Below are positions 1 to 64,000 of a stretch of 64,000 nucleotides of DNA, one piece after another. The stretch covers positions 96,001 through 160,000 of the IMG/VR virus record IMGVR_UViG_3300028840_006907, one strand, 5' to 3'. How positions within the stretch are numbered: position 1 is the stretch's first letter; each line of letters opens with the position of its first letter. The notes beneath the pieces are model-generated. The model was given only the letters and a program-made list of their open reading frames with translations, ran no database searches and was not told where the DNA came from. The translations under genes and the position numbers were made by a program. The DNA comes from a virus.

Positions 1-270
1 TGAAGATACAATGATTTGATTCTGACCTTGATATACATTAACTTTCCCTTGAATACGACAAACTTTAGCATTTTTAACTATTTCGTAATAAGTATCTGCA
101 TGATTGAAAGCGGTTGCTGCTATCTGTCCTTTTTTATCTCTCAACTCAAAAGTTAGAAAATTACCTTTTGAAGCGTTTTTGAATGGTCTTAGTGAAGCGT
201 CTGCTATAACGAAGATTCCATCTATATCTGTTCCACTACTCAATGTTAATATATCTGCTGTGTTTACCAT
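1..270 (-). CDS. OB-fold-like nucleic-acid-binding protein, N-terminal part (ORF open to window edge)
   Basis: Hand translation of minus strand from ATG at 270 is stop-free to position 1 (MVNTADILTLSSGTDIDG...RDKKGQIAATAF...); not in ORF track because truncated. Confidence 0.4.
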   Translation of the reverse strand, partial: MVNTADILTLSSGTDIDGIFVIADASLRPFKNASKGNFLTFELRDKKGQIAATAFNHADTYYEIVKNAKVCRIQGKVNVYQGQNQIIVSS

Positions 271-474
271 TATTCTCCTCCTATATCTATGTCTATTTCA
301 CCAATACCATCACCGACTTCTTCAATACCATCACAAATGATATCACAAAATGGTATATGCTTTCGGAAGATATAGCAGAAAATTATAATGAGAATTATTA
401 TTGCAACAACAATTAAAACCCAACCCCACCAAGGCATAGGTCACTCCTTTATTATGTGTTATCTATTATTTTAT

Positions 475-885
475 TTATACAAATTCAGTCATTGCTGTTA
501 TATCAAATTTTAACTGAATCGGTATTGGTGCACCAAAATCCCATATAGAGAATTCTTTACAGTCAGTGCATCTATAAATTACTTCATTATCAGATTCTGT
601 TATGAAACTTCCAGAAGTAATCAGCTCATTTCCGCAATTACATTTTAAAAAAGTGCATGGTTCATATGTAAATCTAACATCATACCAATCCAAACATTTC
701 TGTGAAACTGAATTGAATGTTTCCATTCCTATTTGATTTTTTAAGCATCTTTGTAGGATATAAGCAGTTGAAAGGATTTTTAATTTTCCTTCAAGCTTTT
801 TCCACCAAATGAATCTTCTCACAATTCTGGTTTTATTATAGACTTTCTTATGTATGCCTGGGTATGGATGAATATTGATCGCCAT
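475..885 (-). CDS. Cys-rich zinc-ribbon hypothetical protein
   Basis: ORF track 136 aa; CxxC pairs (CNCGNE, CTDCKE). Confidence 0.45.
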   Translation of the reverse strand: MAINIHPYPGIHKKVYNKTRIVRRFIWWKKLEGKLKILSTAYILQRCLKNQIGMETFNSVSQKCLDWYDVRFTYEPCTFLKCNCGNELITSGSFITESDNEVIYRCTDCKEFSIWDFGAPIPIQLKFDITAMTEFV

Positions 886-1242
886 CTTGAATTACTCCAT
901 AATATAAAAAGAACCTCATACTCTCAGTGCCTTTCAAGTCAAATTCCATTGCCAAATCCATGCATTAATCTGATATAGAATATATTTGTACTTGAGGTGA
1001 CATAATCGCCTGTCCCGCCTAGGCCAATCGTCTCTCGTTGGGCAAAGGATCGAACATATTAGTTGTCCCTATACCCTTGTGAGCCCGATTTTCAAGAGCA
1101 GAAATCTTTCTGGTATCGTCAAGAAAGATCCGCGACTGCACTTCGATAACATTTCTTTATCTTTTATTTTCGAGATACCACCGGAAATATCTTCATCAAT
1201 ACTTTGTAACCTCCTTTTGAGAGGGTATGAGGCCCTATTAAT

Positions 1243-1881
1243 TTAAAAAATACTTTTATATAATGTATTGTCACTATTTCCAATTTTATATGAAACTAGC
1301 GCTCCGAATTCTACAAATCGTTGCATTAATAAATATGCTTTGGCTCCAAATTTTTTAGAATAATCTTCAATCAATTCTGCCAGCTCTTCACGAGAAAATA
1401 AATGCGTGGTTATATCTTCACTTGCTTCGCTTAGATCTGAACTTATTTCTCCTTTAACAGAGCATAAAATCATAAATACCGATTCGTTCGTTAATCCTGT
1501 TGAACTATATATCGGAGGAGATACATGAAATATTTGATCGATATCTAATCCAGTTTCCTCCTTCATTTCTCTACGAGCCGCGATTTCGGGTGTCTCTCCT
1601 TTATCTATGAGCCCAGCAGGAAGGCCCCACTCGTAGTCTTCCAATGGTACTCTGTACTCTTTTGTTATCACCATTTTTCCATTATATAAAGCAGCGATAA
1701 CTACAGCTTTTTGATTATTAATTCTACGTACCCAATCCCATTTTTTATGTTCACCTCTTGTATCAATATATGGTGATGTAACCATTTGGATAAAAGGTGT
1801 TTTAAAATTAATTTCGATTAGATCCTTTAATATCCTCATTTTTCCATTAATCCTTAGAAATAAATGTTTCTGGTAACTCAT
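1243..1881 (-). CDS. NUDIX hydrolase (ADP-ribose pyrophosphatase-like)
   Basis: 212 aa; Nudix box GLPAGLIDKGETPEIAARREMKEETGL. Confidence 0.8.
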   Translation of the reverse strand: MSYQKHLFLRINGKMRILKDLIEINFKTPFIQMVTSPYIDTRGEHKKWDWVRRINNQKAVVIAALYNGKMVITKEYRVPLEDYEWGLPAGLIDKGETPEIAARREMKEETGLDIDQIFHVSPPIYSSTGLTNESVFMILCSVKGEISSDLSEASEDITTHLFSREELAELIEDYSKKFGAKAYLLMQRFVEFGALVSYKIGNSDNTLYKSIF

Positions 1882-2335
1882 GTTCTGATATTATCATGGT
1901 TCTTGTATTTGTTACTCGTAATGTATGCCATTTATATTCAAGATCATCCCAGAGTCCCTTAAATGTAAAAAGGTATTTTTCTTTTTTATCATACACATTG
2001 TATTCAAGACCGAGCATTCTAGTTTCTACCCACCGTTCAAGAAAAGAATCTCCGTAAGTGTTGCTGTCTTTAATATCATATTCTATAAGAGCTGTGTTAG
2101 GATCATTGAATCTTCCACTTATAACCAATCTTCTTTTTTCTATATCAACACATACATATTTAGATAAATCACGGCAGACACTTTTCAGTTTATTTTTATC
2201 AATCTTTTTTGAAGATTGATCTAAAACAGCTATACAAGAACATACAGGGACATCGGTTTTTTTCATTGTCTCAGCACCTGGAGACACTAAATGTCTTGTG
2301 GAGCTTAAATAAACAGTGAATTGTTTTAAACCCAT
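1847..2335 (-). CDS. hypothetical protein
   Basis: 162 aa ORF, tightly coupled upstream of NUDIX gene. Confidence 0.45.
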   Translation of the reverse strand: MGLKQFTVYLSSTRHLVSPGAETMKKTDVPVCSCIAVLDQSSKKIDKNKLKSVCRDLSKYVCVDIEKRRLVISGRFNDPNTALIEYDIKDSNTYGDSFLERWVETRMLGLEYNVYDKKEKYLFTFKGLWDDLEYKWHTLRVTNTRTMIISEHELPETFISKD

Positions 2336-2425
2336 AATAACCTCGAATCGTTGAAGTTAAATGCTCCTATATATTATACAAGATTGGGATAAGTAATATT
2401 CACTTTTTTTAAAAAAAATTTAGGA

Positions 2426-2502
2426 TGGTACCCCAATCAGGACTCTAACCTGAAATCTTTGGCTCCGGAAACCAACGCTTTATACAATTAAGCTATTGGG
2501 GC
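2426..2502 (-). tRNA. tRNA-Arg (anticodon CCG)
   Basis: Hand fold: acceptor GCCCCAA/TTGGGGT, anticodon loop TTCCGGA, encoded CCA. Confidence 0.8.
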
Positions 2503-2511
2503 ATTATAAGA

Positions 2512-2586
2512 TGGCGGTGCGTAAGGGAATCGAACCCTTGCCAGGAGATCGACAGTCTCCGGTCCTAACCACTGAACGAACGCACC
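2512..2586 (-). tRNA. tRNA-Asp (anticodon GTC)
   Basis: Hand fold: acceptor GGTGCGT/ACGCACC, loop CTGTCGA, T-loop GGTTCGATTCC, CCA. Confidence 0.85.
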
Positions 2587-2783
2587 GTATTTTTATTAAT
2601 CAATTTTTTTATTTCCGATAAAAAGACCGCAGTCGCATTGCCGAGCCATTTTCGTTTTATTCTTTATTACAATGCCTATTGCTTTAATAGGCTTTTTACA
2701 AGTGTTGCAAATATTTTGCTGTGTCTTTTTGTCATGCTGTTTCACTGCTGTTTTAGCCATTACTTGTACTCCTTAAATGTTAT

Positions 2784-2856
2784 GGCAGGGACGGTCAGAT
2801 TCGAACTGACATCGCCGGTTTTGGAGACCGGGTGCTTGACCGTTAGCGACGCCCCT
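2784..2856 (-). tRNA. tRNA-Trp (anticodon CCA)
   Basis: Hand fold: anticodon stem CCGGT/ACCGG, loop CTCCAAA, T-loop GTTCGAATC. Confidence 0.8.
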
Positions 2857-3062
2857 GTATTGACAAATTTTTCATGATTTGAACCATTCACTACAACCTT
2901 CGGCTAGTTCTAATAAATGAACACAAGGTTTTGTTTCTTTTGCCAGAACACAGCCACACACTGTACAAATTACCACAGCAGGTTTCAAATCATGTTTCTC
3001 AATTTCAGCGAATGCTTTCACTATATCATTCACTATATCATTCATTTTTTCTCCGAATTATC

Positions 3063-3135
3063 TGGGCGCAGACGGACTTGAACCGCCCACGAATGGCTTA
3101 TGAGACCACTACTCTACCGACTGAGTTATACGCCC
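3063..3135 (-). tRNA. tRNA-Met/Ile2 (anticodon CAT)
   Basis: Hand fold: acceptor GGGCGTA/TGCGCCC, loop CTCATAA, no encoded CCA. Confidence 0.8.
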
Positions 3136-3144
3136 TTGACTTAT

Positions 3145-3221
3145 GGCACACCCGGCACGATTTGAACGTGCGACTTCTTCGTTCGTGGCGAAGATCTCTA
3201 TCCGGACTGAGTTACGGGTGC
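3145..3221 (-). tRNA. tRNA-Arg (anticodon ACG)
   Basis: Hand fold: anticodon stem CTTCG/CGAAG, loop CCACGAA, T-arm GCACGTTCAAATCGTGC, CCA. Confidence 0.8.
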
Positions 3222-3227
3222 GTATTT

Positions 3228-3728
3228 TTATAAAAAAGTTTTATACGTTTTTTTATTAATGATATATGATAATGTTGATTTTGCTGATTTATATTCCTTT
3301 GCTAATTTATTTAAACTTTCTCCATTTTTATTTCTGTTAATTATAGATTCTATCTCTTTTTTTGTGAATTTTCTTAATTTATACGCAGCTTTAACTGCTT
3401 GCTCTTTTCTTTCTTTTTCAGGTATATCAAATGAATTCTCTGATCTTGTACCAATTGATATATTAGAATCATTGAAATTTAATCTATTTCTATCTAAGTG
3501 TCTAGTCTCAATCCCTTCTTCAAAAACTTTATCCCCAAATAAAAAGTATGCTTTTAATTTATGTACTTTTAAATTTTTAATCTTTTTGTTTACATAGATA
3601 TTTATGGTAGGGTAACCTTTTGAATAATGGAATCTTAAAGGTTTTCCCATTGGCCCAATAACTTCATTTTTATCATTAAAATGATATCCTTTTTTTACAG
3701 CTATTTTTAAGACATCATTATTTTTCAT
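3228..3728 (-). CDS. HNH homing endonuclease
   Basis: 166 aa; HNH_3-like motif HLDRNRLNFNDSN; abuts tRNA cluster. Confidence 0.7.
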   Translation of the reverse strand: MKNNDVLKIAVKKGYHFNDKNEVIGPMGKPLRFHYSKGYPTINIYVNKKIKNLKVHKLKAYFLFGDKVFEEGIETRHLDRNRLNFNDSNISIGTRSENSFDIPEKERKEQAVKAAYKLRKFTKKEIESIINRNKNGESLNKLAKEYKSAKSTLSYIINKKTYKTFL

Positions 3729-3748
3729 ATATTAATTTTTCTTTCTAA

Positions 3749-3821
3749 TAGGGGTACGGGGAGTCGAACCCCGGTCGTGGGAGAGAAAATCCCATATCCT
3801 AAGCCATTAGAAGATACCCCC
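3749..3821 (-). tRNA. tRNA-Glu (anticodon TTC)
   Basis: Hand fold: acceptor GGGGGTA/TACCCCT, anticodon stem TGGGA/TCCCA, loop TTTTCTC, T-arm CGGGGTTCGACTCCCCG; D-arm atypical. Confidence 0.65.
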
Positions 3822-3865
3822 ATAAAATAAAAAAGCTCCTGTCTGGTTCTCACCCGACAGGAGCT
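3822..3865 (-). terminator. rho-independent terminator (minus strand)
   Basis: 10-bp stem AGCTCCTGTC/GACAGGAGCT followed on minus strand by TTTTTTATTTT. Confidence 0.6.
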
Positions 3866-4023
3866 TGTATTTGCTTTATTGTTAGACAATATTATACCCT
3901 ATCAGGTGATATGTACCTCCCGATCTCGTTCGCGCCATTCTATAGCGATTGATATAATATTGTTTGTTGTTTTCATAATAATTTAAATATACCCCAAAAG
4001 GAAAGATATGTCAACTTTAAATT

Positions 4024-4653
4024 TTATTTTTTCTTGAGTCGCTTATGAAAAGTATAAGCTTGAGCTGTTTGAAGTAAAAGAGTTAACCAGTTTTCTTCAA
4101 ATTCTGTTATTAGATAAGGGAATTTTTTGACATCTTTATCTAATTTTGCCCACTTCCAATTAATTGGATCATCGTTACTACTAACCCATATATCTCCATT
4201 GTGCTGATTAATATAAGCTACCCAAAGTTCATTTCTTTCATTAGTATAAGAGTGAAAACAGAATCCTGTTATAAACGGCCCATCGGGAAGTTTGAATGGA
4301 TCTTGGTATTCTTCGAAAAATTGTTTTGATGTTTTTAATCCTGTTTTAATACATCCTGGAATAATTATTTTTTCTATGACATTTTTTTCTGACATTTCTT
4401 CGTTCAATTTTAAAGTAAATTTTGTACTACCTGAGTGCCTTTTCTTCATTTCTTCTTCTGATAATTGTTTAACAATACCGTAATCTTTAAAAGAGGATAG
4501 GTTGAAGGAAGCCCCAATATTCTTTTTACTTTTATTATTAAAAGTAGCTTTTTTTGTCAATCCAGTAATATCTGATATTACATACCCTATGTAAGTTAAA
4601 TTTTCTTTACGCCTAATTTCTAAACCATTTTCTAATAGCTGTGTGTCTTTCAA
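4024..4653 (-). CDS. hypothetical protein
   Basis: 209 aa ORF followed by terminator. Confidence 0.5.
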   Translation of the reverse strand: MKDTQLLENGLEIRRKENLTYIGYVISDITGLTKKATFNNKSKKNIGASFNLSSFKDYGIVKQLSEEEMKKRHSGSTKFTLKLNEEMSEKNVIEKIIIPGCIKTGLKTSKQFFEEYQDPFKLPDGPFITGFCFHSYTNERNELWVAYINQHNGDIWVSSNDDPINWKWAKLDKDVKKFPYLITEFEENWLTLLLQTAQAYTFHKRLKKK

Positions 4654-5193
4654 AACATCTCCTTTGATTTATTATATGGATTTAAGATTTCTATATAATT
4701 AGAAATATATGAAAAATATAAGGAAAAATCAAGAAAAATTTAAGATATCGTGAAAAAGTCGTGAGAACTATTTAAGTATAAAAATCGGAAGTACATAGAT
4801 AGGGATGAATTATATTATTAATCGACACTTTTTTAAAATGATGAAGCCCTTTTGAGGGTAGTCGCACGGGATATCTGTGATTATGAAAATTATCATAGGT
4901 ATCCCATTTTATTGTATTATATGTAGCTGATTATCTATTTCCCAATTATCCTCATCTTTAATAATATCTTCTGGCCATCTGGCTGCAGGAGAAAATTCAT
5001 TATTTTGCCAAATTATAAATTTTTTCATAGCTTCTGATTTGTCTTTTGCTAATACAAGATATTGGTGGCATCCACATCCTTCAGCAAGGAATGTATAATA
5101 GTTCACTTAAAAGAGCCTTTTTAATATGTAGGAATTTAAATTGGAGGATCCGCATTATGACGCAGATCCTCCAACAATGAAAGGAACTTAATA

Positions 5194-6192
5194 TTATTTA
5201 GATTTATTACTACCGGCGGCAATTTTCGAAACTTCTGAAATAGTCGCAGCGTCACCTTGTGCTTTCAGAGCTGCCTGTGCCATTGTAGCAACTTTTTCGT
5301 TGGCACTTAATACAGCTTCATTTGCTCTATTAATTTGTTTTTCCAGATCCACCACTTTAGCTTCAAGATTGGCAATAGTAGATTGAGCAATTTTAGCCTC
5401 AGCATCGGTATGGGATTTAACCATATTAGCCTGGAATTGCGCCGATTTCTTAGCTTTTTCCTCACCATTAGTAAAAGCTTCATCAATTTTATCTTGAATA
5501 CTCTTTTCAAGATTTTCAATCTTTCTAGAAAGTTCATCAATTTTACTATCTTTTTCATTGGCTATTTTTTCACGTTCACCGACTTCTTTTTCACGTTGAT
5601 CAAGGGATTTTGATTTCAACTCTAATTCATCAGCGACCTTATCAGCATCTTTACGACGGTTGCGTGTAGTATCATAGTTATATTGTTCTTCTTCACGAGC
5701 ACGTTCAATATCTTGTTTTTCTGTAATTTTTTCTGCTTCCTCATTGGTTTTCTTAATGGTGTCACGATAATATTCATCGGCTTCTTTCTTTTTCTCTTCA
5801 GCGTCAGCAATAATTTTCTTGGCCTCTTCATCTTTGTCAGCAATTAATTTTTCTTTAACCGCAGCCAGAGCAGCCAGGTCATTAGCACTAACTTCAATAC
5901 CATGAACTTCTTTTAATTCTGCTTTTTTAGCACCAATTGCAGTAACAAGATCATCGTATTCTTTTTTTAAGCCAACAACACCTTCGACAAGTTTTGTAAG
6001 AACAGTTTCAATAGTACTCGTGTCAATTCCAGAAGCATTTTTAACCGCACTTGATACAGCATCTTTGTTTGCTCTTTCAGTAGTACTGACAGGTTCATTT
6101 GCTTTTAATTTAGTTAATTCAGCTTTAGTTTCTTTATATGCATCCCATATTTCTTTTTTTGTGGAACCCATATATTTAATCTCTTCTGCCAT
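5194..6192 (-). CDS. coiled-coil protein (Lys/Glu-rich)
   Basis: 332 aa, low-complexity heptad-like K/E/A-rich sequence. Confidence 0.55.
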   Translation of the reverse strand: MAEEIKYMGSTKKEIWDAYKETKAELTKLKANEPVSTTERANKDAVSSAVKNASGIDTSTIETVLTKLVEGVVGLKKEYDDLVTAIGAKKAELKEVHGIEVSANDLAALAAVKEKLIADKDEEAKKIIADAEEKKKEADEYYRDTIKKTNEEAEKITEKQDIERAREEEQYNYDTTRNRRKDADKVADELELKSKSLDQREKEVGEREKIANEKDSKIDELSRKIENLEKSIQDKIDEAFTNGEEKAKKSAQFQANMVKSHTDAEAKIAQSTIANLEAKVVDLEKQINRANEAVLSANEKVATMAQAALKAQGDAATISEVSKIAAGSNKSK

Positions 6193-6334
6193 TTGAAATT
6201 CCTTTCTTTCAAAAGATTATTAATAAAAAGTTTGTACTACCCAACTATTTTTTGGTTGAGTAGTCCGTTAAATAATATTTAATTGTGAATATTTTTACTA
6301 GAGGAATTGGATGCTCCTTTACGGAGCACCTTTA

Positions 6335-7456
6335 TTATTTCATTCCGTGTTCCCAGTCCTCGACCTCATAAAGAAATTTTGTACCAGCAAGCAACTTCCG
6401 GTTATAGGAAGTACTCTGGATAAATATATTGTATTTGCCAAGATCTGCTTCTTTAGGAGCAAAAGAGACTCTTCCTTCTGGAATGCCTACGATCTCTCTT
6501 GCTTCACTACCACTGAAAAAATCTCCGGTGATTTTATCCTGGAGAATGACTTCTTTATATTCCTGAATCAGAACACGTTTAATAAATTCGTAGAATCCTC
6601 GGCCCTTCTTAAATGTCATCCCATTGTCTAGGACAAATTGTTTAATTGGACAATCTTCCTCAACATCCATAACCTGAAACCGTCCTGGTGGTACTGCAGA
6701 TAGCTTTGTGGTAGCATAACGCTCTTTATATTCTTTCGGAAGTGTAATTTCAGCTCCAGTAAGGGCTGTAAGGTTTTTGACCATGGAACGAGAGAAGTGA
6801 CGCTTCTTGAATCTCTTATTTACAAATTCAACAACTTTCTCTTTCCCGGCCTGGGAATAACATATAGCTTTAATCAGATCTGGAACATCTGAAAACTGAT
6901 TTAGTTCAAGATGAAGTCCTTCAGTTTTTCTGGCTACTTCTTTATAAAAACTGGTAGCATGACGACGGCCTAGTGCCTGAACTGCATATACGTGAACGCC
7001 CATTTCCAGGAGACAGTCTAGTTCGTTTCTCCAATCAAGATGTTTGTAATTTTGAGCCTCATTCTGTTTATGGGGAACATCATCACCGATAAGAACTAAA
7101 ACTTTGTTTTTGCCTGCTGTCCAGTTAAAGGCTCTGGCAGAATGAAGAACTAATTCATAACATTCCGGTGCATCACCACCGTAAGTATTACCACAATGAC
7201 GAATAAATTTTATTAATGAACTTTGATCGGTTGAGAGTTCATGTGTTTTAATAACATAAGTATTTCCATCATCACAATAATCCCCATGTGCAATTAACCC
7301 CATGCGAAAATTTGGTATGTCTTTAAAGAGATTTTTTGTAAACTTTTCGACCTCTTTTCGAACCTGGGTCAGGCATGGGTACATCGAGCCAGTAGTGTCA
7401 AAAGACACTAACACTTCGACGATTCCTTCTTTTTCATCCATAATTTTTTCCTCCAA
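6335..7456 (-). CDS. von Willebrand factor A (vWA) domain protein
   Basis: 373 aa; MIDAS-like DTTGSM near N-terminus, LIGDDVPH. Confidence 0.65.
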   Translation of the reverse strand: MEEKIMDEKEGIVEVLVSFDTTGSMYPCLTQVRKEVEKFTKNLFKDIPNFRMGLIAHGDYCDDGNTYVIKTHELSTDQSSLIKFIRHCGNTYGGDAPECYELVLHSARAFNWTAGKNKVLVLIGDDVPHKQNEAQNYKHLDWRNELDCLLEMGVHVYAVQALGRRHATSFYKEVARKTEGLHLELNQFSDVPDLIKAICYSQAGKEKVVEFVNKRFKKRHFSRSMVKNLTALTGAEITLPKEYKERYATTKLSAVPPGRFQVMDVEEDCPIKQFVLDNGMTFKKGRGFYEFIKRVLIQEYKEVILQDKITGDFFSGSEAREIVGIPEGRVSFAPKEADLGKYNIFIQSTSYNRKLLAGTKFLYEVEDWEHGMK

Positions 7457-7495
7457 TTTATGATTTTGGATTTTTGAATTTGTTTATTTATGTAT

Positions 7496-7852
7496 TTATG
7501 TTTTTTTGGCTGGAAAACCTAAATATGTAAGTTTCCAATCTAATTTTTGAGTCCATCCTTTTTCGATGGCTATATTTCTTGCTTCTTTTCTTGTCCTTGC
7601 TTGAATAACTTTAAAAAAATCTTTACGTGCAGGTACAGTAAAAAGAAAGAGAGGGGGATTTCCGTTAGGCATCTCCACTTTTGGAAGATGTTGATCTTTA
7701 GAGAAAATCCTCTCTATAGTTGTTACCCGATACCCACACTTTGGATTGGTACATAATCTCCTTCGCCTAGTGACATAAGGAGTTTTACAACGTGAATCTA
7801 TTACTTGAGTAGCACTCTCACATTGAGGGCATTTAAATTTTGTATGTGTCAT
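7496..7852 (-). CDS. NrdR-like zinc-ribbon protein (no ATP-cone)
   Basis: 118 aa; [15 protein letters not shown]...[21 protein letters not shown] resembles NrdR N-terminal zinc ribbon. Confidence 0.5.
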
Positions 7853-8726
7853 CTATACTTTGTTCCGCTATATTTAACAAATATTTTCCGTAATTATTCT
7901 TTTCCATTGGTAGAGCTAGGTTCATTAATTGCCCCTCATTTATATAACCATTTCGGTATGCTATCTCTTCAGGAGAAGAAATGATCAGTCCTTGTCTGGT
8001 TTGTATAGCTTCTACAAACTGGGAAGCTTGCATCATGGATTCATGTGTACCCGTATCAAGCCATGCTACTCCTCGGCCAAGAAGTTCTACTTTCAATAAT
8101 TCTTTTTCAAGATAAATCTGGTTAAGGCTAGTTATTTCAAGTTCTCCTCTGGGGGAGGGTTTTACCTGATGAGCGTATTCCACAACATTTTCATCATAGC
8201 AATATAAACCGGTAACAGCATAGTTTGATTTTGGATATTTGGGTTTCTCTTCAATACTAATGGCTCTTCCGTGTCCATTAAATTCTACAACTCCATATCT
8301 TTGGGGATCTGTGACTTGGTAACCGAAAACAGTAGCACCATGATTAAGTGTTACTGATTTTCGGAGTTTATCAATGAATTTATGACCCCAGAATATATTG
8401 TCTCCTAAAATGAGTGTCGTAGGTGAATCCATGGCAAAATCAGCCCCGACAAGAAAGGCTTGAGCCAGCCCTTCAGGTTTAGGTTGTATTACATAAGAGA
8501 AGGACAGCCCCAATTTATGGCCATCTCCGAGTAATCGTTTATACGACTCTATATCCTGGGGTGTTGATATTATGAGAATTTCTCTAATTCCTGCAAGCAT
8601 TAGTATTGATAGAGGATAATATATCATCGGCTTATCGTATATAGGAATTAACTGTTTGCTTATTCCTATAGTAGCTGGATAGAGCCTAGTCCCTGATCCT
8701 CCGGCAAGGATAATACCTTTTACCAT
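7833..8726 (-). CDS. rmlA: glucose-1-phosphate thymidylyltransferase
   Basis: 297 aa; [16 protein letters not shown], full-length RmlA-like. Confidence 0.9.
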
Positions 8727-8944
8727 TATTTTGTCTCTCCTTCAAAAGCTGCTTCTTTTTCATCACCTTTATTTTTATTAGCCATTTCGATGTATCTTTG
8801 TTCAATAAGATATGCTATCTCACCAGGTTCTAAATTTAATACAGCAAACCATCCTGGCATATCATTACGCATTAATCTTATTTGTACAACAGTAGGAGAG
8901 TGTTTTACATCACAGATGCTTATAACAGGCTTTTGTTTTGACAT
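8726..8944 (-). CDS. hypothetical protein (MPGWFA-motif paralog 1)
   Basis: 72 aa; shares MPGWFAxLxL motif with adjacent ORF. Confidence 0.45.
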
Positions 8945-8952
8945 AATTCCCC

Positions 8953-9177
8953 CTATTTTGATTTTAATTTTCTTGGTAATTTAGAAAACCCGCTACGGTC
9001 TTCAATTCCATTTTGAATTAAATTTTCATCAATTTTATATTTCTCTTCAAGTAATTGAGTAATTTCTTCTGCATCTAAATCCAATTCTGCAAACCATCCT
9101 GGCATATTTTTTTCTTTTAGTGTGATTCTGATAGCCCCCTCAACAGGTATCACATCTAATATGCTAAATGATCCCAT
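8953..9177 (-). CDS. hypothetical protein (MPGWFA-motif paralog 2)
   Basis: 74 aa; paralog of 8726-8944. Confidence 0.45.
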   Translation of the reverse strand: MGSFSILDVIPVEGAIRITLKEKNMPGWFAELDLDAEEITQLLEEKYKIDENLIQNGIEDRSGFSKLPRKLKSK

Positions 9178-9189
9178 CCTTTCTCCTTA

Positions 9190-9441
9190 TTAACATTTGG
9201 GTGGTTGGTTATAACTGGACACATTTGCAAGAGAACCAAATGCACTTTTAACTCCTTTAAAAGTTGATGTGATTATATTGTCTATTGTTGAAATAGTAAC
9301 TTTACATATAGTTACTATCCCTGTAACAATCACCCACAATGAAAATCCTGCCGTAACTAGAGTGAAACAACAAACAATTGTTTCTTGCACGTTGAGCCCA
9401 TCATTAATTAATTCCACTATTGCTTGCATTAATTCATTCAT
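9190..9441 (-). CDS. small membrane protein
   Basis: 83 aa with hydrophobic segments. Confidence 0.4.
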   Translation of the reverse strand: MNELMQAIVELINDGLNVQETIVCCFTLVTAGFSLWVIVTGIVTICKVTISTIDNIITSTFKGVKSAFGSLANVSSYNQPPKC

Positions 9442-9466
9442 ATCTGATTCCTATTTTATTTATTAT

Positions 9467-9931
9467 TTAATCTTCCCAAACAGTGTATTTATTAACACCT
9501 TGCCAATTAGTCTTATCATAAATGATCACAGGTCTTAAGAGATCCGGATCCAGAGCCATGGGAATCAACCATCTTAAATTTGGAATGATATTATTTGGCA
9601 AGTTGTTAATATCTGCTATAATTACTTTCTCATCTGTGGGATTATGTTCGGGTAAAATCAGTGCTGCTTTATTCAAAGCATAGAAAAAATAAACTCTCCA
9701 TCCTGAACCATTTATGATAGCAAAGTTTTTAAAATCCGCGATAGTATAAGAAGTTTCTTCTTTAAATTCCCTGATCATTGCCTGTTCAGGAGACTCCATT
9801 GGTTCAATATGACCTCCTATTCCGTTTACTTTATTTATCTGCCATTCTGGTCGATTTTTTTCTATCAGCATTACTTTATTAGTATGCCCTAAACAATCAT
9901 TAAAAAGAAATCCGACTACCATTTCAGTCAT
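9467..9931 (-). CDS. NUDIX hydrolase
   Basis: 154 aa; Nudix box GIGGHIEPMESPEQAMIREFKEETSYT. Confidence 0.75.
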   Translation of the reverse strand: MTEMVVGFLFNDCLGHTNKVMLIEKNRPEWQINKVNGIGGHIEPMESPEQAMIREFKEETSYTIADFKNFAIINGSGWRVYFFYALNKAALILPEHNPTDEKVIIADINNLPNNIIPNLRWLIPMALDPDLLRPVIIYDKTNWQGVNKYTVWED

Positions 9932-10317
9932 TCTTTTACTACCTCGATTGCGGGTTCACCTGGTTTATATGAATTACAAAGAGAATCGATAAATTCTTCT
10001 ATTGTACCGTACCTTTCTCGGGCACCTAATCCTTTATATTTTTCATTGTTCCAAAATTGGTCTGCCCGTTTCTCCATATACTCTCGATGTTTCTCAGGAG
10101 TAAGATCTGTAAAGATCCTGGAACCAACGGGAGGATCGTAATTAGGAAGACAACAATCTCCTTCCCAGTTTATATGAAGCATGTCTTTACCACATTTTAT
10201 ACATGTGATACCAAACGGGGTAACACCATCACGGCTGTTCCATATTGTTTCGGAATATCCACAATCCTTACACTGATATTTCATTAAACAGAAAGCTTCT
10301 TTGTGTAGATATGCCAT
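9928..10317 (-). CDS. zinc-ribbon protein
   Basis: 129 aa; CKDCG and CIKCG CxxC pairs. Confidence 0.5.
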   Translation of the reverse strand: MAYLHKEAFCLMKYQCKDCGYSETIWNSRDGVTPFGITCIKCGKDMLHINWEGDCCLPNYDPPVGSRIFTDLTPEKHREYMEKRADQFWNNEKYKGLGARERYGTIEEFIDSLCNSYKPGEPAIEVVKE

Positions 10318-10329
10318 AGATCCTCCTTG

Positions 10330-10542
10330 TTAATGTCCAAATACTTCATCTGTATCATCTTCAACAAATGCTATAGGATCAGCTACTCCGAATTCTCCCA
10401 TATCTTTTACGCACTCATGGTAAACACAAGTGGGAGTTAACGGCTTGTTTGCTTTAACATTTTCTTTGAATTCAATCTCATTTATACCAATTTCAAAAGT
10501 GCGCTTACAATTTCTGCATAAAAGTTTAATATAATATTTCAT
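10330..10542 (-). CDS. small Cys-rich protein
   Basis: 70 aa; CRNCK motif. Confidence 0.4.
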   Translation of the reverse strand: MKYYIKLLCRNCKRTFEIGINEIEFKENVKANKPLTPTCVYHECVKDMGEFGVADPIAFVEDDTDEVFGH

Positions 10543-10790
10543 TTGGTTTTGTCCTTTTTAAGTCTGTTTTTAACCCGGTCCTTTTCTTGAAAATGCAAAT
10601 CTGCTGTTGACATGTGTGGGCATCCATCATATGGATCAGTGCAGAATTTAATTTCATGCCGAAAACCAATATGTGATTTTATTAATATTATTTTTTTGCA
10701 CCATATGTTTTTGTCTTCATCAGTTATAAGACAACAGACTGGTAGGGTTTCAATACCTTTATTAGAATTTTCTTCGTAATTTACCATCAA
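10539..10790 (-). CDS. small Cys-rich protein
   Basis: 83 aa; 4-nt overlap coupling with neighbours. Confidence 0.4.
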   Translation of the reverse strand: MMVNYEENSNKGIETLPVCCLITDEDKNIWCKKIILIKSHIGFRHEIKFCTDPYDGCPHMSTADLHFQEKDRVKNRLKKDKTK

Positions 10791-10996
10791 TTTAAACCTA
10801 TATGATCAAATCGTTTCAAGGCACATTCTACACATTCATCATCACTTTTTATTTCTATTTTCGGATTTACATCACATCCGCAGTCTATGCATTTCTTTGG
10901 TTTAATTAATCTCGCTTTAATATTTAATTTTGTAAATAGTTGTATAAATTTTCCTATAAACTTTTCTTGTGTTTCTATTATAAAATAGTGGCTCAT
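10787..10996 (-). CDS. small zinc-ribbon protein
   Basis: 69 aa; CIDCGC...CVECA. Confidence 0.4.
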   Translation of the reverse strand: MSHYFIIETQEKFIGKFIQLFTKLNIKARLIKPKKCIDCGCDVNPKIEIKSDDECVECALKRFDHIGLN

Positions 10997-11047
10997 TTAT
11001 TGTTCTTGCCCTTTTGCAAGGTTCCTTTCTTTTTAGGTTTAAATACA

Positions 11048-12658
11048 TTAGTACAGAGGCTTTCCTGGTGCTGATCTCATACTCATAGGTCTTGGTATTT
11101 CTTCTTTCGCTGTTTCATCTTCTATAATAGCTATCTCTTCATTGAATTTATATGCTTTTAAATTCTTTTTAGACTGTTCGAAAAAGGTGATAGCTTTATC
11201 GATTTCATCTATAAGTGTTGATGTTTCCGGATTATCCATATTAATAAAGACCTTTTCAATAATACCGCATGTTAATTCTGCTTGTGTAAAATTATTGTTT
11301 AAGCATCGTGTTAGTATTTTTTCCAGATCTTTTTGTAGAGGAAATTCAATATCTTCGAATTTGGTATAGAAGCGTTTTAGTTTATTGAATTTGGACAGCA
11401 TCACGACATATGCCTCATCCCCGGTTCTGGGAGGTTTTATTTCAACTATTTCATCGAATCTCCCTGGTCGGTCAATGATAGTTTTATGGACTAATTCTGT
11501 GTCGTTAATGGTTATTAAAAGAACTATGTTAAGGTTATTATTTGTATCATCTATTTCATTTATAAAAGCTCCAACACGTTCGTTTTTTTCCTTAAATCCA
11601 AGAGCATCGAGATCTTCAATAATAACAAGAGCTGGTTGAATCATCCGAACAAATTGAAAGCACTTTTTTATTCGGTAAACTGTGCTGAATTCTTCAGGAC
11701 CTAGTTTGATAATAGTTATATCCGTAAGGATCTCTTCGAGTTTTTTTATGATAATAGATTTACCGGTACCCTGAAGCCCTATGAATCCGAAACCCCTTTT
11801 ACGATTATACTTTAAAATTTTCCTTATTACTTGTGCAAAAGCAGGAACATCATATTGGTTGATATTCTCTTCAACCTTCTGACGTGGTTTTGTTATAAGG
11901 CCATTTCTGAATTCCAATATATTGTCATGGGTATTAAAGGTGACAATGAAATCTTTTATTATGAGTTCTTCTAGATCGCGGATAATTTCTTCTGCTGAGT
12001 AAGATGAATTTAACGCATATTGTAAATCAAAGTAATATGAGGAAGATATCAACTTTGTGATCTTTAAATCGAACAATATTTTCTCATCATTAAATTCAAC
12101 CAGAATAAGGATCTCATTAAATTCGTGATCGAGTGAAACCTTTTCTAATGGTTTAAAAGAATGATCATAGTAACCTATTATTTTATATCCATTTGTTTTC
12201 GGGCTTTTAAATAGCCAGAATATGATGTCTTCATTTAAATATTTAGTCTCGTAATAACTGACATTATGGATATCCTCTATCTCTAAAAATTCTTTTAATT
12301 TCTTCTGCCTCTTATCATATTCAGAAAGTTCTTTTTGGTTTATTTTATCTATATATTTCTTGATTTTAATACCCATCTCCAGGCCATAGAGTGAAGCCGG
12401 TAAGGTATAGCGAAATAAGTTGAAGGTGTTTTTAAAAGTGAGTTTTCGATTACCATTGGTTAAGAATTTAAATCCTTTATCTAAATCTAAGATAACAGAT
12501 AAAGCTTTTGTGATATCTGCTGGACTTCCGTAATTTTCACCAATAAAATTGAATAAATGATATAGTTTGTGGTTTCTGGGAACCAGATTCATCAGTGATA
12601 TATCTGTTTTGGGATTTTCATCTCCTGCTGTCGTTACTGGCATATTTACTCGTGGCAT
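11048..12658 (-). CDS. AAA+ family ATPase
   Basis: 536 aa; Walker A GLQGTGKS, Walker B VIIEDLD. Confidence 0.7.
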   Translation of the reverse strand: MPRVNMPVTTAGDENPKTDISLMNLVPRNHKLYHLFNFIGENYGSPADITKALSVILDLDKGFKFLTNGNRKLTFKNTFNLFRYTLPASLYGLEMGIKIKKYIDKINQKELSEYDKRQKKLKEFLEIEDIHNVSYYETKYLNEDIIFWLFKSPKTNGYKIIGYYDHSFKPLEKVSLDHEFNEILILVEFNDEKILFDLKITKLISSSYYFDLQYALNSSYSAEEIIRDLEELIIKDFIVTFNTHDNILEFRNGLITKPRQKVEENINQYDVPAFAQVIRKILKYNRKRGFGFIGLQGTGKSIIIKKLEEILTDITIIKLGPEEFSTVYRIKKCFQFVRMIQPALVIIEDLDALGFKEKNERVGAFINEIDDTNNNLNIVLLITINDTELVHKTIIDRPGRFDEIVEIKPPRTGDEAYVVMLSKFNKLKRFYTKFEDIEFPLQKDLEKILTRCLNNNFTQAELTCGIIEKVFINMDNPETSTLIDEIDKAITFFEQSKKNLKAYKFNEEIAIIEDETAKEEIPRPMSMRSAPGKPLY

Positions 12659-12927
12659 TATTCTTTATCTTCTTCCTCTATTAATTTGTAACCCATACTA
12701 TGAGGCTCTTGTGGTTTAAAATATTTGTCATAAGTATCTGTGTCATCAATGTGAGCTATAATATAATCCCCTTTTATTTCTTTTACTTTCCCTATTATTT
12801 TATCTCCAAATTTAATTGGAGACCCTATAGGAGGTGCCCCTAAATTTGGGTTAATAGGAAATTTTATAAATTCCCCTTTTTCTTTTCGTTTTAAGAATTT
12901 TAAGAATATTTTTGGAAGAGCCATCAT
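12658..12927 (-). CDS. hypothetical protein
   Basis: 89 aa ORF. Confidence 0.4.
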   Translation of the reverse strand: MMALPKIFLKFLKRKEKGEFIKFPINPNLGAPPIGSPIKFGDKIIGKVKEIKGDYIIAHIDDTDTYDKYFKPQEPHSMGYKLIEEEDKE

Positions 12928-13202
12928 AATCCTAGTGCTTCTTTTTCTTTTTTGGTTAATTTTTTTAAAGCTCTTTTTCTGTAAATAACTTTGGGATCTG
13001 TTTTATCCAAATTATAGACTTTTCCTTCAACAATGACACGACCGCCACTGATCTCTTCTCCACTGGCTTTTAAAGGTCTGTAATCAACCCATTCTTCTTT
13101 CAAATCCCCACATTTTAATTCACAAGTTTCTTTATGGATAAATGCCTCTTTCATAAGATTCGACCCACCCATTGTACTTCTTTTCATTAAATAGACTTCC
13201 AT
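12924..13202 (-). CDS. hypothetical protein
   Basis: 92 aa ORF. Confidence 0.4.
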   Translation of the reverse strand: MEVYLMKRSTMGGSNLMKEAFIHKETCELKCGDLKEEWVDYRPLKASGEEISGGRVIVEGKVYNLDKTDPKVIYRKRALKKLTKKEKEALGL

Positions 13203-13612
13203 TATTTATTCCTTTTAATCAATGTCAAAAGAGTCAGCACTTCCACATTTGGGACACCTAGCTTTTCCATGGTTGTGGTCTCTTTTCCAATTCTCATAAA
13301 ACCACCATTTTTGAATCCAAAACTTTCGAAAGATCCTTTTAAATTGCTGTAACGCTAACCACCAGGAGTGCGGGTCAGATCTTTTCCAACCATTTTCTTC
13401 AGCATAATAGTCATCAAACCTAATTCGTGTTGGATACCAGTAACCTTTTTTAGTGAATACATATGAAAGGAAACAGGATATTGGATTATACCCCCATTTT
13501 ATTTTTATGATTGGGAAAGTATAATAACCATATTTTCCAAATTTAAAGTCCCAGAAATCATCCTGACTCCAATCACAGTTATGACAGTGTAAATAAGCGA
13601 TATTTAACTCCT

Positions 13613-14407
13613 TTATATATAGGTAGTGATTGTCTTTTCTACTGCCATAGGCAAAGTCTCAAAATTGGCATCTAATCTAATACAGGGAATTATACTAACA
13701 ATTTCTTCCATATTAAAATGCGATACTTCAAGTTCTCGTTTATAACCATCACTGTAATGATCGTAACATTTTTTATATTTATTAACAAAGTCTTGCCTGA
13801 CAACGAGATTTCTGTTTTCTTCTACAATAAGCCTCCCTTTGGTACCCTTGGTTCTCTGTACTACATTGTAGTATCTTTTCGCATATTTCGGAATTTTAAA
13901 ACGCCATAGATCATCAGGAGAAGCCCCACTGAATTTTACTGCTAATTTTCTTTTTTTCGATGGAGGTAAAAAACCGTCAATTAAAATCAATGCCTGTATG
14001 TTAGGTTTTTTATGATATGGTTTGAAAAAAGACAAGGCGGTAAGGGTATCCCCAACTCCGAAGCTCTTGGCAACAATGATATGATTAACATTATTTCCAT
14101 AATATTGCATAGTTTGTTGTAAAGCCTCAAAGAGACATTCTTCTGAGTCAGATCCAATAGTACCTCGACCAAAGATGAATACATAATTATCTTTGGTCTC
14201 AGGGGCCTTATTGCTCGTCCTGGCTTGTTCAACCCCGGTTAAGACTTCATAAAACAGGGAAGAATTGGTTTTCTCTATTTCTTGAACGTGAGGTAGCCAG
14301 ATAGTATTATAACCATCTAGTGCGTTCATATCAAAAGGATGTTCAGTGTCCTTTTGATGGAACCGGTTCATCCCAAGCATTACTGTTATAATAGTATATG
14401 AATCCAT
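13613..14407 (-). CDS. hypothetical protein
   Basis: 264 aa ORF divergent from rmlB; no motif recognised. Confidence 0.5.
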   Translation of the reverse strand: MDSYTIITVMLGMNRFHQKDTEHPFDMNALDGYNTIWLPHVQEIEKTNSSLFYEVLTGVEQARTSNKAPETKDNYVFIFGRGTIGSDSEECLFEALQQTMQYYGNNVNHIIVAKSFGVGDTLTALSFFKPYHKKPNIQALILIDGFLPPSKKRKLAVKFSGASPDDLWRFKIPKYAKRYYNVVQRTKGTKGRLIVEENRNLVVRQDFVNKYKKCYDHYSDGYKRELEVSHFNMEEIVSIIPCIRLDANFETLPMAVEKTITTYI

Positions 14408-14654
14408 CCATTCTCCTAATTGTTGAAAAAGCTACATATATTTTACGACATAAGGAGACGCTTTCATTAAGTAGTTTTTTTGAAAATCTAAAATAGTTTT
14501 ATTCGGGAAAAATTTCTGTGGTTAAATATTTGATATTAAAGTATGATTTTAAAGGAATTATCTAAGTTAAATCATTTTTTCAACTCAACAACGTAATATT
14601 AATATACCTTCATAAATATAGAACACTCTTTATCACATTTTTTTAGGATGGATT

Positions 14655-15758
14655 ATGAAATTGTTTGTTACCGGTGGAGCAGGATTTATAGGAGCTAATT
14701 TCGTAAATTATTGGATTCAGAAACACCCCAATGACTATGTTACTGTTTTTGATAAATTAACGTATGCAGGGAATCTTAGTAGTTTATCAAAAGTAATGAA
14801 ACATCCTCATTTTAAATTCATTCGTGGGGATATTTTAGATTATAATTTATTATGCAAATCATTGAAAGAAGTAAGTACAGTTGTTCATTTCGCTGCGGAA
14901 TCCCATGTGGATCGGTCTCTTTCGGGATATGAAGCAGAGATGTTGTTTAATCGAACTAATTTGGATGGTACTATCACGCTTCTTCATGCTTGTTCTTTAA
15001 TGGATGTTGAGAGATTTCATCATGTCTCTACAGATGAGGTATATGGTGATTTAGGATATGATGATAAGCCATTTAATGAGAAATCACCCTATAATCCCCA
15101 TAACCCTTATGCTATAAGTAAAGCTGCGGCTGATTTTGCGGTTAGAGGATTTTCCCGTAGTCATGGGTTGGTATATACTATAAGTAATTGTACCAATAAT
15201 TATGGTAAATACCAAACCCCAGAAAAAATTATCCCTCGATCTATATGTCTTTTATTGCAGGATAAAAAGATTGAACTCTATACCGATGAACTAGGAAATC
15301 CAGGGACGAATATTCGAGATTGGATTTTTGTAGAAGATCATTGTAGGGCAATTGAGAAGATCCTTTTATATGGGAAAAATGGAGAAACTTATTGTATTGG
15401 TGGTAATTGTGAGCTAAAAAATATCGAATTGGTTAAAAAGATTTTAGCAATTATGTCAAAATTATTGGGTAAAACCTTTTTTGTTGAAAATAATGTCAAA
15501 CTAGTTAAAGACAGACCCGGGCATGATTTAAGATATGCTATGGATATTGAGAAGATTTCTTCTGAGTTGGACTGGATCCCTAAGCATTCATTTAATGAGG
15601 CATTTGAGTTAACCGTAAAGTGGTATTTATCAGAAGAAGGACAACAGTGGTTAAAATCAGTTGAAAAAACTTCTGGGGAAGTGAGAAAAGATCAGAGTAA
15701 AAAACATAAGAAGAGTTTTGATCTAAAGAATAAATTCAGCCATATTTTCAAACAGTAG
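14655..15758 (+). CDS. rmlB: dTDP-glucose 4,6-dehydratase
   Basis: 367 aa; Rossmann GGAGFIGANFV, full-length RmlB-like. Confidence 0.9.
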   Translation: MKLFVTGGAGFIGANFVNYWIQKHPNDYVTVFDKLTYAGNLSSLSKVMKHPHFKFIRGDILDYNLLCKSLKEVSTVVHFAAESHVDRSLSGYEAEMLFNRTNLDGTITLLHACSLMDVERFHHVSTDEVYGDLGYDDKPFNEKSPYNPHNPYAISKAAADFAVRGFSRSHGLVYTISNCTNNYGKYQTPEKIIPRSICLLLQDKKIELYTDELGNPGTNIRDWIFVEDHCRAIEKILLYGKNGETYCIGGNCELKNIELVKKILAIMSKLLGKTFFVENNVKLVKDRPGHDLRYAMDIEKISSELDWIPKHSFNEAFELTVKWYLSEEGQQWLKSVEKTSGEVRKDQSKKHKKSFDLKNKFSHIFKQ

Positions 15759-15760
15759 AA

Positions 15761-15797
15761 GTTGGCCTCTCCTATAAGAAGAGGCCAACCATTCTTT
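15761..15797 (+). terminator. rho-independent terminator
   Basis: Stem GTTGGCCTCT/AGAGGCCAAC directly after rmlB stop. Confidence 0.6.
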
Positions 15798-15872
15798 AAG
15801 TGGTATACACAACTTAAAGAGCGGTCCTTCATGTTAACGTAGGTAATTTTCTCTGTAAGTTGTTGATTTATA

Positions 15873-16282
15873 TGGAGGTGAGGAGAGTTGAACTCCTGTC
15901 CGCGAAGGTATCTTGAGTAAACCTCTACATGTTTAGTCTATGGTTTAAATCTTATTCATAATCACGTTCACAGACAAACTTAATTAAGAACCAGTCTCTA
16001 GTCTCATTCATTGGTCAAGACTCCTCAATGAACCAGAACCCGTTTGGCTATCCGGAATTAACAGGGTTCAGTTAAAACCGGATTTGTCGTTTTTTGTTTA
16101 AACGACGGCTTCTTCTGCTTGATGAATAGCAGCAAGGTTAAGTGCTGAAAACATCGCACAGAAGTTAACTGTATTAGTTTTTTCAGTTATTATTGAAATC
16201 GGCTTTTTTACGAGGCCAACCGATTAACCTCGACATGCAGTTTACATTTCAACTCATCACGTCGAAAACCAAGTACACCCCC
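15873..16282 (-). ncRNA. ssrA: tmRNA (transfer-messenger RNA, ssrA-like)
   Basis: Minus strand 5' GGGGGTGTACTTGGTTTTCGACG..., internal GGTTGGCCTCGTAAAAAAGCCG matching conserved tmRNA pseudoknot/resume region, 3' tRNA-like GGAGTTCAACTCTCCTCACCTCCA. Confidence 0.8.
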
Positions 16283-16382
16283 AGAATTATCAAAGAACTA
16301 TTAATAGTATAAACTATTTCAATGAAAATATCAAATGTTTTTATCTTTATAAGGCTGTTTTTTAATTAGACTAAATACTAAT

Positions 16383-17201
16383 TTAACTTGATAAAGTTAA
16401 GCTTGGCACTTTTTTAATAGTAGTCTCAGTTTTACTCTCTTCAAAACTGACACCAACAGTAGTCTCATAAAAATCATATAATTTCTCTAATTGTTCTTCC
16501 AATCTTTGATTTGATTCAATAGCTATTTCTCTCGCTTGTTTAAACATGTTATAAGCCATTTTTAAATAATCTTCTTTGTTTTCATCGTAAGCTTCACGAA
16601 TTTCTTCCCTTGATACTTCCATTTTATCACTACAATAAAAATTATCAAAAAACTGGCTAGTTAATTCATATAGTATGATAGCTTTTTTCTCAGCATATTC
16701 TTTAAATTCATTATCAGTCATTTTATCAATATGATTTTGTTTAAATGCTGTAATCATGAGTTCTTTGACATCTCTACACATAATTAAATCTACAAGAGTG
16801 GCAAATGCTTTGTAATCTTCATGAGATGTGACATTTTTACTATCTTTAATATGTGGCATAAGAAGTTTACCATAAGTATTAAGCATGGCTGAACGGGAGA
16901 TAATTAATTGTTCTTCAACAGCAGACATTTGAGCTTTAAGAGTTTCCTGATATTTGATATTGCTATATACAGACATCACTTCAATTGTTTTTACCACGGT
17001 TTTTTTGAAATCAATGTTATGAGGGCATTTTTCATGAGGGGATGTTTTTCCTCCTTTTTGTGTCCCCAGTGCGAATACGAAAGATTTACCTATTTTTATA
17101 TATGGTTTTCCAAGAAAAATGATGATTAGTAATGTGATTAGGATAATGAGCAACACAGTCATAAGTTGCCAAAACTCAAATTTACTTAGAAATTCGACCA
17201 T
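16383..17201 (-). CDS. membrane-anchored hypothetical protein
   Basis: 272 aa; N-terminal hydrophobic helix. Confidence 0.5.
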   Translation of the reverse strand: MVEFLSKFEFWQLMTVLLIILITLLIIIFLGKPYIKIGKSFVFALGTQKGGKTSPHEKCPHNIDFKKTVVKTIEVMSVYSNIKYQETLKAQMSAVEEQLIISRSAMLNTYGKLLMPHIKDSKNVTSHEDYKAFATLVDLIMCRDVKELMITAFKQNHIDKMTDNEFKEYAEKKAIILYELTSQFFDNFYCSDKMEVSREEIREAYDENKEDYLKMAYNMFKQAREIAIESNQRLEEQLEKLYDFYETTVGVSFEESKTETTIKKVPSLTLSS

Positions 17202-17300
17202 AAGATAAACTCCTCCGAAATATTTAAACGATTAAAATGCTGTTATCTTGTTGCAATTTCTGTTTAATAAATTTTCGGTATTAATACATTATTGGAGTTT

Positions 17301-17651
17301 TTAGCTCTTTTTGATGAATTTTTTAGTGAGTGCTGTAAAACGATTGTGTCTAATCTCTTCTTTTTTTGGCTCCATTCTAAGGATCTTATTACTCCATAAA
17401 AATTCGCCTTTTTTTAGTATAAACCATATATCTTCTTCTACTAAATAACCCAATTCAAGATGGTCATGTTTCTTAAATAGTCTCCCTAAAACATTTATAA
17501 TGTCATCTGGAATGATAAAGGTTATGACAGAATTTCTAAGATTTGCTACGAATTGCTTTATTTCGGTTTTTTTTATTGGGTCAATAATTTTTTCTATTAA
17601 AACAGTGACTGTATTTTTTCTTAGAATTTTGTTAGTATAAAAATTGTGCAT
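17301..17651 (-). CDS. hypothetical protein (paralog flanking amidase)
   Basis: Start trimmed to internal ATG with AAGGAG RBS; C-terminus LWSNKILRMEPK...RFTAL paralogous to 18631-18987. Confidence 0.5.
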   Translation of the reverse strand: MHNFYTNKILRKNTVTVLIEKIIDPIKKTEIKQFVANLRNSVITFIIPDDIINVLGRLFKKHDHLELGYLVEEDIWFILKKGEFLWSNKILRMEPKKEEIRHNRFTALTKKFIKKS

Positions 17652-17706
17652 TATTGTTCTCCTTAACAATAATACACAATTTAGGTAAGAAAGATTTAGA
17701 AAAAAA

Positions 17707-18627
17707 TTAAATAATTTTATCCCAGTCGAATCCTGGGCCAATATCAAGTTTTCCATAGCCTCGATAGTTTACATGTGAACAAATTCCCTGGAAAGTCTGA
17801 GCTTCCTCTTTAGAAGGGAATAATCTGTAACGTTTATTCTCTGGAAGTAGTTCATGAGGAATATTGAATCTACTACATAGATAGGCTAATAAGTTACGAA
17901 GAGAGTCATATTGCTCTTCTGTGAAAGTAGCAAAATACGTATATTTGCGAAATGGCGTATCCAATTTAACATAAAATTCATCTTCATTAATGCCACAATA
18001 TTTCGTTCCGTAAACGGTATGTAAGTCTCCATTCTCTCTTACCAATGGGCCTATATTGGATAATTCAATAGCGATACTTCGTTTCGAATTTATACCATTT
18101 CCACCGACAGATCCTCGGCCCAGATGGTATGACCAATATCTTGGATCAAAAAGCTCGTATACAACACCATTTCGGCCTATCACATAAGCCGTAGACATAT
18201 GGACATCCTGCTCAGTCAGAGAGGCTAAATCACTCCGTAAAAACCCAACTGTAAAATGCAAGACTACCATATCTTTATCATATTCTGTCTCATAATAATA
18301 GCCAGTCACACCCTTTGGAGTTAAAATCGATAAAGGGAAAGTGAATGACCCATCTTCTTTCACATCATAAGAGACTCCGTCAGTATCTTTTTTTGTCCTT
18401 TCAAATTTTTCCTCGTGATTAGTAATACCTTCAGGGTACATCATTACCTCCTTTGTCTGATTGGTATTATCCTTTTCTGGTTCTTCTTTAATAGGCTCCG
18501 GCATTAAAGAAGTAGATGCAATAACTGATTCTTTTATTTTTGGTTGATCAGTTATTTTTTTGTTTGACTCGGTATTTGCAAACATTTGGCTTAAAAACCT
18601 GAAAAATGATTCTAATAAATTTTTCAT
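17707..18627 (-). CDS. N-acetylmuramoyl-L-alanine amidase (amidase_2/PGRP-like), endolysin candidate
   Basis: 306 aa; HFTVG...STAYVIGRNG pattern typical of amidase_2. Confidence 0.7.
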   Translation of the reverse strand: MKNLLESFFRFLSQMFANTESNKKITDQPKIKESVIASTSLMPEPIKEEPEKDNTNQTKEVMMYPEGITNHEEKFERTKKDTDGVSYDVKEDGSFTFPLSILTPKGVTGYYYETEYDKDMVVLHFTVGFLRSDLASLTEQDVHMSTAYVIGRNGVVYELFDPRYWSYHLGRGSVGGNGINSKRSIAIELSNIGPLVRENGDLHTVYGTKYCGINEDEFYVKLDTPFRKYTYFATFTEEQYDSLRNLLAYLCSRFNIPHELLPENKRYRLFPSKEEAQTFQGICSHVNYRGYGKLDIGPGFDWDKII

Positions 18628-18630
18628 AGT

Positions 18631-18987
18631 TTAACCTCCTTCCTTTATAAGTGCAGTATACCGATTGAACCTTTTCTTTGGTTCTGATTTTACTTCTTTA
18701 GGTTTTTCTGTAGTGATTTTAAAGTTACTCCATAGAATTTCCTCACCTAGAATCACAAACCATAATCTGTGTTTTCGGATATAACCTACATCACATATAT
18801 TATTTTTAAGAAGTACTTGATTAATTTTATAAAGAGTACCATTTGGTATCTTTAAACTAATCGTCCTATCTACATTGCGTGCATAAGTATCACCACCCTC
18901 CGTAAAAAGTAATACTTTGTTATAAGTGTCTTGTAATTCATCTATGGGAACATAAATAGGAAATTTTTTACTCATAATTCTACCCAA
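18631..18987 (-). CDS. hypothetical protein (paralog flanking amidase)
   Basis: 118 aa; C-terminus LWSNFKITTEKPK...RFNRYTAL. Confidence 0.5.
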   Translation of the reverse strand: MGRIMSKKFPIYVPIDELQDTYNKVLLFTEGGDTYARNVDRTISLKIPNGTLYKINQVLLKNNICDVGYIRKHRLWFVILGEEILWSNFKITTEKPKEVKSEPKKRFNRYTALIKEGG

Positions 18988-19305
18988 TTCATTATATATT
19001 TAAAATTCACCCTCAATACATTATACAAGATGTATAAGAGAGAAATTTGGTACTATTTTACTTTTTGAATATATTTAAGAGTACATCTTCAACTTTTTGC
19101 TTTGTAAGTTTTGTCTTTTTAGTGGCATATAGATATTGAATATCCAATAAATATTTCTTGGCTTCATTCATCTCATTTGAGGTATCTGTCTTTGATGTTT
19201 TTAAGTCCATAAGGTTAAAAAATAAAATTAAAGGATTATTACAGAAATTAATTATATTAAAAACAGATTTATAAAGAAAAAAACCATATTTACAAGAGAA
19301 CTACC

Positions 19306-19476
19306 ATGCCGAAATGTAGCGTATGTGGCCAGGATAAAGGAACTGTTGATAGAAATATGTTTGATGGTATGTGTGCTGAATGTACGGATAAAGCTTTATA
19401 TGACCCTTCAGTTAGTAAAAAGGCTGAAGAGAATAATAAATTACTTAAACAATTAAATGAATTGAACATTTTTTAG
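19306..19476 (+). CDS. small zinc-ribbon protein (56 aa)
   Basis: Hand translation MPKCSVCGQDKGTV...CAECTDK; below ORF-track size cutoff. Confidence 0.45.
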   Translation: MPKCSVCGQDKGTVDRNMFDGMCAECTDKALYDPSVSKKAEENNKLLKQLNELNIF

Positions 19477-19484
19477 GATTAATT

Positions 19485-19946
19485 ATGCTAGATAAAGTAC
19501 CTACATTATATGTATTAATCGGTATCCCGGGTTCAGGGAAGAGCCGTTGGGCCATAAAGAATTCTCAGTATTACCGAATATGTCCTGATGATATGATGAA
19601 TCAGAAGAATAATATCAATGCTCATTTAATTGTAAGAGGAATGTTGATCACAGCTTTAAAATTTGGTATAGACACCGTTTTAGACGGGACTAATCTTAAT
19701 ACACGTTTTCGTAGAGAGATGTTTGCTAAACTCCCATTTCATAAAAGATGTGCAAAAATGTTTGAGATAGATCCTGAAATAGCTTTTGACCGCATGAGCA
19801 AAGATATAAAAGACGGTATTTATAGAGCCGATGTACCTAAATCCACATTTTATCGATATTATGGAGATTTTTTATATTGTAAAGAGGCTGTGAAAGAAGA
19901 AGAAGAATTCGATTCGATAGATTATGTTGATCAGGATTCATTTTAA
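19485..19946 (+). CDS. P-loop kinase, polynucleotide-kinase (Pnk) kinase-domain-like
   Basis: 153 aa; Walker A LIGIPGSGKSRWA, resembles T4 Pnk N-terminus. Confidence 0.55.
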   Translation: MLDKVPTLYVLIGIPGSGKSRWAIKNSQYYRICPDDMMNQKNNINAHLIVRGMLITALKFGIDTVLDGTNLNTRFRREMFAKLPFHKRCAKMFEIDPEIAFDRMSKDIKDGIYRADVPKSTFYRYYGDFLYCKEAVKEEEEFDSIDYVDQDSF

Positions 19947-20063
19947 GTCATCTACTTCAAAGACCCACAGAAAAACCATATATAGTAAGAAAAAATCTGT
20001 TTTCTCTGAAAAATGTATTATTTTAATATCTATATATAATATAGAGCATAGGAGGAAACTGAT

Positions 20064-20522
20064 ATGAATATAAGAGATAGAGTGTTAGATCTTTTAGAGA
20101 AAAGTTCGAAACCCTTATCTTCAGAAGAAATTGCAAAGCAATTGAAGCTAACTAATCGGCAGGTTCAAGAAGCAAACACAAAACTTAAAAGACAAAAGCG
20201 TATTAAATCACATGGTATTCGTCCATGTAAGTTTTCGTTTCTCACAAGAGAACTAGGGACAAAACTATCAACCAAAAAAGTCGAAAAGAAAAAAACTGAA
20301 AAGAAGAAAACGACTGTTAAAAATAGTTCTTCTTTTAAATTTAATGGCTACATATTGATGTTTTTAACGGAGGATTCTCCTGACCCTAAGATGCTCCATG
20401 ATTTTGATAATGCTAAAGAATTAACTGATAAATTCGAAGAACTTCAAGATATGGATGGATTGATTGATATAGCGGCTTATTCAAAAATTGGGATGGTTCG
20501 AAAACTACAATTAGAAATTTAA
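20064..20522 (+). CDS. winged-helix DNA-binding protein
   Basis: 152 aa; N-terminal MarR-like VLDLLEKSSKPLSSEEIAKQL. Confidence 0.45.
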   Translation: MNIRDRVLDLLEKSSKPLSSEEIAKQLKLTNRQVQEANTKLKRQKRIKSHGIRPCKFSFLTRELGTKLSTKKVEKKKTEKKKTTVKNSSSFKFNGYILMFLTEDSPDPKMLHDFDNAKELTDKFEELQDMDGLIDIAAYSKIGMVRKLQLEI

Positions 20523-20523
20523 T

Positions 20524-21405
20524 TTATTTGTCTATATAGTGATAGCCCATTTTCTCCCACTGCTCTCTGAATTGAATAGCTTCATATTCTATCCCTAATA
20601 AATTTATTAGTATCTTTTCACTCTTTTTTGTTTTTTGTTGAATAGCTTGTTTAGTGATTTTATAAGAGTTAGCTAATTCTTCAAAAGTCCATTTACCTTT
20701 ATTATCCAAATTATACCGATGGATAATAATATTTTGTTGTTGTTCATTTAAATAGTTTTTTATGACTCTTCGAATGATAACATCTATTTCCGAATTCTCA
20801 TATTCTTTTCCGGTTAAGTAATGTTCATCAAGATCAGGTATATTATTTATTAGAAGGATGTCTTCAATTTCATTTCCATTACCTATGGGTTCATAGAGAG
20901 ATTCAACTTTTAATAATTTAAATCTCAATTTTTCCTTTTCTGTATATCTAATGTGAGGCATGTATTTTGTAATTATATTCTTTCTCGCTATTGGTGGTAT
21001 CATACTCATTATAAAAGTGGTCTCTTTATAAGCTGGGTTATAGCATTTACTTGAATGGGTGAGAATAGTAAGATTGATTTCATTTATAATATCCTGATAT
21101 TCTACTCCACCTTGTAAAGAGGTATATATCTTCTTTGCTATATTCACGACTATTCCTTCGTGTTTGGCTGGATCTATACGGTATATCTGTCGTATTAAAA
21201 TTTCTTTTCCTTTTATGGATGGTGAAGGTCTTTCTTTAAAGAGGCGGTATTCAGCTATTTTATTTTTTATTTGTTTAATTCCCGCTTTTTTGGCTGTCTT
21301 TTCATCGGTACAATTTGTTACTACTGCTGTGAATACTCTTTTGGAACCACTGAGATTTAATTTATCAGCTTTACCTTGTAATTTTACCTTAACTTCAAAT
21401 AGCAT
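20524..21405 (-). CDS. sigma-70-family-like transcription factor (divergent)
   Basis: 293 aa; C-terminal region-4-like HTH (FEELANSYKITKQAIQQ). Confidence 0.45.
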   Translation of the reverse strand: MLFEVKVKLQGKADKLNLSGSKRVFTAVVTNCTDEKTAKKAGIKQIKNKIAEYRLFKERPSPSIKGKEILIRQIYRIDPAKHEGIVVNIAKKIYTSLQGGVEYQDIINEINLTILTHSSKCYNPAYKETTFIMSMIPPIARKNIITKYMPHIRYTEKEKLRFKLLKVESLYEPIGNGNEIEDILLINNIPDLDEHYLTGKEYENSEIDVIIRRVIKNYLNEQQQNIIIHRYNLDNKGKWTFEELANSYKITKQAIQQKTKKSEKILINLLGIEYEAIQFREQWEKMGYHYIDK

Positions 21406-21564
21406 TATAACTCTCTTATTTTTTATATGAATATTTTCCAGGAATCACCCTAGCATGATCTGTGATATTTTGTTGTGGAATTTATTTAAATTACAGTTTA
21501 TGGGATTCTAATTATGACATGAATATTTAAAGAATATTACGATTTAATTTATTTGAAGAAGTTG

Positions 21565-21593
21565 TTGACTTTTTATTCGAAATTGAGTATACT
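21565..21593 (+). promoter_or_regulatory. sigma70-like promoter TTGACT-N17-TATACT
   Basis: Near-consensus -35/-10 with 17-nt spacer. Confidence 0.5.
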
Positions 21594-21632
21594 ATACAAA
21601 TAGCAAATGAAATTTAAATTAAAGAAGGAAAA

Positions 21633-21722
21633 ATGACTTCAATAAATCTAAGCGCAATTATAAAAACAGCGGGAGCCACCGGGACAACAGTCGTAGTGGG
21701 TACGGCAGGAGTATTGCCTTAG
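21633..21722 (+). CDS. small Gly/Thr/Ala-rich peptide (29 aa)
   Basis: AAGGA RBS then MTSINLSAIIKTAGATGTTVVVGTAGVLP, followed by terminator. Confidence 0.4.
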   Translation: MTSINLSAIIKTAGATGTTVVVGTAGVLP

Positions 21723-21757
21723 AGGAAGTCTATATTATATATAAAGTCAAAGAAAAA

Positions 21758-21792
21758 GGACTTCCTCGATAAAAAGAGGGAGTCCTTTTTTT
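21758..21792 (+). terminator. rho-independent terminator
   Basis: Stem GGACTTCCTC/GAGGGAGTCC then TTTTTTT. Confidence 0.6.
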
Positions 21793-21794
21793 AT

Positions 21795-21868
21795 GCCGGA
21801 ATAGCTCAGTTGGCCAGAGCGGTTGATTTGTAATCAATTCGTCGGGGGTTCGAATCCCTCTTTCGGCT
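21795..21868 (+). tRNA. tRNA-Thr (anticodon TGT)
   Basis: Hand fold: acceptor GCCGGAA/TTTCGGC, loop TTTGTAA, T-loop GGTTCGAATCC. Confidence 0.8.
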
Positions 21869-21934
21869 TGTAAATTTATTTGGAAAGGAGATGACATGAT
21901 GGCGAAAGTGTGATACTTAAACAAAGGAGCCGTT

Positions 21935-22234
21935 ATGTCTCATCCGAAAAACAAAAGAGAACGTTTTCTTATTGGGAAACGTAAAGGGGAAAAACGTTCT
22001 TATTTGTATTGGAGTGGTTATTCCAATTGGTTTGACCTTCCAGATTATTTCTATAAGAAAAGCCCTCGTAATAAGGGTGTTGAGTATGAGGAGAAAAAGA
22101 GATTACTCGAAAAGAGTAAAGCAATAAGAAGGGATACAACAAAGTTATGCTCTTGTCCTCAGTGTGGAAATCCGCGCAGACATTTTAAAGAGCGTACTTT
22201 ACAAGAAAAAAGATATTTTACTGCGGGGGGCTAG
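21935..22234 (+). CDS. hypothetical basic protein with C-terminal CxxC
   Basis: 99 aa; CSCPQCGNPRRH. Confidence 0.45.
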   Translation: MSHPKNKRERFLIGKRKGEKRSYLYWSGYSNWFDLPDYFYKKSPRNKGVEYEEKKRLLEKSKAIRRDTTKLCSCPQCGNPRRHFKERTLQEKRYFTAGG

Positions 22235-22294
22235 GCCTGGTGGTCTGGCAGGTCTCATAAGCCTGCAACTCAAGTTCAATTCTTGGCCCCGCAA
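22222..22294 (+). tRNA. tRNA-Met-like (anticodon CAT), atypical D-arm
   Basis: Hand fold: acceptor TGCGGGG/CCCCGCA, anticodon stem CAGGT/GCCTG, loop CTCATAA, T-loop TTCAATT. Confidence 0.5.
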
Positions 22295-22314
22295 ATGCAT
22301 ATAAAGGGGAAATA

Positions 22315-22683
22315 ATGGGAATGGATATACATGAGTGTTTTGAATATAAATTAAAATCATTTAATGAAATGGTTGCAAAGATCAATGAGAAACCGAAAGA
22401 AGATGAAGAGATCGATCTTGATAAACCTTATATCAGTCAATGGGATCATTTTGAGAGCTTCTTGAGGGAATTAATCTCTGATGATCACAGTCGGTTTAAA
22501 AGTGCTATTTTATGGCTTTTCTTTGCTGATGAAGAATTAGAGTTGCATGAAAAGATGAAAAACTTGTTTAACATATTAACAGATTTTGACGATAAACAAT
22601 TGATCTCTATGGTTTATGATTCGGGTTGTGATCGAGTGAAAGTTGATTTTGATAAATCGGAAAGTATAATTCATATGGAATAA
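22315..22683 (+). CDS. hypothetical acidic protein
   Basis: 122 aa ORF. Confidence 0.5.
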   Translation: MGMDIHECFEYKLKSFNEMVAKINEKPKEDEEIDLDKPYISQWDHFESFLRELISDDHSRFKSAILWLFFADEELELHEKMKNLFNILTDFDDKQLISMVYDSGCDRVKVDFDKSESIIHME

Positions 22684-22689
22684 AAATGG

Positions 22690-22765
22690 GGGCCGGAATG
22701 TTCCAAGGGGGCGAGAATGCCTTGCAAGCAATCTGCGGTGAGTTCGATTCTCACTCGGTCCACCA
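22690..22765 (+). tRNA. tRNA-Ala-like (anticodon TGC), degenerate D-arm
   Basis: G3:U70 acceptor pair, loop CTTGCAA, 3' half close to canonical tRNA-Ala (GTTCGATTC...TCCACCA); D-arm and one anticodon-stem pair irregular. Confidence 0.45.
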
Positions 22766-22919
22766 TAAGTAAAATAACAAAATCTTTCAAAAGGAAGTAG
22801 GCTTAAGAGTAGCCACTTTAATGAGTGATGAAAGGCGATGTGCACACGAATTTCGTGGAGTAGTTATCCGAATAGTCTTTGGTGTAACAACACACCTTTT
22901 GAAAGATTATTAATATAAT

Positions 22920-22994
22920 GCGAGTGTAGTTCAATGGCAGAACCCCACCCTTCCAAGGTGGTTGTTGTGAGTTCAAATCTCATCACTCGCTCCA
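22920..22994 (+). tRNA. tRNA-Gly (anticodon TCC)
   Basis: Hand fold: acceptor GCGAGTG/CACTCGC, loop CTTCCAA, CCA. Confidence 0.85.
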
Positions 22995-23001
22995 AATTTA
23001 T

Positions 23002-23076
23002 GCGGTAGTAGCTCAATGGTGGAGTTCCTCTTTGCCAAGGAGGAGGTTATCGGTTCAAGCCCGATCTACCGCTCCA
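23002..23076 (+). tRNA. tRNA-Gly (anticodon GCC)
   Basis: Hand fold: acceptor GCGGTAG/CTACCGC, loop TTGCCAA, CCA. Confidence 0.85.
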
Positions 23077-23166
23077 GGTCAAAGGCTCTGGCAGGTTGCC
23101 TTAAATAAAATGGGGTGTGGGTACCTAGGCACTTCTCACATCTCTGCCTGACCTGATTAAATTTAC

Positions 23167-23245
23167 GGGCGCGTAGCCTAGCTGGTTAGGGCACCTGTTT
23201 TACACGCAGGAGATTTCGTAGGTTCAAGTCCTACCGCGCCTACCA
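23167..23245 (+). tRNA. tRNA-Val (anticodon TAC)
   Basis: Hand fold: acceptor GGGCGCG/CGCGCCT, loop TTTACAC, T-arm GTAGGTTCAAGTCCTAC, CCA. Confidence 0.8.
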
Positions 23246-23253
23246 TAAATCAA

Positions 23254-23328
23254 GCCGGAGTAGCTCAGAGGCAGAGCAACGCTCTCGTAAAGCGTAGGTC
23301 AAGGGTTCAAGTCCCTTTTCCGGCTCCA
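23254..23328 (+). tRNA. tRNA-Thr (anticodon CGT)
   Basis: Hand fold: acceptor GCCGGAG/TTCCGGC, loop CTCGTAA, CCA. Confidence 0.85.
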
Positions 23329-23424
23329 TTATGAAAGAAGAAATAATATGCCAAAAGCAGAAAGGGCAGATGCCCATTAACTATCTCTGGAAAAACAATT
23401 GATGGAAATTTCGTTGTTAAGGGT

Positions 23425-23655
23425 GTGTTTCCATTATTCTCTTCATTAACAGGCTTACCTCTTGAAGATATCCTAGAAGTTTTAAAACAGAATAATATGA
23501 TTGTGGATTGGCTGGATTTTTATGACCAGGCAATGGAAGAGAATTGGAAACCGAAACGGACTTTATTGAAAATTCGTGATTCGGTCGGAGAGGTATATGG
23601 ATCTAAGGTAGGAGAAGAGATCATGAAAAAATTTAAAATTTTTCGGGATATTTGA
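23425..23655 (+). CDS. hypothetical protein
   Basis: 76 aa ORF. Confidence 0.4.
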   Translation: MFPLFSSLTGLPLEDILEVLKQNNMIVDWLDFYDQAMEENWKPKRTLLKIRDSVGEVYGSKVGEEIMKKFKIFRDI

Positions 23656-23705
23656 TATTCTAGTCTCGTATAATATTTATAGGGATATTTAAATATAAAT
23701 AATAA

Positions 23706-24290
23706 ATGGAGGGAAATATGGTAAATAAAGATCCAGAAGATGTGGCTTTATTCGACATGGATGGCACTCTCTGTGACTACGAGAAAGGACTTATAAAGAG
23801 CTTGGAACAACTCAGGTCACCAATGGAGCCTCCTGTAACGAAACCACCTTCAAAAAGTTCCCCGAACTATTTAAGGGTACGTGCGGATCTGGTACGTACG
23901 AATGAAGATTGGTATGTTAACCTTGATCGATTTGAACTTGGTTTTGATATCTGGAATATTGCTGAAGAACTCGATTATACCAGAATGATTTTAACCCAAG
24001 GCCCGAAACGAAATCCATTCGCATGGTCTGGGAAAAAGATGTGGATCGATAAGCATCTGGGGACGGATGTTGGCATCACCATCACGCGAGATAAAGGGTT
24101 AGTGTATGGACGTGTTCTTGTAGATGACTACCCAGGATATATCAATCGTTGGTTGGAATGGCGTAGGAACGGGTTGGTAGTAATGCCAGCTAGTAGAATT
24201 AATGGTGATTTCAAGCATCCTCAGGTTATCCGATATGACGGGAGTAATTTAAATGAAGTCAGAGAAAGAATGATTGCAGTGAAGAGGTAA
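23706..24290 (+). CDS. HAD-superfamily 5'(3')-deoxyribonucleotidase-like phosphatase
   Basis: 194 aa; motif I FDMDGTL, VLVDDYP. Confidence 0.6.
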   Translation: MEGNMVNKDPEDVALFDMDGTLCDYEKGLIKSLEQLRSPMEPPVTKPPSKSSPNYLRVRADLVRTNEDWYVNLDRFELGFDIWNIAEELDYTRMILTQGPKRNPFAWSGKKMWIDKHLGTDVGITITRDKGLVYGRVLVDDYPGYINRWLEWRRNGLVVMPASRINGDFKHPQVIRYDGSNLNEVRERMIAVKR

Positions 24291-24291
24291 T

Positions 24292-24693
24292 ATGAGAATG
24301 GTTTATTGTTTTCAAGATTTTGGGTCACACGGATTAATATATCCTCTTGAAGGTGATAATACTCCTAATATGGTTTTTTATATTGAGGAAAATGAAAACG
24401 GTATTTTAGATAATGCATATTTAATGAATACTATTTTTTGTAAAACAAAAGAGATATTCAATACAATTCTTAATAGAATTAAGAATGATCTATTTGAAGT
24501 GAAATATAAAGATTATTCGATTATGTTTAAAGCAATGAAATCGGATAAATCTTATGTGGGTAAATTAAAAAAGCCTTCGAATTCTCTATGGACATTAACA
24601 GAAATTGAAAAAAAAGATACAATCACTCAAATAGATTTATTTATAAAATGTGGCATTGTTCTAATAGGTTATTCTGAGGGAAAAGTAAAATGA
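24292..24693 (+). CDS. hypothetical protein
   Basis: 133 aa ORF. Confidence 0.4.
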   Translation: MRMVYCFQDFGSHGLIYPLEGDNTPNMVFYIEENENGILDNAYLMNTIFCKTKEIFNTILNRIKNDLFEVKYKDYSIMFKAMKSDKSYVGKLKKPSNSLWTLTEIEKKDTITQIDLFIKCGIVLIGYSEGKVK

Positions 24694-24902
24694 ATAATTT
24701 AAATAATTCCGAAGATTTAATTCAAAATTTATCTAATAGATCGCTTTTTTTATTAGATCAAGTCTCTGTTTTGAAAAACGATGAAGATTTTCTACTTTTA
24801 TGTTTACATATTGATTCATTGAAATCTTTCGAAAAAAAGATATTTATTAAATTACTTGAGAAAGAAAATATGGATTTTTATGAAAGATTTAAAAATTTAT
24901 GA
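24690..24902 (+). CDS. hypothetical protein
   Basis: 70 aa ORF, 4-nt overlap coupling. Confidence 0.4.
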   Translation: MNNLNNSEDLIQNLSNRSLFLLDQVSVLKNDEDFLLLCLHIDSLKSFEKKIFIKLLEKENMDFYERFKNL

Positions 24903-25333
24903 AATGTCCTGTTTGTAGTACTAAAATAAAAACAATGCCGAATGACGAAGATACGGTTTATTGCCCTAATTGCCATTCAGAGATTCCTCAAAGATTTGCT
25001 GAGAATTTTGAATTATATAAAGAAATGGGAAAAAGGATCAATCCATTCAATGAAATTGAAATCGCTCCTCAGGTCTTAGCGGATCAGTATGAAGATATTG
25101 CAAATCATTTTATACCACAAATCATTGGAGTAAAAGGATTCCTGATAACTGATGAATCGAGTTTGCTTGATTTTAATTTCGAAATTGTAGATGGGAAAAT
25201 AAAAAGAGAGACCAAAAAGACACTGAAGAAAATAAAAAAAATTTATGATGTAGATGTATCTGATATCAAAGATTTGAATTTAATGAAAATCTTTGAACGG
25301 TTAAGGATATTATCACCTGTATTTAATCAGTAA
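24899..25333 (+). CDS. zinc-ribbon protein
   Basis: 144 aa; CPVCS...CPNCH. Confidence 0.45.
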   Translation: MKCPVCSTKIKTMPNDEDTVYCPNCHSEIPQRFAENFELYKEMGKRINPFNEIEIAPQVLADQYEDIANHFIPQIIGVKGFLITDESSLLDFNFEIVDGKIKRETKKTLKKIKKIYDVDVSDIKDLNLMKIFERLRILSPVFNQ

Positions 25334-25475
25334 AGTGAGGTATTATGCTTTATTTAATTATTAACTCAATAATGATTCTTATAGCTATAGGGGTTTTAGT
25401 AATGTTCTATAGATTCAGTGAACAAGATATTGGCATGGAGTATGCCAGGGACGGATTACCATATAAGGGGAAAAT

Positions 25476-26360
25476 GTGGATTTAATAATTGAAACAGATA
25501 TAGGTCATGATCCTGATGATTTCTTTGCACTCTGTTATTTCTTTTCTGTAGGAGTAAATGTACGGGCTATTTTAATCTCACCAGGAGATGAATCACAAGT
25601 TGCTATTGTTCGTTTTCTCCTCTCTGAACTGGGTAGAGAGGATGTAGTTGTAGGTGTCCCGGAACTGGGCAGAAGAAAGGAATATTTAACAAGTATTCAT
25701 AAATATTTTATTATAAGATATAATTATCCACGTTTTTCAGATGATTGTTGTGTTGGTGAAGAAATTCTTCATACTGTTTTTGATATATACCCTCAGAGTG
25801 AATTGTTTATTTGTGGTGCAATAAGAAATATTGGTAATTATCTTATCAGAAATGAAAATATAAAAATACCGAAAGCAGTCATGCAAGGTGGGTTTATAGG
25901 ATACGATACTCATGGTATTGATGTACCTAAATTAGATAAGTTCATTGGTAAAGAGAGTGTACCAACTTTTAATCTCAATGGATATGTCAGAGGTTCTCAG
26001 GCTTTTTTAAATCATTATAATATTGGGGAAAGATGGTTTGTTTCTAAAAATGTGTGTCACACAGCTATCTATGATTCAAAGATCCATGAAAAAGTTACGG
26101 CTATTCCGGCCAAGAACAGAGCAATGGAATTATTCCAGGAAGGAATGACAGAGTATTTAAGGAAACATCCTAAAGGTAAGAAATTCCATGATCCAACGGC
26201 AGCGGTATGCCATCTTCATCCTGAAATCGGGACTTGGGTAAAAGCCCGGTTATATCGATATCAAGGGGGATGGGGTTCTCGTATAGACGGTAATGGTGAT
26301 AATATTATAGTTGATATTGATCATAAAAAATTATGGGATTACATTGCAAAAGGAAAATAA
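25476..26360 (+). CDS. nucleoside hydrolase (IU-preferring family-like)
   Basis: 294 aa; N-terminal ETDIGHDPDDFFAL resembles DxDxxxDD nucleoside hydrolase signature. Confidence 0.6.
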   Translation: MDLIIETDIGHDPDDFFALCYFFSVGVNVRAILISPGDESQVAIVRFLLSELGREDVVVGVPELGRRKEYLTSIHKYFIIRYNYPRFSDDCCVGEEILHTVFDIYPQSELFICGAIRNIGNYLIRNENIKIPKAVMQGGFIGYDTHGIDVPKLDKFIGKESVPTFNLNGYVRGSQAFLNHYNIGERWFVSKNVCHTAIYDSKIHEKVTAIPAKNRAMELFQEGMTEYLRKHPKGKKFHDPTAAVCHLHPEIGTWVKARLYRYQGGWGSRIDGNGDNIIVDIDHKKLWDYIAKGK

Positions 26361-26369
26361 TAGTTTGAT

Positions 26370-26645
26370 ATGTTACAGATTGCTTTTGATGTAGATGGTT
26401 GTTTAATTCAACAAATTGGGGTAAAAGAAGATACTCCCCGATATGATGTTATTGCTCTTTATCGTTTATTTGAAAAATTTGAAAATGATCTGTACATTTG
26501 GTCCGGCGGTGGTATAGATTATGCTACTAGATGGAGAGATAAATTAGGTTTAACAGGTGAGGTCGTTCAAAAAGGCTCTTTTAAACCTGATATTGCTGTT
26601 GATGACGAAGAAGTTGATCTTGGTATAGTAAATTTAAGGGTTTGA
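26370..26645 (+). CDS. small HAD-like phosphatase
   Basis: 91 aa; AFDVDGCL motif I, VDDEE. Confidence 0.45.
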   Translation: MLQIAFDVDGCLIQQIGVKEDTPRYDVIALYRLFEKFENDLYIWSGGGIDYATRWRDKLGLTGEVVQKGSFKPDIAVDDEEVDLGIVNLRV

Positions 26646-26646
26646 T

Positions 26647-26829
26647 ATGAATGCAAATAATGAAGAAAATCTGGATCAGGAAGATACTGGTTTTATATTA
26701 TGGTGTTTAGGATTTGTCCTTGGTGTATCAGAAGGTTTAGATGATAAACATAAAAAATTTATAAAAGATAATCATGATAGGGTTGCTTTAAAAATAGGCC
26801 GAATACATGAGAGGCAACAGGTAAATTAA
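26647..26829 (+). CDS. hypothetical protein
   Basis: 60 aa ORF. Confidence 0.35.
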   Translation: MNANNEENLDQEDTGFILWCLGFVLGVSEGLDDKHKKFIKDNHDRVALKIGRIHERQQVN

Positions 26830-26989
26830 TGGGACTTATAGGAAAACCTAATAAAGAATATAAAATCCGATTAAAATATTGGACCAAAGGCATGGAAATA
26901 CAATGCCCTAGTTGTAAAACAATGGTTAAAGAACCCTATAAATGTCCTAAATGTTTTTCTATTCTTAAACCATATGTTAAGGGGAAAAG

Positions 26990-27796
26990 ATGATAAAGTT
27001 AATTTATGCTACTGACCTTCATGGGGATCCTCGTAAGTATCGAGCTGTTCTGGAATTCGCTCTGAAACATGATATAAAGTTAATTCATCTCGGTGCTGAT
27101 ATATTACCGAAAGGTACCAATCTGTTAAAGATACAGAAAAGGTTCGTTAAGAATTACTTAAAAGATTTTCATACTGAGTGCGACTCTTATGGTATCAAAA
27201 TTTTAAGTTTCTTTGGCAATGACGATATCTATACTCGTAAGAAGTATTTTCGGGAATATGGTGAATTGCTCGATGAGAATCCATGTACAATAGAAGGCTA
27301 TGAATTTAAAGCTTACCCCTATGTCTTGGATTATCCCTTTGGTATAAAATCCGCTTGTAAACTGGATTATCCTGGGTGGAAATGTCCCGATCTTTATTTA
27401 ACCAATCCATGTGAGTTTAATGAAAAAGGTTATTATCTCATTGAAGATATAAATGATTACTTTCTGCAGAAGGGTACTGTGGAAGATGATCTTAAAGAGA
27501 TCCATGCCGATGATAAAACTATCATGGCGATGCATATGCCTCCGCAGGGACTCGGTATGGATGTCTGTTACGGGAACAGGCGTGTAGGTTCCAAGTCAGT
27601 CCTGGACTGGATCTATCGGGAACAACCCTTGTTATTTCTGTCAGGTCATATTCATGAAAGTCCTGAGATAACGGGTATTTGGAAGACTATGGTAGGTGAC
27701 ACAGTGGTTATTCAGCCCGGACAAAAAACCGATAAAACCACAATGGTTTATATCGAAATAGATGGTAATAAAGTTGATGCTCAATTAATAGGATAA
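26990..27796 (+). CDS. calcineurin-like metallophosphoesterase
   Basis: 268 aa; DLHGD, GNDD, GHIHE motifs. Confidence 0.65.
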   Translation: MIKLIYATDLHGDPRKYRAVLEFALKHDIKLIHLGADILPKGTNLLKIQKRFVKNYLKDFHTECDSYGIKILSFFGNDDIYTRKKYFREYGELLDENPCTIEGYEFKAYPYVLDYPFGIKSACKLDYPGWKCPDLYLTNPCEFNEKGYYLIEDINDYFLQKGTVEDDLKEIHADDKTIMAMHMPPQGLGMDVCYGNRRVGSKSVLDWIYREQPLLFLSGHIHESPEITGIWKTMVGDTVVIQPGQKTDKTTMVYIEIDGNKVDAQLIG

Positions 27797-27799
27797 ATT

Positions 27800-28072
27800 A
27801 TGTTTGAAAATTTACAGATAATAGTTTCTTCGGAAGAAGAGAAACAGGAATTATTAAGAGGGTGTAAGCATATTCATGATTTTACTGTGTTGTCTCAGGA
27901 TGATAAAAGCATCACAGCTCACGATGAATTTGGTGAAACTAGACCTCTTGAAAAAGATGTTGTTGGGGTATGTTTGAATTTCGATGAGTACCCTTTTGTT
28001 AATTTCCTAGCCGGACTATACGACTGTGATGATAAATCGATTCAAGAAGATATTATTAAAGTAAAACCCTAA
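27800..28072 (+). CDS. hypothetical protein
   Basis: 90 aa ORF. Confidence 0.4.
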   Translation: MFENLQIIVSSEEEKQELLRGCKHIHDFTVLSQDDKSITAHDEFGETRPLEKDVVGVCLNFDEYPFVNFLAGLYDCDDKSIQEDIIKVKP

Positions 28073-28170
28073 TTGCTCATACTAAATTATGATGTGATTA
28101 TAAAGTGAAAATATAAAAAGAAACAGTCTAATACCTGAAGAATACAGAAAAAATAAAAATAAAAAACTGG

Positions 28171-28199
28171 TTGACACGGTTATGTTTTTTTAGTATTAT
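28171..28199 (+). promoter_or_regulatory. sigma70-like promoter TTGACA-N17-TATTAT
   Basis: Consensus -35 with 17-nt spacer. Confidence 0.5.
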
Positions 28200-28408
28200 T
28201 AAGGGTAGTTATTGAAGATTAAATTTTTAAAAAGTAGGAAAATGATGAATTTATTTAAGGCCCAGAACACAGTCAAAAGCATAAGACTACTATCAAGTAG
28301 TTTTAAATGCTCATTGTGTTTATCCCATATGCTCTATTCAATTAGAGGAAAACAGGTATGGGTGGGGTCTATGTGAATGTGATTTAATACATAATACGGA
28401 TAAAAAAA

Positions 28409-28442
28409 GCCCCCGCCCGATAAAAAGGACGGGGGCTTTTTT
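28409..28442 (+). terminator. rho-independent terminator
   Basis: GC stem GCCCCCG/CGGGGGC then TTTTTT. Confidence 0.65.
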
Positions 28443-28462
28443 CGTTTATAGGGTTAAAAGTA

Positions 28463-28711
28463 ATGAAAACAGTAAAAGACAGAGCATATTCATTTAATCA
28501 TACGAAAGATCGGCTTCTTGAAAGATGCCAGGTATCTTTATCGTTCGATGAATACAATGAGCTTTGTCAGAGATATATTGATAATAAAGTAACAATTGAT
28601 AATGTGGAAGGAGAGCAGATAGTATTCCTGACTGGATTTAAAGGAAACATGATTAAGTTTGTCTGGTCAAATAAACGTAAGTTGATTACAACTGCTCTTA
28701 AAACAATTTAA
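28463..28711 (+). CDS. hypothetical protein
   Basis: 82 aa ORF. Confidence 0.45.
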   Translation: MKTVKDRAYSFNHTKDRLLERCQVSLSFDEYNELCQRYIDNKVTIDNVEGEQIVFLTGFKGNMIKFVWSNKRKLITTALKTI

Positions 28712-28767
28712 CAAAGGAGACAGCCATTATGGTTGATGACTTTAGTGACTTTAGAAGTTTTAATTAT

Positions 28768-28843
28768 GGCTGTCTGACCGATGTGGTAAAGGTGCTGGAC
28801 TGAAAATCCAGAAATTCCGGTTCAATTCCGGAGGCAGCCACCA
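28768..28843 (+). tRNA. tRNA-Phe (anticodon GAA)
   Basis: Hand fold: acceptor GGCTGTC/GGCAGCC, loop CTGAAAA, CCA. Confidence 0.85.
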
Positions 28844-28870
28844 TTAGTAAATTAGTGTTTTTTAATAAAA

Positions 28871-28946
28871 GGGCGTATCGGCAAGCGGTTAAGCCACTAC
28901 TCTGATAAGGTAGCATGCGAAAGTTCAAATCTTTCTACGCCCACCA
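28871..28946 (+). tRNA. tRNA-Ile (anticodon GAT)
   Basis: Hand fold: acceptor GGGCGTA/TACGCCC, loop CTGATAA, CCA. Confidence 0.85.
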
Positions 28947-28965
28947 TAAATCTTAGGAGGACAAG

Positions 28966-29187
28966 GTGTTCTGGGTTTTACAAAACAATCTTTTTAATGA
29001 AGTAGGGTTTCAGTCTTTGGTAGGAACTCTGGAAAGGATGAATATAAAACATATCATTGTGAAAGTGGTTCCTTTTGTAGGAGATATAATTCCTGACATA
29101 AACCCGAAGAACCCTGTCATAGCAGTGGGAGCCTATTCCATGTGGAAGGTTGCCAAAAGAAAAGATGGCACCCAGGTGTCTTTGTGA
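28966..29187 (+). CDS. ATP-grasp protein, N-terminal fragment (frame differs from downstream part)
   Basis: 73 aa ORF overlapping 29142-29732 in another frame. Confidence 0.4.
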   Translation: MFWVLQNNLFNEVGFQSLVGTLERMNIKHIIVKVVPFVGDIIPDINPKNPVIAVGAYSMWKVAKRKDGTQVSL

Positions 29188-29732
29188 ATGAGAATTTTAC
29201 GTATCCGAAATTGATAAAACATTATGGAGACAATCTCTTAAATAAAGAATGCAATATAACTACACTTGAGAATGTTCTCCCGAAATATAACGAATTTTTT
29301 ATAAAACCTTGTAAGGATAGTAAAGTTTTCTCAGGACAAAGGATGACCTGGGTAGAATTTAAAGAGTGGAGAGAAAGAATCTTAGAACTCGGATGGGAGG
29401 GTTCAGTAAAGGGAAGTACCTGTGTAGTACAGGCACCTGTAAAAGAAATCTACCGGGAGTACCGGTTCTTTATAGTGAATGGTAAAGTTGTCACAGGTTC
29501 GCAATACAGAGTAGGAATGCGGGTATTTTCAACGGAATGTCATGAAAAGGATGTAATTGAATATGCTCAACGAATGGTTGATCTCTGGAGTCCGGATGTA
29601 GGTTTTGTCATTGACATAGCACTAACTCCTGAAGGATTCAAAGTTATCGAGATAAACTGTTTAAATGCTTCAGGCTTTTATGCCTGTGATATGAGTAAAG
29701 TAGTTTTTGCATTGGAGAAAATTTATAATTAA
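29142..29732 (+). CDS. ATP-grasp domain protein (C-terminal part)
   Basis: 196 aa; EYRFFIVNGKVV...VIDIALT...KVIEINCLNASGFY. Confidence 0.55.
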   Translation: MEGCQKKRWHPGVFVNENFTYPKLIKHYGDNLLNKECNITTLENVLPKYNEFFIKPCKDSKVFSGQRMTWVEFKEWRERILELGWEGSVKGSTCVVQAPVKEIYREYRFFIVNGKVVTGSQYRVGMRVFSTECHEKDVIEYAQRMVDLWSPDVGFVIDIALTPEGFKVIEINCLNASGFYACDMSKVVFALEKIYN

Positions 29733-29733
29733 C

Positions 29734-29819
29734 GCAGACGTGCTGGAATGGTAGACAGGCTTGGCTAAGGACCAAGTGTTCGTATGGGCGTGAGAGTTCG
29801 AGTCTCTCCGTCTGCACCA
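29734..29819 (+). tRNA. tRNA-Leu (anticodon read as AAG), type II
   Basis: Hand fold: acceptor GCAGACG/CGTCTGC, loop CTAAGGA, long variable arm, CCA. Confidence 0.75.
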
Positions 29820-29833
29820 TATAGGAAGTAAAG

Positions 29834-29998
29834 ATGGGCGAATGTAATTGCTGTTATATGACAATGGGAGAACATGCTTTGACTTGCCCTGCGTATAAAA
29901 GGGATAAAAGTCAGCCCTGTGATTGTTGCTATATGACAACAGGAGAACATGCTCTTACTTGCCCACAGTATGAAATTGAAGATAATGAGGAGGATTAA
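29834..29998 (+). CDS. small Cys-rich protein with internal tandem repeat (54 aa)
   Basis: Hand translation MGECNCCYMTMGEHALTCPAYKRDKSQPCDCCYMTTGEHALTCPQYEIEDNEED; RBS AGGAAG. Confidence 0.45.
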   Translation: MGECNCCYMTMGEHALTCPAYKRDKSQPCDCCYMTTGEHALTCPQYEIEDNEED

Positions 29999-30077
29999 GA
30001 TGGGACTGAACTCATCGTTGTTTAAACGTAAGTGGTTTGTAGATTAAGACCTGAGCCTGAGTGCTACAGGTCTGTAC

Positions 30078-30150
30078 GGGCTTGTGGCCAAGTTGGTAAG
30101 GCTCTTGACTTTTAATCAAGAAATCGTCAGTTCGATCCTGACCAGGCCCA
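30078..30150 (+). tRNA. tRNA-Lys (anticodon TTT)
   Basis: Hand fold: acceptor GGGCTTG/CAGGCCC, loop CTTTTAA. Confidence 0.85.
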
Positions 30151-30159
30151 TATGTAAAC

Positions 30160-30236
30160 GCTCCCGTAACTCAGTTGGTCAGAGTAGCTGATTCTTAATC
30201 AGCGAGTCGAGTGTTCAAATCACTCCGGGAGTACCA
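30160..30236 (+). tRNA. tRNA-Lys (anticodon CTT)
   Basis: Hand fold: acceptor GCTCCCG/CGGGAGT, loop TTCTTAA, CCA. Confidence 0.8.
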
Positions 30237-30255
30237 TAAGTAAAGTAAATAATTC

Positions 30256-30344
30256 GGAAGGGAGCCAGATATTGGTTAGCTGGGGCTGTCTGCTAAACAG
30301 TTGTTCTATAAGGACTTAGGGTTCAATTCCCTATCCTTCCGCCA
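30256..30344 (+). tRNA. tRNA-Ser (anticodon GCT), type II
   Basis: Hand fold: acceptor GGAAGGG/TCCTTCC, loop CTGCTAA, long variable arm, CCA. Confidence 0.8.
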
Positions 30345-30360
30345 TAAAAAGAAGATTAGC

Positions 30361-30603
30361 ATGAAAGATGAAGATGAACTTAAATGGTGTGATGACGATT
30401 GCAAAAATTGTGATGACGATTCAATAATTAAAGAAATACATGCTATTCGGAAGGAACATGCTAAAAGGTTTAATTATGATATAAAAGCTATGGGAGACGA
30501 TCACAAATTAAAACATCCAATCATTGTAGAGATGATGACTGCAAGTAGAAAAGGAGATCATGAAACTGTTAGAAAATTAAGACAAAAGTTGAATTCTATG
30601 TGA
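30361..30603 (+). CDS. small Cys-rich protein
   Basis: ORF trimmed to first ATG after tRNA-Ser; WCDDDCKNCDDD. Confidence 0.45.
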   Translation: MKDEDELKWCDDDCKNCDDDSIIKEIHAIRKEHAKRFNYDIKAMGDDHKLKHPIIVEMMTASRKGDHETVRKLRQKLNSM

Positions 30604-30767
30604 ATGAAAAGATTTTAAAAATGAATATGAAAAAGAAAGAACAGAAAAAGGCAATAAAATGGGGCAGAAGAAAGATATACATAGGAAGAAAAAGATTAAT
30701 GCCCGTAAACGAAAACCGTGTAATCGGGATTGCGAAAACTATAAAAAATTCAAGTGTTAATATATAG

Positions 30768-30845
30768 GGCCGAGTGGTGAAGTTGTTTTAACACGGTAGT
30801 CTGCAAAACTATTATGCGTCGGTTAGAATCCGACCTCGGCCTCCA
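30768..30845 (+). tRNA. tRNA-Cys (anticodon GCA)
   Basis: Hand fold: acceptor GGCCGAG/CTCGGCC, loop CTGCAAA, CCA. Confidence 0.75.
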
Positions 30846-31068
30846 GTTCTTTGAAATAAATAAGTATATCGAGTCCACGCGCAGATGTTAAGTCTGTGAG
30901 GAAGCTCAGGACATCACCGCTGACGGAAGGAGACGTAAGTCGTAGGTACTTCCTAGGATGCAACACAAACAGACCTATGCCGGTGAGCGGGGCTATGATG
31001 GTCGGGTTAGTGGCAAAGATAAATGTGGACATAAAACAGAATCCTGGCTACGGATATACTTATTATAC

Positions 31069-31175
31069 GGAGAGGTAGGTTTAATTGGTAAAATCAGTGC
31101 TTTGCACAGCACCTAAGCTAGCAAGGTGCCATTCCAGGGATGGATTTCGGGGTTCAAGTCCCCGTCTCTCTGCCA
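31069..31175 (+). other. atypical 107-nt tRNA-like element (canonical acceptor, D-arm and T-arm; aberrant anticodon region)
   Basis: GGAGAGG/TCTCTCT acceptor pairing, D-arm GGTTTAATTGGTAAAATC, T-arm CGGGGTTCAAGTCCCCG, CCA; middle holds GTGCTTTGCAC hairpin and GCTAGC palindrome. Confidence 0.35.
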
Positions 31176-31186
31176 ATAAATTATAC

Positions 31187-31275
31187 GGAGGTAGACCGGC
31201 TGGACGAGGAGCCTGTCTTGAAAACAGGTAGGGCTGTAAAAGGTCTTCGGGGTTCAAGTCCTCGTGCCTCCGCCA
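31187..31275 (+). tRNA. tRNA-Ser (anticodon TGA), type II
   Basis: Hand fold: acceptor GGAGGTA/TGCCTCC, loop CTTGAAA, CCA. Confidence 0.8.
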
Positions 31276-31351
31276 TAAAAACAATAGTTATCAAAAGGTA
31301 ACTATAAGTTCTTTGACATTTCGGTTATTATGAAGTAAGCACATATTTATA

Positions 31352-31430
31352 TGGTGAGCGTAGCTTAACTTGGTTAGAGCACTGGATTGTGGTTCCAGGA
31401 GTTGGGGATTCGAGTTCCCTCGCTCACCCC
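31352..31430 (+). tRNA. tRNA-His (anticodon GTG)
   Basis: Extra 5' G(-1) opposite C73, loop TTGTGGT, CCA. Confidence 0.85.
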
Positions 31431-31459
31431 ATAAATTTTCATTTTATATAGAATGAAAC

Positions 31460-31549
31460 GAGTAGGAGGTCAGATAGTGGTTGGCTGCACCGGACTGTAA
31501 ATCCGGATCTCGTAAAGGGACGCTGGGGGTTCGACGCCCTCCCTACTCA
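31460..31549 (+). tRNA. tRNA-Tyr (anticodon GTA), type II
   Basis: Hand fold: acceptor GAGTAGG/CCTACTC, loop CTGTAAA, long variable arm. Confidence 0.8.
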
Positions 31550-31563
31550 TTTGTCAATTTTAT

Positions 31564-31649
31564 GGAGAGCAACCGAATGGTTAGGAGGCGGTTTCGAAAA
31601 CCGTTAAGGCTGAAAGGCTAACTAAGTTCGATTCTTAGGCTCTCCGCCA
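31564..31649 (+). tRNA. tRNA-Ser (anticodon CGA), type II
   Basis: Hand fold: acceptor GGAGAGC/GCTCTCC, loop TTCGAAA, CCA. Confidence 0.8.
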
Positions 31650-32066
31650 TTAACAAACAGATTTTAAAAAAGATGATGCTACTCTTTTAATTGCTTCTTT
31701 ATCGGCGTTTTCCATTTGATTAACAATTTTTTTGGCCCAGGTATATCCAGAATCACCTCCCCAAACAAGCCATGCTACATAACCTTTATCTTTCCATGGT
31801 TCATTTTTATATTCTGGGTTTATCTTTTTATTCTTTTGATGACGGTCGAAGAAAGCTTTCATTCTTTTGACTGTTTTGGGAGATAAAATATCTCTGTTTT
31901 TAAGATTAACAGCTCTTTGAACACCAGACCCAACACCTTCTGCTTTTGCCTGTTCAACTGTTAGTCCTCCTTTACCACCGGCCATTCTTCTATATCTTAA
32001 ACCTTTTTCAGCTTCTTTGGCTACTGATTCAGGAGGTTTAAAATTGATATGTTCATATTTTTTCAT
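31650..32066 (-). CDS. hypothetical protein
   Basis: 138 aa ORF, Gly-rich GGKGGLT and WLVWGGDSGY motifs. Confidence 0.5.
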   Translation of the reverse strand: MKKYEHINFKPPESVAKEAEKGLRYRRMAGGKGGLTVEQAKAEGVGSGVQRAVNLKNRDILSPKTVKRMKAFFDRHQKNKKINPEYKNEPWKDKGYVAWLVWGGDSGYTWAKKIVNQMENADKEAIKRVASSFLKSVC

Positions 32067-32116
32067 AATAAATAACTCCTTATTATGTTTTTATATATTT
32101 ATAGATAATTATTTTT

Positions 32117-32202
32117 GGAGGATATCCGAATTGGTTTAGGGGCTCGGTTGGAAACCGAGTGGGCTCAATGCCTTGCAGGTTCGATCCCTGTGTCCTCCGC
32201 CA
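32117..32202 (+). tRNA. tRNA-Ser (anticodon GGA), type II
   Basis: Hand fold: acceptor GGAGGAT/GTCCTCC, loop TTGGAAA, CCA. Confidence 0.8.
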
Positions 32203-32282
32203 CTTTTTCAAAAAAACTTCCGAACAATTCTTGTTCTCATGTCGTATCATATATAGGGGCTGTTTTTTATGAAAGGTAAGAT

Positions 32283-32624
32283 ATGGGTCGATACCAAATA
32301 GCACTGGAGAAAAAACCTAAAAAGATCGAGTTAAATAAATCCGATACTAAGAAAATTGATATTTCTAATAAATCTGAATTAAAACAATCATATTTCACCG
32401 ATCTTAAAGTGATGATGGAGTTTATGGCTGAAAAGGGTGGTAATTGGATACCAGAAAAAGATCTTTATTTTGAAGAGATCCCTTTAGTAGCCTATAAATC
32501 TGATAACGAAATGGTTGTCATTACTGCAAAGGATATGCATCTTACGGAAAAGAATATAACGGAAATGGACAGAAAATCTTTTAGATCTGAGAAACCTCTT
32601 CGATTTAAAAAGTTTTTTGAGTAG
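32283..32624 (+). CDS. MxRY-family small protein (paralog 1)
   Basis: 113 aa; N-terminus MGRYQIALEKKPKK. Confidence 0.5.
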   Translation: MGRYQIALEKKPKKIELNKSDTKKIDISNKSELKQSYFTDLKVMMEFMAEKGGNWIPEKDLYFEEIPLVAYKSDNEMVVITAKDMHLTEKNITEMDRKSFRSEKPLRFKKFFE

Positions 32625-32636
32625 GATAGGAATCAT

Positions 32637-32945
32637 ATGAGCCGGTATCGTATCATAGTTGATGAAAAAAAAGAAGAAGAACAGATCCATTTAAGACAGG
32701 AACGAAATAAAGAAGAGAATAATCGCATATTTGACGATGTAAAAAAGATGAGTGACTTTATGTCCCTATTAAATTCAGTATGGGTTCCTACTCATTTTGG
32801 GTTCATTATGAAATACAGGGAATTTGAAGGAGTGATAACAGTTATTATAAGTACTGCAGAGTATAATAAAACAAAAGATCTTTTACCCAAAGAATTGTTA
32901 ATACAATTCGAAGCTCATGGAGTGGTAGTTTTTAAAAAATCATGA
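32637..32945 (+). CDS. MxRY-family small protein (paralog 2)
   Basis: 102 aa; N-terminus MSRYRIIVDEKK. Confidence 0.5.
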   Translation: MSRYRIIVDEKKEEEQIHLRQERNKEENNRIFDDVKKMSDFMSLLNSVWVPTHFGFIMKYREFEGVITVIISTAEYNKTKDLLPKELLIQFEAHGVVVFKKS

Positions 32946-33262
32946 GTAGATACAAAATAGCATTAAATAAGGGAAAGTCTCCCGAAGATAAAGAATTAAA
33001 TGAGTATTTTGCAAATAAACCAGAACATAGTATTTCGTTTATAAGTGCTGTAGATGTTTATAATTTTTTATCTGAAGAAAGTGATAAATGGTTCCCAGAT
33101 TCTGGGACACCTTTGATAATAAGTTATGTAAATAAAGATAAAAATAGATCGTTTATGATAACTCAATATAACTGGAATAAGACAAAGCATTTTATACCAG
33201 TATCTATTTTGAGATCCATTGAAGAAAGAGCACCGTTTTTCGTATCAAAAAAGAGAGTATGA
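32942..33262 (+). CDS. MxRY-family small protein (paralog 3)
   Basis: 106 aa; N-terminus MSRYKIALNKGK. Confidence 0.5.
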   Translation: MSRYKIALNKGKSPEDKELNEYFANKPEHSISFISAVDVYNFLSEESDKWFPDSGTPLIISYVNKDKNRSFMITQYNWNKTKHFIPVSILRSIEERAPFFVSKKRV

Positions 33263-33263
33263 A

Positions 33264-33788
33264 ATGGGACAAGAAATTTGGTTGTACCCAGATCCGGTTC
33301 AGATACCTAAGGTAAAAGAGTACGTTAAACTTTTAGGTAAGAGGGTGGATGATTATAATTACATCGATGGACCGGATTTTGATGGTTGGGAAATGAATTG
33401 TTGGATTGAATGGACAACAGTGGATCCCGAATGGGAGAGTGATACAGAAGAATACAGTTTTGAAGGTATGGATGAATTCTTAGAAATAGGTTATCAATCT
33501 CATCACTATAAGGGTGATTTCGCAGAATGTATTGCCTGGGAAATTAAAAAACGATTTACAATACTTAAAGTTGGTTGGGATTCAATTGGATGGTCCACTC
33601 AGTTCTGGGATAATGAGCCTTTTGATTTTCAGATAAAGATGAGACAAAAAACATTGAAAAAAGATTTGAGTGATGAAATGCGAAGGGATTTCGAAGAAGA
33701 AATAGTTATGATAAAAAAGATAAAAGAAGGCTGTATGGGTTTTGCCAAAGAGCTGTTCTTAAAAGCTGATCAATTACTAAAAAATTAA
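33264..33788 (+). CDS. hypothetical Trp-rich acidic protein
   Basis: ORF-track 33219-33788 trimmed to ATG just after upstream stop (MGQEIWLYPDP...). Confidence 0.5.
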   Translation: MGQEIWLYPDPVQIPKVKEYVKLLGKRVDDYNYIDGPDFDGWEMNCWIEWTTVDPEWESDTEEYSFEGMDEFLEIGYQSHHYKGDFAECIAWEIKKRFTILKVGWDSIGWSTQFWDNEPFDFQIKMRQKTLKKDLSDEMRRDFEEEIVMIKKIKEGCMGFAKELFLKADQLLKN

Positions 33789-33790
33789 AT

Positions 33791-33946
33791 ATGGGTAGAT
33801 ACGAGATAGCACTAGATAAGCAACCGAAGAGAGTTTTAAATTTGAATCATTTTAAACAACAAGCCCAAACTGTTATATCAAGCTGGCCTAAATGGAAAAG
33901 ACAGGGAGCGGGTAAAGAGGAAACAGCTCCAATTAAAAGAAAATGA
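33791..33946 (+). CDS. MxRY-family small protein (paralog 4, 51 aa)
   Basis: Hand translation MGRYEIALDKQPKRVLNL...; below ORF-track cutoff. Confidence 0.4.
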   Translation: MGRYEIALDKQPKRVLNLNHFKQQAQTVISSWPKWKRQGAGKEETAPIKRK

Positions 33947-33964
33947 GTTATTAAGGGATACAGT

Positions 33965-34318
33965 ATGAGTCGTTTTGATATTGCCTTGGGTAAAGAACTC
34001 CCAAAGGTAAAAAAGACCAAAAATTCTAAGAAAAGTAAGAAGGCTAAAAAGAAGGTTATTTCTCCGTATGATTTAAAGAGTAATGTAACTGTATTTACGA
34101 ATGCTCGTAAGATGTATGAGTTTATGGGTTTGGCAATAGGTTCTTGGCATCCTGTTATTTCTGACCCACCGGTGATTGGTTATCATAACCCGGCTTGGGA
34201 AGGGATCTCGGTTACAATTAGTGTTGAAGATTACAACAAAACAAAAAGTCCAATTAAGGGTATTAAGATGCCTGTTATGAGTCCTGTTGAAATTGTAGGA
34301 AATTTGTTTAGAAAATAA
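33965..34318 (+). CDS. MxRY-family small protein (paralog 5)
   Basis: 117 aa; N-terminus MSRFDIALGKELPK. Confidence 0.5.
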   Translation: MSRFDIALGKELPKVKKTKNSKKSKKAKKKVISPYDLKSNVTVFTNARKMYEFMGLAIGSWHPVISDPPVIGYHNPAWEGISVTISVEDYNKTKSPIKGIKMPVMSPVEIVGNLFRK

Positions 34319-34320
34319 AT

Positions 34321-34397
34321 GGCAGTGTAGCATAGTAGATTAATGCATTCGGCTCATATCCGGGAGATCGGAGGTTTAATTCCTCTCACTGCCACCA
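34321..34397 (+). tRNA. tRNA-Met/Ile2 (anticodon CAT)
   Basis: Hand fold: acceptor GGCAGTG/CACTGCC, loop CTCATAT, CCA. Confidence 0.75.
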
Positions 34398-34420
34398 ATT
34401 TACATAAAGAAAGAAGTAGT

Positions 34421-34621
34421 ATGACATATGAATTAGAATTTGATCCTGAATATGAAGAACAAATTCGTGAGGCAGAATTACTTGCTAGTGATATATGCCC
34501 TACGTGCCTTGGTTCAGGTAAGGTCTATGGTAAATGGAATACAAAAAAACGGTGTACTGACTGTGATGGTACAGGAAAACACCCGGATAATCATAAAGAA
34601 GAAAAGGAGCTTCCTTATTAA
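34421..34621 (+). CDS. small DnaJ-type zinc-finger protein (CXXCXGXG x2)
   Basis: Trimmed to ATG after tRNA; CPTCLGSGK and CTDCDGTGK. Confidence 0.5.
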   Translation: MTYELEFDPEYEEQIREAELLASDICPTCLGSGKVYGKWNTKKRCTDCDGTGKHPDNHKEEKELPY

Positions 34622-34900
34622 TGGCAACAAACAACCAGACTACAACGCGCTGGGATCCTAATGGTGAAATCGTGAAAAACTATGGTTGTTTGAGCGATTG
34701 TGACGGTGCGATAATCCGATGACGGTGGACTCCGTAGCTGAAGCTCCATATCAGCTTCTATGGGTAACAATGGAGATAACCCATAGCGCAGGGCTGTCAT
34801 AGCTTTAGAGTGTCATATAAGGAAGTATCCTTATATAAATTTATTAACCCTTTACAAAGGAGGTAGATATGCTATAACACAATAAACAAGGAGTTATAGT

Positions 34901-35137
34901 ATGTCTAGAAGTTACAGAAAGCCGTATGTAAAAGACGGCTATGGATCAAAGGGCAAAAGATTCATGAAGAATTATGCCAATCGGGTGGTAAGGCATTCTA
35001 AGGATGTTCCGAATGGCAGAGCCTATAAGAAATTATTTTGTTCTTATGATATTTGTGATTATTATTTCTACGTGGAAGTAAAGAGAAAGGATGATCCTTA
35101 TTTTGAACCAGAGTTCTGGAAATACGCCAGAAAATGA
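34901..35137 (+). CDS. hypothetical basic protein
   Basis: 78 aa ORF. Confidence 0.4.
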   Translation: MSRSYRKPYVKDGYGSKGKRFMKNYANRVVRHSKDVPNGRAYKKLFCSYDICDYYFYVEVKRKDDPYFEPEFWKYARK

Positions 35138-35309
35138 AATAAAAGTACAAGCTACAAGGATAATGCAGGAATTACTTAAACGCATCTTAGACAATTCTGC
35201 AGAGGTAGGACGACCAGACCCAGACATAAGATATGGCTCTTCTCTTCATGTTTTAAGTAAATCCATTGGGCAAGTCATGGCGGAGGAATTGGAGAAATTG
35301 AAGAAATGA
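35091..35309 (+). CDS. hypothetical protein
   Basis: 72 aa ORF overlapping neighbour in another frame. Confidence 0.35.
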   Translation: MILILNQSSGNTPENEIKVQATRIMQELLKRILDNSAEVGRPDPDIRYGSSLHVLSKSIGQVMAEELEKLKK

Positions 35310-35503
35310 AAGTTTCATTCCATTTTTTATGGTATGACTTCTGGGTCGGGTTCTTTTGGGATCAAAAGAAACGAATTTTGTACTTTTGCCCATTACCATG
35401 TGCCGTTATTAAAATGAAATTCAGGAAAAGGAAAATTGATAAAGGTTTTCGACATCCAAAATTAAGCTTCTTTTATAAAGTTTTTAAAGGGAAAAAAGAA
35501 TAA
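35306..35503 (+). CDS. hypothetical protein
   Basis: 65 aa ORF. Confidence 0.35.
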   Translation: MKVSFHFLWYDFWVGFFWDQKKRILYFCPLPCAVIKMKFRKRKIDKGFRHPKLSFFYKVFKGKKE

Positions 35504-35557
35504 CTATTTGTGCTGTAATAAAGATGGGATTTTAATTGTAGAAAAAGTTATAGGATT

Positions 35558-36142
35558 ATGATGAGTGAAGCTCGTAAAAGTTATGCTAAACGTTCATTTA
35601 TTATAGGTAAATTTAAATATATCTTTAAAATATATGTTACTGAAGAACTAATATTTTCATCAGAGGATCTATTCCCTTTAAGGGATAAGACTATGATAAC
35701 ATTTTTTAGAACGAATTCTTATATTGAAACAGCAAAACAAATGAATATCTCAATTCCTGAATTAAAGAAAAAGATCTTAAATACTATAGAATTACTTGGA
35801 GAAGTTAGATCATTCTATTTAACGAAAAAACTTGTTAGGCATAATAAAAAAAGTAAAGATTGTAATTTAGGAACTTATAGAACAAAAAGAATAAGAGTAA
35901 GTGAATATAAAAAACCATTAGTTGAAGAATTCAGATGTAATATTAAGAGGTATCAAAATATAATGGGTAAATTTTTGAGCCCTTTAAAAAAGGATGTTAT
36001 GGAATTAATATTGAAAAACGGCTCTTATTTAAAAACAGCTAAAAGATTGAATATAACACCCAAAAAAGTCAGAAATGAGCTTGTGGGAATAGTTAAATTA
36101 CTTAAAAAGGTGAAAAAGACTGATTGGATTATTCCATCATAG
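35558..36142 (+). CDS. DNA-binding protein with two HTH repeats (sigma-70 region-4-like)
   Basis: 194 aa; repeated YIETAKQMNIS / YLKTAKRLNIT helix-turn-helix-like segments. Confidence 0.5.
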   Translation: MMSEARKSYAKRSFIIGKFKYIFKIYVTEELIFSSEDLFPLRDKTMITFFRTNSYIETAKQMNISIPELKKKILNTIELLGEVRSFYLTKKLVRHNKKSKDCNLGTYRTKRIRVSEYKKPLVEEFRCNIKRYQNIMGKFLSPLKKDVMELILKNGSYLKTAKRLNITPKKVRNELVGIVKLLKKVKKTDWIIPS

Positions 36143-36328
36143 AAAAGAGATATTATGACCATATGTCCTTATTGTAATGAACAAAGAAGTTTAGAGCATG
36201 ATAATTCATGTGTTCTCTGGAAACGAAGAATATACATAGGTTTTACGAATGCCCTGATGTGCCTTTTCGGGATACTTTTAATATTTGGTCTAATGTTTCT
36301 TGTAATAAAGTATGGTTGAAAGATTTAT

Positions 36329-36410
36329 GGCCGAGTGGCAGAATTGGCAGACGCGCTAGATTTAGGATCTAGTTTCGAAAGAATTGGAGGTTCGATCCCT
36401 CTCTCGGCTA
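36329..36410 (+). tRNA. tRNA-Leu (anticodon TAG), type II
   Basis: Hand fold: acceptor GGCCGAG/CTCGGCT, loop TTTAGGA, long variable arm. Confidence 0.8.
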
Positions 36411-36438
36411 TTTAAAGAATTCTTTAAAGGTAAATAAG

Positions 36439-36741
36439 ATGAGAACTTATGGACAAATAGTAGATGATGTAAAAAAGGTTTCAGGGCCTCAATTAGTGGC
36501 TTTGTTCTGCGTCATAGCAGGTGAGTGTATAAAAAAGAAATGTTTCAATCCTGGTGGGATGAAAACAACTATTGCCAGAATAGAAAACAGAATTGCTGAA
36601 GAAATGGGTAAAGAAGAACCTAAACCTAAGATAGCGGAATTAACGTGTGGAAGTTGTGGAGCCACTTACACTTTAGATACGAATTATATACATCGTACAT
36701 GTGGCTTACGGGGCTGTAAAGGTAAGTTACATAAATTATAA
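36439..36741 (+). CDS. zinc-ribbon protein
   Basis: 100 aa; CGSCG...CGLRGC. Confidence 0.45.
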   Translation: MRTYGQIVDDVKKVSGPQLVALFCVIAGECIKKKCFNPGGMKTTIARIENRIAEEMGKEEPKPKIAELTCGSCGATYTLDTNYIHRTCGLRGCKGKLHKL

Positions 36742-36749
36742 ATAAAAAT

Positions 36750-36833
36750 GATCGGGTGGAGGAATTGGGATACTCAGCAAATTTAAGCTTTGCTGTCCTT
36801 TGTGACATGCGGGTTCGATTCCCGCCCCGATTA
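36750..36833 (+). tRNA. tRNA-Leu (anticodon TAA), type II
   Basis: Hand fold: acceptor GATCGGG/CCCGATT, loop TTTAAGC, long variable arm. Confidence 0.8.
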
Positions 36834-36846
36834 TTATATAATAATT

Positions 36847-37323
36847 ATGGTTTACAAAAATTGTAGAACATACGGCCCTTATGAAGGTAAAGATGGTAGA
36901 CTAAGAGTATGTGTAGTTTACCCTGATTTGAGTAAAAGAACAGTATCATATCCTAAATATCTTATGGAGAAACATTTGAATAGATATTTAGAAAAGAATG
37001 AAACAATAGATCATAAAGATGAAAATCCTTTAAATAATAAATTAAGTAATTTGAATATTCTTATTAAAGGTGATCATTGCCGTAAACATGCTAAGAGATT
37101 GTTACCTAGAAGTTTTAGCTGCCCTCAATGTAAGAAACCGTTTGTTTTATCAGGACGAAGATTACATGATGCTATACAAAACAGAAAAAGAGGTAAAGTG
37201 GGTCCTTTTTGTAATAAAAGATGTGGGGGAATATACGGAACAGATGTTCAAAATAAAAGAATAGAAGTTTTAGATGTGATTCAAATACCTGTTGAATATG
37301 AGCCTAAAATAAAAGAGATATAG
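36847..37323 (+). CDS. HNH homing endonuclease
   Basis: Trimmed to ATG after tRNA-Leu; IDHKDENPLNNKLSNL HNH_3-like motif. Confidence 0.7.
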   Translation: MVYKNCRTYGPYEGKDGRLRVCVVYPDLSKRTVSYPKYLMEKHLNRYLEKNETIDHKDENPLNNKLSNLNILIKGDHCRKHAKRLLPRSFSCPQCKKPFVLSGRRLHDAIQNRKRGKVGPFCNKRCGGIYGTDVQNKRIEVLDVIQIPVEYEPKIKEI

Positions 37324-37325
37324 AC

Positions 37326-37637
37326 ATGAATTTATATTGTCCAAAATGCAAGGAGCGTCGTGTTGCCCAAGTAGGTGCAGGGGCTTCTATAATGGTAAAT
37401 GGTAAACCTGCTGATTATAGCATTTTAAAAGGAATTATGAGATGCGGTGAGTGTGGTAGCTCATTGGTAGCAGAAGAAGATTTAATAGAATACAATCCTC
37501 ATAAATGTTTACCTGTTGGGTTTTCTTTTTGTGAAGGGTTTTGTCCACAGAAGACAGAAGATGGTAAATGCGGGTTTGATAAGTATGAGTTGTTAAGTTG
37601 TCCTTATGATTTAGGTAATCGTAATTGTAATTGTTAA
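37326..37637 (+). CDS. Cys-rich zinc-binding protein
   Basis: 103 aa with many Cys (CPKCKE, CGECG, CNC). Confidence 0.45.
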   Translation: MNLYCPKCKERRVAQVGAGASIMVNGKPADYSILKGIMRCGECGSSLVAEEDLIEYNPHKCLPVGFSFCEGFCPQKTEDGKCGFDKYELLSCPYDLGNRNCNC

Positions 37638-37644
37638 TAAATAA

Positions 37645-37727
37645 GGCCGGATGTTGGAATTGGTATACAAGGACGGCTCAAACCCGTTCGCCTTTACGGT
37701 ATGGGAGTTCGATTCTCCCTCCGGCTA
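37645..37727 (+). tRNA. tRNA-Leu (anticodon CAA), type II
   Basis: Hand fold: acceptor GGCCGGA/TCCGGCT, loop CTCAAAC, long variable arm. Confidence 0.8.
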
Positions 37728-37741
37728 AATAAAGGATTCTT

Positions 37742-38035
37742 ATGAATAAAAGGTGCTTTTATACGTCAATAGTGCAAAGCCGGTATCATATCAGAGGCAC
37801 TAAGCCACAGGAACCTTATATTCATTATATAGATCCTTATCTTCGGAAGGTATTGAGATATCCTCGGTGGTTAAGATCTGATCTTAAATTTGAAGTACAA
37901 GAGCCCGTTTTATCGAAAAAAGAATATTTAAAAATAAAAATGAAAATTATAGCTAAAATTGCAAAAAAAGCTACAGAGCAAATTCAAGCTGAAGAAGATA
38001 GACGCATTATCAAATTTTTAAAGAAAGTTGCATAA
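37742..38035 (+). CDS. hypothetical protein
   Basis: 97 aa ORF. Confidence 0.4.
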   Translation: MNKRCFYTSIVQSRYHIRGTKPQEPYIHYIDPYLRKVLRYPRWLRSDLKFEVQEPVLSKKEYLKIKMKIIAKIAKKATEQIQAEEDRRIIKFLKKVA

Positions 38036-38376
38036 TGGAAAATAAAGAAATTACTCTTAGGGAAATTGGTGAATTAGCCAATAAACTAGAAGATGAAATC
38101 GGAATAAATCTGGATGCTGTGATGAATAAGTTGACTCAGGAGGTTGGAGAGTTCAATGATGCCATCCAAAAGCACAGAGGTATTCACAGCCGGTCATGGG
38201 TACCTTTGGTTAAAGTGATAGATGAGCTAGGTGATGTCCTTGTGAATTTAATATCGATAGCTTATAGGCTTGAAATTAATCCAGATGCCTTTCCTGGTAT
38301 AGCTGAGAAGACTCTTAATAAGTTCAAAGAGCGTAAGAATGATTACATAGAAAATAAGGGGATTGATAATGTATAG
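38035..38376 (+). CDS. MazG-like nucleoside triphosphate pyrophosphohydrolase
   Basis: 113 aa; EVGEF...DELGDVLVNLISIA all-alpha NTP-PPase-like motifs. Confidence 0.55.
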   Translation: MENKEITLREIGELANKLEDEIGINLDAVMNKLTQEVGEFNDAIQKHRGIHSRSWVPLVKVIDELGDVLVNLISIAYRLEINPDAFPGIAEKTLNKFKERKNDYIENKGIDNV

Positions 38377-38557
38377 TTCGATTCAAACTGATTTAGTGAC
38401 CAGACGTGTCCTTATAAATGATTATGAGGTAAAGGATTATGAGGGAATTGTAAGAGCCGTCTTTCATGATGGTAAATATTTAAAAGCCATAGTGGAAAAA
38501 GAAGGTGGTGAATTAGAACAGTGTAATGTTGTAGAGATGAAAATTATTAGAAAATAA
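38363..38557 (+). CDS. hypothetical protein
   Basis: 64 aa ORF. Confidence 0.4.
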   Translation: MIMYSSIQTDLVTRRVLINDYEVKDYEGIVRAVFHDGKYLKAIVEKEGGELEQCNVVEMKIIRK

Positions 38558-38563
38558 ATATAC

Positions 38564-38642
38564 GCCCTGTTAGCTCAGTTGGATCTAGAGCAAGGCCCTT
38601 CTAAGGCTTAGGTCGGGGGTTCGAGTCCCTCACAGGGTGCCA
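38564..38642 (+). tRNA. tRNA-Arg (anticodon TCT)
   Basis: Hand fold: acceptor GCCCTGT/ACAGGGT, loop CTTCTAA, CCA. Confidence 0.85.
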
Positions 38643-38867
38643 TTTTAATAATGCTCTAATAGCGCATTTTTAATAAATGCGAATGGAGGATTATTATGGA
38701 CGAGAACAAGAAGCATTTAATTGAAATGGCTACACTTAAGTACGGAGAAATTTATCCCACTAGTGAATGTAATTCCCTCTTAGAATGATTTACTGTAGTG
38801 GGAGGTAAGTTGTACCTCTGGTTTAATTTAAAGGATGGGAATACAAGAGTCCTGTCACGGGAGATAA

Positions 38868-39443
38868 ATGATGGGGATAAGGATTGATATTGAACATGTC
38901 CGGAAGATCCAGGAAGAACGGAAAAGAATTAATTCTATACCATTAGAACAAATTGAATGGTACGAAGATGGGATAAAATTGGAAATTCATCCCGATTTAA
39001 TAAGAGAATTTTTATTTACAGGATTAGATAATACTGACTTCATAATAAGTGAAATGTACAAAGATAAAGGTCCTTACAGAGTTTTTAAAGATTCTGAATG
39101 TGGTAGATTATTTGATGAGAAGCAAATTGTCGGGCAGAAAATGTGCTATTTAGGTGATGTTGGTTGTGGCTCAACCGGTATAGGACCTAGACCTATATTT
39201 GTTGATGCTGAAGAGTTTGTGAAAAGAGTAAGTACTTTACGATCAGAAGGTATGACAAAAGAACAGTGTAAAGAGTTTGTCTTTAAGAAACTGGAAAAGA
39301 AAGGGTGTGGTTATAATTTTAGTGGATCCTGGATTGAATGGGATAGTCTTATAGAAGCAGTTTTCGGTAATTTAGAAACTGATAACACGAATCCAGTTGT
39401 CCGGAACGTAATTGAAATAATGAAACGTGATAAGTCCCTGTAG
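38868..39443 (+). CDS. hypothetical protein
   Basis: 191 aa ORF; stop overlaps start of tRNA-Arg. Confidence 0.5.
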   Translation: MMGIRIDIEHVRKIQEERKRINSIPLEQIEWYEDGIKLEIHPDLIREFLFTGLDNTDFIISEMYKDKGPYRVFKDSECGRLFDEKQIVGQKMCYLGDVGCGSTGIGPRPIFVDAEEFVKRVSTLRSEGMTKEQCKEFVFKKLEKKGCGYNFSGSWIEWDSLIEAVFGNLETDNTNPVVRNVIEIMKRDKSL

Positions 39444-39509
39444 TTCAACAGGATAGAACATAGGTTTCCTAAACCTAGTATTGGGGTTCGAGTCCCTACA
39501 GGGATACCA
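39434..39509 (+). tRNA. tRNA-Arg (anticodon CCT)
   Basis: Hand fold: acceptor GTCCCTG/CAGGGAT, loop TTCCTAA, CCA. Confidence 0.8.
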
Positions 39510-39640
39510 TAAATTCATAATAGAAAGGAACATCAGAGTGCAGAAAAACATGTTGAAGGTGTTTAGCATTTTGCCCCATTATTACATACAATATGACACT
39601 CGAAATGTATAATTAAAAATGAGAGGAGGATGATGTAGCT

Positions 39641-40192
39641 ATGAACAACTATAAGACATTAGTATTAGCAGGTGGAGTACCTATTGACGTGGAAAGCTGG
39701 CAAAAATCATTAACAAAATGTATATCGGGAAAGGCCATAGCAATCAAGAATAGGAAAGAAATTGCCTTTGAGACTAATGGAGTAGTTACATACATACCTT
39801 CGATCATTGTAATCTTAAATACCTATTTTATGGGTAGATTAAGGTTTGTAAATACGGTTCCTCTTAATAGGCGTAATTTGTGGCTTAGGGATAAAGGTCA
39901 TTGTATGTATTGTAATAGTAAAATAACGACAGAAGAAGTGACTTTTGATCATGTCATTCCTCAAAGTAAAGGCGGTAAAACAACTTGGACGAACGTTGTC
40001 TGCTCGTGTTCTATTTGTAATAATAAAAAAGACAATAGAACTCCAAAACAGGCTAGGATGACTTTGGTAAAAGCACCAACGGTTCCTAAACTTAGTAAAA
40101 AGGTTGTCCAAAGAATGATAAAAAAGTTGGGAACTATTTCTATTAATGAGGATTCTTGGAAAGGTTATTGGGACGTGACTTTATTGTCGTAA
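39641..40192 (+). CDS. HNH endonuclease
   Basis: 183 aa; CMYCNSKIT...FDHVIPQSKGG...CSCSICNNKK. Confidence 0.7.
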   Translation: MNNYKTLVLAGGVPIDVESWQKSLTKCISGKAIAIKNRKEIAFETNGVVTYIPSIIVILNTYFMGRLRFVNTVPLNRRNLWLRDKGHCMYCNSKITTEEVTFDHVIPQSKGGKTTWTNVVCSCSICNNKKDNRTPKQARMTLVKAPTVPKLSKKVVQRMIKKLGTISINEDSWKGYWDVTLLS

Positions 40193-40253
40193 GAAAAAGG
40201 GAGTATTTTTACTCCCTTTTTTTATATTTAAAATTATAAAAGGAGAAAAAATT

Positions 40254-40514
40254 TTGAAAGCTGTATGCACATGGGGTGATGGACCCGATGTAATCTTATG
40301 TTTAGATGGAACACCTTTGGTTTTACTCGAAAATCCTGATTTAAATAATGGCCAATCAGTTCATGGTGTTGTAACTAAAGGTGATGTAGATTTAACTGCT
40401 GATCAGGCTTATAAATTGGGTTTTCAATTAATAAATGCCGCTCAACAGGCCAAAAAATTGTATGAAGGGATTAGGGGACAGGATGAGAAAAGAAATTCAG
40501 GAAATGATAGATAA
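40254..40514 (+). CDS. hypothetical protein
   Basis: 86 aa ORF. Confidence 0.35.
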   Translation: MKAVCTWGDGPDVILCLDGTPLVLLENPDLNNGQSVHGVVTKGDVDLTADQAYKLGFQLINAAQQAKKLYEGIRGQDEKRNSGNDR

Positions 40515-40662
40515 AATTGATCGTGGTGAACACATGCCTTATAAAGTTATTAAAGGGCGGGTGCCTATAACAAACGGTGAAGAAGACTGGGACCAAGCAG
40601 AATTTACATCAACCGAGGAGAGGGTATTATGTCCAGAGACAGCGAATGCGAAGAATCATTAA
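40435..40662 (+). CDS. hypothetical protein (start likely internal)
   Basis: 75 aa ORF overlapping neighbours. Confidence 0.3.
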   Translation: MPLNRPKNCMKGLGDRMRKEIQEMIDKIDRGEHMPYKVIKGRVPITNGEEDWDQAEFTSTEERVLCPETANAKNH

Positions 40663-40841
40663 GGTACCATACCTGCCAGGGACCTCTGCATAAAGTTATA
40701 GATAATGGTGAATCCAGAGTTATTTGTATGGGTGCTATAAAAACTTTAATATTAAAAGGCCATGAAATAGATATAGAGGAAAATGTTCCCAGGAAGTTTA
40801 AGAAGGAGTTGTCCAGTATTGTTATAATCGATAATTCATAA
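40629..40841 (+). CDS. hypothetical protein
   Basis: 70 aa ORF. Confidence 0.3.
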   Translation: MSRDSECEESLRYHTCQGPLHKVIDNGESRVICMGAIKTLILKGHEIDIEENVPRKFKKELSSIVIIDNS

Positions 40842-40868
40842 TAATTCATTAATATCGATTTAAATAGT

Positions 40869-41246
40869 ATGGCAAAGAAAAAAATATTCGAAATCGATAA
40901 AGACAGTATTGTTAAAGCAACTAAAGAGGGTTATCTATATTGTTGTACTATACCACCTCATGGAGAAATCCGTGGGGATAGAAATAAGCGTTATATTTAT
41001 TACCATAGAGCTTTAATGGAACAAAAATTAGGTCGTTTTCTTAAATCTTGGGAAGAGGTTGACCATAAAAATGGGGATAAAACTGATAACCGCCTATCAA
41101 ATCTTGTTTTAAAGGTACATGGAGAGCATCAACGTGATCATGCCAATAATGGTAATAGCTTCTGGAAAAAGAGTCCTCTGAATAAACCTGGTGCGAAACG
41201 AAAGGCTCATAGAGTAATAGCTAAGTTTTTGGGAGAAATGTGTTAA
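40869..41246 (+). CDS. HNH homing endonuclease
   Basis: 125 aa; VDHKNGDKTDNRLSNL HNH_3-like motif. Confidence 0.7.
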   Translation: MAKKKIFEIDKDSIVKATKEGYLYCCTIPPHGEIRGDRNKRYIYYHRALMEQKLGRFLKSWEEVDHKNGDKTDNRLSNLVLKVHGEHQRDHANNGNSFWKKSPLNKPGAKRKAHRVIAKFLGEMC

Positions 41247-41478
41247 AGAATACTTTTTCGGCTTCTTGTGGAGTATACTTTTTAAATAAGAGTGATATCT
41301 TTTTTCCTTCAATATCTAAAATTCTTTCTACATAAGGTTGCCCTATTTCAGGTATAAATTTATTTGCAAATTTATTATTTTTCTGTATTTTCAATGAATG
41401 GTGATATCTTAATTTTGAAGGAATATCTTTTATTCTTTTTTTAGGTTTTTTCTCTAAAATTATCTCATATCTACCCAT
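41221..41478 (-). CDS. MxRY-family small protein (paralog 6, dispersed copy)
   Basis: 85 aa; N-terminus MGRYEIILEKKPKK. Confidence 0.5.
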   Translation of the reverse strand: MGRYEIILEKKPKKRIKDIPSKLRYHHSLKIQKNNKFANKFIPEIGQPYVERILDIEGKKISLLFKKYTPQEAEKVFFNTFLPKT

Positions 41479-41481
41479 GAT

Positions 41482-41985
41482 TTAAAAAGTTTTCCATGAA
41501 GTCCCTTCTGAATTACCTGCTCCGGGTCCAGCAGTAAAACCGCAGGTCTTACAAGTAGGGTACTGCCAGCATGTGGTACCATTTCCTTCATAAGTCCGAC
41601 AACAACGACAGTTTGTATATGTATATTTTATATCAATTCCCCCACATTTGGGGCATGGGTCTTGTCCGTTTCTTAGAATACCTTTTTCATCAAATAACTT
41701 TTTCAGTCGTCTTTTTTCTTTGTATAGGTTCTCAATCTTTTTATCTATTTTTTCAATCATTTTAGTAAAGATAGGATTAGCCTTGTTCCAAGCAATTCGG
41801 ATTGATTCATATTCTGCTCCTAAAGCACAAATACTTACCTTTACTGTATTATTACATTTTTTATTTGAGCACCGGGCCTCACCGGGATTAAAGGTTGTAT
41901 AACCGCAATGCCCAGCCAAGATTCCTTTGGTACCACATTTTAAACAGGGGTTAACCTTTTTATTAATAGGAGTTTTTAGTTCCAT
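41482..41985 (-). CDS. Lar-like restriction alleviation protein with extra C-terminal zinc ribbon
   Basis: 167 aa; PCLKCG...C..C...IRIAWNKANP resembles Lar family; second CPKCGG...CKTCG. Confidence 0.5.
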   Translation of the reverse strand: MELKTPINKKVNPCLKCGTKGILAGHCGYTTFNPGEARCSNKKCNNTVKVSICALGAEYESIRIAWNKANPIFTKMIEKIDKKIENLYKEKRRLKKLFDEKGILRNGQDPCPKCGGIDIKYTYTNCRCCRTYEGNGTTCWQYPTCKTCGFTAGPGAGNSEGTSWKTF

Positions 41986-42164
41986 TTAAGTCTCTTTCTG
42001 TTTAAAGCAATCACGCCAATTATCACCGAAATGTTCTTGTGCAAATTTAATTGTAATAACTCTGACTGAATTACAATTATCACAAGGTCTATCCATACTA
42101 TCCTGCTCATGACCACATTCTGAACATACATAATTCATTTTATTGCCTCCCTCAGGTTTATATA

Positions 42165-42566
42165 TTATCTACAAGCTCCTGCACAACTCTTACCACAGTG
42201 CTTCCAAAATTCATCCCATTTCTTTTTACTGGCATTTTTCTTAGGTAACCGGGCAATGGGGCCTATCCATCTTACATCATCTGACCCACATTTACACATA
42301 CGTACTACACCAGAACGTTTAAGTACAAAATAATCAGGCCATACATAAATTTTATGGCATTCGTAACATATTACTTTATAGGAAGCTCGGGTAGTTTCTG
42401 TCCTTTCACAATAAACTTCCCCTTTCCTAGGTTTATTTTTTCGTAAAGGTTTAAGGGGTGTTTGTTTATATACCTTTGCTCTTATAGTTTTAAGAAATTT
42501 CTGGAATATCCTTTGTCTTTCCTCACCATTAATAGCATCTCTTAATTCTTGGCCTAACGTTTTCAT
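42165..42566 (-). CDS. zinc-ribbon protein
   Basis: 133 aa; CYECH, CKCGS, CGKSCAGAC. Confidence 0.4.
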   Translation of the reverse strand: MKTLGQELRDAINGEERQRIFQKFLKTIRAKVYKQTPLKPLRKNKPRKGEVYCERTETTRASYKVICYECHKIYVWPDYFVLKRSGVVRMCKCGSDDVRWIGPIARLPKKNASKKKWDEFWKHCGKSCAGACR

Positions 42567-42612
42567 GTAAATATTCCTCTTAAAATTGTGCCTTGAAAAC
42601 TTGCACCGTTTT

Positions 42613-42915
42613 TTAAATATTTTGATTTATGATTTTGCCTTTATATTCCTTAAGCATCTCATCCATATTGGTGATCCGAATTTTTTTATTGAACTGCTTT
42701 GCCATTCCCCTGGGACTTTTTAAAATTAGTCCAGTATCATCTAATTCGAAATATTCCCATTCCCGACGTTGATATCCAAGAGATTTAACAATACGCATAC
42801 CGTAACCTCCCCCTTCATTTTTATGTACTGCATTAGATTGACAGCCCATAACATTGTAACTGGCTAAATATTTTAGGAGGGGAAATTCCTCATATTTGAT
42901 TTCTTTGACTTTCAT
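42613..42915 (-). CDS. hypothetical protein
   Basis: 100 aa ORF. Confidence 0.4.
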   Translation of the reverse strand: MKVKEIKYEEFPLLKYLASYNVMGCQSNAVHKNEGGGYGMRIVKSLGYQRREWEYFELDDTGLILKSPRGMAKQFNKKIRITNMDEMLKEYKGKIINQNI

Positions 42916-43277
42916 TTTTTACTGTAACCTTTTTTACGTTTATATTCTACTCTTGTTAACCATCCACTAAAAGAAATTAATGCTCTTCTTTTTAATCTGG
43001 GCTTTGAATAAAAGCGTGATTTATAGTGCTTCCTTTGAAATGATAACTTTCTTCTGAGTTTGATTAATTCAGGATCAATCGGTTTTAAATGATACTCTTC
43101 TTGTTTTTCAGGTTCAGGCTCTCCCGTAAAAGTACCCATGGCAACTGGAGTCCTACCTACAAAAACAATAGTACAAGTCCATGTGCAATTAGCACAACAA
43201 GTAGAAGTTAATCCCCATCCTTGAGGGCATTGATTATAATAAGTTCCTCCAGTGCCTGTGCAAGAGATATCTATCAT
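42912..43277 (-). CDS. Cys-rich hypothetical protein
   Basis: 121 aa; CPQGWGLTSTCCANCTWTC. Confidence 0.4.
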   Translation of the reverse strand: MIDISCTGTGGTYYNQCPQGWGLTSTCCANCTWTCTIVFVGRTPVAMGTFTGEPEPEKQEEYHLKPIDPELIKLRRKLSFQRKHYKSRFYSKPRLKRRALISFSGWLTRVEYKRKKGYSKK

Positions 43278-44089
43278 TTGTCAGGTATCTCCTGGAATTT
43301 GTTACTGTATTTCCATTTAAATCCACCACCTGTTCTATTTGTAAAAAATTTTTTTCCAGACGGATCATTTCTATTCCTATCTTTTCGGTTCCTGGCTACT
43401 GCTGTTATTTTAGACTTATCTACACCTGTTACAAAAGAAGCTTCTTTAATACTGCTGTATGTGCATATTAAGTTTACTCCCTTTTTATCCCATTGTTCTA
43501 CAGGTCTTTCAAATTTTTTGCACCATTGTTCTTTGGTTATTATTTCAAGGTTGTCTAATGCATATGGTTTATTTGTATCAATTCGGGTTATATATGGTGT
43601 TAAACCTTTATTTTGTTTATCTTGTACCCATATCCGAAACATTTTGAAAAATTTATATTGATCGGAGATCCATCCTAAAAACTCATCGAATGAATAAGAA
43701 AGATCTTCTCCTTTTTTTCTTGAAAGTGCCTTATGACGATTGTAAACTTTATTTAGAAAATCATTAACATAATTGAGCCTTTTTTTCTTCCAAATTTTAT
43801 GACAGTCTTTGCATATGTTGAAATTTTTACGAGCTTTATTTTTATCAGTTAATTCAACTCTACATTTACAACATACTTTTTGGTTATCATGTTCATAATT
43901 TTCTGCATATTTCCAGATGTAACCTCCACAACTTTTAGATTTACCAACAACACAATTATTTATAGTTTGTCGATGTAATTTATTCTTTCTTGCAGCCATG
44001 GATATTGAAGGGTAAGTCTTTATGGCTCTACCGGTTTCCATTGAATATTTTGTAACTGCTCTCCATCGAGTCTTTGGTATATTAATCAT
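43274..44089 (-). CDS. homing-endonuclease-like DNA-binding protein (NUMOD/HTH-like modules)
   Basis: 271 aa; repeated SI..AAR.. and YSSIKEASFVTGV segments like homing-endonuclease DNA-binding modules; no clear catalytic motif seen. Confidence 0.4.
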   Translation of the reverse strand: MINIPKTRWRAVTKYSMETGRAIKTYPSISMAARKNKLHRQTINNCVVGKSKSCGGYIWKYAENYEHDNQKVCCKCRVELTDKNKARKNFNICKDCHKIWKKKRLNYVNDFLNKVYNRHKALSRKKGEDLSYSFDEFLGWISDQYKFFKMFRIWVQDKQNKGLTPYITRIDTNKPYALDNLEIITKEQWCKKFERPVEQWDKKGVNLICTYSSIKEASFVTGVDKSKITAVARNRKDRNRNDPSGKKFFTNRTGGGFKWKYSNKFQEIPDK

Positions 44090-45297
44090 GGTTTTTTACA
44101 GAAATGATAAAGTTTACGTTTTTCTGGAAAAGATTTACCTATCCGGGATTCTCCTAATAACTTATAATAATTAAATCCGACATCTCTGAAAATAGTTACA
44201 ACATCTCCGTCCGAGTCATGAGGCTCAAGAAATACATGTCGAAAAAGTGATAAATATTTAAGTAGTCTCTTTTTCTTTTTAATCCATCGTAAAAAACTGA
44301 AACAAAAAACTACGTCATAATCATATCCAAGGATGTTTTCATATTCTGAATTATCAAGATCTATTTGAATAATTCTCATCTTATCAGTAGGAATTCGAAA
44401 AGCATTTTTTACTATCTGTGTAGCTTGTAGATGAACCGAATTAAAATCAATTGCAGTAGCTGAATCTATCCCACAATATTTGAAGAGATAGGCAGGGACA
44501 AGTCCCATACAGGTACCTAGATCAAGTACTTTGAGCCCTTCCCAGCAAATTTCATTTTTAAATTTAGTCCATCTTAAATTCCAATTTCTTTCCCCTTCAT
44601 AATACTTCCCATTTATGGTAACGTTATAATAGGGTTTAAAATTCATACCACCCGTGGAATAAGACCAGGCTTTTTCTATAAGAGGAATATCGATTCCAGA
44701 ACGTTCGATAGTAATTGTTTCATTATATAAATTCTTTAGAAATTCATAATAGTCAACTGGGATGCATTGTAAGTGGTATAAAGGGATCTTTATAAAATCT
44801 CTGATATTTGCTATTGATTCAAGATCGATTATACCGTATTCATATCCATTATCAGTTACATTTGATTGGACTAAGTCATAAAAGAAGAACCCAGTTTTTC
44901 GGGCATTTTCGGTTAAAGTTTTAAAGAATCGTTTATACTTGTCGTTCTGTTTATTTACATTTTCAAAAGTACTAAATTCATGCTTATTTTTATACCGTTG
45001 AATATCCCCGTATAGTTTACCATCTATTTCCTTCATGGGACAAGAGACATATCCCATGCTGTACCCTATACAAGAGCCGTTATCAGAAAGAATAACTTCT
45101 TTGATGTCAGCAAGACCATTATAAAATCCTGCATTTACAGCTTGTAGAAATAGACTTCCTATATGTCGTTCCCAAAGGACATAGTCTTCTTTCCAAAGTT
45201 TGTAATATGTTTTATTTAAAGGGTCGTAAAATAATCTGTTTTCTTTTACAATTTCTAGTGCACAGAAGTCAATAGTATCTATATATGTAAATTTCAT
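44086..45297 (-). CDS. SAM-dependent methyltransferase-like protein
   Basis: 403 aa; motif I VLDLGTCMG, DYDVVFCFSFL. Confidence 0.5.
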   Translation of the reverse strand: MKFTYIDTIDFCALEIVKENRLFYDPLNKTYYKLWKEDYVLWERHIGSLFLQAVNAGFYNGLADIKEVILSDNGSCIGYSMGYVSCPMKEIDGKLYGDIQRYKNKHEFSTFENVNKQNDKYKRFFKTLTENARKTGFFFYDLVQSNVTDNGYEYGIIDLESIANIRDFIKIPLYHLQCIPVDYYEFLKNLYNETITIERSGIDIPLIEKAWSYSTGGMNFKPYYNVTINGKYYEGERNWNLRWTKFKNEICWEGLKVLDLGTCMGLVPAYLFKYCGIDSATAIDFNSVHLQATQIVKNAFRIPTDKMRIIQIDLDNSEYENILGYDYDVVFCFSFLRWIKKKKRLLKYLSLFRHVFLEPHDSDGDVVTIFRDVGFNYYKLLGESRIGKSFPEKRKLYHFCKKP

Positions 45298-45306
45298 TAA
45301 TTCTCC

Positions 45307-45804
45307 TTAATCTGATATAAGAATAAATTCACTTTCATGAACATTAAATTTGTCAGGATCCCATGTTGATACGATAATTTGGATTAATTCATTGGCTTTG
45401 TTTTTTGTCGCATCAATTCCTTGAAGACCGCATTTTACATTATTTTTAATATTACTAGCACCTGAAATTGTGACCATATCATCATTTTTGGAAATTGTAT
45501 TTAAGATACGGCCCATTGTATCCATGGAAAGAAGTTGTACATCTTTAAAGATAAAACGAAATAGAGAATATTTTTTTTCTTCGTAATGTCTTTTCTGTAT
45601 ATCAGGCCAACAAATATTATGGAATTTTTTAATTTCTTTTTTAATACTGTTTATGTCTTCAATCACTTCTTTCCATTCATTAGAGATGGTATAATTAGGG
45701 ATAGAAATTTCATGAGCCGTTTCAATTCCGGCTTCAATTAGTAAAGTCGTTCTTAATATTCTTGTTTTCTGATAATATTCGAGATAATTTTTTATTTGAC
45801 CCAT
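45307..45804 (-). CDS. hypothetical protein
   Basis: 165 aa ORF. Confidence 0.45.
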   Translation of the reverse strand: MGQIKNYLEYYQKTRILRTTLLIEAGIETAHEISIPNYTISNEWKEVIEDINSIKKEIKKFHNICWPDIQKRHYEEKKYSLFRFIFKDVQLLSMDTMGRILNTISKNDDMVTISGASNIKNNVKCGLQGIDATKNKANELIQIIVSTWDPDKFNVHESEFILISD

Positions 45805-46084
45805 TTTTTATTTCCTCTTCTTTTTTCTTAATATCAAATGAAATCATCCCTATTATATAAATTATAAAAGTTGCAGTAAAAATTATAATAGGAGGTAAGA
45901 TTTTAAACCCTAACCATAGGATAATACTGACAACATAAATAATAATAATAATAATCCATGTAATAATGAATCTGTTAGGTGGCTCATAAAAACATTTCAA
46001 TTCTTCATAAGTACTATTTTTCATATGGTAATTTTTTCTCCCACTGCTTTCCACAAATTTTACATTCCATAGTGACTTTACCAT
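45734..46084 (-). CDS. small membrane protein
   Basis: 116 aa; two hydrophobic helices. Confidence 0.35.
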   Translation of the reverse strand: MVKSLWNVKFVESSGRKNYHMKNSTYEELKCFYEPPNRFIITWIIIIIIYVVSIILWLGFKILPPIIIFTATFIIYIIGMISFDIKKKEEEIKNGSNKKLSRILSENKNIKNDFTN

Positions 46085-46382
46085 CTCTTTTGCTATTCGG
46101 GATTTCTCTACTTTCAGTATGTATCCAACGTATATCTTCAGAATCCCTGTCTTGTGTATAAGGGTAATCAGGTGTACATTTTTCTATAGTCTTTTTTAAC
46201 TTTTTCAGTCTTTCTCTAATTTTTTCTTGCCTCTTTCCGAATTCTGGGTCACATTTTTCCATGTGCTCACTCCAGTGGCCCCGTTTTATTCTTTTATGGC
46301 ATATTTGACAAGTAAAACAACATGCAATAGTGTGTTTGATGCTTTTATTGTCATGGCATTTACAGTGGCATTCTTCAGTCAA
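46014..46382 (-). CDS. Cys/His-rich zinc-binding protein
   Basis: 122 aa; CHCKCH, CCFTCQICH. Confidence 0.4.
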   Translation of the reverse strand: MTEECHCKCHDNKSIKHTIACCFTCQICHKRIKRGHWSEHMEKCDPEFGKRQEKIRERLKKLKKTIEKCTPDYPYTQDRDSEDIRWIHTESREIPNSKRDGKVTMECKICGKQWEKKLPYEK

Positions 46383-46401
46383 TTTTATATCTCCCCTTTA
46401 A

Positions 46402-47571
46402 TTATCCAAAATTAGACTTTCGGGTCAGAGGTATCTTTTTTGCAGTATCCGCAAATAGTTTTAACCCTTTCCATGAATCAATGTGGTAGGAAGTAATATA
46501 AGGTGCCTTAGGAGGTGGGCAACCACAATGCCCGTTAACTCTAACTGATCTTTTACCCTCTTTATTGGCATACATCTCCTTAGCATCTTTTAAAGGCATA
46601 TTCCCATCGACCATCCAGTAAGTCCATGCTCTTTCAAAGGTGAAACCCGGGAGTTCTCCAGAGATAGAGAAAGGAACTTCTCCGTCACCTTTTTTAGATA
46701 CAATATCAATACCGGCTAGATCAAGTTCAAGTCTGATGTAATGATCACAAGCTACCTCTCCAGCAAGATTCCCCATTGTATAACTTTCTCCATTATTGGC
46801 TAGATGCGTTTCGCATTTCTTTTTGATTTTTTTCTGATAACATTCTTCGTGGAAATATTTCCATTTTTCATAAAGAACTTCATCATTTTCTTCAATGACA
46901 TAATTTTCATCTATATTTTTTCTGCCATTTTTGTTTTTCTCATAACCATATTCTTTATCAATAGTCAGGTCAATGAGCCCCCTATTGAAAATAGTATGAT
47001 GAAATATATAGACAGTATTTTTGTCTGTGTTTCGAAGCTCTTTTTCAATTTCTGTTAAAGTTTTCCCGACGTATTTGGAGTTTATCTCAAATTGGTTAGA
47101 GTACCGTAATCTTTTGGTTTTATGGCAATACTCTACTTCCCATCCTTTATTACAGTGGGAACATTTTACATAAGCGGGAGGTAAATCATTGCCCATTGAG
47201 AATGAGATACTTATAGGATACGGCCTTTTGTTTTTTGCCCAATCAAAATCTTCTGCATCCATCTCTTCTCGGGTTAATATATTAGGGATATTTTCTTTAC
47301 TCCATCTTTCAATAAAATCCCAAAATTCTGTCTTTGTAAAAACTTTTCCTACAGGAAAATTGAAAATTTTCTCTACCGGAATAAAACCTGTCGCAGTACC
47401 TAAATTACCACACGTATCGAGATAATATCGACCTAAGACATAATATTCGTATAGTCTTTCATCACGTTTGTAACCTGCTTCGTGTCTTTCATTGATCATT
47501 TCCCAAAATGTGTTGTAAGATTTAAGTGACTTTTCGATTCCTTTAATTGTGTTATAGTCTTGTTTTTTCAT
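46402..47571 (-). CDS. hypothetical protein
   Basis: 389 aa ORF, no motif recognised. Confidence 0.5.
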   Translation of the reverse strand: MKKQDYNTIKGIEKSLKSYNTFWEMINERHEAGYKRDERLYEYYVLGRYYLDTCGNLGTATGFIPVEKIFNFPVGKVFTKTEFWDFIERWSKENIPNILTREEMDAEDFDWAKNKRPYPISISFSMGNDLPPAYVKCSHCNKGWEVEYCHKTKRLRYSNQFEINSKYVGKTLTEIEKELRNTDKNTVYIFHHTIFNRGLIDLTIDKEYGYEKNKNGRKNIDENYVIEENDEVLYEKWKYFHEECYQKKIKKKCETHLANNGESYTMGNLAGEVACDHYIRLELDLAGIDIVSKKGDGEVPFSISGELPGFTFERAWTYWMVDGNMPLKDAKEMYANKEGKRSVRVNGHCGCPPPKAPYITSYHIDSWKGLKLFADTAKKIPLTRKSNFG

Positions 47572-48599
47572 TTTACCACATGTTTAGAAGTGATTGTTTC
47601 TGCGAATTCTGGCCCCCTATCATAGTCATCAATCCATATGTTATCACAGTGCCGATTTCCTTTTTTCTCACTGCCGTACCATTGTGTCCTCCAATGTGCC
47701 TCAACTCTTATCTTATGATCCAGTTTCCATTTTCCGACACCTCCAGCTTGTTTGATACGAGTTATATCGTTATTCTTATCCTTTATATTTGAACCAACAA
47801 TAATAAATCTTTTGTTGGTAGCTTTTTCTTTCCTTTGTTCCAGTTTTCTTTTCTTGGTTTTATTTTTAATATTTTTTAATCTTGCATCAAAATCTAGTGG
47901 ATCATGGTTTTTTAAATCAGGTTTTTTGCTTGTGATATATAAAAGAGTGTTAAATACAAATTTTGCGAATTCTTCTAAATGATCAACATTTTTATATAAA
48001 TCATATTTATCTACTTCTTCCTTTTTTCTTTTTGTCTCATTTTCAATATAAATCTTTAATTGATCCTGAATTTTTCCAGGTTGCATTTCTATGTGGAAAT
48101 AAAAGGTGGTATCATTAAATGGTATGTCTGGTGTAGGTTTTAATAATGAACATGCCATTACTCTAATATGCTTTTCAGTATTGAAATCTCGAAGATAAAC
48201 GTAAAAACCATTTACAGGATGTTTACTTCCATCTATATCATTTATAGAAAAAAGACCTGGATCTATCTGTATAAAAATTTCTCTAAACGGGGATCTTAAG
48301 AAATAAGCATCAGTATTACAATTTGTTTGGGCTAGTCTTGCTGAAAGTTCTGGTGTTATATAGTATATCTGATCAGCATTATTTTTCATTTGATACATAT
48401 GAAAATATGTATTGTAAAAATGACTTATTCTTGCTGGTGAATCAAATTCAGTAAAAATAGAAGAAGTAGCATTACAAAATTGTTTGAATGTAGGATCAAA
48501 ACCAATATCGAGCATATTTTGTACTAGTATAGTTGGGGCTACTGTCTCTAGATGTTTAATAGCCAGTTCATAATGAGTTTTTGTGAAATACTTCTCCAT
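47568..48599 (-). CDS. hypothetical protein
   Basis: 343 aa ORF. Confidence 0.5.
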   Translation of the reverse strand: MEKYFTKTHYELAIKHLETVAPTILVQNMLDIGFDPTFKQFCNATSSIFTEFDSPARISHFYNTYFHMYQMKNNADQIYYITPELSARLAQTNCNTDAYFLRSPFREIFIQIDPGLFSINDIDGSKHPVNGFYVYLRDFNTEKHIRVMACSLLKPTPDIPFNDTTFYFHIEMQPGKIQDQLKIYIENETKRKKEEVDKYDLYKNVDHLEEFAKFVFNTLLYITSKKPDLKNHDPLDFDARLKNIKNKTKKRKLEQRKEKATNKRFIIVGSNIKDKNNDITRIKQAGGVGKWKLDHKIRVEAHWRTQWYGSEKKGNRHCDNIWIDDYDRGPEFAETITSKHVVK

Positions 48600-48763
48600 A
48601 ATAATTATACAAAGTTTATAAGGTGTTTCAATAAGAAAAAAATGATTTAATTTCTATTTAATCGTTTAATCAGCGATTATCTATTAATATAATTACCGTA
48701 TATAGAAAGTAATGTACTATAAAAATAAAGTGAAATACCATAAAAGCAAACAGAAATGATAAA

Positions 48764-49390
48764 ATGATTGAGACACTTTTTTATTTTTGCTATTATTCTT
48801 ATTTACTAGGTGACTTAAAAAGTACTGAGATGTACTATTCTCTATTGAGAAAAGAATTCAAAGAACATGGCCGAAAAGATTCATTAGAATCTCACCAATA
48901 CCGAGAATTGAAAAAAGTTAAAGATGCTCTTGATTCTGGAACCATATCCAAGAAGGAATGGGTAGCTGATAAAGTTATTGTACCCAAGATTAATTCAGAG
49001 ATAAAAATAAAACAAGATGAATTGGTCCGGAAGATCCATATGGAGGGGCTAGAACAGCTTAAAGTTATCTTGGATGATTGTGTGCAGATATATAATATTG
49101 AGCATCCTTGTGGCTCCTACGGGGCTGTAGATATGGTTTATAAAGGATTGAATACGATCTATCCGGTGGAAGTGAAACGAAGTCGGGGAGAACATGATTT
49201 AATTGGACAAATAGGAAAGTATGATTTATATCATCGTTTAAGGCTCCATTACAAACATTATAAACATGTTCAACCGGTAACGATATGTCATTCTTATCAG
49301 AAATTTGCTTTAAATGAGTTAAGACAAATGAGGGTTTTGACCTTAATTTATACCATAATTAATAAGAAAATTACTCTAAATGTAATATAA
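48764..49390 (+). CDS. hypothetical protein, possible PD-(D/E)xK nuclease fold
   Basis: 208 aa; AVDMVY...IYPVEVKRS resembles D...E.K motif. Confidence 0.4.
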   Translation: MIETLFYFCYYSYLLGDLKSTEMYYSLLRKEFKEHGRKDSLESHQYRELKKVKDALDSGTISKKEWVADKVIVPKINSEIKIKQDELVRKIHMEGLEQLKVILDDCVQIYNIEHPCGSYGAVDMVYKGLNTIYPVEVKRSRGEHDLIGQIGKYDLYHRLRLHYKHYKHVQPVTICHSYQKFALNELRQMRVLTLIYTIINKKITLNVI

Positions 49391-49402
49391 ATTACTTTTC
49401 TA

Positions 49403-49431
49403 TTGACTTTAAGATCATTTAGGGGTATATT
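49403..49431 (+). promoter_or_regulatory. sigma70-like promoter TTGACT-N17-TATATT
   Basis: Near-consensus -35/-10. Confidence 0.5.
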
Positions 49432-49487
49432 TAAATTAAATTACCTTTTGTTAGAAAACGATAATTTCTAAAGAGTGTGTCAAAGAA

Positions 49488-49565
49488 ATGCTGAGAATGA
49501 CTTTTAATAGTAACCCAAATCCACAACCAAAGAATTTGCTATTCGTTGGGGTTGTTATGATATAG
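49488..49565 (+). CDS. micro-ORF (25 aa) with NPNPQP motif
   Basis: MLRMTFNSNPNPQPKNLLFVGVVMI between promoter and terminator. Confidence 0.35.
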   Translation: MLRMTFNSNPNPQPKNLLFVGVVMI

Positions 49566-49592
49566 TCATAATCTCTACCTTGGATCAGGAAA

Positions 49593-49628
49593 AGCCCCGG
49601 CAAATGAGAGTTCTCCGGGGCTTTTCTT
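49593..49628 (+). terminator. rho-independent terminator / conserved hairpin (copy 1)
   Basis: GCCCCGG-caaatgagagttct-CCGGGGC then TTTT. Confidence 0.6.
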
Positions 49629-49646
49629 ATTTAATAATGTACTAAT

Positions 49647-49979
49647 ATGAAATTCGGTTCTATCACAGGTTTTTATAAGGGAAGGATAGAACTTATGAAT
49701 AAAGTATCTTGGGATGAGTATAATAGTATGGTAAATTCAGCAATTGATAGTGGGTATCCTTATGCTAGTGGTATTTTAATAGCTGAATTAGAATCCATAG
49801 CTAAGAATCTAACTCATCAAAATAAAAAGATAGAGGAAACATTAGTAAAAGAAGATAAGGATAAATTGGAAATTAGATTGGAATCAGTAAAGTCATGGAA
49901 TAAAGATACTATTGAGGGTATCGAAAGAGCTATTAAAAAAGCTGATGAAGCAGTAAAAAAATTAAGTGTTGACATTTAA
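49647..49979 (+). CDS. hypothetical protein
   Basis: 110 aa ORF. Confidence 0.45.
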   Translation: MKFGSITGFYKGRIELMNKVSWDEYNSMVNSAIDSGYPYASGILIAELESIAKNLTHQNKKIEETLVKEDKDKLEIRLESVKSWNKDTIEGIERAIKKADEAVKKLSVDI

Positions 49980-49997
49980 TACAATTTGTGGTATCTT
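49969..49997 (+). promoter_or_regulatory. possible promoter TTGACA-N17-TATCTT
   Basis: Consensus -35, weak -10. Confidence 0.35.
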
Positions 49998-50035
49998 TAA
50001 ATTTACATAGTTTTTATTATAAGGAAAGTTTTAAA

Positions 50036-50110
50036 ATGTTGTTTACAAAAATACTCAATAATAACCCGCAACCTAATCAACCAACGAATATTTATTTGTC
50101 GGGGGCCTGA
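50036..50110 (+). CDS. micro-ORF (24 aa) with NNNPQPNQP motif
   Basis: MLFTKILNNNPQPNQPTNIYLSGA; RBS AAGGAAAG. Confidence 0.35.
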   Translation: MLFTKILNNNPQPNQPTNIYLSGA

Positions 50111-50141
50111 GTATTGTCCAAAAGTTAAACTGAAATCACAA

Positions 50142-50178
50142 CCCCCGGCGAATGAGAGTTCACCGGGGGTTTTTATTT
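50142..50178 (+). terminator. rho-independent terminator / conserved hairpin (copy 2)
   Basis: CCCCCGG-cgaatgagagttca-CCGGGGG then TTTTTATTTTT. Confidence 0.6.
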
Positions 50179-50179
50179 T

Positions 50180-50255
50180 TGGGATGTCGCCTAACGGTAT
50201 GGCACCTGACTCTGGCTCAGGAATAATCAGGGTTCAAGTCCTTGCATCCCAGCCA
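50180..50255 (+). tRNA. tRNA-Gln (anticodon CTG)
   Basis: U1:A72 acceptor TGGGATG/CATCCCA, loop CTCTGGC, CCA. Confidence 0.8.
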
Positions 50256-50279
50256 ATTAACTTTAGGAAACAACAATAA

Positions 50280-50353
50280 CGGGGTGTGGCCTAGTCTGGT
50301 AAGGCGTCTGCTTCGGGAGTAGAAAATCGGAGGTTCAAATCCTCTCATCCCGA
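50280..50353 (+). tRNA. tRNA-Pro (anticodon CGG)
   Basis: C1:G72 acceptor CGGGGTG/CATCCCG, loop TTCGGGA. Confidence 0.8.
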
Positions 50354-50371
50354 TTAATAAAGGTAAAAATT

Positions 50372-50926
50372 ATGAGACCCATGATATATCCTAAAAAGAA
50401 TAGGAAAATAAAAAGACCACGAAGATCGAGACCATTAAAAAGATGTGTTCATATTGATGGAAAAGAATGGAGGTGGGAAACAACAGGTCACTGGGATAGT
50501 GATGCAGGTAGTTATGGTTGTTTAACTGATCAGAGCGTTAAAATACTTTCTCCTGATAATAAATTTTTTTCTATACGTGCTCATGAAGTAATGAAATGTG
50601 AACCGATAAGATGGGAATGTTGTGTTGGTGAAAAATTAATAACAGTTTTACCGGGGAAAGTAAAACAGTATATAATAGATAATTTAATTGATCATGATAT
50701 TTCAAGATCGTTAAGGAGACGCATTCATATAGATGGTAGAGAATGGGGTTGGCAGTTTAGTAAAGGAAATCCTGCATATCAGCTCTGTGGAGTATCTGTC
50801 CGTTCTCCTGATAATCGGTATTTATGGATTTATGCAAAAGAGTTAGGATACGAGATTAAACCATCAGTAATTAAAAAGTATATAATTGATAATTTATTAT
50901 ATCGGGGTATAGCGCAGCCTGGTTAG
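50372..50926 (+). CDS. hypothetical protein with internal duplicated ~75-aa module
   Basis: 184 aa; repeats HIDG(K/R)EW(R/G)W...SPDN(K/R)...YIIDNL; 3' end overlaps tRNA-Pro. Confidence 0.45.
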   Translation: MRPMIYPKKNRKIKRPRRSRPLKRCVHIDGKEWRWETTGHWDSDAGSYGCLTDQSVKILSPDNKFFSIRAHEVMKCEPIRWECCVGEKLITVLPGKVKQYIIDNLIDHDISRSLRRRIHIDGREWGWQFSKGNPAYQLCGVSVRSPDNRYLWIYAKELGYEIKPSVIKKYIIDNLLYRGIAQPG

Positions 50927-50979
50927 CGCGTCTGAATGGGGTTCAGAAGGTCGCCAGTTCAACTCTGGCTACCCCGACC
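50902..50979 (+). tRNA. tRNA-Pro (anticodon GGG)
   Basis: C1:G72 acceptor CGGGGTA/TACCCCG, loop ATGGGGT, CCA. Confidence 0.8.
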
Positions 50980-50998
50980 AAAGTTCTTTGAAAATTAT

Positions 50999-51274
50999 GG
51001 GGGTGTGGCAGAAGGGATATGCAGTCCTCAAAAAGTAGACAGGTCTGGGTAAAACCGGGTCATTACAGGAAGTTTGTATTCGCTACTGAAACGAAACAAA
51101 GGGAAGGTAGTGTAACGCTTACGGACTGGTGCTTGCAAGGGTTTACGGAAGACACTGACACGTTGCCTGGGATCTGGAGACAGCCCAGGAGGGTTTGTAA
51201 ATAACGGCAGGAAGTCCTTTTTCCCAATAGTGAGCTTTGGATGACTTATGCCGGTTCGAATCCGGTCACCTCCA
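50999..51274 (+). other. tRNA-like ends (acceptor GGGGGTG/CACCTCC, T-arm GCCGGTTCGAATCCGGT) enclosing ~200-nt GC-rich insert; unresolved structured RNA or intron-containing tRNA
   Basis: Acceptor complementarity and canonical T-arm at 3' end; no normal anticodon arm found by hand; GC content far above surroundings. Confidence 0.4.
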
Positions 51275-51360
51275 TCAAAATAAATTAAATAGATAGATAG
51301 GCAAACTGGCAAGCCATTTGGTTGTAATAGAAAATGTGTAGCAAGATCATAAAGACATAC

Positions 51361-51632
51361 TGGAGTGTAGCTCAGTGGCAGAGCGGGTGGCTGTCTTGGT
51401 TGGCAGCTCTTATAGGAAACTGTAAGATGAAAACTCGGTGAATTCAGGGAAACCTAAGTCTTAAACAGATATGGCAATCCTGAGCGAAGCCTTGAGAAAG
51501 GAACGTGCAGAGACTTATAGCGCCGAGCACCTAAGGTGAAAACTATGGTGATGAGATAGTCCAGGCCCTTGGGAAATCAGGGGAATTACTGTAACCACTT
51601 GGTCGGGGGTTCAAATCCCTCCACTCCAGCCA
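51361..51632 (+). tRNA. tRNA-Asn (anticodon GTT) interrupted by a group I intron
   Basis: Exon 1 51361-51394 (TGGAGTG...GGTGG-CTGT), exon 2 51592-51632 (TAA-CCACT...CACTCCAGCCA); spliced loop CTGTTAA; U1:A72 as in bacterial tRNA-Asn. Confidence 0.7.
51395..51591 (+). ncRNA. group I intron (~197 nt) in tRNA-Asn anticodon loop
   Basis: 5' exon ends in U; IGS GGCAG pairs with exon CUGU; R-like GCAGAGACTTATAGCG and S-like GAGATAGTCC elements; terminal G before exon 2. Confidence 0.65.
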
Positions 51633-51683
51633 ATTTTAAAGGGTCCTAGAGGAATTTACTTTAAAGAAAAGGAGAAAAATTAA

Positions 51684-51884
51684 ATGAGTAAAGATGAGAA
51701 ACCTGATTATTCGAAAGATTTCGATACATGTCCTTGGTGTAATAAAATACCAAAAGTATCGAAACATTTCAGATATGATGAATGGCAACTGATCCATCGT
51801 TGTGATAAATTACTTACTGTAATTAGTATGGATTGGACTGAATTAGATAGTCTTAAAAATCGATGGAATCGACCTAAGAAATGA
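51684..51884 (+). CDS. hypothetical protein
   Basis: 66 aa ORF; CPWCNK. Confidence 0.4.
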   Translation: MSKDEKPDYSKDFDTCPWCNKIPKVSKHFRYDEWQLIHRCDKLLTVISMDWTELDSLKNRWNRPKK

Positions 51885-52156
51885 CAGAATGTACTATATG
51901 TGAAAGAGAAACTCCTGAGAAATATGTGGAGAAACATCACTTGACTCCTTGTAGCCGAGGAGGAAAGGATAAGGAGAAAACACTTACTTGTATTGATTGC
52001 GGAGATCAGGTACATCGATTATTTACGAATAAAGAATTGGAGAGAGACTATTATACACTCGAAAAATTATTAGCTCATCCTAAAATCCAGAAATGGAAGA
52101 AATGGGTTAAGAATAAGAGATTCGGGATATGTATGAAACGAAAAAAGAAGAGATAA
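51881..52156 (+). CDS. small HNH-type endonuclease-like protein
   Basis: 91 aa; CTICE...EKHHLTPCSRGG...CIDCGDQVH. Confidence 0.5.
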   Translation: MTECTICERETPEKYVEKHHLTPCSRGGKDKEKTLTCIDCGDQVHRLFTNKELERDYYTLEKLLAHPKIQKWKKWVKNKRFGICMKRKKKR

Positions 52157-52163
52157 TATATAA

Positions 52164-52239
52164 CGGGCGGTCGCCTAATCTGGTATGGCACCACATTTGG
52201 GATGTGGAATAACTGGAAGTTCAAATCTTCTCCGCCCGA
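52164..52239 (+). tRNA. tRNA-Pro (anticodon TGG)
   Basis: C1:G72 acceptor CGGGCGG/CCGCCCG, loop TTTGGGA. Confidence 0.8.
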
Positions 52240-52253
52240 TATATTTTTAAATC

Positions 52254-52329
52254 AATAAGTTACTGGGATGTAGTTCAGTTGAAAGAACACCGGAATTTGG
52301 ATCCGGGGGTCGCAGGTTTGAGCCCTGCC
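52254..52329 (+). tRNA. tRNA-Gln (anticodon TTG)
   Basis: U1:A72 acceptor TGGGATG/CATCCCA, loop ATTTGGA, CCA. Confidence 0.8.
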
Positions 52330-52537
52330 ATCCCAGCCATTTAATTTTTTTATCAATATATTTACCACAAAGACGTATATTATTTATACAACTTAAAAAT
52401 AGGAATAATATATGACATAGATAAAAATACCACCCTAGATCCTCAAAATATTCAAACCTCCTTAAAACACGGTTATTATACCAAATGGTGTTATACCAAA
52501 CAGTACAATATTCATTCATTTAAACAGGAGAATAACC

Positions 52538-52837
52538 GTGATCAAAAATAGAAAATTTTTAAAATTTGAATTAAAATTAGAAGCTCAAAAATTACGAAAA
52601 ATCAAGACTGATATTAAAACCAAGCAGAGAGCTGGCCAGTATGCCGGTCATGAACAGTCCGAATTATTGACTCTTAAATGGAATTACCGCCATCGATTTA
52701 TTGCTTATTGTATGATGCGGGGTAGAGAATATAAGCAAATCGAAAGAACATGTAGAGTTGAACCAAATCATGACTGGGTAAAGGAGATCATCAATGAATA
52801 CTCCCCGCAAAAAGAAACTATACGTGCTTCTGCGTAA
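52538..52837 (+). CDS. hypothetical protein
   Basis: 99 aa ORF. Confidence 0.4.
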   Translation: MIKNRKFLKFELKLEAQKLRKIKTDIKTKQRAGQYAGHEQSELLTLKWNYRHRFIAYCMMRGREYKQIERTCRVEPNHDWVKEIINEYSPQKETIRASA

Positions 52838-53108
52838 AGATTTGGATGAAACTTATCGATGTGTTCAAGGAGGCCATGCTATTGCTGAGTATTCTCTAAA
52901 GGATTACCAGTCATTTAAAGAATGGGCAAATGGAACTCTGATTTATCTTGGAGTACCTGATTTAAAAGCTTTGGAATTATGGTTGCTCAAATTGGAACGG
53001 AAAAATATTTTTCATATCAGGTTTCATGAACCCGATCTTGGGAATGAGTTAACATCGGTAGCTTGTATAAATACAGGGAAAATTTTTAAAAGTCTTCCTC
53101 TTGCTTAA
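52794..53108 (+). CDS. possible PTH2-like peptidyl-tRNA hydrolase
   Basis: 104 aa; KLYVLLRKDLDE...GGHAIAEY weakly resembles PTH2 family. Confidence 0.35.
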   Translation: MNTPRKKKLYVLLRKDLDETYRCVQGGHAIAEYSLKDYQSFKEWANGTLIYLGVPDLKALELWLLKLERKNIFHIRFHEPDLGNELTSVACINTGKIFKSLPLA

Positions 53109-53115
53109 AGTTACA

Positions 53116-53189
53116 GCGCCTGAGGCTCTGAGGTGAGCAACTTGGACTCTAAATCCAAGTTTTTCAGGGTTCGACTCCCTACAGGCGCA
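53116..53189 (+). tRNA. suppressor tRNA (anticodon CTA, reads UAG)
   Basis: Hand fold: acceptor GCGCCTG/CAGGCGC, anticodon stem TTGGA/TCCAA, loop CTCTAAA (U33, CUA, A37), T-loop TTCGACT. Confidence 0.65.
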
Positions 53190-53287
53190 TTATAACTATA
53201 ATCTTTCCAACATTTTAAATTTTTAGTTATCACAATCATCTCTCAATCTTGTATAATATATAAGGGAAAAATTTAAGGAGATATAAA

Positions 53288-54022
53288 GTGATAATAATTT
53301 CTAAATTCCATGATTATTACGATAGTGGAATGACATATGGTATTGATAAAGAATTGAGGTTTATAAGAAAAACTGAAAAAATAGATAAACAATTGGAGAT
53401 ACCTGAAAAGATTACTGAATTAATGAAAGATTTGCCTAAGGTTTATGATTATTATAGAAGTCAACAATTTACAGCTCAACCTTTTATAATAATTTTCTGT
53501 GGTCAGGTTCATCTGGGGTATCATTTTTTTAATTTGAAAGATCCTAAGGATAAGAACTATTATGTGCGTCATACAGATCCAGATATCTATACATATGATT
53601 TGCCTTCAGTAGAAAAAGTGATTCAGAAATACGAACCGGAGATGTTCAAAACGTTTCGTAATAAAGATACACTCTTTCACCGTATCCTACCTTCATTCAA
53701 ATATGACGTTCTGGAAAGAGCATTCAAAAAATTCGAAGACAAGAAAATGGATGTCGGGATTCATCTGGATGAAGAATCCCCGATCCTATATCTTGGATAT
53801 GATGACAGAGATTTTATTTACATAAAGAATCCTGTTCTTCGGAAACTTCAATTTTTTAAAAAGGTTAATTCATTTACAGCTTTCCAGAATATCTCAATGT
53901 TTATAGGAGGAATTTGTAGCAAGACTTTCCCTCCCACCGTGGAACTCAGTGAAAAAGACAGAATCGGAAAACAAGGATTTGACAAGTGGTCTTTCAGAAA
54001 GAAGGGGGAAAATTCAAAATGA
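53288..54022 (+). CDS. hypothetical protein
   Basis: 244 aa ORF. Confidence 0.5.
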   Translation: MIIISKFHDYYDSGMTYGIDKELRFIRKTEKIDKQLEIPEKITELMKDLPKVYDYYRSQQFTAQPFIIIFCGQVHLGYHFFNLKDPKDKNYYVRHTDPDIYTYDLPSVEKVIQKYEPEMFKTFRNKDTLFHRILPSFKYDVLERAFKKFEDKKMDVGIHLDEESPILYLGYDDRDFIYIKNPVLRKLQFFKKVNSFTAFQNISMFIGGICSKTFPPTVELSEKDRIGKQGFDKWSFRKKGENSK

Positions 54023-54290
54023 ATTTATTAGTAGCAGTAACAGGAGGATTCAATTTGTTTCATTGAAAATGCTATGGAACATTGTAGTGTAGAAGATCGT
54101 AAGAATGTTTATTATAATAATGCAGATAAAATATTGGATGGGGTTTATTTAGATAGATAAAGAAGAGTTTTAAATACATATATTTGAAATTGAAATACCC
54201 ATATTCGAAATTCATGAATCTTGAATATGGGTATTTTAATTATTTATTGATATTTCCATTAATTATAAACCTTAACTAGGAAGATGTATT

Positions 54291-54563
54291 ATGGCCGATA
54301 AAAAAACCGAAAAGAAGAAGTTTAATTGTGAGGTATTATTAGCACTTGATGAGAAGATAGGCCGAGGCAATATAGTCAGGTTACAAGTAGTGCGTTGGAA
54401 TAATTATTCCCCGGTTCTGGAAAAACGGGAGTATTACCAGAAGGATGATGAAGAAAGAACTGGGAAAGCCAAAGGTTTTAATCATGAAGATTTTGAAATG
54501 ATCCTAGAAAATGCAGATAAAATTCAGAAACTCCTTGAAAAGGAGTTTAAAGATAAAAAATAA
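54291..54563 (+). CDS. hypothetical protein
   Basis: 90 aa ORF. Confidence 0.4.
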   Translation: MADKKTEKKKFNCEVLLALDEKIGRGNIVRLQVVRWNNYSPVLEKREYYQKDDEERTGKAKGFNHEDFEMILENADKIQKLLEKEFKDKK

Positions 54564-54580
54564 AATAAAGGTTAGTTTAT

Positions 54581-54763
54581 ATGAGTATCGAGATTGTCGT
54601 AGCTGAATTAACACAAGGACTCAAAACTTTTCAATCAATCCATGGAGTTGATGACGAAGCAATGGTTGATGTTCTTACAGAGTGTGCCGAAATGTATAAA
54701 CGTAAAAAATTAGCAAAGGAAATGATGAAAAATAAAGATATAGTGACTGAACCTATTACTTAG
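54581..54763 (+). CDS. hypothetical protein
   Basis: 60 aa ORF. Confidence 0.35.
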   Translation: MSIEIVVAELTQGLKTFQSIHGVDDEAMVDVLTECAEMYKRKKLAKEMMKNKDIVTEPIT

Positions 54764-55454
54764 ATTTCTTTTCTTTATATTTGCTAAAGAGACCCATAAA
54801 AAGCGTCCAGAGTAATTTCAAGGCGTTATTCCTGACGTATTTTATTATTAATTCAATACCTTTCTTTTCGATATATAATTCAAATTCCTTTTCAAAAGTT
54901 TCTGTTCTATCCTTTATTGATTTTTTCCATACTTCAACCATTTCATTCAGATTGGTTTTACGTTCTTCAATCTCTTCTCGAATAGAATCTATTACCTCTT
55001 CTTTTTTATTACCTATTTCACTCAACAGGTCACTTAAATTTTTATCAATATCATTTTTGACATTCTTTAAAGCATCCTCTAGGAAACCTTGACCTTCATC
55101 CAATATCTTTCTGAGATTGTTATAGACTTCTCCCAATTCCCCTGTCTTGGTATCAGTTTTTCCCAAGAATTCCTTAACATTCTGGAGCTTTTCATCCATA
55201 TTACCAAGGTTGAGCTTTTCCATTGATTTTCTAATTTTTTCTGCTTTATCTTCTTGAATAGCCATATATTCTGCTAAATAATCTACTATTTTGTTTATTT
55301 TAAGTTTTGATTCAGAAAAATCAGGTTTTAGTTTTTCAACTTCCTCTTGTAATTCTTCTAAAAACATTTCACGGATTTTCTGAAGGGCTCCTTCCATTGC
55401 CCCACCGTTTGATGAGACACTGTTAAGTAGGTTCTTAAATTTCTTTTTATTCAT
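54756..55454 (-). CDS. coiled-coil protein
   Basis: 232 aa; E/K/L-rich heptad-like sequence. Confidence 0.5.
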   Translation of the reverse strand: MNKKKFKNLLNSVSSNGGAMEGALQKIREMFLEELQEEVEKLKPDFSESKLKINKIVDYLAEYMAIQEDKAEKIRKSMEKLNLGNMDEKLQNVKEFLGKTDTKTGELGEVYNNLRKILDEGQGFLEDALKNVKNDIDKNLSDLLSEIGNKKEEVIDSIREEIEERKTNLNEMVEVWKKSIKDRTETFEKEFELYIEKKGIELIIKYVRNNALKLLWTLFMGLFSKYKEKKSK

Positions 55455-55726
55455 GATTTCCTTTCTATTATTGTTATTTTTCTTACTTTGAGTTTCGGTC
55501 CTGGTACAACTTTGGCTGGTATTGGTATTTGTTCATGATACCATTCTATAAATCTTTCATCGTTTATATCAAAAATAAGCCCATCAGAGATAACAATATC
55601 AGGTTTATTTGATTTACTATCTGAAGTACCAATATGGACAGGATGGGTATATTCTTTTTCTGATGTTTGAACTTTTTCAGTTACCCAATAATATCCGTTT
55701 TTTTCAGGAGCTTTCTTTGTCCACAT
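55451..55726 (-). CDS. hypothetical protein
   Basis: 91 aa ORF, overlap-coupled in minus-strand gene block. Confidence 0.4.
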   Translation of the reverse strand: MWTKKAPEKNGYYWVTEKVQTSEKEYTHPVHIGTSDSKSNKPDIVISDGLIFDINDERFIEWYHEQIPIPAKVVPGPKLKVRKITIIERKS

Positions 55727-56029
55727 TTATAATATTTCTTTCACTTTGTTTTTTAATGTATCACATTTAGGATCAAATTCTGGCTCTTTTCCATCGTTCC
55801 ATGGTGACTTAATCCAGAAAAAGCATGAGTCAACACGACCCACTCTGATGTCTCCATTCATGTAATCCCTTTGTCCTTTAAAATAAGCCCTCTCAATGGC
55901 TTTAAAGTCGGTAGTGGCCTCTATACTAATGTATTGTATTTTATTGCTCTCAGGGGCAAATAACCGCCATGAGATAAGGAATAGTAAGTAAGCTCCTATT
56001 AAAATTATAAAACTATTAATTTTAAACAT
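55727..56029 (-). CDS. membrane-anchored hypothetical protein
   Basis: 100 aa; N-terminal hydrophobic helix. Confidence 0.4.
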   Translation of the reverse strand: MFKINSFIILIGAYLLFLISWRLFAPESNKIQYISIEATTDFKAIERAYFKGQRDYMNGDIRVGRVDSCFFWIKSPWNDGKEPEFDPKCDTLKNKVKEIL

Positions 56030-56897
56030 ATAAATTGTTCTCTTGTATAATACCAGCTATTAATGTGAGAAAAGGAGACTCCCTAAGATACTTTTCCCGA
56101 TCCTCCTTTAATTCTTTTCTGATATCTGTAGAGGATATCTTTGGTATTTTATTACCAGCATCAAAAAACTTATGTGGTTCTTTCATATACCAATTCACAT
56201 TTGGATCGCGCTTTTCTCCTTGTCTAGATACTACAATGAATGGTATCAATTTTTCAAGGTGTTCATAGTTAACCCATTTATCAAATGTATTGGCATTATC
56301 AAGTCCAATGACATAATTGAATCGGTATTCGTTTTTGGCAAAATCCTCTTCCATAAATTTATTAAGGAAATAATATGTCTCTCCAGCTAGTTCGTGAACA
56401 ATTTCATAATCGCATACTTTCATTCTCTTATCTACCTGTACATATTCTCGACACATGGCTAGCCGTAGTGATGCAGGAGCCATTTCTTTTCCATATAAAT
56501 GTCTGTAGCAGGGGATGTACCAAACTTCATCGAATAACCCTGCTTCATCGAGTAAGAATTTTCCTATAGCAAGATGGCCAGGATGGATGGGATCAAAAGC
56601 ACCCCCGATGAGCGCAACTGATACTTTCCTGCCAAGTTTACGGTATAAAGATCGGCTATTAATTTTGGTGATGTTCATTTCAACCAATTCATTAAAATCA
56701 TAACCGGCTTCATTAATCCATTGTATCAGTGTACCAAGTAGATCGCTCGTTTCATCTTTTAATCCCGTCATGGTCCTGGCTCTTGTCAATTCAAATGCTT
56801 CTTTAAGGATATCATTCAATCTGATATCAGTAGGAGTATTTCCAAAAGCTTCTGAATACGTTTTATTGATATTATTTAATAAATCTGATAAATTCAT
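56022..56897 (-). CDS. nadD: nicotinate-nucleotide adenylyltransferase (NadD/NMNAT-like) with N-terminal MazG-like extension
   Basis: 291 aa; GGAFDPIHPGHL (HxGH nucleotidyltransferase) and ISSTDIR; N-terminal ~90 aa EAFELTRARTMTGLKDETSDLLGTLIQWINEAG resembles MazG/HisE-type NTP-PPase. Confidence 0.75.
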   Translation of the reverse strand: MNLSDLLNNINKTYSEAFGNTPTDIRLNDILKEAFELTRARTMTGLKDETSDLLGTLIQWINEAGYDFNELVEMNITKINSRSLYRKLGRKVSVALIGGAFDPIHPGHLAIGKFLLDEAGLFDEVWYIPCYRHLYGKEMAPASLRLAMCREYVQVDKRMKVCDYEIVHELAGETYYFLNKFMEEDFAKNEYRFNYVIGLDNANTFDKWVNYEHLEKLIPFIVVSRQGEKRDPNVNWYMKEPHKFFDAGNKIPKISSTDIRKELKEDREKYLRESPFLTLIAGIIQENNLYV

Positions 56898-57078
56898 TTT
56901 TCAATTTCTTTTTAGGTAAATTTTTTATTATACAATCAATACAAATATCTTTACTTTTCCACTGCCCATTTTCTATAGTTCTTAATACCACCCTATAACT
57001 TTTATCTCTAATAAAGAGCCTGCTATCGTCAATATCCATTTGTTTTTTGCATATATCACATATTGTAATTTTAGCCAT
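56872..57078 (-). CDS. small zinc-ribbon protein
   Basis: 68 aa; CDICKK...CIDCI. Confidence 0.4.
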   Translation of the reverse strand: MAKITICDICKKQMDIDDSRLFIRDKSYRVVLRTIENGQWKSKDICIDCIIKNLPKKKLKNEFIRFIK

Positions 57079-57095
57079 TTTGTTTTAAATTACAT

Positions 57096-57887
57096 TTATA
57101 TATCTAAATGGCAAATACGAGGCATTTCCATTTTATGAGCATTCTTTTCATGTCGTTCTAGATATAATTCAAGAACTTTCATTTTTCTTTTTTCTATTGT
57201 TAACATAGATTTCATCGCTTCAAGTCCTTTGATAGTTTTTAAACCACCTAATTTTTTACAAAAATCCATAGCCCATTCCAATTCAGAATATGTAGCTCCA
57301 ATCTGATCTTCATCAGTTCTGCCATCTTCCCATAATCCATCAGTAGGTTTTGCTGTTAAAATATCTGAGTTCACTCCAAGATAGGCTCCCATACCATATA
57401 CCTCAGATTTGACTAGCTCTCCTATTGGACTTATATCAACACCACCATCACCGAATTTTGTAAAGAAACCAATTCCGAAATCTTCAACCATATTCCCAGT
57501 ACCAACAACATAATAATTATGGGTATTTGCGATAGCATAAAGAGCTACCATTCGAAGACGGGATCTGGTATTAACCATGGCAAATTCATTGTAATAATTA
57601 CTATGATTAAAATTATTAAAGACAACTGAAAGATCTTCCGTATGACTGGTAACATTGGTATAGTCTTTTTTTAATTTTTCAACATGTGCTTCTGCTCTGG
57701 GAAGAATATCTTGATTTATTGGCATATGGGCACATATAACAGGTTTATAAGTTCTGGCACATAAATTTGATACAACTGCTGAGTCAATTCCACCTGAAAC
57801 TCCAACTACACAGCCATCTACATGGGATTCCTTCATGTCTCTAATAATCCAATTTACAATATGATCTGAGACTTTTTTATAGTCCAA
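57096..57887 (-). CDS. nadE: NAD+ synthetase (NH3-dependent type)
   Basis: 263 aa; PP-loop GVSGGIDSAV. Confidence 0.8.
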   Translation of the reverse strand: MDYKKVSDHIVNWIIRDMKESHVDGCVVGVSGGIDSAVVSNLCARTYKPVICAHMPINQDILPRAEAHVEKLKKDYTNVTSHTEDLSVVFNNFNHSNYYNEFAMVNTRSRLRMVALYAIANTHNYYVVGTGNMVEDFGIGFFTKFGDGGVDISPIGELVKSEVYGMGAYLGVNSDILTAKPTDGLWEDGRTDEDQIGATYSELEWAMDFCKKLGGLKTIKGLEAMKSMLTIEKRKMKVLELYLERHEKNAHKMEMPRICHLDI

Positions 57888-57899
57888 ATTTATCCTCCT

Positions 57900-59624
57900 T
57901 TAATTCATGGCAATTGAGTATATTTTTTTATTGTCAACAAATAACACTTTCATATGTTCATGGTATAATCGCATAGATACATTAATCGGTGTATTCGTAA
58001 TATCCTTACTTCCTTTATTATTTTTAAATAGAGACATTTTATCATTATCGACAGAGATGCACATTCCAGTAGGTAATGTAATAAAATTAACTGGATGGTA
58101 ATCAATCATATCTTCCTGTTTAATATCATAGCTAGTATGGGTTTTATCAAAACAAATTGTATATTTAAAATAACTTCCCTGTTTTTCTGTGACCACTATA
58201 CAGATTCCTTTATCATACCGGGCATCAATGATTCTTTGGCCGTCCAATTCTTTTACATAAGTATTAATACATTTCCCTCTTTCGAAAGGAATAGCTAATC
58301 GTATCTTTGTGAAATCATCCTGTACAATAACACCTCGGAAAGACTTATATGATTTGCTTATTCTACATACAGTTTTAGTCGTATGAATAACTCTCTGGAA
58401 TTTTTCAAAATGATTCTCTATCAATCTTCCATTATTAATGGTGTAAATATACCCATTATACCCCATTATGTCTTCAGCTTTGATGTCGGATATTGATTTA
58501 TTATTTAAATCAAAGAACTCAGCTTTTAAATTCTTGAAATAAACTATTAAGGGATCCGCTCCATAAGCTTCACACATGCCTACTATGGTTGATTTTAAAG
58601 GTTTATGGAACTTAACCACTTTATCTTTATTCTGGTCATATATGGCTTTAGAAGTTATCACAAAGCGTTTATCATTAAAGAAGAAGATATTCCGAATCGG
58701 TTCATTTACTTCGAATACTTTTTCTACTATGAAATCACCTCTACTAGTTATAGTTCTGGCAACTGCTGCTACAACCACGACCTCGTCCGGTAATGGCGGG
58801 ATGGATCTCTCATTATTTTTAAATTCTGATACATACCATTCAAAATGTTTTTTAGGGATCACAGAATAATCTTGGCACATGGCCGGTAATGGCTTTGCTC
58901 CTTTATCAAAATTTGAGACTCCATCATCCATCCTTTTAATCCATTGTTTCGGTTTATAATCGATATGTCTACTTTTGTAAGGGTGAATACCCAGATACAT
59001 TTGATAAGTTACGACACCCCAGGAGAACCAGTCAGAGTACTCAGTAAATTGAGCATTCTTAACCTGTCGATCTCGAACACTATCCATAAGAGCATCTGCT
59101 GGGAAGCTTTTTGTTTTCCAGGCATCCACATCAATGTGATAAACGGTCTTTAAATCACCGCTAAGAAGGAAATTCATCTCATTATAATCAACTACTAGGA
59201 AGCCATTTTTATGGATGTATTGTAGGGCTTTCTGCATTTTAAGAACTAGGTCAGCTATATCTGTTGGACTTAAATGTTTATTGTCTCTGAAAGTCTTAGT
59301 AAATACTTGGCAGAGAAATTCAACTCCATCAACATATCTCATTGTAAACCCAATGGGTGTGTGGTTCCTCACTTCATATAAAGGTTCTATGGGTGACAGG
59401 ATATCATCTCGTTTTAATTCGGTCAATTCGTGTATTTTTGCTTCTGGTATCATATTTTTAGTATCATGATAAATTTTATATGCAATCCCATTTAGATAAA
59501 AAACTGTTCCAAAACCACCAGAAGCTTTATAATTATCATCAGTCAAAGTAACAATTTCTTTTGTTGTCTGAACTTTGAATGACTTCTTTATTATCGGGTT
59601 CATTTTTGTTTTCGGTAAAATCAT
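57900..59624 (-). CDS. protein-kinase-like (Ser/Thr kinase fold) protein with C-terminal extension
   Basis: 574 aa; Gly-rich loop SGGFGTVF, AYKIY Lys, catalytic-loop-like VVDYNEMNFLL, DVDAW. Confidence 0.6.
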   Translation of the reverse strand: MILPKTKMNPIIKKSFKVQTTKEIVTLTDDNYKASGGFGTVFYLNGIAYKIYHDTKNMIPEAKIHELTELKRDDILSPIEPLYEVRNHTPIGFTMRYVDGVEFLCQVFTKTFRDNKHLSPTDIADLVLKMQKALQYIHKNGFLVVDYNEMNFLLSGDLKTVYHIDVDAWKTKSFPADALMDSVRDRQVKNAQFTEYSDWFSWGVVTYQMYLGIHPYKSRHIDYKPKQWIKRMDDGVSNFDKGAKPLPAMCQDYSVIPKKHFEWYVSEFKNNERSIPPLPDEVVVVAAVARTITSRGDFIVEKVFEVNEPIRNIFFFNDKRFVITSKAIYDQNKDKVVKFHKPLKSTIVGMCEAYGADPLIVYFKNLKAEFFDLNNKSISDIKAEDIMGYNGYIYTINNGRLIENHFEKFQRVIHTTKTVCRISKSYKSFRGVIVQDDFTKIRLAIPFERGKCINTYVKELDGQRIIDARYDKGICIVVTEKQGSYFKYTICFDKTHTSYDIKQEDMIDYHPVNFITLPTGMCISVDNDKMSLFKNNKGSKDITNTPINVSMRLYHEHMKVLFVDNKKIYSIAMN

Positions 59625-60487
59625 TAATATTCCTCATTTAAATAAATAGTAGCAGTACCAACGTCATCATAATGATGCCAATTATGTTTTTTAACTTTCT
59701 TACCAAAAAAGATCATGCGCTTTTTTACAAATTCACCGGTAGTGTTTTTAAATCCAATAAATTCGGGTATTGTAATATCTAATCCTATATCTTTTTTATA
59801 ACTATCTCTGTAGGTTGATATACCATCTGTACATATTGTAACAGATAAGAGTTTATCCTTCATAATATTGGAAATTTCTTCGGAATAGATTGTATCAAAA
59901 GGTAATGAAGATTCAAGAGGATTTTCTAGCCCCTTTTCTCCTGACAAAGTAATAATTTCCCGAAAGCATTGAGGATTATCTTCACCTTTAATAGCACAAT
60001 TTTTTAAATAGACTGTTCTATCACTTATTAGATAAAATGGGGCATTTAAGGAATAATCTATTTTCATTATTAGCTGATAATTACCGCCATCTTCTTTTCT
60101 ATAATTAGCTGTAATGACACCATCACCCCATGCAAATACCAATACTCTTGAAGACAATCTTATAGTTATTAATAATGTGGCTTCCAAAGCCTTAGGAGTA
60201 ATGGGGTATATCTTTCTTATTTCATCAGCTCTTTTGTGAATGCCGTTTCCGAGATAAAATGAGAGTTCTTTCAGATTTAATCGTTCGAATAATCCAGTTT
60301 GGATACAAAATTCAATATTATATTTAGCAACATGACATAATATTTGAGCACCTACTTCAGAATGATCCGCAGAAGAACATCCATCTGCAACGATGCCATA
60401 CTCAATTCCTTTAAAAGAGCCACTTAATGCATAGTCTTGACAGACTAAATGAGTGCTTCCTTTTTCATAATATGAGTCACAGCTCAC
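59624..60487 (-). CDS. PP2C-family (PPM) protein phosphatase-like
   Basis: 287 aa; GIVADGCSS, FAWGDGV, ICTDGIS motifs. Confidence 0.6.
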   Translation of the reverse strand: MSCDSYYEKGSTHLVCQDYALSGSFKGIEYGIVADGCSSADHSEVGAQILCHVAKYNIEFCIQTGLFERLNLKELSFYLGNGIHKRADEIRKIYPITPKALEATLLITIRLSSRVLVFAWGDGVITANYRKEDGGNYQLIMKIDYSLNAPFYLISDRTVYLKNCAIKGEDNPQCFREIITLSGEKGLENPLESSLPFDTIYSEEISNIMKDKLLSVTICTDGISTYRDSYKKDIGLDITIPEFIGFKNTTGEFVKKRMIFFGKKVKKHNWHHYDDVGTATIYLNEEY

Positions 60488-60546
60488 AATTACCTCCTTT
60501 TAGTAAGCACAGAAGGCTCCATTACAGAGCCTTCCTGCAAAAATTC

Positions 60547-61314
60547 CTAGTTAAATTTGAAATCTTTAATTGGTTGTGAAGGTTGTCCGGTGCCGAGGGC
60601 ATCTGACTGTGAGCTAACACTCTGACTCATAAACTGGGCTAGTTTAGCTAATTTTGATTCAGAAACATCACCCATTGATATATATTCATCAAGTCCAGCT
60701 TCTTCTTTGAAATCCGTAAGTAATTTCTTTAAATCTTTTCTACCATCATTAACACCAATAAGAATGGTACGAACTGATTCCATCGCTTCATCTTCATCAT
60801 TCATACTGTCTAATGTTTCTTTTATCATTTGTGGAGTAACACCGAATTCGGGGCAATTATCTTCACCATCAGTAATTATGAAAACCATTCCATTAGCATT
60901 TACGATCCTTTCAGAATTATAGAGCTTATTTATATAATCTCTCATGACGTCCAAACCACAAAGAGTCGCTTGAAAAAGATTTGTAGCATTCGCTGGAAAG
61001 ATCACATCGTCGTAATTATCTAGTTCAATATCACTCAGAAGCATCCATCCATGAATTTCCTGGATACCTCCATTATTAAAAGCGATAACACGTAATAAAA
61101 GATTCAAAGCTCGTGGGGAGCCTTTACATGACCCTACACATGCTTTTATCATTTTTTCCAGACCTGTTTTAAACCCTTTCACTGAATAGGTTTTATCAAC
61201 GATTATAGTGACTGCTGTATATTCTGTAGCTCCAAGTCTATCAACTTTAACTTTTGTATAATCGAATTTATGGAGAGATACATCGGAATCACTTACATTC
61301 ATAAACTTAGGCAT
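60547..61314 (-). CDS. vWA-domain protein (TerY-like)
   Basis: 255 aa; VFIITDGEDN and degenerate MIDAS IIVDKTYS. Confidence 0.55.
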   Translation of the reverse strand: MPKFMNVSDSDVSLHKFDYTKVKVDRLGATEYTAVTIIVDKTYSVKGFKTGLEKMIKACVGSCKGSPRALNLLLRVIAFNNGGIQEIHGWMLLSDIELDNYDDVIFPANATNLFQATLCGLDVMRDYINKLYNSERIVNANGMVFIITDGEDNCPEFGVTPQMIKETLDSMNDEDEAMESVRTILIGVNDGRKDLKKLLTDFKEEAGLDEYISMGDVSESKLAKLAQFMSQSVSSQSDALGTGQPSQPIKDFKFN

Positions 61315-61326
61315 AAGTTATCCTTT

Positions 61327-62154
61327 CTAGAAAAAGTCCACTGTTGTAGCAACCTGCATACCATAATCATCTGCAGTATACTTGTTAATAAAGTCTTCAC
61401 CATTTTGCTCACATCCAGGTACACTTGAAGTAGCATCTTTGAGTAAAACGAATTTTTTAACTTGGTCGGCACCTAAATATTCAAAGATATCTCTGAATGT
61501 AAAGGAATAGCAGTGTGAAAGAGCTTCACCAGCTCCAAGAATTATATCATATTCCTTGATTACATTGATAAAATCTTCGTTTAATCTGGTTCCTTCATCC
61601 TCTGGGTCAATCACGTCAGCCACTAATGCTGAATAGTGCTCAGTGAAAGGATTACTCCCTTTGGTGGTACGGGGAGCAATACCGTAATAAGTGGCTTCCC
61701 ATTCAGAGACCGCATTGAGAAATTCAGGCTCTAACATTTGTCCATCACTTCCGATAATACAATGTTCAGGCCATATCATTAATTGATATCTGTTATTAGC
61801 CTTTAATTGTTTCAAGTAGTCAACATAACGCTCTTGAAAGCCTGGATTGAAAGCACGGTATTCTCCATCTAAGACCATTTCTAAAGTTAAGTACGTAGGT
61901 ACAGTATTCCCTTTGTGAAGGAAAATAGGTGTGGGGTGGTTTCCCTCTCTGTCAATCCAAGATCGGCTGTGAGCCACGTGGAGCTTATAATGTGAGTCCA
62001 TCGTGATTTGGATTTCATCAATATCACCCCCGAATTTTCGAATCATTTTTGAAAGTCTTGCCATGTCTTCAACGGCACCAGGAACAGTGAGAGTTCCCCT
62101 TGTAAAGTCTTTTTGAGGGTCAATTACCACAAGGCACACTTTAGGTTTTTCCAT
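61327..62154 (-). CDS. pncA: nicotinamidase (isochorismatase-family)
   Basis: 275 aa; VVIDPQKDF, WPEHCIIGSDGQ, RTTKG, catalytic-Cys context GAGEALSHCY. Confidence 0.8.
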   Translation of the reverse strand: MEKPKVCLVVIDPQKDFTRGTLTVPGAVEDMARLSKMIRKFGGDIDEIQITMDSHYKLHVAHSRSWIDREGNHPTPIFLHKGNTVPTYLTLEMVLDGEYRAFNPGFQERYVDYLKQLKANNRYQLMIWPEHCIIGSDGQMLEPEFLNAVSEWEATYYGIAPRTTKGSNPFTEHYSALVADVIDPEDEGTRLNEDFINVIKEYDIILGAGEALSHCYSFTFRDIFEYLGADQVKKFVLLKDATSSVPGCEQNGEDFINKYTADDYGMQVATTVDFF

Positions 62155-62201
62155 ATCTTATCCTCCTTTAAGATTTAGTATATGTTATCTGTTATTTATA
62201 A

Positions 62202-62444
62202 TTAAAGCAACCCTTTTATATCAGCCCTTTCAATATCAGTTCTGTTAAAAAAGTTCTTATTTCCTTTTTTTCTAGGTTCTGGTAATACCCCGCATTTTAT
62301 ACGACGGTATATAGTTTGTTTGGATATATTATATTCAGTACAAATATCTCTCAAACTAATTTCATCTCTATGATGTTTGTAAAGTATTTTAGCTACTTCT
62401 TCTGCTATAGCTTTTGCTAATTTTTTAATATCTGCATCATCCAT
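62202..62444 (-). CDS. small HTH DNA-binding protein (AlpA/MerR-like)
   Basis: 80 aa; ISKQTIYRRIKCGVLPEP. Confidence 0.5.
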   Translation of the reverse strand: MDDADIKKLAKAIAEEVAKILYKHHRDEISLRDICTEYNISKQTIYRRIKCGVLPEPRKKGNKNFFNRTDIERADIKGLL

Positions 62445-62451
62445 AATATAT

Positions 62452-63624
62452 TTATATCATTAAATCTTTTTTACAATGTACAATCATATCTTTATTACCA
62501 GTGTTCTTTCCTTCGTCATCTGATAACTTGACTGTGTCAATCCATCTGCCATTTATCATACAGGCTATCATTTTAATAACAATATTCAATGGTATGACAT
62601 CTACGTCATTTGTAAACCAGGTTCCAATTCCATATGCATCTCTGATCAAATTGATGCAAGCTTTATGGATAGATTTCACTTTATCTATACTGTTAATAGC
62701 ATCAGAGAATACCAATGTTTTAAGCATCGGATCAATTCTTAATTTTTGGTATTTACTTACTGATTTAGTAATGAAATCAAAAGGTGAACCACTATCTTGC
62801 CGGAGACCATCAAAAAGTTTCGCAAAAAATGTATTGAATGTTTTTAGGAATACATCAGTAGTAAATGTATCTGGAAGAGCAATTCCAAGATCTCCTTGAA
62901 ATATATCAGACCATATTTTCAGAGCCATCTCATTAGCCATACGAAATCCATACATAGCTGCATGGAATTGATACCATTCATGAGCTTTTGTTCCTATGGG
63001 AGTTAAATTGTATTTCTTTGCTAGATAAACATTACTAGGTCCAGAGAAACAACTACCTAGATATTGCTTTGCATCACGAACTACTTCATCATGATTCTTT
63101 AGAGAGTATCTTCTACGAGTACCAAATTCAGCGATGGGTACTCCGATTTCTTTAAGAGCCATAAATTTCAGACGATTTCTTTCTTTACGTTCCTTACGAA
63201 TCATCTTTGTCTTACCAGTTTTCTCAAAATAAAGTTGACTGATAGTAGCCATCAAAGGTACTTCCCAAAGAATCTTTCGGTACCAGGGTCCTATATACTT
63301 ACAATGAAAATTAGATCCTTCTTGTGTTAATATTATCTCATCTGGGTTATACCGGTACCCACTAAGAAGATCGATATAGGCAGGATTTAAATAATAACAT
63401 TTTTCTTTAAGAAAGTCTATATCATCTTTGCTTAATGTAAAACCACGAAATGTGTCTATAATTCTCCTTAATTCATCGGCAAAGCCATCTGGAAACTCTC
63501 TACCATCACGGTTTATAAATTGGTACATAGCGAGAGCATTGGGGTATTTCTGACATGCCCCACACTGCATAGTGAATTTATACACATCATTATCGAGTAT
63601 ACCAGCTACGTACTCATTCTCCAT
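62452..63624 (-). CDS. pncB: nicotinate phosphoribosyltransferase
   Basis: 390 aa; N-terminal LDNDVYKFTM signature of NAPRTase family. Confidence 0.8.
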   Translation of the reverse strand: MENEYVAGILDNDVYKFTMQCGACQKYPNALAMYQFINRDGREFPDGFADELRRIIDTFRGFTLSKDDIDFLKEKCYYLNPAYIDLLSGYRYNPDEIILTQEGSNFHCKYIGPWYRKILWEVPLMATISQLYFEKTGKTKMIRKERKERNRLKFMALKEIGVPIAEFGTRRRYSLKNHDEVVRDAKQYLGSCFSGPSNVYLAKKYNLTPIGTKAHEWYQFHAAMYGFRMANEMALKIWSDIFQGDLGIALPDTFTTDVFLKTFNTFFAKLFDGLRQDSGSPFDFITKSVSKYQKLRIDPMLKTLVFSDAINSIDKVKSIHKACINLIRDAYGIGTWFTNDVDVIPLNIVIKMIACMINGRWIDTVKLSDDEGKNTGNKDMIVHCKKDLMI

Positions 63625-63712
63625 ATATACCCTCCTTTTATTTTATCTATTTCCGTTCTTTTATTTCTAAAATCCTTTTTTTATATTCTTATAATGGAAA
63701 GGAACTATCATA

Positions 63713-63943
63713 TTGGAAACTGAAAAACATATAAAAACGATTATAGCTGAGATTTTATGCCTTAAAGAAGATGAAATAATACCGCAAGCATCTATCGTAG
63801 ATGATCTTGGTGCAGATTCACTAGATGAAATAGAAATTTTAATGGCTTTAGAGGATGAACTTGATATAGATATTCCTGAAAATGAAGCTCAGAGAATGAA
63901 AACAGTTAAGGATATCTTAAAATATATTGAAGAAATCACCTAA
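63713..63943 (+). CDS. acyl carrier protein-like
   Basis: 76 aa; DLGADSLDEIEIL phosphopantetheine-attachment motif. Confidence 0.65.
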   Translation: METEKHIKTIIAEILCLKEDEIIPQASIVDDLGADSLDEIEILMALEDELDIDIPENEAQRMKTVKDILKYIEEIT

Positions 63944-64000
63944 CTAAATACATAACTCCTAAATAGAATAAAAGACCAAAAATAGCAAATAAACTTAAGA

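What the first reader, a model, noticed from the sequence alone, without database searches (positions are those of the whole stretch)
31069..31175. Atypical 107-nt tRNA-like element inside the tRNA array
Good acceptor pairing (GGAGAGG/TCTCTCT), canonical D-arm, T-arm and CCA, but the middle holds a tight GTGC-TTT-GCAC hairpin and a GCACC...GGTGC stem enclosing AAGCUAGCA (contains CUA). It may be an insertion-containing or degenerate tRNA, or a second suppressor-like species.
Basis: seen in the sequence. Interest (0 to 1): 0.5.

Follow-up and report, generated by a model that had tools for sequence, protein, structure and literature searches.

The report
Displaced serine tRNA with broken anticodon arm
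This 107-base element in a huge phage's tRNA array is a real serine-tRNA copy whose anticodon arm was disrupted by two insertions after a replacement serine tRNA landed next to it, so it is most likely a leftover that can no longer read codons.

Summary
Window 31069-31175 has a perfect 7-bp acceptor stem, D arm, T arm, long variable arm, G73 and CCA. The middle holds a GTGC-TTT-GCAC hairpin and a GCACC/GGTGC stem around an oversized loop.

It belongs to the tRNA-Ser family of this phage group. Compared with the tRNA-Ser(GCU) genes of related phage contigs, it has 12 extra bases between the D arm and the anticodon stem. Its anticodon loop is 11 nt (9 if U-A closes it) instead of 7. No 5-bp stem with a 7-nt loop can be drawn.

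It sits exactly where relatives carry a normal tRNA-Ser(UGA), with the same 3' flank (TAAATTA). A different, intact tRNA-Ser(UGA) lies 11 nt downstream, and the window has a full serine set.

No second copy with these features turned up in IMG/VR, JGI metagenomes, GTDB genomes or about 1.7 Mb of related huge-phage loci.

Best reading (0.55): a redundant, degenerate serine tRNA that is still transcribed and processed but no longer decodes. The suppressor idea is not supported. A retained non-decoding role cannot be excluded.

The more notable find is next door: a conserved 206-nt miniature RNase P-like RNA at 30861-31066.

The parts
31069..31175 (+). The whole 107-nt tRNA-Ser-derived element.
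   Evidence: Rfam tRNA model 30.1 bits. Model R1 cross-hits tRNA-Ser genes at 44-47 bits. Sequence.
31069..31075 (+). Acceptor stem, 5' strand GGAGAGG.
   Evidence: Pairs with 31165-31171. Identical to the tRNA-Ser(GCU) of L094.
31078..31095 (+). D arm: GGTT(T) / loop AATTGGTA / (A)AATC. It has one more U-A pair than L004's tRNA-Ser(GCU).
   Evidence: Alignment A1, sequences.
31097..31108 (+). 12-nt insertion GTGCTTTGCACA, absent from every related tRNA-Ser. It forms the GTGC-TTT-GCAC hairpin. Positions 31101-31107 read UUUGCAC, the same as a tRNA-Ala(UGC) anticodon loop.
   Evidence: Model alignment shows a 12-nt block with no counterpart in the relatives. Alignment A1. Ala-loop comparison.
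31109..31129 (+). Anticodon stem inherited from tRNA-Ser: GCACC(U)/(A)GGTGC. It encloses an oversized loop, 11 nt TAAGCTAGCAA, or 9 nt AAGCUAGCA containing the palindrome GCUAGC.
   Evidence: Relatives have GCATC-CTGCTAA-GGTGC at the same place.
31130..31147 (+). Long (class II) variable arm of 18 nt, against 15 nt in relatives.
31148..31164 (+). T arm CGGGG-TTCAAGT-CCCCG.
   Evidence: The stem is identical to the tRNA-Ser(GCU) of L094.
31165..31175 (+). Acceptor 3' strand TCTCTCT, discriminator G, encoded CCA.
31177..31183 (+). 3' flank TAAATTA, the same as the 3' flank of the normal tRNA-Ser(UGA) at this position in L003 and L005.
31187..31275 (+). Intact tRNA-Ser(UGA) of a different sequence type (the L004 type), 11 nt downstream. 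This is the presumed functional replacement.
30861..31066 (+). Context: a miniature RNase P-like RNA that ends 2 nt before the element. Cleavage at the element's 5' end would also trim this RNA's 3' end.
   Evidence: Rfam RF00010 48.8 bits, E 2.9e-14. Conserved with compensatory changes in relatives.

Best explanation
The element is a serine tRNA gene that became redundant and has lost its decoding arm.

How it arose (inferred from comparison with relatives):
- In related phages, the slot after tRNA-Cys and the RNase P-like RNA holds a normal tRNA-Ser(UGA) of the group's common sequence type.
- In this phage, a second tRNA-Ser(UGA) of another sequence type lies 11 nt downstream. A different tRNA-Ser(GCU) sits further upstream.
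- With selection on decoding gone, the old copy picked up a 12-nt insertion between position 26 and the anticodon stem. Its anticodon loop also expanded from 7 to 11 nt.

What it probably does now (inferred, not shown):
- It lies inside the tRNA transcription unit and keeps an intact acceptor stem, D arm, T arm, variable arm, G73 and CCA.
- It is therefore probably still transcribed, cut at its 5' end by RNase P, and possibly still charged by seryl-tRNA synthetase, which does not read the anticodon (established knowledge).
- It cannot present a normal anticodon on the ribosome.
- Its only likely residual effect is as a processing signal. Cleavage at its 5' end would also trim the 3' end of the upstream RNase P-like RNA.
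For: Descent from tRNA-Ser:
- Over the first 29 nt, 89.7% identity to the tRNA-Ser(GCU) of L004 by BLAST; the separate 28-nt global alignment gives 25 matches in 29 columns.
- The 3' strand of the anticodon stem plus the next base, GGTGCC, is identical to L003 and L004.
- Acceptor and T stems are identical to the tRNA-Ser(GCU) of L094, apart from C72 to U.
- Model R1 aligns relatives end to end, with a 12-nt block and 4 loop nt missing in them.

No canonical anticodon arm:
- Read directly from the sequence, no 5-bp stem with a 7-nt loop exists.
- ARAGORN with default settings fails to call it.

Position:
- Gene order is Cys, RNase P-like RNA, [this slot], His, Tyr, Ser(CGA), Ser(GGA), shared with L003 and L005.
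- The element's 3' flank TAAATTA equals the 3' flank of the normal tRNA-Ser(UGA) in L003 and L005.
- In the window, the other-type tRNA-Ser(UGA) plus 30 nt sits between that flank and the conserved AAGTTCTTTGACATTT motif.
- L004 has only the new type in this slot.

Redundancy:
- The window holds tRNA-Ser GCU, UGA, CGA and GGA besides the element.

No conservation of the odd features:
- Absent from the syntenic arrays of L003/L007, L004, L005 and L093; L094 ends inside this slot and L095/L096 carry no comparable array, so those three say little.
- Absent from 1.62 Mb of huge-phage loci.
- Absent from IMG/VR patterns, a JGI metagenome pattern and GTDB genomes.

Co-transcription:
- No terminator-like site lies between tRNA-Cys and tRNA-Ser(UGA).
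Against: - Every canonical helix is still perfectly paired, and all tertiary-contact bases are intact.
- All differences from relatives are insertions (+1 bp in the D stem, +12, +4, +3), and each adds or extends a helix. Neutral decay in phages is usually biased towards deletion and should also produce stem mismatches.
- The 12-nt insert is a neat self-contained hairpin. The enlarged loop carries a centred 6-nt palindrome.
- The sequence says GCU type while the position says UGA type, so the exact ancestor is uncertain.
- Only one genotype is available: all assemblies are identical. Neither constraint nor decay can be measured.
- Expression was not tested.
Confidence: 0.55

Rival explanations
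1. It is a retained, non-decoding tRNA-like RNA. The tRNA shell (acceptor, D, T and variable arms) is kept so that it is processed, stabilised and perhaps serylated. The rebuilt middle does another job: a decoy for tRNA-targeting host defence nucleases, a protein-binding or dimerising module through the GCUAGC loop palindrome, or simply an RNase P cleavage signal that defines the 3' end of the upstream RNase P-like RNA.
For: - All canonical stems and tertiary bases are intact, and every change is a helix-adding insertion.
- Two well-formed alternative folds of nearly equal energy exist, -34.5 and -35.0 kcal/mol.
- The 9-nt loop AA-GCUAGC-A has the layout of a kissing-loop dimerisation site (recalled from HIV-1 DIS, my knowledge, not tested).
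- It starts 2 nt after the RNase P-like RNA.
- There is precedent for pseudo-tRNAs recruited to other roles: B. cereus tRNA-Other (PMC3399842).
Against: - No second example anywhere that was searched.
- Closest relatives manage without it. In L004 the normal tRNA-Ser(UGA) follows the RNase P-like RNA directly.
- The loop complement has no excess of targets in the window: 8 matches found against 10.1 expected.
- A 6-nt palindrome can arise from a simple 4-nt tandem duplication around GCUA.
Confidence: 0.25
2. It is a working serine-inserting tRNA with an expanded anticodon loop. It would read an unusual codon: amber (CUA), or a four- or five-base codon for programmed frameshifting.
For: - The serine scaffold is the one synthetase system that ignores the anticodon. 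Engineered Ser-tRNAs with 8-10-nt loops decode 4-5-base codons (my knowledge: Anderson, Magliery and Schultz 2002).
- The loop contains CUA, GCU and UAG.
- The phage already carries a suppressor tRNA.
Against: - No U precedes any of CUA, GCU or UAG. The one triplet that has a U before it (AGC) cannot be closed into a 7-nt loop.
- The extra hairpin at the 26/27 hinge would turn the tRNA core into a five-way junction.
- A canonical CUA suppressor already exists.
- No TAG-recoding signal in the window.
- No conservation.
Confidence: 0.07
3. The inserted segment makes a new anticodon arm of tRNA-Ala(UGC) type: GUGC / UUUGCAC(A) / GCAC. The element would then be the array's missing alanine-codon reader, or a serine-charged mistranslator of GCA.
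For: - Element positions 33-39 read UUUGCAC, the canonical tRNA-Ala(UGC) loop (my knowledge of E. coli tRNA-Ala).
- A huge-phage tRNA-Ala-like gene in L054 has GGTGC-TTTGCAA-GCAC.
- Alanine is the only amino acid with no tRNA found in the window or in the 10 kb downstream.
Against: - The acceptor stem has A3-U70, not the G3.U70 that defines alanine identity.
- The arm has only 4 bp with an 8-nt loop, or 5 bp with a 6-nt loop.
- This fold is about 6 kcal/mol worse than the alternatives, -28.9 against -34.5 and -35.0.
- It would leave a 35-nt 'variable region'.
- The 5' half is clearly Ser-type.
- More than 400 kb of the genome was not examined for a tRNA-Ala.
Confidence: 0.04
4. It is an intron-containing tRNA that is spliced to a normal tRNA.
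For:
- Other huge-phage arrays contain tRNA-like genes with 30-60-nt inserts in the anticodon region.
- The window has a genuine group I intron in a tRNA at 51385-51583.
Against: - The proposed spliced product has a G.A mismatch in the stem, C at position 37, a 23-nt variable region that pairs poorly, and G73 (tRNA-Cys has U73).
- That fold is the least stable, -27.2 kcal/mol.
- It contradicts the homology of GCACC/GGTGC with the serine anticodon stem.
- 11-12 nt is far too short for self-splicing.
- Restoring a serine tRNA would need two separate excisions.
- No RNA ligase or splicing endonuclease was found among the 27 ORFs of the window that were scanned.
Confidence: 0.04

Closest known systems
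Class II bacterial or phage tRNA-Ser. Nearest sequences: tRNA-Ser(GCU) of related phage contigs L004 2025-2110, L003 3449-3534 and L094 2010-2095.
   Same: 7-bp acceptor stem with G2-C71, G73 and an encoded CCA. D arm with G18G19, T arm, long variable arm, and the anticodon-stem 3' strand GGTGC.
   Different: 12-nt hairpin inserted between position 26 and the anticodon stem. Anticodon loop of 11 (or 9) nt instead of 7, with no U33 context. D stem 1 bp longer, variable arm 3 nt longer, and a G1.U72 wobble pair.
Pseudo-tRNAs and tRNA-like relics, for example Bacillus cereus tRNA-Other (PMC3399842), and the 'pseudo' tRNA calls common in large phage genomes.
   Same: A tRNA-derived gene that keeps a tRNA-like shape but is not expected to work in translation.
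   Different: tRNA-Other is part of a longer regulatory transcript and has experimental phenotypes. Here nothing is known about expression or effect, and the defect is two clean insertions rather than scattered changes.
Frameshift-suppressor and engineered expanded-loop tRNAs: sufD/sufJ-type 8-nt loops, and Ser-tRNA libraries with 8-10-nt loops (my knowledge).
   Same: Serine scaffold and an enlarged anticodon loop.
   Different: Those keep U33 and a purine at 37 around the extended anticodon, and have an otherwise normal cloverleaf. This element lacks that context and has an extra hairpin.
mascRNA at the MALAT1 3' end (Rfam RF01684), a tRNA-like RNase P processing signal.
   Same: A tRNA-like structure without a normal anticodon arm, placed directly after another non-coding RNA, so that RNase P cleavage makes that RNA's 3' end. 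There is a weak Rfam match of 20.6 bits, E 0.08.
   Different: mascRNA is eukaryotic and unrelated in sequence. The match covers only the acceptor and T arms and is far below the gathering score of 42.5. Relatives show that an ordinary tRNA can do the same job here.
Known non-canonical natural tRNAs: tRNA-Sec, allo-tRNA, tRNA-Pyl and mitochondrial tRNAs (review PMC7609411).
   Same: Long variable arm and G73 as in the Ser/Sec lineage. A possible 6-bp anticodon stem.
   Different: None of these has a hairpin between the D and anticodon arms or a 9-11-nt anticodon loop. The element has a normal 7/5 acceptor/T geometry, not 8/5, 8/4 or 9/3, and no UCA anticodon.

Membership tests
tRNA (Rfam RF00005) | 7-bp acceptor stem, discriminator base, 3' CCA | tested here: met
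   GGAGAGG/TCTCTCT with two G.U pairs, then G and CCA.
tRNA (Rfam RF00005) | D and T arms with the conserved tertiary bases (U8, A14, G18G19, U54U55C56, A58, G53-C61) | tested here: met
   Read from the sequence and from the Rfam alignment.
tRNA (Rfam RF00005) | 5-bp anticodon stem closing a 7-nt loop with U33 and a purine at 37 | tested here: not met
   No such stem-loop can be drawn in 31096-31130. The options are a loop of 3, 6, 8, 9 or 11 nt. ARAGORN with default settings makes no call.
tRNA (Rfam RF00005) | Score at or above the curated gathering threshold | tested here: met
   30.1 bits against 29, a marginal pass. Related normal tRNA-Ser genes score 50-55 bits.
Class II tRNA-Ser | Long variable arm, G73 and G2-C71 (the SerRS identity set; established knowledge) | tested here: met
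   18-nt variable arm with a 4-5-bp stem, G73 and G2-C71.
Class II tRNA-Ser | A serine anticodon presented in a normal loop | tested here: not met
   GCU is present, but inside TAAGCUAGCAA and preceded by A.
Class II tRNA-Ser | Charging by seryl-tRNA synthetase | not testable with these tools
   Needs an aminoacylation assay.
Amber suppressor tRNA | CUA at positions 34-36 of a 7-nt loop, after U33 | tested here: not met
   The loop reads AAG-CUA-GCA, with G before CUA. The real suppressor at 53116-53189 has CU-CUA-AA.
Intron-containing tRNA (group I, or protein-spliced at 37/38) | A recognisable intron whose removal leaves a canonical tRNA | tested here: not met
   No intron family matches in 30840-31200. 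The 11-nt 'intron' model from ARAGORN -i leaves a mismatched stem, C37 and a poor variable arm, and is the least stable fold.
tRNA-Ala | G3.U70 wobble pair in the acceptor stem | tested here: not met
   Positions 3:70 are A-U.
tRNA-Sec / allo-tRNA | 8/5, 9/4, 8/4 or 9/3 acceptor/T-stem geometry; a long D stem with a 4-nt loop; a UCA anticodon for Sec | tested here: not met
   The geometry is 7/5, the D loop is 8 nt and there is no UCA anticodon. A true Sec-like tRNA exists in relative L003 at 4982-5080.
Conserved structured RNA family (any) | Homologues that keep the unusual helices through compensatory changes | tested here: not met
   No homologue with the extra hairpin or enlarged loop was found in any collection searched.

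The most novel reading that the evidence does not exclude
The element is not a relic but a purpose-built tRNA mimic. It would be a serine-chargeable tRNA shell whose decoding arm has been replaced by a five-way junction, with an extra hairpin and a 9-nt loop carrying the palindrome GCUAGC. The phage would keep it for a non-decoding job, such as soaking up a tRNA-targeting defence nuclease, binding a partner, or dimerising. Less likely, it would read a non-triplet or reassigned codon.
Probability: 0.2. Interest if true: 0.6.

Novelty: new member of a known kind. Interest (0 to 1): 0.27.

Why it matters
Taken alone, this is an annotation point. It should not be counted as a suppressor or as an extra decoding tRNA.

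It does show a step in how phage tRNA arrays turn over. A new tRNA-Ser(UGA) sits beside the old one, the old one is disabled, and a relative (L004) shows the end state in which only the new gene remains.

If the minority reading is right, a charged tRNA mimic kept for a non-decoding role, it would add to the current interest in phage tRNAs as counter-defence tools.

The neighbouring miniature RNase P-like RNA, conserved in at least five related phage contigs, deserves its own study. So do the insert-bearing tRNA-like genes seen in other huge-phage arrays.

Tried and rejected
Homologue searches that found nothing with the element's unusual features:
- Six DNA patterns from the element in IMG/VR, five exact and one degenerate.
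- One stem-anchored pattern in JGI metagenomes. The single hit was a chance match inside GC-rich coding DNA.
- Two patterns in GTDB genomes. The exact one found nothing; the degenerate one gave 55 chance hits, and the model found only ordinary tRNAs among them.
- Covariance model R1 over 1.62 Mb of huge-phage loci and over the closest relatives.
- blastn against cultured phages: two short tRNA hits only.
- A 17-nt pattern from the RNase P-like RNA in IMG/VR. It returned L007, which duplicates L003, plus six loci without tRNAs that look like chance hits.

Routes to closer relatives that led nowhere:
- The gene at 26990-27796 has no relatives in IMG/VR.
- ORF 31650-32066 is a widespread small protein found in unrelated contexts. 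The one 99%-identical contig stops 44 nt short of the useful region.
- The look-up for ORF 1243-1881 found no record.

Interpretations rejected:
- Suppressor tRNA: wrong loop context.
- tRNA-Cys with an 11-nt intron, as called by ARAGORN -i: poor exon product and least stable fold.
- tRNA-Ala: no G3.U70.
- tRNA-Sec or allo-tRNA: wrong stem geometry.
- YrlA/Y-RNA-like: in those RNAs the ends close the anticodon-side stem, whereas here they are at the acceptor stem with CCA (my knowledge).
- Antisense regulator acting through the loop: no excess of complementary sites.
- Assembly artefact: independent assemblies are identical.

Uninformative tests:
- The TAG-recoding test on window ORFs gave no signal.
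- The promoter and terminator scan showed no terminator inside the unit and little else.

Full report
**Setting**

The window is part of a 469,617-bp contig, NCBI GCA_016840655.1 JAEORW010000001.1. It has 34% G+C. ARAGORN finds 34 tRNA genes and a tmRNA. Rfam adds a group I intron. The scanned ORFs include homing-endonuclease-type and auxiliary metabolic genes. This is a huge phage-like genome with no close relative among cultured phages. Independent assemblies of the same genotype are identical over 12 kb and 11 kb.

**Observation**

- A 7-bp acceptor stem, GGAGAGG/TCTCTCT, with G1.U72 and G7.U66 wobble pairs.
- U8, and a D arm with A14 and G18G19.
- A T arm, CGGGG-UUCAAGU-CCCCG.
- G73 and an encoded CCA.
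- In the middle, a GUGC-UUU-GCAC hairpin and a GCACC/GGUGC stem.

The stem encloses 11 nt (UAAGCUAGCAA), or 9 nt if the flanking U-A pair forms.

The Rfam tRNA model matches end to end at 30.1 bits, just above its threshold of 29. ARAGORN with default settings does not call it. Thermodynamic stability alone is not remarkable, z = -1.72.

**What it descends from**

I reached related tRNA arrays through homologues of the R2K ATP-grasp gene, which lies inside the array at 29142-29732. Their tRNA-Ser genes align with the element over its whole length.
- The first 28 nt match the tRNA-Ser(GCU) of L004 at 25 of 29 aligned columns.
- The anticodon-stem 3' strand plus the next base (GGTGCC) is identical to L003 and L004. 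Their arm is GCATC-CTGCTAA-GGTGC; the element has GCACC-TAAGCTAGCAA-GGTGC.
- The acceptor and T stems equal those of the tRNA-Ser(GCU) of L094, except C72 to U.

Relative to these genes the element differs as follows:
- a 12-nt block (GTGCTTTGCACA) between position 26 and the anticodon stem;
- 4 extra nt in the anticodon loop;
- one extra U-A pair in the D stem;
- 3 extra nt in the variable arm.

The last two are ordinary tRNA variation. The first two destroy the decoding arm. No 5-bp stem with a 7-nt loop can be drawn anywhere in the middle.

**Folds**

With the tRNA shell fixed, two folds of the middle are nearly equal in energy.
- Fold A, -34.5 kcal/mol: the extra hairpin plus the inherited serine stem.
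- Fold B, -35.0 kcal/mol: one long arm pairing 29-37 with 53-61, capped by a small hairpin.
- An arm resembling tRNA-Ala(UGC), GUGC/UUUGCACA/GCAC: -28.9 kcal/mol.
- ARAGORN's model of tRNA-Cys with an 11-nt intron: -27.2 kcal/mol. It also leaves a G.A mismatch, C37 and a poorly paired variable region.

Without homologues there is no covariation to choose between folds A and B.

**Position and redundancy**

ARAGORN missed a tRNA-Tyr (31460-31549) and a tRNA-Ser(CGA) (31564-31649), which Rfam and inspection recover. With these added, the local order is Cys, RNase P-like RNA, element, Ser(UGA), His, Tyr, Ser(CGA), Ser(GGA). L003 and L005 show the same order, except that:
- they have a normal tRNA-Ser(UGA) of the group's common sequence type where the element sits;
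- they have an HNH gene between the RNase P-like RNA and that tRNA.

The 3' flank of that normal gene, TAAATTA followed by (A)AGTTCTTTGACATTT, is also the element's 3' flank. In the window, a tRNA-Ser(UGA) of a different sequence type plus 30 nt is lodged between the two motifs. L004 has only this second type in the slot.

The element is therefore the positional counterpart of the old serine gene, and its functional replacement lies 11 nt downstream. The window holds GCU, UGA, CGA and GGA serine tRNAs besides the element.

**Conservation**

The unusual features were found nowhere else.
- The closest syntenic arrays that cover this slot (L003/L007, L004, L005, L093) lack them.
- 1.62 Mb of huge-phage loci fetched through the ATP-grasp gene gave nothing.
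- Six IMG/VR patterns gave nothing.
- A JGI metagenome pattern gave one chance hit.
- GTDB genomes gave nothing.

All these searches depend on some sequence conservation, so distant analogues could be missed.

**Most likely explanation (0.55)**

The element is a displaced, redundant serine tRNA that lost decoding through two insertions. Homology, position, redundancy and absence elsewhere are shown. The rest is inferred:
- It is still co-transcribed. No terminator-like site lies within the unit.
- It is still cut by RNase P, because the shell is intact.
- It may still be charged by SerRS, which ignores the anticodon (established knowledge).
- Cleavage at its 5' end would also trim the RNase P-like RNA that ends 2 nt upstream. 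In L004 an ordinary tRNA does the same job.

**What argues against simple decay**

Every stem is intact. All changes are insertions that add or extend helices. The insert is a tidy hairpin, and the loop carries a centred palindrome (GCUAGC) flanked AA...A. I therefore keep a 0.25 rival: a retained tRNA mimic acting as decoy, binding module, dimer or processing signal. B. cereus tRNA-Other is the precedent for recruited pseudo-tRNAs. The loop's complement has no excess of targets in the window.

**Suppressor and other decoding ideas**

- The CUA is preceded by G in a 9-11-nt loop.
- A canonical CUA suppressor exists at 53116-53189.
- Window ORFs give no TAG-recoding signal.
- A 4- or 5-base-codon reader on a serine scaffold is conceivable, but the loop lacks the U33 context and the extra hairpin sits at the hinge of the L shape.

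One coincidence is worth recording. The insert reproduces UUUGCAC, the tRNA-Ala(UGC) loop, and alanine is the only amino acid without a tRNA in the window or in the 10 kb downstream. However, the acceptor stem has A3-U70 rather than G3.U70, and that fold is about 6 kcal/mol less stable.

**Comparison with known kinds**

The review of non-canonical natural tRNAs (PMC7609411) describes no natural tRNA with a hairpin between the D and anticodon arms or with a 9-11-nt loop; its word search for 'frameshift' found nothing. As an object the anatomy is therefore unusual. As a kind it falls under pseudo-tRNA or tRNA-like relic, hence 'new member of a known kind'. Interest is low to moderate.

**Beyond the finding**

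- The 206-nt RNA directly upstream (30861-31066) matches bacterial RNase P RNA across the whole model with the specificity domain missing.
- That RNA is conserved in five related contigs, and 19 of 56 predicted pairs show compensatory changes.
- The searches of the held open-access paper library turned up no report of a phage-encoded RNase P RNA.
- Several other huge-phage arrays hold 110-135-nt tRNA-like genes with 30-60-nt inserts in the anticodon region.
- Both look more interesting than the element itself.

Noticed in passing
window 30861-31066 (+); also L003 3778-4091, L004 2421-2623, L005 8336-8572, L094 2205-2442, L007 7109-7422: A miniature RNase P-like RNA of about 206 nt in the window sits between tRNA-Cys and the element. 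It matches Rfam RNaseP_bact_a over the full model (48.8 bits, E 2.9e-14; 59 bits in L005), but the specificity domain is missing. The core motifs GAGGAAGCUCAGG, AGAUAAAUG and ACAGAAUCCUGGCUA and a GGU-containing loop are conserved. 19 of 56 predicted pairs show compensatory changes among 4 sequences. It is absent from L093. The searches of the held paper library found no report of a phage-encoded RNase P RNA.
   Followed up: partly
L047/L049/L051/L053 5986-6109; L061 2273-2385 and 9284-9404; L036 8098-8219; L056 17250-17376; L083 18348-18476; L027 9219-9347; L028 6970-7103; L073/L076/L079/L080/L082/L084 around 9190-9330: Other huge-phage tRNA arrays contain 110-135-nt tRNA-like genes with normal acceptor, D and T arms (often with CCA) and 30-60 extra nt in the anticodon-arm region. 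Some inserts carry a second T-arm-like hairpin. Some are conserved between different phages. ARAGORN with introns allowed flags 30 of 560 calls across the related loci and the window. These inserts are too short for group I introns.
   Followed up: partly
window 31460-31549 and 31564-31649 (+): Two tRNA genes that ARAGORN missed. One is a tRNA-Tyr(GUA) with A73 and no encoded CCA. The other is a tRNA-Ser(CGA) with CCA. Both sit where relatives have Tyr and Ser(CGA).
   Followed up: partly
window 51361-51632 (+): A probable tRNA-Asn(GUU) interrupted in its anticodon loop by a group I intron (Rfam 92.8 bits at 51385-51583). ARAGORN did not call it.
   Followed up: partly
window 53116-53189 (+): A canonical amber-suppressor tRNA with loop CU-CUA-AA, discriminator A and no CCA. 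ORF statistics in the window show no clear TAG recoding; the late genes lie outside the window.
   Followed up: partly
whole window plus L167 1-10000: After adding the missed genes, 19 of the 20 amino acids have a tRNA in the window. Only alanine has none, and none lies in the 10 kb downstream. The element's insert contains the tRNA-Ala(UGC) loop sequence UUUGCAC.
   Followed up: partly
L003 4982-5080 and L007 8313-8411: A related phage carries a tRNA-Sec-like gene with a UCA anticodon (64 bits to Rfam tRNA-Sec) between Tyr and Ser(CGA). The window phage has none at that place.
   Followed up: no
window 30846-30860 and 31297-31315; L003 around 4618-4640; L005; L004; L093: A conserved motif, GTTCTTTGA(A/C)AT..., precedes both the RNase P-like RNA and tRNA-His in all relatives. 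It may be a phage promoter that splits the array into transcription units.
   Followed up: no
window 29142-29732 (+): An R2K-type ATP-grasp gene is embedded in the tRNA array. Homologues occur in at least 93 IMG/VR huge-phage stretches, and several of the fetched loci also carry tRNA genes.
   Followed up: partly
window 31650-32066 (-): A 138-aa ORF with no Pfam match has 317 homologues at up to 84% identity (plus one 99%-identical copy) in unrelated genomic contexts. That suggests a mobile or frequently exchanged small gene inside the array.
   Followed up: partly
window 15870-16282 (-): A phage-encoded tmRNA (Rfam 159.9 bits). ARAGORN predicts an unusually long tag peptide for it.
   Followed up: no

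Follow-up and report, generated by a model that had tools for sequence, protein, structure and literature searches.

Six small genes in the genome of a huge phage begin with nearly the same protein sequence. Does this shared beginning mark one protein family, or does it have a function of its own on proteins that are otherwise different? The genes lie in a 64-kb stretch of viral DNA (hereafter the window). It comes from a huge-phage contig of 388-470 kb that encodes 34 tRNAs and a tmRNA. A blastn search with positions 31500-35500 against GenBank phages returned no relative. A previous, sequence-only reading had described five consecutive plus-strand genes and one dispersed minus-strand copy that begin alike and then diverge, and had ascribed them to tandem diversification in an arms race with the host.

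Six genes with a common N-terminus

All six ORFs of the sequence-only reading are present, encoding proteins of 51-117 aa, and the motif that they share, M-[GS]-R-[YF]-x-I-[AI]-[LV], is real. A six-frame search with the regular expression [MVL][GSAT]R[YFW]x[IVL][IVLA][LVI] returned exactly these six ORFs and no others in the 64 kb. At the DNA level, a degenerate pattern of the motif matched six times against 0.06 expected by chance, as estimated from 100 dinucleotide-preserving shuffles, no single one of which gave more than one match. Over ten positions, the form within the window is M-[G/S]-R-[Y/F]-x-I-[A/I]-[L/V]-x-[K/E], which we call the tag. The similarity is not an artefact of start-codon choice, a concern that had been raised with the original description: an in-frame stop lies 1-7 codons before each ATG, a purine-rich Shine-Dalgarno-like stretch precedes most of the starts, the gene models that JGI called independently for the source contig have identical starts, and orthologs on other contigs also begin at the motif. 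The proteins are small and mostly basic, with pI values of 9.0-10.5 for five of the six (the exception is paralog B). Searches of all six against Pfam and PHROGs gave nothing above threshold, and none matched pfam12699, the inner-head family A of phiKZ and SPN3US.

A tRNA-Ser(GGA) gene called by ARAGORN (32117-32202, plus strand) forms the conserved upstream boundary of the array; in the related contig L007, the A ortholog is preceded by an identical tRNA-Ser and an identical intergenic Shine-Dalgarno sequence. Paralog A (32283-32624, plus strand; 113 aa, pI 9.0) carries the tag MGRYQIALEKKP, encoded by its first 12 codons (32283-32318, plus strand), followed by a Lys-rich linker and a C-terminal domain (C-domain), and ends at a TAG stop. 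Paralog B (32637-32945, plus strand; 102 aa, pI 6.8) joins the tag MSRYRIIVDEKK to its C-domain by an acidic/basic linker, and its stop overlaps the start of C as ATGA. Paralog C (32942-33262, plus strand; 106 aa, pI 9.3) consists of the tag MSRYKIALNKGK, a linker, and a C-domain with NWNKTKHFIPVS. An untagged acidic gene (33264-33788, plus strand; 174 aa, pI 4.6) that is not a family member is inserted here, between the third and fourth tagged genes, which means that the five plus-strand genes are not consecutive as had been stated. It matched no Pfam or PHROG family and is missing from the A-B-C-D block of L007. A tag-only ORF (33791-33946, plus strand; 51 aa, pI 10.5) then carries MGRYEIALDKQP followed by ...VISSWPKWKRQ...; its SSWPxWKR segment has a homologous counterpart in the linker of P0011, a protein of subfamily D. 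Paralog D (33965-34318, plus strand; 117 aa, pI 10.0) has the tag MSRFDIALGKEL, a very Lys-rich linker and the C-domain. The conserved downstream boundary is a tRNA-Met(CAT) gene (34321-34397, plus strand; also called by ARAGORN), which also lies downstream of the D ortholog in L065 and of a shortened array in L003. The dispersed sixth gene (41221-41478, minus strand; 85 aa, pI 10.0) starts 4 nt past the stop of a Cys-rich gene (41482-41985) and joins the tag MGRYEIILEKKP to an unrelated body. This body is a singleton, and the protein (P0008) retrieved only itself.

Paralogs A and B lie in one frame, as do the 51-aa ORF and D, which are separated by TGA and six codons. Two read-through products were considered: an A-B fusion across TAG, in view of a CUA-anticodon tRNA in the window, and one across TGA that would join the 51-aa ORF to D. 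Neither in-frame arrangement is kept in L003 or L007, and this phage uses TAG as a normal stop; read-through was rejected and the arrangement treated as coincidence.

An old paralog family within the array

A-D (102-117 aa) are full-length paralogs composed of the tag, a linker predicted to be disordered, and an orphan alpha/beta domain of ~70 aa. That the copies begin alike and then diverge is accurate for the 51-aa and 85-aa ORFs, which have nothing but the tag in common with A-D, and inaccurate for A-D themselves, which are homologous over their full length. Among 20 tagged family members, mean pairwise identity was highest in the tag (58%), lower in the C-domain (31%), and lowest in the linker (17%). 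In AlphaFold2 predictions, residues 1-30 scored a pLDDT of ~50, compared with 80-89 in the C-domain; these values come from a usable run on 24 sequences (pLDDT 74 overall), as a 7-sequence run was too poor (pLDDT 56).

Comparison with related phages indicates that the duplications of A-D are old, as each of the four subfamilies has its own orthologs in other phages. These are P0005, P0006, P0007, P0009, P0012, and P0018 for A; P0022, P0013, P0014, and P0019 for B; P0010, P0015, P0020, and P0026 for C; and P0011, P0016, P0017, P0021, L007 1104-1427, and L065 256-510 for D. A search for related loci with the subfamily-C alignment found no IMG/VR relative. The gene order tRNA-Ser, A, B, C, D is conserved in L007. 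Against L003, A-D are 35-43% identical and their syntenic neighbours a median of ~57%. A tandem array of paralogs with a conserved N-terminus is thus a correct description of the locus. The data do not bear out diversification of tandem copies in an arms race, given that the paralogs are ancient, their order is conserved, and their divergence is only moderately above that of their neighbours.

The tag on unrelated proteins of huge phages

A metagenome collection that did not contain the source contig of the window was scanned for the tag. In related uncultured huge phages its consensus is MNRYDIALGKxPP, and the clade as a whole gives the 12 residues M-[N/D/S/G/T]-R-Y-x-I-A-L-G-K-x-P; as a peptide it is represented by MNRYDIALGKKPP and the variants of the window. 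Position 9 is Gly in 59 of 91 copies, Asn in 10, Lys in 10, and Glu in 3; Asp also occurs. The 92 tagged proteins, each with the tag at its extreme N-terminus, had at least 62 mutually unrelated bodies, defined as having no BLASTP link at E<1e-4. Most are small ORFans, with dozens of unrelated ones in the clade and perhaps 5-20% of genes tagged in some loci. Within the window, three unrelated bodies carry the tag (the A-D family, the 51-aa ORF, and the 85-aa ORF), and in L008 three adjacent tagged genes with unrelated bodies stand beside an untagged homolog of the A-D domain. This distribution indicates that the motif is a modular peptide and not a family signature. A literature search for the motif, written in several variants, turned up no paper that contains it.

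The sequence-only reading amounts to an ordinary tandem family that diversifies under pressure from the host and whose fold is simply best conserved at the N-terminus. A-D are indeed true tandem paralogs, somewhat more diverged than their syntenic neighbours in the comparison with L003, and copy number varies (2 in L003, 4 in L007, and 4 plus 2 in the window). However, the four subfamilies and their gene order are old and conserved, the tag is predicted to be disordered, with an unconserved linker between it and the fold, and untagged homologs of the domain exist (P0024 and P0025). The same peptide on at least 62 unrelated bodies, major capsid proteins (MCPs) among them, contradicts this view as a full explanation, and we consider it very unlikely. 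Mis-called starts as the source of tags outside the family are disfavoured by codon and ORF context.

Between the tag and each body lies a flexible linker that is not conserved and is rich in Lys, Pro, or Glu. Within the tag, the alternation of Tyr4, Ile6, and Leu8 suggests a short amphipathic strand. The R-hydrophobic-x-hydrophobic-x-hydrophobic pattern resembles the strand of ribbon-helix-helix (RHH) proteins, a likeness that brought a DNA-binding strand under consideration; this candidate was rejected, as the tag is followed by an unconserved Pro-/Lys-rich linker that is predicted to be disordered, and no RHH Pfam match was obtained.

At the conserved positions of the tag, every codon for Arg (6), Leu (6), Gly (4), Ala (4), and Pro (4) occurs. 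With all synonymous codons in use, selection acts on the peptide. DNA upstream of the tag is without conservation, except for a weak purine-rich stretch. A nucleic-acid element, be it an RNA site that serves translation initiation or regulation or a site of recombination that shuffles gene cassettes, would be in keeping with a motif always at gene starts, in tagged genes that occupy tightly packed operons. It is strongly disfavoured by the scrambled synonymous positions and the unconserved upstream DNA, as well as by a second tag copy that is internal in MCPs, and we assign it next to no probability.

To place the tag relative to cellular sequences, MxRYxIALGKxP was searched in 596 Gb of bacterial and archaeal genomes (one genome for each of 185,579 species). 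Only 4 matches were found: 3 were chance Ser/Phe variants and 1 was a 241-kb contig also present in the metagenome scan. The tag is therefore essentially absent from these bacterial and archaeal genomes and specific to phages. This result bears on mimicry of a host protease substrate, as in staphylococcal phage 80alpha, where the N-termini of capsid and scaffold proteins copy the pro-sequence of ribosomal protein L27 and are cut by the host protease Prp. A short N-terminal motif common to capsid and accessory proteins is what 80alpha would lead one to expect, but no host protein family with the motif emerged from the scan, and such mimicry is extremely improbable here.

Tagged major capsid proteins

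The only recognisable tagged proteins were major head proteins of the phage G type, homologs of Bacillus phage G gp27; 8 of 72 tagged proteins matched phrog_2522, with E-values down to 3e-51. Where the N-terminus of an MCP homolog was read, the tag was present in 15 of 23 proteins, and four had two tandem tags. The MCP of L010 has a tag copy at its C-terminus, and one operon of L033 encodes a tagged 66-aa ORF together with three tagged MCP paralogs. Tandem tags and the C-terminal copy suggest binding valency rather than a cleavage signal.

Such valency is relevant to the proposal that the tag is solely a maturation propeptide, recognised by a head protease or another protease and having no targeting role. 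The prohead proteases of T4 and giant phages remove N-terminal propeptides of 10-20 residues from capsid and internal proteins (PMC5694885), and a head maturation protease gene lies near the MCP in relatives with this MCP type. However, no conserved protease cleavage motif was found after the tag, an (S/A/G/L/I)-x-E site being present in a minority of copies, and the conserved residues form a hydrophobic strand, not the context of a scissile bond. A purely propeptide function is accordingly unlikely.

Several genes of the window have 44-57% identity to genes of contigs with tagged MCPs; among the latter is the gene immediately upstream of the operon for tagged MCPs in L033 and L064. These similarities indicate that the window phage is a member of the tagged-MCP clade. 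Its own MCP was found neither in the window (tblastn and profile search) nor among the MCP homologs retrieved, and its scaffold, portal, and protease are likewise absent from the window. The tag is absent from phage G and Tunturi_5, cultured relatives with the same MCP type, so their proteomics cannot be borrowed; it is also absent from the uncultured LR745208 genome. Homologs of the phage G and Tunturi_5 protease and decoration proteins, and of the proteins encoded next to them, were not found in the retrieved tagged loci.

No enzyme Pfam domain was found in any of the 72 tagged proteins. By comparison, 150 untagged neighbours from the same loci matched 97 Pfam families, including RNR, methylases, glycosyltransferases, and NAD synthase. 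The enzyme-like tagged proteins were a Walker-A family and a nucleotidyltransferase (NTase)-like protein with a sub-threshold GGAVRD match.

These clients are also pertinent to a generic docking motif without a packaging role, by which tagged proteins, MCP included, would be brought to some other phage machine: a chaperone or chaperonin, an AAA+ unfoldase or protease, or an assembly or replication compartment. Parallels would be the clamp-binding motifs of many replication proteins and the dependence of T4 gp23 on GroEL and gp31. A terminal motif with a disordered linker and diverse bodies fits such a hub equally well, as does a large client set (the perhaps 5-20% of genes tagged in some loci); the Walker-A and NTase-like proteins need not be virion components, and an AAA protein gene is present in the window (11048-12658). 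On the other hand, the sole identifiable clients are capsid proteins, often doubly tagged, many clients of 50-100 aa would hardly need a foldase, and no co-occurring candidate hub gene was seen. The lack of ordinary enzymes also fits a virion or takeover class better than general clients. We consider a hub of this kind rather unlikely, though a serious competitor.

A putative head-targeting tag

With the same peptide on at least 62 unrelated proteins including the MCP, the most likely reading, which we hold tentatively, is that the tag is a capsid or prohead targeting sequence and that the window proteins are packaged. The tag would be a 12-residue address, or docking peptide, that docks its bearer on a common prohead site, which would be either on the scaffold/core or on the inside of the HK97-type shell. 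This would lead to co-assembly of tagged proteins within the head; they could later be trimmed by the head protease and may be delivered with the DNA. A-D and the 51-aa and 85-aa ORFs would then be packaged internal head proteins, functional analogs of T4 IPI, IPII, and IPIII. A host-interaction or anti-defence role of the protein bodies is possible by analogy, and would be natural if they were packaged and injected like T4 IPI*.

Head targeting has in its favour the modularity of the tag, selection on the peptide, the linker, the link to the MCP, clade membership, the absence of enzymes, the basic pI values, and precedent. Counting against it, the MCP is the sole tagged protein with a link to the virion, and packaging of the rest is something we infer. 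Further points against it are that the head genes of the window phage were not found, that phage G, Tunturi_5, and LR745208 have untagged MCPs of this type, that the tag is followed by no conserved cleavage motif, and that it does not resemble the T4 signal beyond one Tyr. The array is located in a tRNA island and not in a head module. Furthermore, the enzyme-like tagged proteins would not obviously be head cargo; T4 Alt illustrates that enzymes can be packaged.

Precedent comes from several systems. The capsid targeting sequence (CTS) of T4 (PMC3012670, PMC5694885), carried by IPI, IPII, IPIII, and Alt, resembles the tag as a peptide of ~10 residues at the extreme N-terminus of otherwise unrelated small proteins. 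T4 internal cargo is diverse and includes some anti-restriction factors (PMC3012670). The ip genes of T4 flank its tRNA cluster on both sides, at distances of 1-5 kb, comparable to the position of the window array. From the T4 IPI, IPII, and IPIII N-termini, of which the latter two both begin MKTYQEFIAE, only Tyr4 coincides with the tag, so there is no homology. T4 also has a defined (L/I)xE cleavage site, for which the tag has no conserved counterpart. The T4 MCP gp23 and vertex protein gp24 carry N-terminal propeptides (PMC5694885), and the CTS differs from the gp23 propeptide, whereas MCPs of the window's relatives bear the same tag as the small proteins, sometimes twice. Finally, the T4 signal is on a handful of proteins, compared with at least 62 families across the clade for a tag whose role in packaging is inferred.

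SPN3US and phiKZ are likewise huge phages, with paralogous head or ejection proteins of variable copy number and identical paralog N-termini; the SPN3US head paralogs gp53 and gp54 share the 15-residue N-terminus MANFVKSKLARESVE (PMC5694885). Unlike the window proteins, theirs belong to pfam12699 and have propeptides of 100+ residues with AXE/SXE sites, while the 12-residue tag is common far beyond one paralog family. In P1, the N-terminal 30 residues of the anti-restriction protein DarB form a packaging signal that suffices for capsid entry (PMC9024508). An N-terminal segment would by analogy serve the same purpose in the window, although the P1 signal concerns a single protein, spans 30 residues, and contains no motif common to many proteins.

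Encapsulins offer a further comparison. Their cargo peptide attaches to the inside of an HK97-fold shell; it is usually C-terminal and LTVGSLK-like, and the shell protein is without it. Like the tag, it is a terminal peptide of hydrophobic-x-hydrophobic-Gly-x-Lys character, attached by a flexible linker to diverse cargo. Unlike it, the tag is N-terminal, has another consensus, and is found on the shell protein itself, the evidence here being the co-occurrence of tag and MCP. A bolder version of head targeting, which we regard as doubtful though conceivable, is that cargo enters the head by mimicking the MCP N-terminus, with one universal label serving the whole clade as encapsulin-like loading in a tailed phage. 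Still more speculatively, the near-invariant Lys10 might form a covalent, isopeptide-type tether to the shell.

Implications

If the tag does target proteins to the head, it would provide a sequence-derived list of the packaged and injected proteins of uncultured 400-600 kb phages. Host defences would encounter these proteins before any other phage product, and they are ORFans that otherwise cannot be annotated. Should the label be universal, dozens of ORFan families per genome would be listed, the A-D array included. It would also be a natural case of one loading peptide common to many cargo families and a shell protein. The T4 CTS has served to load foreign proteins into capsids, and the tag would be a compact, portable means of doing so for large phage capsids. 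Even if the hub is not the capsid, it is unusual for a viral proteome to be organised around one short linear motif, carried here by at least 62 unrelated phage protein families.

Six window ORFs share an N-terminal tag

The window, a piece of a huge phage, has a G+C content of 33%. Its 64 kb encode 34 tRNAs and one tmRNA (15873-16282, minus strand). Proteins identical to its own occur on a 388,651-bp JGI contig (3300017963, Ga0180437_10000019) and a 469,617-bp assembly, while no nucleotide-level relative was found among GenBank phages. Six ORFs are headed by the motif M-[GS]-R-[YF]-x-I-[AI]-[LV], and a six-frame scan returned those six only. The corresponding degenerate DNA pattern matched 6 times in the window, compared to 0.06 expected from shuffles. 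These tagged ORFs are A (32283-32624, 113 aa), B (32637-32945, 102 aa), C (32942-33262, 106 aa), a 51-aa ORF (33791-33946), and D (33965-34318, 117 aa), all on the plus strand, and a dispersed 85-aa ORF on the minus strand (41478-41221). Five of the six products are small and basic. The array block is flanked by tRNA-Ser(GGA) and tRNA-Met. A sequence-only reading had described its five plus-strand genes as consecutive, but an untagged gene for an acidic 174-aa protein (33264-33788) interrupts them.

The motif itself proved real. That reading had named wrong start-codon choice as a possible source of the similarity, an objection that failed when checked. Each ATG lies 1-7 codons 3' of an in-frame stop, and most follow a purine-rich stretch of ribosome-binding type; the stop of B and the start of C overlap as ATGA. 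Independent JGI gene calls agree, and orthologs elsewhere begin at the same motif.

Neighboring tagged ORFs are closely spaced. A ends in TAG with the start of B four codons on in the same frame (32622-32639), and the 51-aa ORF ends in TGA with D six codons on, likewise in frame (33944-33967). Read-through at either stop would yield double-tag proteins resembling the double-tag major capsid proteins (MCPs) of related phages. The arrangement is not conserved (a TAA stop in the related contig L007, an overlap in another frame in L003) and is probably coincidence. A CTA-anticodon tRNA (amber suppressor, labeled Pyl by ARAGORN) is encoded at 53116-53189 on the plus strand. TAG nonetheless remains the stop of 11 of the 70 window ORFs of at least 100 aa, and reading it as sense adds little coding length, so the window gives no clear evidence that TAG is recoded.

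Two further ORFs of the window were noted. Just upstream, on the opposite strand, a 138-aa gene (31650-32066, minus) matches part of the 740-position profile of phrog_2859, of unknown function (E 1.5e-12). A 97-aa ORF (37742-38035, plus) contains a weakly tag-like internal stretch (...VQSRYHIRGTKPQEP...) and matches the MCP profile via tag columns only (E 3.5e-4 in a 136-sequence search). This stretch may be a degenerate tag copy or chance.

Anatomy and age of paralogs A-D

The proteins had been described as near-identical at the start and divergent thereafter. This holds for the 51-aa and 85-aa ORFs, which have the tag alone in common with the others, but A-D are homologous over their entire length, comprising the tag, a linker of 20-40 residues, and a domain of ~70 residues. 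The linker is poorly conserved, with many Lys residues in A and D and an acidic or mixed charge in B and C. Conserved elements of the domain are F..M..(F/Y)M......W.P and (D/N)(Y/W)NKTK. Across 20 tagged family members, pairs were on average 58% identical over the tag, 17% over the linker, and 31% over the domain. An AlphaFold2 model built with 24 sequences predicted a beta-alpha-beta-beta-beta-alpha-alpha domain (pLDDT 80-89) following an unstructured segment at residues 1-30 (pLDDT ~50).

When 1.84 billion representative proteins were searched exhaustively with a profile, only 20 members of the A-D family were recovered. They form four subfamilies with one window paralog in each. L007 (1.4 kb) starts within the same tRNA-Ser, after which A, B, C, and D follow without interruption, ordered as in the window. 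In L065, tRNA-Met comes after D and the genes beyond it are those of the window, and the syntenic 23.7-kb L003 has A and B only. By these comparisons the A-D duplications are old: the window phage has retained an ancient four-gene block and gained, between C and D, the 174-aa gene as well as the tagged ORF of 51 aa. The segment VISSWPKWKRQ of the 51-aa ORF is homologous to the linker of a subfamily-D protein, P0011 (SIVSSWPEWKRD), and the ORF resembles the 5' portion of a D-type gene, duplicated or split off, with its tag intact. A and B share 35-43% identity with their L003 counterparts, compared to 43-83% (median ~57%) for the remaining syntenic genes. Their divergence is faster than average but not extreme, and with duplications this old the data do not show the proposed tandem diversification in an arms race.

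The tag is found on unrelated proteins of related phages

The first hint of modularity came from locus L008, where an untagged protein homologous to the A-D domain (P0025) is encoded a few genes upstream of three consecutive tagged genes that share an N-terminus and have unrelated bodies. Degenerate DNA patterns for the peptide were run over public collections. IMG/VR yielded five genuine loci, and JGI metagenomes yielded 82. Of these 82, ~70 were clearly genuine, with N, D, S, T, or G at residue 2, a continuation rich in Pro, Glu, or Lys, and a match that began an ORF. After deduplication, 92 tagged proteins remained, with bodies in 62 groups lacking BLASTP similarity to one another. A-D are true paralogs, but a plain paralog family as the explanation of the tag is disfavored by these 62 groups.

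The consensus, counted out of 91, was M-[N41 D26 S11 G8 T5]-R91-Y87-x-I88-A73-L83-G59-K87-x-P71-P42, the search pattern having in part constrained A7, L8, K10, and P12. A relaxed scan of the same loci found I or L at position 7, among other variants. All six Arg and all six Leu codons are used within the tag, as are all four codons each for Gly, Ala, and Pro. Upstream DNA is unconserved save for a weak purine-rich stretch, both across the clade and within the window. Together these features place selection at the level of the peptide rather than of RNA or DNA, and disfavor a nucleic-acid element as the conserved entity.

As in the window, tagged genes typically occur in tight runs of two to four (L019, L033, L043, L046, L062, L071). 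The 441,848-bp phage contig Ga0315284_10000005 carries at least 12 tagged ORFs of at least 50 aa in the ~40 kb examined. The tag is specific to phages. In bacterial and archaeal genomes totaling 596 Gb, the pattern's G9 form matched 4 times, a scarcity that disfavors mimicry of a host peptide. Three were chance Ser/Phe variants, and the fourth was a 241-kb contig also found in the metagenome scan. This contig (L103/L026; Ga0099364_10000018 = WRKW01000001.1, 240,976 bp) was deposited within an Alphaproteobacteria MAG. Its 884-aa ORF contains a perfect MNRYSIALGKQP but is open for 93 codons upstream. Perhaps a huge-phage contig was mis-binned here, or the match is internal or due to chance.

Capsid proteins are the identifiable bearers

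None of 72 tagged proteins scanned contained an enzyme Pfam domain (E<=0.001). Their sole PHROG function was 'major head protein', with phrog_2522 in 8 proteins (E down to 3e-51) and further matches to phrog_544 and phrog_1650. In contrast, 150 untagged ORFs of the same loci matched 97 Pfam families (E<=1e-5), including ribonucleotide reductase, DNA methylases, glycosyltransferases, NAD synthase, TnpB, and sigma factors. The tag thus marks a functional class of its own.

The tagged head proteins are homologous to the Bacillus phage G capsid protein gp27. Among 23 MCP homologs with N-termini read, 15 begin with the tag and a Pro-rich linker, and four (P0028, P0034, P0037, P0040) bear two tandem N-terminal tags. 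The tag is absent from the same-type MCPs of phage G, Tunturiibacter phage Tunturi_5, and the uncultured 485-kb LR745208. One tagged major head protein (L010 340-1434) has another copy at its extreme C-terminus (...GRNRYAIALGKKFA*). In the IMG/VR locus L011, the MCP match of a tagged gene (903-1819) falls in two pieces in different frames (903-1523, 1589-1819), behind an 85-aa tagged MCP N-terminal fragment (659-916). The split could be a frameshift, pseudogene, or assembly error.

An exception among the bearers is a recurrent family with a Walker A motif, G(S/D/G)R(G/S/R)(K/S)GKT, directly after the linker (L008 1856-2407; L018 516-1, minus; L043 1729-2412; L086 180-1, minus). It had no significant Pfam match and often lies downstream of a tagged family of 235-259 aa (L018 1424, L043 212, L066 1337, L084 1001). 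A tagged 224-aa product (L062 7464-8135, minus) with GGAVRD in its sequence and a PolyA_pol head-domain match that stays below threshold (E 0.0015) may be a nucleotidyltransferase.

Judging from gene homology, the window phage is a member of this tagged-capsid clade. Window gene 25476-26360 is 48-50% identical to the gene that directly precedes the tagged MCP operon of L033 and L064, a gene of L046 (same 441-kb contig) is 57% identical to 26990-27796, 48764-49390 is 50-54% identical to genes in L027, L062, and L050, and 47568-48599 is 44% identical to one in L062. No MCP lies within the 64-kb window, and the window phage's MCP was not among the database MCP matches. The product of 47568-48599 (minus, 343 aa) is also 59% identical to that of an L003 gene with a Pfam AcrVA2-like match, which in L003 (17051-20348) and L004 adjoins phage-encoded Cas7 and Csd1 (type I-C) genes.

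Possible function of the tag

The tag is conserved at the peptide level, strictly N-terminal, and modular, with alternating hydrophobics (Y4, I6, L8) and a predicted disordered linker to unrelated bodies, among which the capsid protein is the only identifiable one. In general terms, it is very probably a modular docking or address peptide. More specifically, we tentatively propose a head-docking and packaging signal: the tag would dock its bearer at a common site of the assembling head, docked proteins would be packaged, and the tag may later be trimmed. Docking to another phage hub is the main rival and seems rather unlikely. A propeptide serving cleavage only is less probable still.

Direct precedents exist. 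T4 internal proteins IPII and IPIII have an identical MKTYQEFIAE start and ip genes beside the T4 tRNA cluster, and in SPN3US, paralogous head proteins are identical over their first 15 residues. In P1 DarB, the packaging signal consists of 30 N-terminal residues (PMC9024508). By analogy, the tag may work like a T4-type capsid targeting sequence (CTS) or an encapsulin cargo-loading peptide while belonging to neither. It has no sequence similarity to the T4 CTS, and no (L/I)xE site is conserved. Encapsulin cargo usually bears its peptide at the C-terminus, whereas this tag is N-terminal, and unlike both it is borne by the shell protein itself. Variants of the motif string appeared in no paper of the literature searched, nor was such a tag described in the work retrieved on capsid targeting in huge phages. 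It thus appears to be a previously undescribed, clade-wide N-terminal tag with a putative function in the head. The interest lies less in A-D themselves than in their tag, which in related huge phages also heads capsid proteins and dozens of other ORFan families.

Follow-up and report, generated by a model that had tools for sequence, protein, structure and literature searches.

Here we describe a phage protein of 167 residues that, as read from its sequence, is a zinc ribbon of the Lar superfamily, scoring below the thresholds of the models for that family, which continues into a coiled coil and is fused to a previously undescribed seven-cysteine ribbon. Its gene lies in a 64,000-nucleotide stretch of a virus genome record (IMGVR_UViG_3300028840_006907, positions 96,001 to 160,000), the whole of which we call the window. 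The most likely reading, to which we give a probability of roughly 0.45, is that the protein is a multivalent coiled-coil binder that would hold on to DNA or to a complex with which the host processes DNA or defends itself. That it alleviates type I restriction specifically is a more tentative proposal, and one that we hold to be rather doubtful.

The prototype of the family is Lar, a protein of the Rac prophage of E. coli that was reported to alleviate EcoKI restriction in the manner of the lambda Ral protein (King & Murray 1995, as cited in PMC4041452). Restriction alleviation together with modification enhancement for a type IA restriction-modification system (EcoKI) is known only for Rac Lar. 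Later work on the same 64-residue protein, under the name RalR, described a toxin with non-specific, Mg/Ca-dependent DNase activity that is inactivated by the K52Q substitution and whose toxicity is lowered by changes at positions 14, 37, 39, 49, 51 and 52, and its name in RefSeq is now endodeoxyribonuclease toxin RalR. The function of the Lar family, and with it the Lar-like label in thousands of phage genomes, rests on this one prophage protein, for which the reports conflict between restriction alleviation and a DNase toxin. Since the prototype is now annotated as the RalR toxin and the family name rests on that protein, an anti-restriction function is not safe to transfer from Lar to the protein described here.

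Results

The gene and its reality

The initial annotation placed an open reading frame at 41482 to 41985 and named no strand. The coding sequence is complete and has exactly these bounds on the minus strand (41482..41985), running from an ATG start to a TAA stop in both the ORF list and the sequence, and encodes 167 residues, 14 of which are cysteines. The gene is real and more than a chance reading frame. An identical copy of the protein is found on metagenomic contigs of 388-470 kb (e.g. JGI 3300017963 Ga0180437_10000019), two full-length homologues (P0002 and P0003) share 76-77% identity with it, and all of its motif cysteines are kept in six homologues. A codon comparison with the homologue in locus L004 gave a dN/dS of 0.13 at a dS of ~1.1, which indicates that the gene is under strong purifying selection. 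A megablast search of the region against cultured phages gave no match, and in a promoter and terminator scan near the gene no signal stood out, promoter-like sites being fewer than in shuffles.

A predicted three-part architecture

The AF2 model of the full protein (mean pLDDT 82.9, residues 1-100 modelled with very high confidence) predicts a zinc-ribbon head at either end and, between the two, a probable coiled coil. The first head, the N-module (residues 10-72; 41770..41958, minus strand), is modelled at a pLDDT of 92-98 as a zinc ribbon of the Lar/RalR superfamily followed by a W-N-K helix. Its knuckles are C14-x2-C17 and C39-x4-C44, with the additional cysteines C27 and C53. CGYTTFNPG is the motif of its subfamily, and W66-N67-K68 lie in the helix, at residues 58-69; the N-terminal half reads ...NPC14LKC17GTKGILAGHC27GYTTFNPGEARC39SNKKC44...C53...SIRIAW66N67K68AN. 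The motifs that had been listed for the protein are found in it: P13-C14-L-K-C17-G18, C39-x4-C44 and, towards the C-terminus, a second CxxC...CxxC module. The Lar-family pattern proposed for the N-terminal region stands in its PCxxCG, its later cysteine pair and its AWN, but the stretch given as 'AxxAWN' actually reads 'IRIAWN' (I-A-W66-N67-K68).

The linker (residues 73-100; 41686..41769, minus strand) is modelled as a single helix with a pLDDT of ~86-97, and a 3-4 hydrophobic heptad can be read from it (I77, I80, I84, L87, L94, L97/F98), which makes it a probable coiled coil or oligomerisation element. The combination of a Lar-like ribbon with a coiled coil recurs in P0004, P0005 and gp53 of the phage BKO1-3, and coiled-coil Pfam matches at noise level occur in many members of the N-module family. 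The second head, the C-module (residues 105-167; 41485..41673, minus strand), is a predicted seven-cysteine zinc ribbon; the C-terminal sequence reads ...DPC111PKC114GG...C126RC128C...C139W...C145KTC148G...GNSEGTSW164KTF. The two-module nature of the protein is confirmed independently because each module is found on its own in other genomes.

The N-module and the Lar family

The initial annotation called the product a Lar-like restriction-alleviation protein and proposed a search with the Lar profile as a check. A direct match was not obtained: hmmscan searches of the whole protein and of residues 1-75 against Pfam, NCBIfam and PHROGs gave no match to any Lar model (PF14354, TIGR03655, phrog_599) at E<=10. 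Remote homology, in contrast, is apparent from intermediate sequences, profile-profile alignment and tblastn, and the label Lar-like holds to that extent. Among the ten nearest N-module relatives, eight also lack a match to the Lar HMM, and the two that match are P0025 (24.9 bits, for a gathering score of 28.6) and P0024 (E 0.11). The single Lar matches that were inspected among the relatives lie mostly under the Pfam gathering score, at 18-25 versus 28.6 bits.

The intermediates were found with the profile A2, built from the five N-modules that are closest; in a HMMER search of 1.8 billion representative proteins it returned 79 proteins at E<1e-3. Two of these were left out of the subsequent scan against the Lar models: P0014, a repeat artefact on inspection, and P0023, a protein of 5137 residues with nine short partial matches, which was dropped by analogy to P0014. 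Among the other 77 relatives, PF14354 (Lar_restr_allev) is matched by 19 (best 4e-12), TIGR03655 (anti_R_Lar) by 16 (best 7.5e-11) and phrog_599 ('Lar-like restriction alleviation protein') by 21 (best 3.3e-11). The pattern common to the family is PCxKCG...I...DCGY[ST][ST]FNxG...C..CG...C...WN..N. When the 77-member family profile (A4) was aligned by hhalign with the prototype, b1348 of the Rac prophage of E. coli K-12 (Lar/RalR), the probability was 86.5% (E 4.6e-6) over 50 columns, with both knuckles paired and W66-N67-K68 standing opposite W50-N51-K52; with the close homologues alone the probability falls to 10-11% and the register is unchanged. RalR as a query returned only close enterobacterial homologues, and therefore no diverse Lar profile could be built.

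A single tblastn match was obtained among 50,697 cultured-phage records, gp53 of Bacteroides phage BKO1-3, which is 33% identical over residues 11-97 (E 3e-4) and is annotated 'Lar-like restriction alleviation protein'. In a Foldseek search of the viral models of BFVD, ~11 of the top 20 fold matches are annotated as Lar, all of them weak (none with E <1e-3); their target-normalised TM-scores are 0.5-0.62. Foldseek against the PDB gave no match below 1e-3, and a PDB sequence search with the N-module profile gave noise only. The arrangement that characterises Lar_restr_allev is found in the protein, namely the C14/C17 and C39/C44 knuckles followed by W66-N67-K68 in the helix at residues 58-69. 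Our reading is that the N-module represents a sister subfamily at the edge of PF14354, recognisable by the signature PCxKCG...CGY[ST][ST]FNxG...CxxC...WN, and that it is a relative at the level of the superfamily and no formal member.

Small ribbons of this kind also serve in gene expression, and the protein could on that account be a zinc-ribbon gene-expression or nucleic-acid factor that binds DNA, RNA or RNA polymerase, as the ribbons of Elf1, TFIIS, Rpb9 and NrdR do, and regulates phage or host transcription with defence uninvolved. The likeness is one of fold, the fold being small and very common, and no Foldseek E-value is <1e-3, whereas the relatives in sequence are specifically those annotated as Lar-like; in addition, the module shuffling and patchy presence described below are more typical of arms-race accessory genes than of core regulators. 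We consider a regulator of this type unlikely.

The relationship to RalR suggests another alternative, in which the N-module would nick or degrade host DNA as a DNase that needs a metal and has no specificity, alleviation would follow indirectly from DNA damage, and the C-module would target or regulate the activity. The DNase activity of the prototype, its loss in K52Q, its present RefSeq name and the aligned W-N-K kept in the target all agree with such a nuclease. The homology to RalR is remote, however. Of the residues on which toxicity depends, N51 and K52 correspond to N67 and K68 and R49 corresponds to A65, while the alignment is gapped or not conserved at C14, T37 and Y39; none of C14, T37, Y39 and R49 has a conserved counterpart. 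The position equivalent to K52 itself varies across the N-module subfamily, and a zinc ribbon of ~60 residues carries no recognisable nuclease active site. A RalA-type antisense sRNA was sought in 39510-50179 with the described RNA families, and no Rfam family reached its gathering score there; near the gene there is thus no described antitoxin-like RNA and no other Rfam match. A RalR-like nuclease is, in our judgement, distinctly unlikely.

The C-module, an orphan seven-cysteine ribbon

The initial annotation had also described an added C-terminal zinc ribbon, and this proved right: the C-module is a separable unit with two CxxC knuckles that occurs alone, at ~65 residues, and in other fusions. 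Its cysteine pattern is C111-x2-C114-x11-C126-x-C128-x10-C139-x5-C145-x2-C148. In an alignment of 17 members, obtained by searching with a profile, by scanning three collections of contigs and from the homologues of the window itself, all seven cysteines are invariant, and W140, W164, P143 and most of the RTYEGNGxTCW motif, which is accompanied by a GNSxGxxW tail, are invariant or nearly so. The two knuckles expected of a zinc ribbon in general, C111-x2-C114 and C145-x2-C148, are thus constant in the 17 members, and the three extra invariant cysteines (C126, C128, C139) may hold a second metal. Free-standing C-modules are ORFs of 65-119 residues, mostly ~65, with proteins of 65-66 residues among them, and are carried by large contigs of phage-like character, one of which is a 207-kb IMG/VR contig; further ones lie on contigs that were assigned to the bins of a Planctomycetota MAG and an archaeal MAG. 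No neighbouring gene is conserved across the C-module loci. In one of these loci, L013, at least six paralogous small genes starting MK.K.DF[IV]TNSSS.SF lie downstream of the C-module gene (4190-8174).

A Pfam scan of the C-module returned no family and only sub-threshold matches to generic zinc-ribbon knuckles, and a PDB sequence search with its profile returned noise and no relative. AF2 models it with low confidence (pLDDT 53-80 as part of the whole protein, 58 by itself), and a beta-hairpin at residues 119-126 and 138-145 belongs to this low-confidence part. The C-module appears to be a zinc ribbon that belongs to no described family.

Two apparent relationships of the C-module were set aside. 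An origin as a duplicate of the Lar-like ribbon is not demonstrable: hhalign pairs its two CxxC knuckles with both knuckles of the N-module family at 87.5%, with the score coming from 12 columns (PCPKCGxxdIxy, the first knuckle), and the W-N helix is absent from the C-module. Once the first knuckle is removed the similarity is gone, because the remaining score of 17.5 does not exceed what shuffled columns can reach (mean 11.7, sd 2.9, maximum 19.9). Proteins of ~490 residues from Bacilli, found in the genome scan, are spurious matches that share only the knuckle 'NGQDKCPKCG'.

Module shuffling at the locus

The two modules are combined differently from genome to genome. The N-module occurs alone in P0004 and P0005, the C-module alone in P0008-P0010 and in L013-L015, and the two are fused in the window, P0002 and P0003. 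At the site itself, the window, L004 and L005 carry a single gene in which N-module, coiled coil and C-module are fused; L002 carries a gene for N-module and coiled coil, a gap of 4 bp and then a gene in which the C-module is fused to a third small cysteine module, W; L052 carries a W-C fusion; and L050 carries W alone, a gene for N-module and coiled coil, and a second, degenerate paralogue of the latter (N'). The W module, of ~75-83 residues, has the pattern MxWPKLKxDxxGLTVxTL...CEIP...PCKxCGIRV...V.L.. and no Pfam match, and it is found alone or fused to the C-module (L050 959-1210; L002 377-~600; L052 430-~700). A search of the rest of the window found no paralogue of any of the three modules.

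The site has a conserved right-hand border in the window, L002, L004, L005, L050 and L052, formed by an HNH_3 endonuclease gene. In the window this gene lies at 40869..41246 on the plus strand, convergent to the target gene, with PF13392 on record; the same family is recorded for its counterparts in L004, L005 and L050, and fragments of the gene lie at the ends of L002 and L052. The endonuclease may drive recombination of the W, N and C modules. Its presence in every related locus, together with a second HNH gene and a NUMOD-type endonuclease within 3 kb, would also suit selfish cargo, that is, variable small genes that hitch-hike beside HNH_3 with endonuclease-driven recombination and have no specific function for the phage. 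Against this stand the strong purifying selection measured here (dN/dS 0.13) and the 7+6 cysteines and two tryptophans that are invariant across distant phages, and we regard the cargo explanation as very unlikely.

The fusion in one genome of genes that are adjacent in another is classical evidence that their products work together. The N and C heads are fused here and are separate genes or neighbours in sister phages, and on these grounds we argue that the two heads act on the same target. Combinatorial turnover of the W, N and C modules is typical of accessory, arms-race loci. A bolder reading would make the whole site between the run of small ORFs and the HNH_3 gene a combinatorial counter-defence cassette of huge phages, in which W, N and C are swapped, fused and duplicated, and would make the C-module a new family of inhibitors of defence or host factors that acts with the Lar-like head on one target. 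This is speculative, and we think it improbable as a whole; were it true, it would give a first handle on what the widespread and mechanistically obscure Lar-like proteins bind.

Genomic neighbourhood

The target gene belongs to a series of small cysteine-rich ORFs that follow one another closely on the minus strand. Directly upstream is an ORF of 50 residues (41986..42138, minus strand) with a zinc-ribbon pattern (CSECG...CDNCN), a weak Pfam match (DZR, E 0.012) and a gene call also in L001; its stop codon is immediately followed by the ATG of the target, and therefore both are probably co-translated in one operon. Downstream, 3 nt past the target stop, is an ORF of 85 residues (MGRYEIILEKKPKK...NTFLPKT; 41221..41478, minus strand) that has no Pfam match and whose homologues in L050 and L052 occupy the corresponding place. 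Also encoded in the operon are a cysteine-rich protein of 133 residues ending ...CGKSCAGACR (42165-42566, minus strand) and another of 121 residues starting MIDISCTGTGGTYYNQCPQGWGLTSTCCANCTWTC (42912-43277, minus strand). The cysteine-rich ORFs of 50, 133 and 121 residues could be assigned to no Pfam family, and Pfam scans of the neighbouring genes gave nothing informative except a weak methyltransferase domain and the NUMOD endonuclease. In the same strand run, 5.6 kb upstream, lies an AcrVA2-like gene of 343 residues (47568-48599, minus strand) with a precomputed Pfam match to PF26125, which was not reproduced in a second Pfam scan at E<=0.05, perhaps because the model versions differ.

There is no consistent linkage to any gene related to restriction, and some N-module relatives adjoin housekeeping genes (polA, gpsA). 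One of them, P0025, adjoins both on a short contig (L043 4001-4333), where the context looks cellular and less like that of a phage.

The surroundings of related modules suggest one further explanation, that the small cysteine modules are RiPP-like precursors or partners of a radical-SAM maturase and not zinc proteins. A gene of radical-SAM/SPASM type lies directly upstream of the C-module in L013 (2950-3993), and a radical-SAM gene overlaps the start of BKO1-3 gp53 (L049, PQ571267.1, 2130-2969). The two enzymes share only a CxxxCxxC motif and are otherwise unrelated, no radical-SAM gene is present in the window or in at least ten other loci, and the N-module folds confidently as a zinc ribbon in the AF2 model. 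We have rejected the link, since it amounts to two adjacencies that are probably coincidence, and consider it hardly credible.

The window is AT-rich (34% GC) and also encodes an AAA ATPase, sugar-nucleotide enzymes, a sigma-like protein and several HNH/NUMOD endonucleases, along with a 574-residue protein with a eukaryotic-type protein kinase domain (57900-59624, minus strand) and a nicotinate phosphoribosyltransferase (NAPRTase; 62452-63624, minus strand; E 1e-49). The latter is an enzyme of NAD salvage and could counter NAD-depleting defences. This gene content fits the accessory region of a huge phage, on a phage-like contig of 388-470 kb.

The window further contains 34 tRNA genes, which form several arrays (2426-3822, 21795-39509, 50180-53189). 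One of these tRNAs, at 53116-53189, has the anticodon CTA and is called 'tRNA-Pyl' by ARAGORN; it is a potential amber suppressor, so that TAG could be recoded in part of the phage genome and table-11 ORF calls elsewhere in the window could be truncated. The target gene and its neighbours terminate in TAA. A full-length tmRNA gene lies at 15870-16282 on the minus strand (Rfam 159.9 bits; tag peptide by ARAGORN EKTNTVNFCAMFSALNLAAIHQAEEAVV), and a group I catalytic intron that covers the full model (RF00028, 92.8 bits) lies in the tRNA-rich region at 51385-51583 on the plus strand.

Discussion

Proposed action as a multivalent binder

The reading that we prefer, a multivalent coiled-coil binder, would work as follows. 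One head would be the Lar-like zinc ribbon with its short helix, a distant, sub-threshold relative of Lar/RalR, and the other would be the seven-cysteine, putatively zinc-binding module. Between them, the heptad coiled coil would probably bring the chains together as a dimer or a higher oligomer, and the resulting multivalent assembly of zinc ribbons would act by stoichiometric binding. Early in infection it would seize DNA, or else a complex that serves the host in DNA processing or in defence, for instance a type I restriction-modification enzyme, with the outcome that phage DNA is protected or the host is taken over.

The value of the gene lies in the experimental handle that it offers on Lar-like proteins and less in being a surprise in itself; we would call it moderately unusual. 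A natural fusion, together with the split and re-fused versions in sister phages, identifies a partner domain and so provides an experimental entry to these proteins. If the outcome of such work is negative, the gene would be one more small zinc-ribbon accessory gene of a huge phage, one that ought not to inherit the label 'restriction alleviation protein'.

Comparison with known systems

Like Lar/RalR (b1348), the protein has a zinc ribbon of ~60 residues with an N-terminal PCxxCG knuckle, a second knuckle of CxxC type and a terminal helix with W-N-K/R, and both proteins are carried by phages or prophages. Unlike Lar/RalR, the target has a five-residue insertion (CGYTTFNPG), a C-x4-C spacing in its second knuckle and two extra cysteines, and at 167 versus 64 residues it is 2.6 times longer, through the addition of the coiled coil and the second cysteine domain. 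It also differs from the members of the Lar family in falling below the threshold of every Lar model. The closest annotated relative is BKO1-3 gp53 (XPO94857.1), which shares the N-module and the coiled coil (the 'CGYSSFN' subfamily) but lacks the C-terminal seven-cysteine module; it comes from a 45-kb phage of gut Bacteroides, whereas the target comes from a huge phage, and its annotation was transferred from phrog_599.

The Ral protein of phage lambda, whose function the initial annotation had in mind, is no detectable homologue of the target, and nothing here ties the target to HsdM; Lar and Ral themselves share only ~24% identity, according to PMC4041452. Proteins of the Elf1/ELOF1 type, eukaryotic or archaeal transcription factors that likewise join a zinc ribbon to a helix, show 16% identity only, a resemblance at the level of a very common small fold. 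A precedent for the proposed mode of action, though not evidence for it, and with no claim of homology, is Enki, a 52-residue zinc-ribbon protein of Vibrio phage 1.080.O that inhibits the AbiH and retron defences (bioRxiv 10.1101/2024.06.14.598830).
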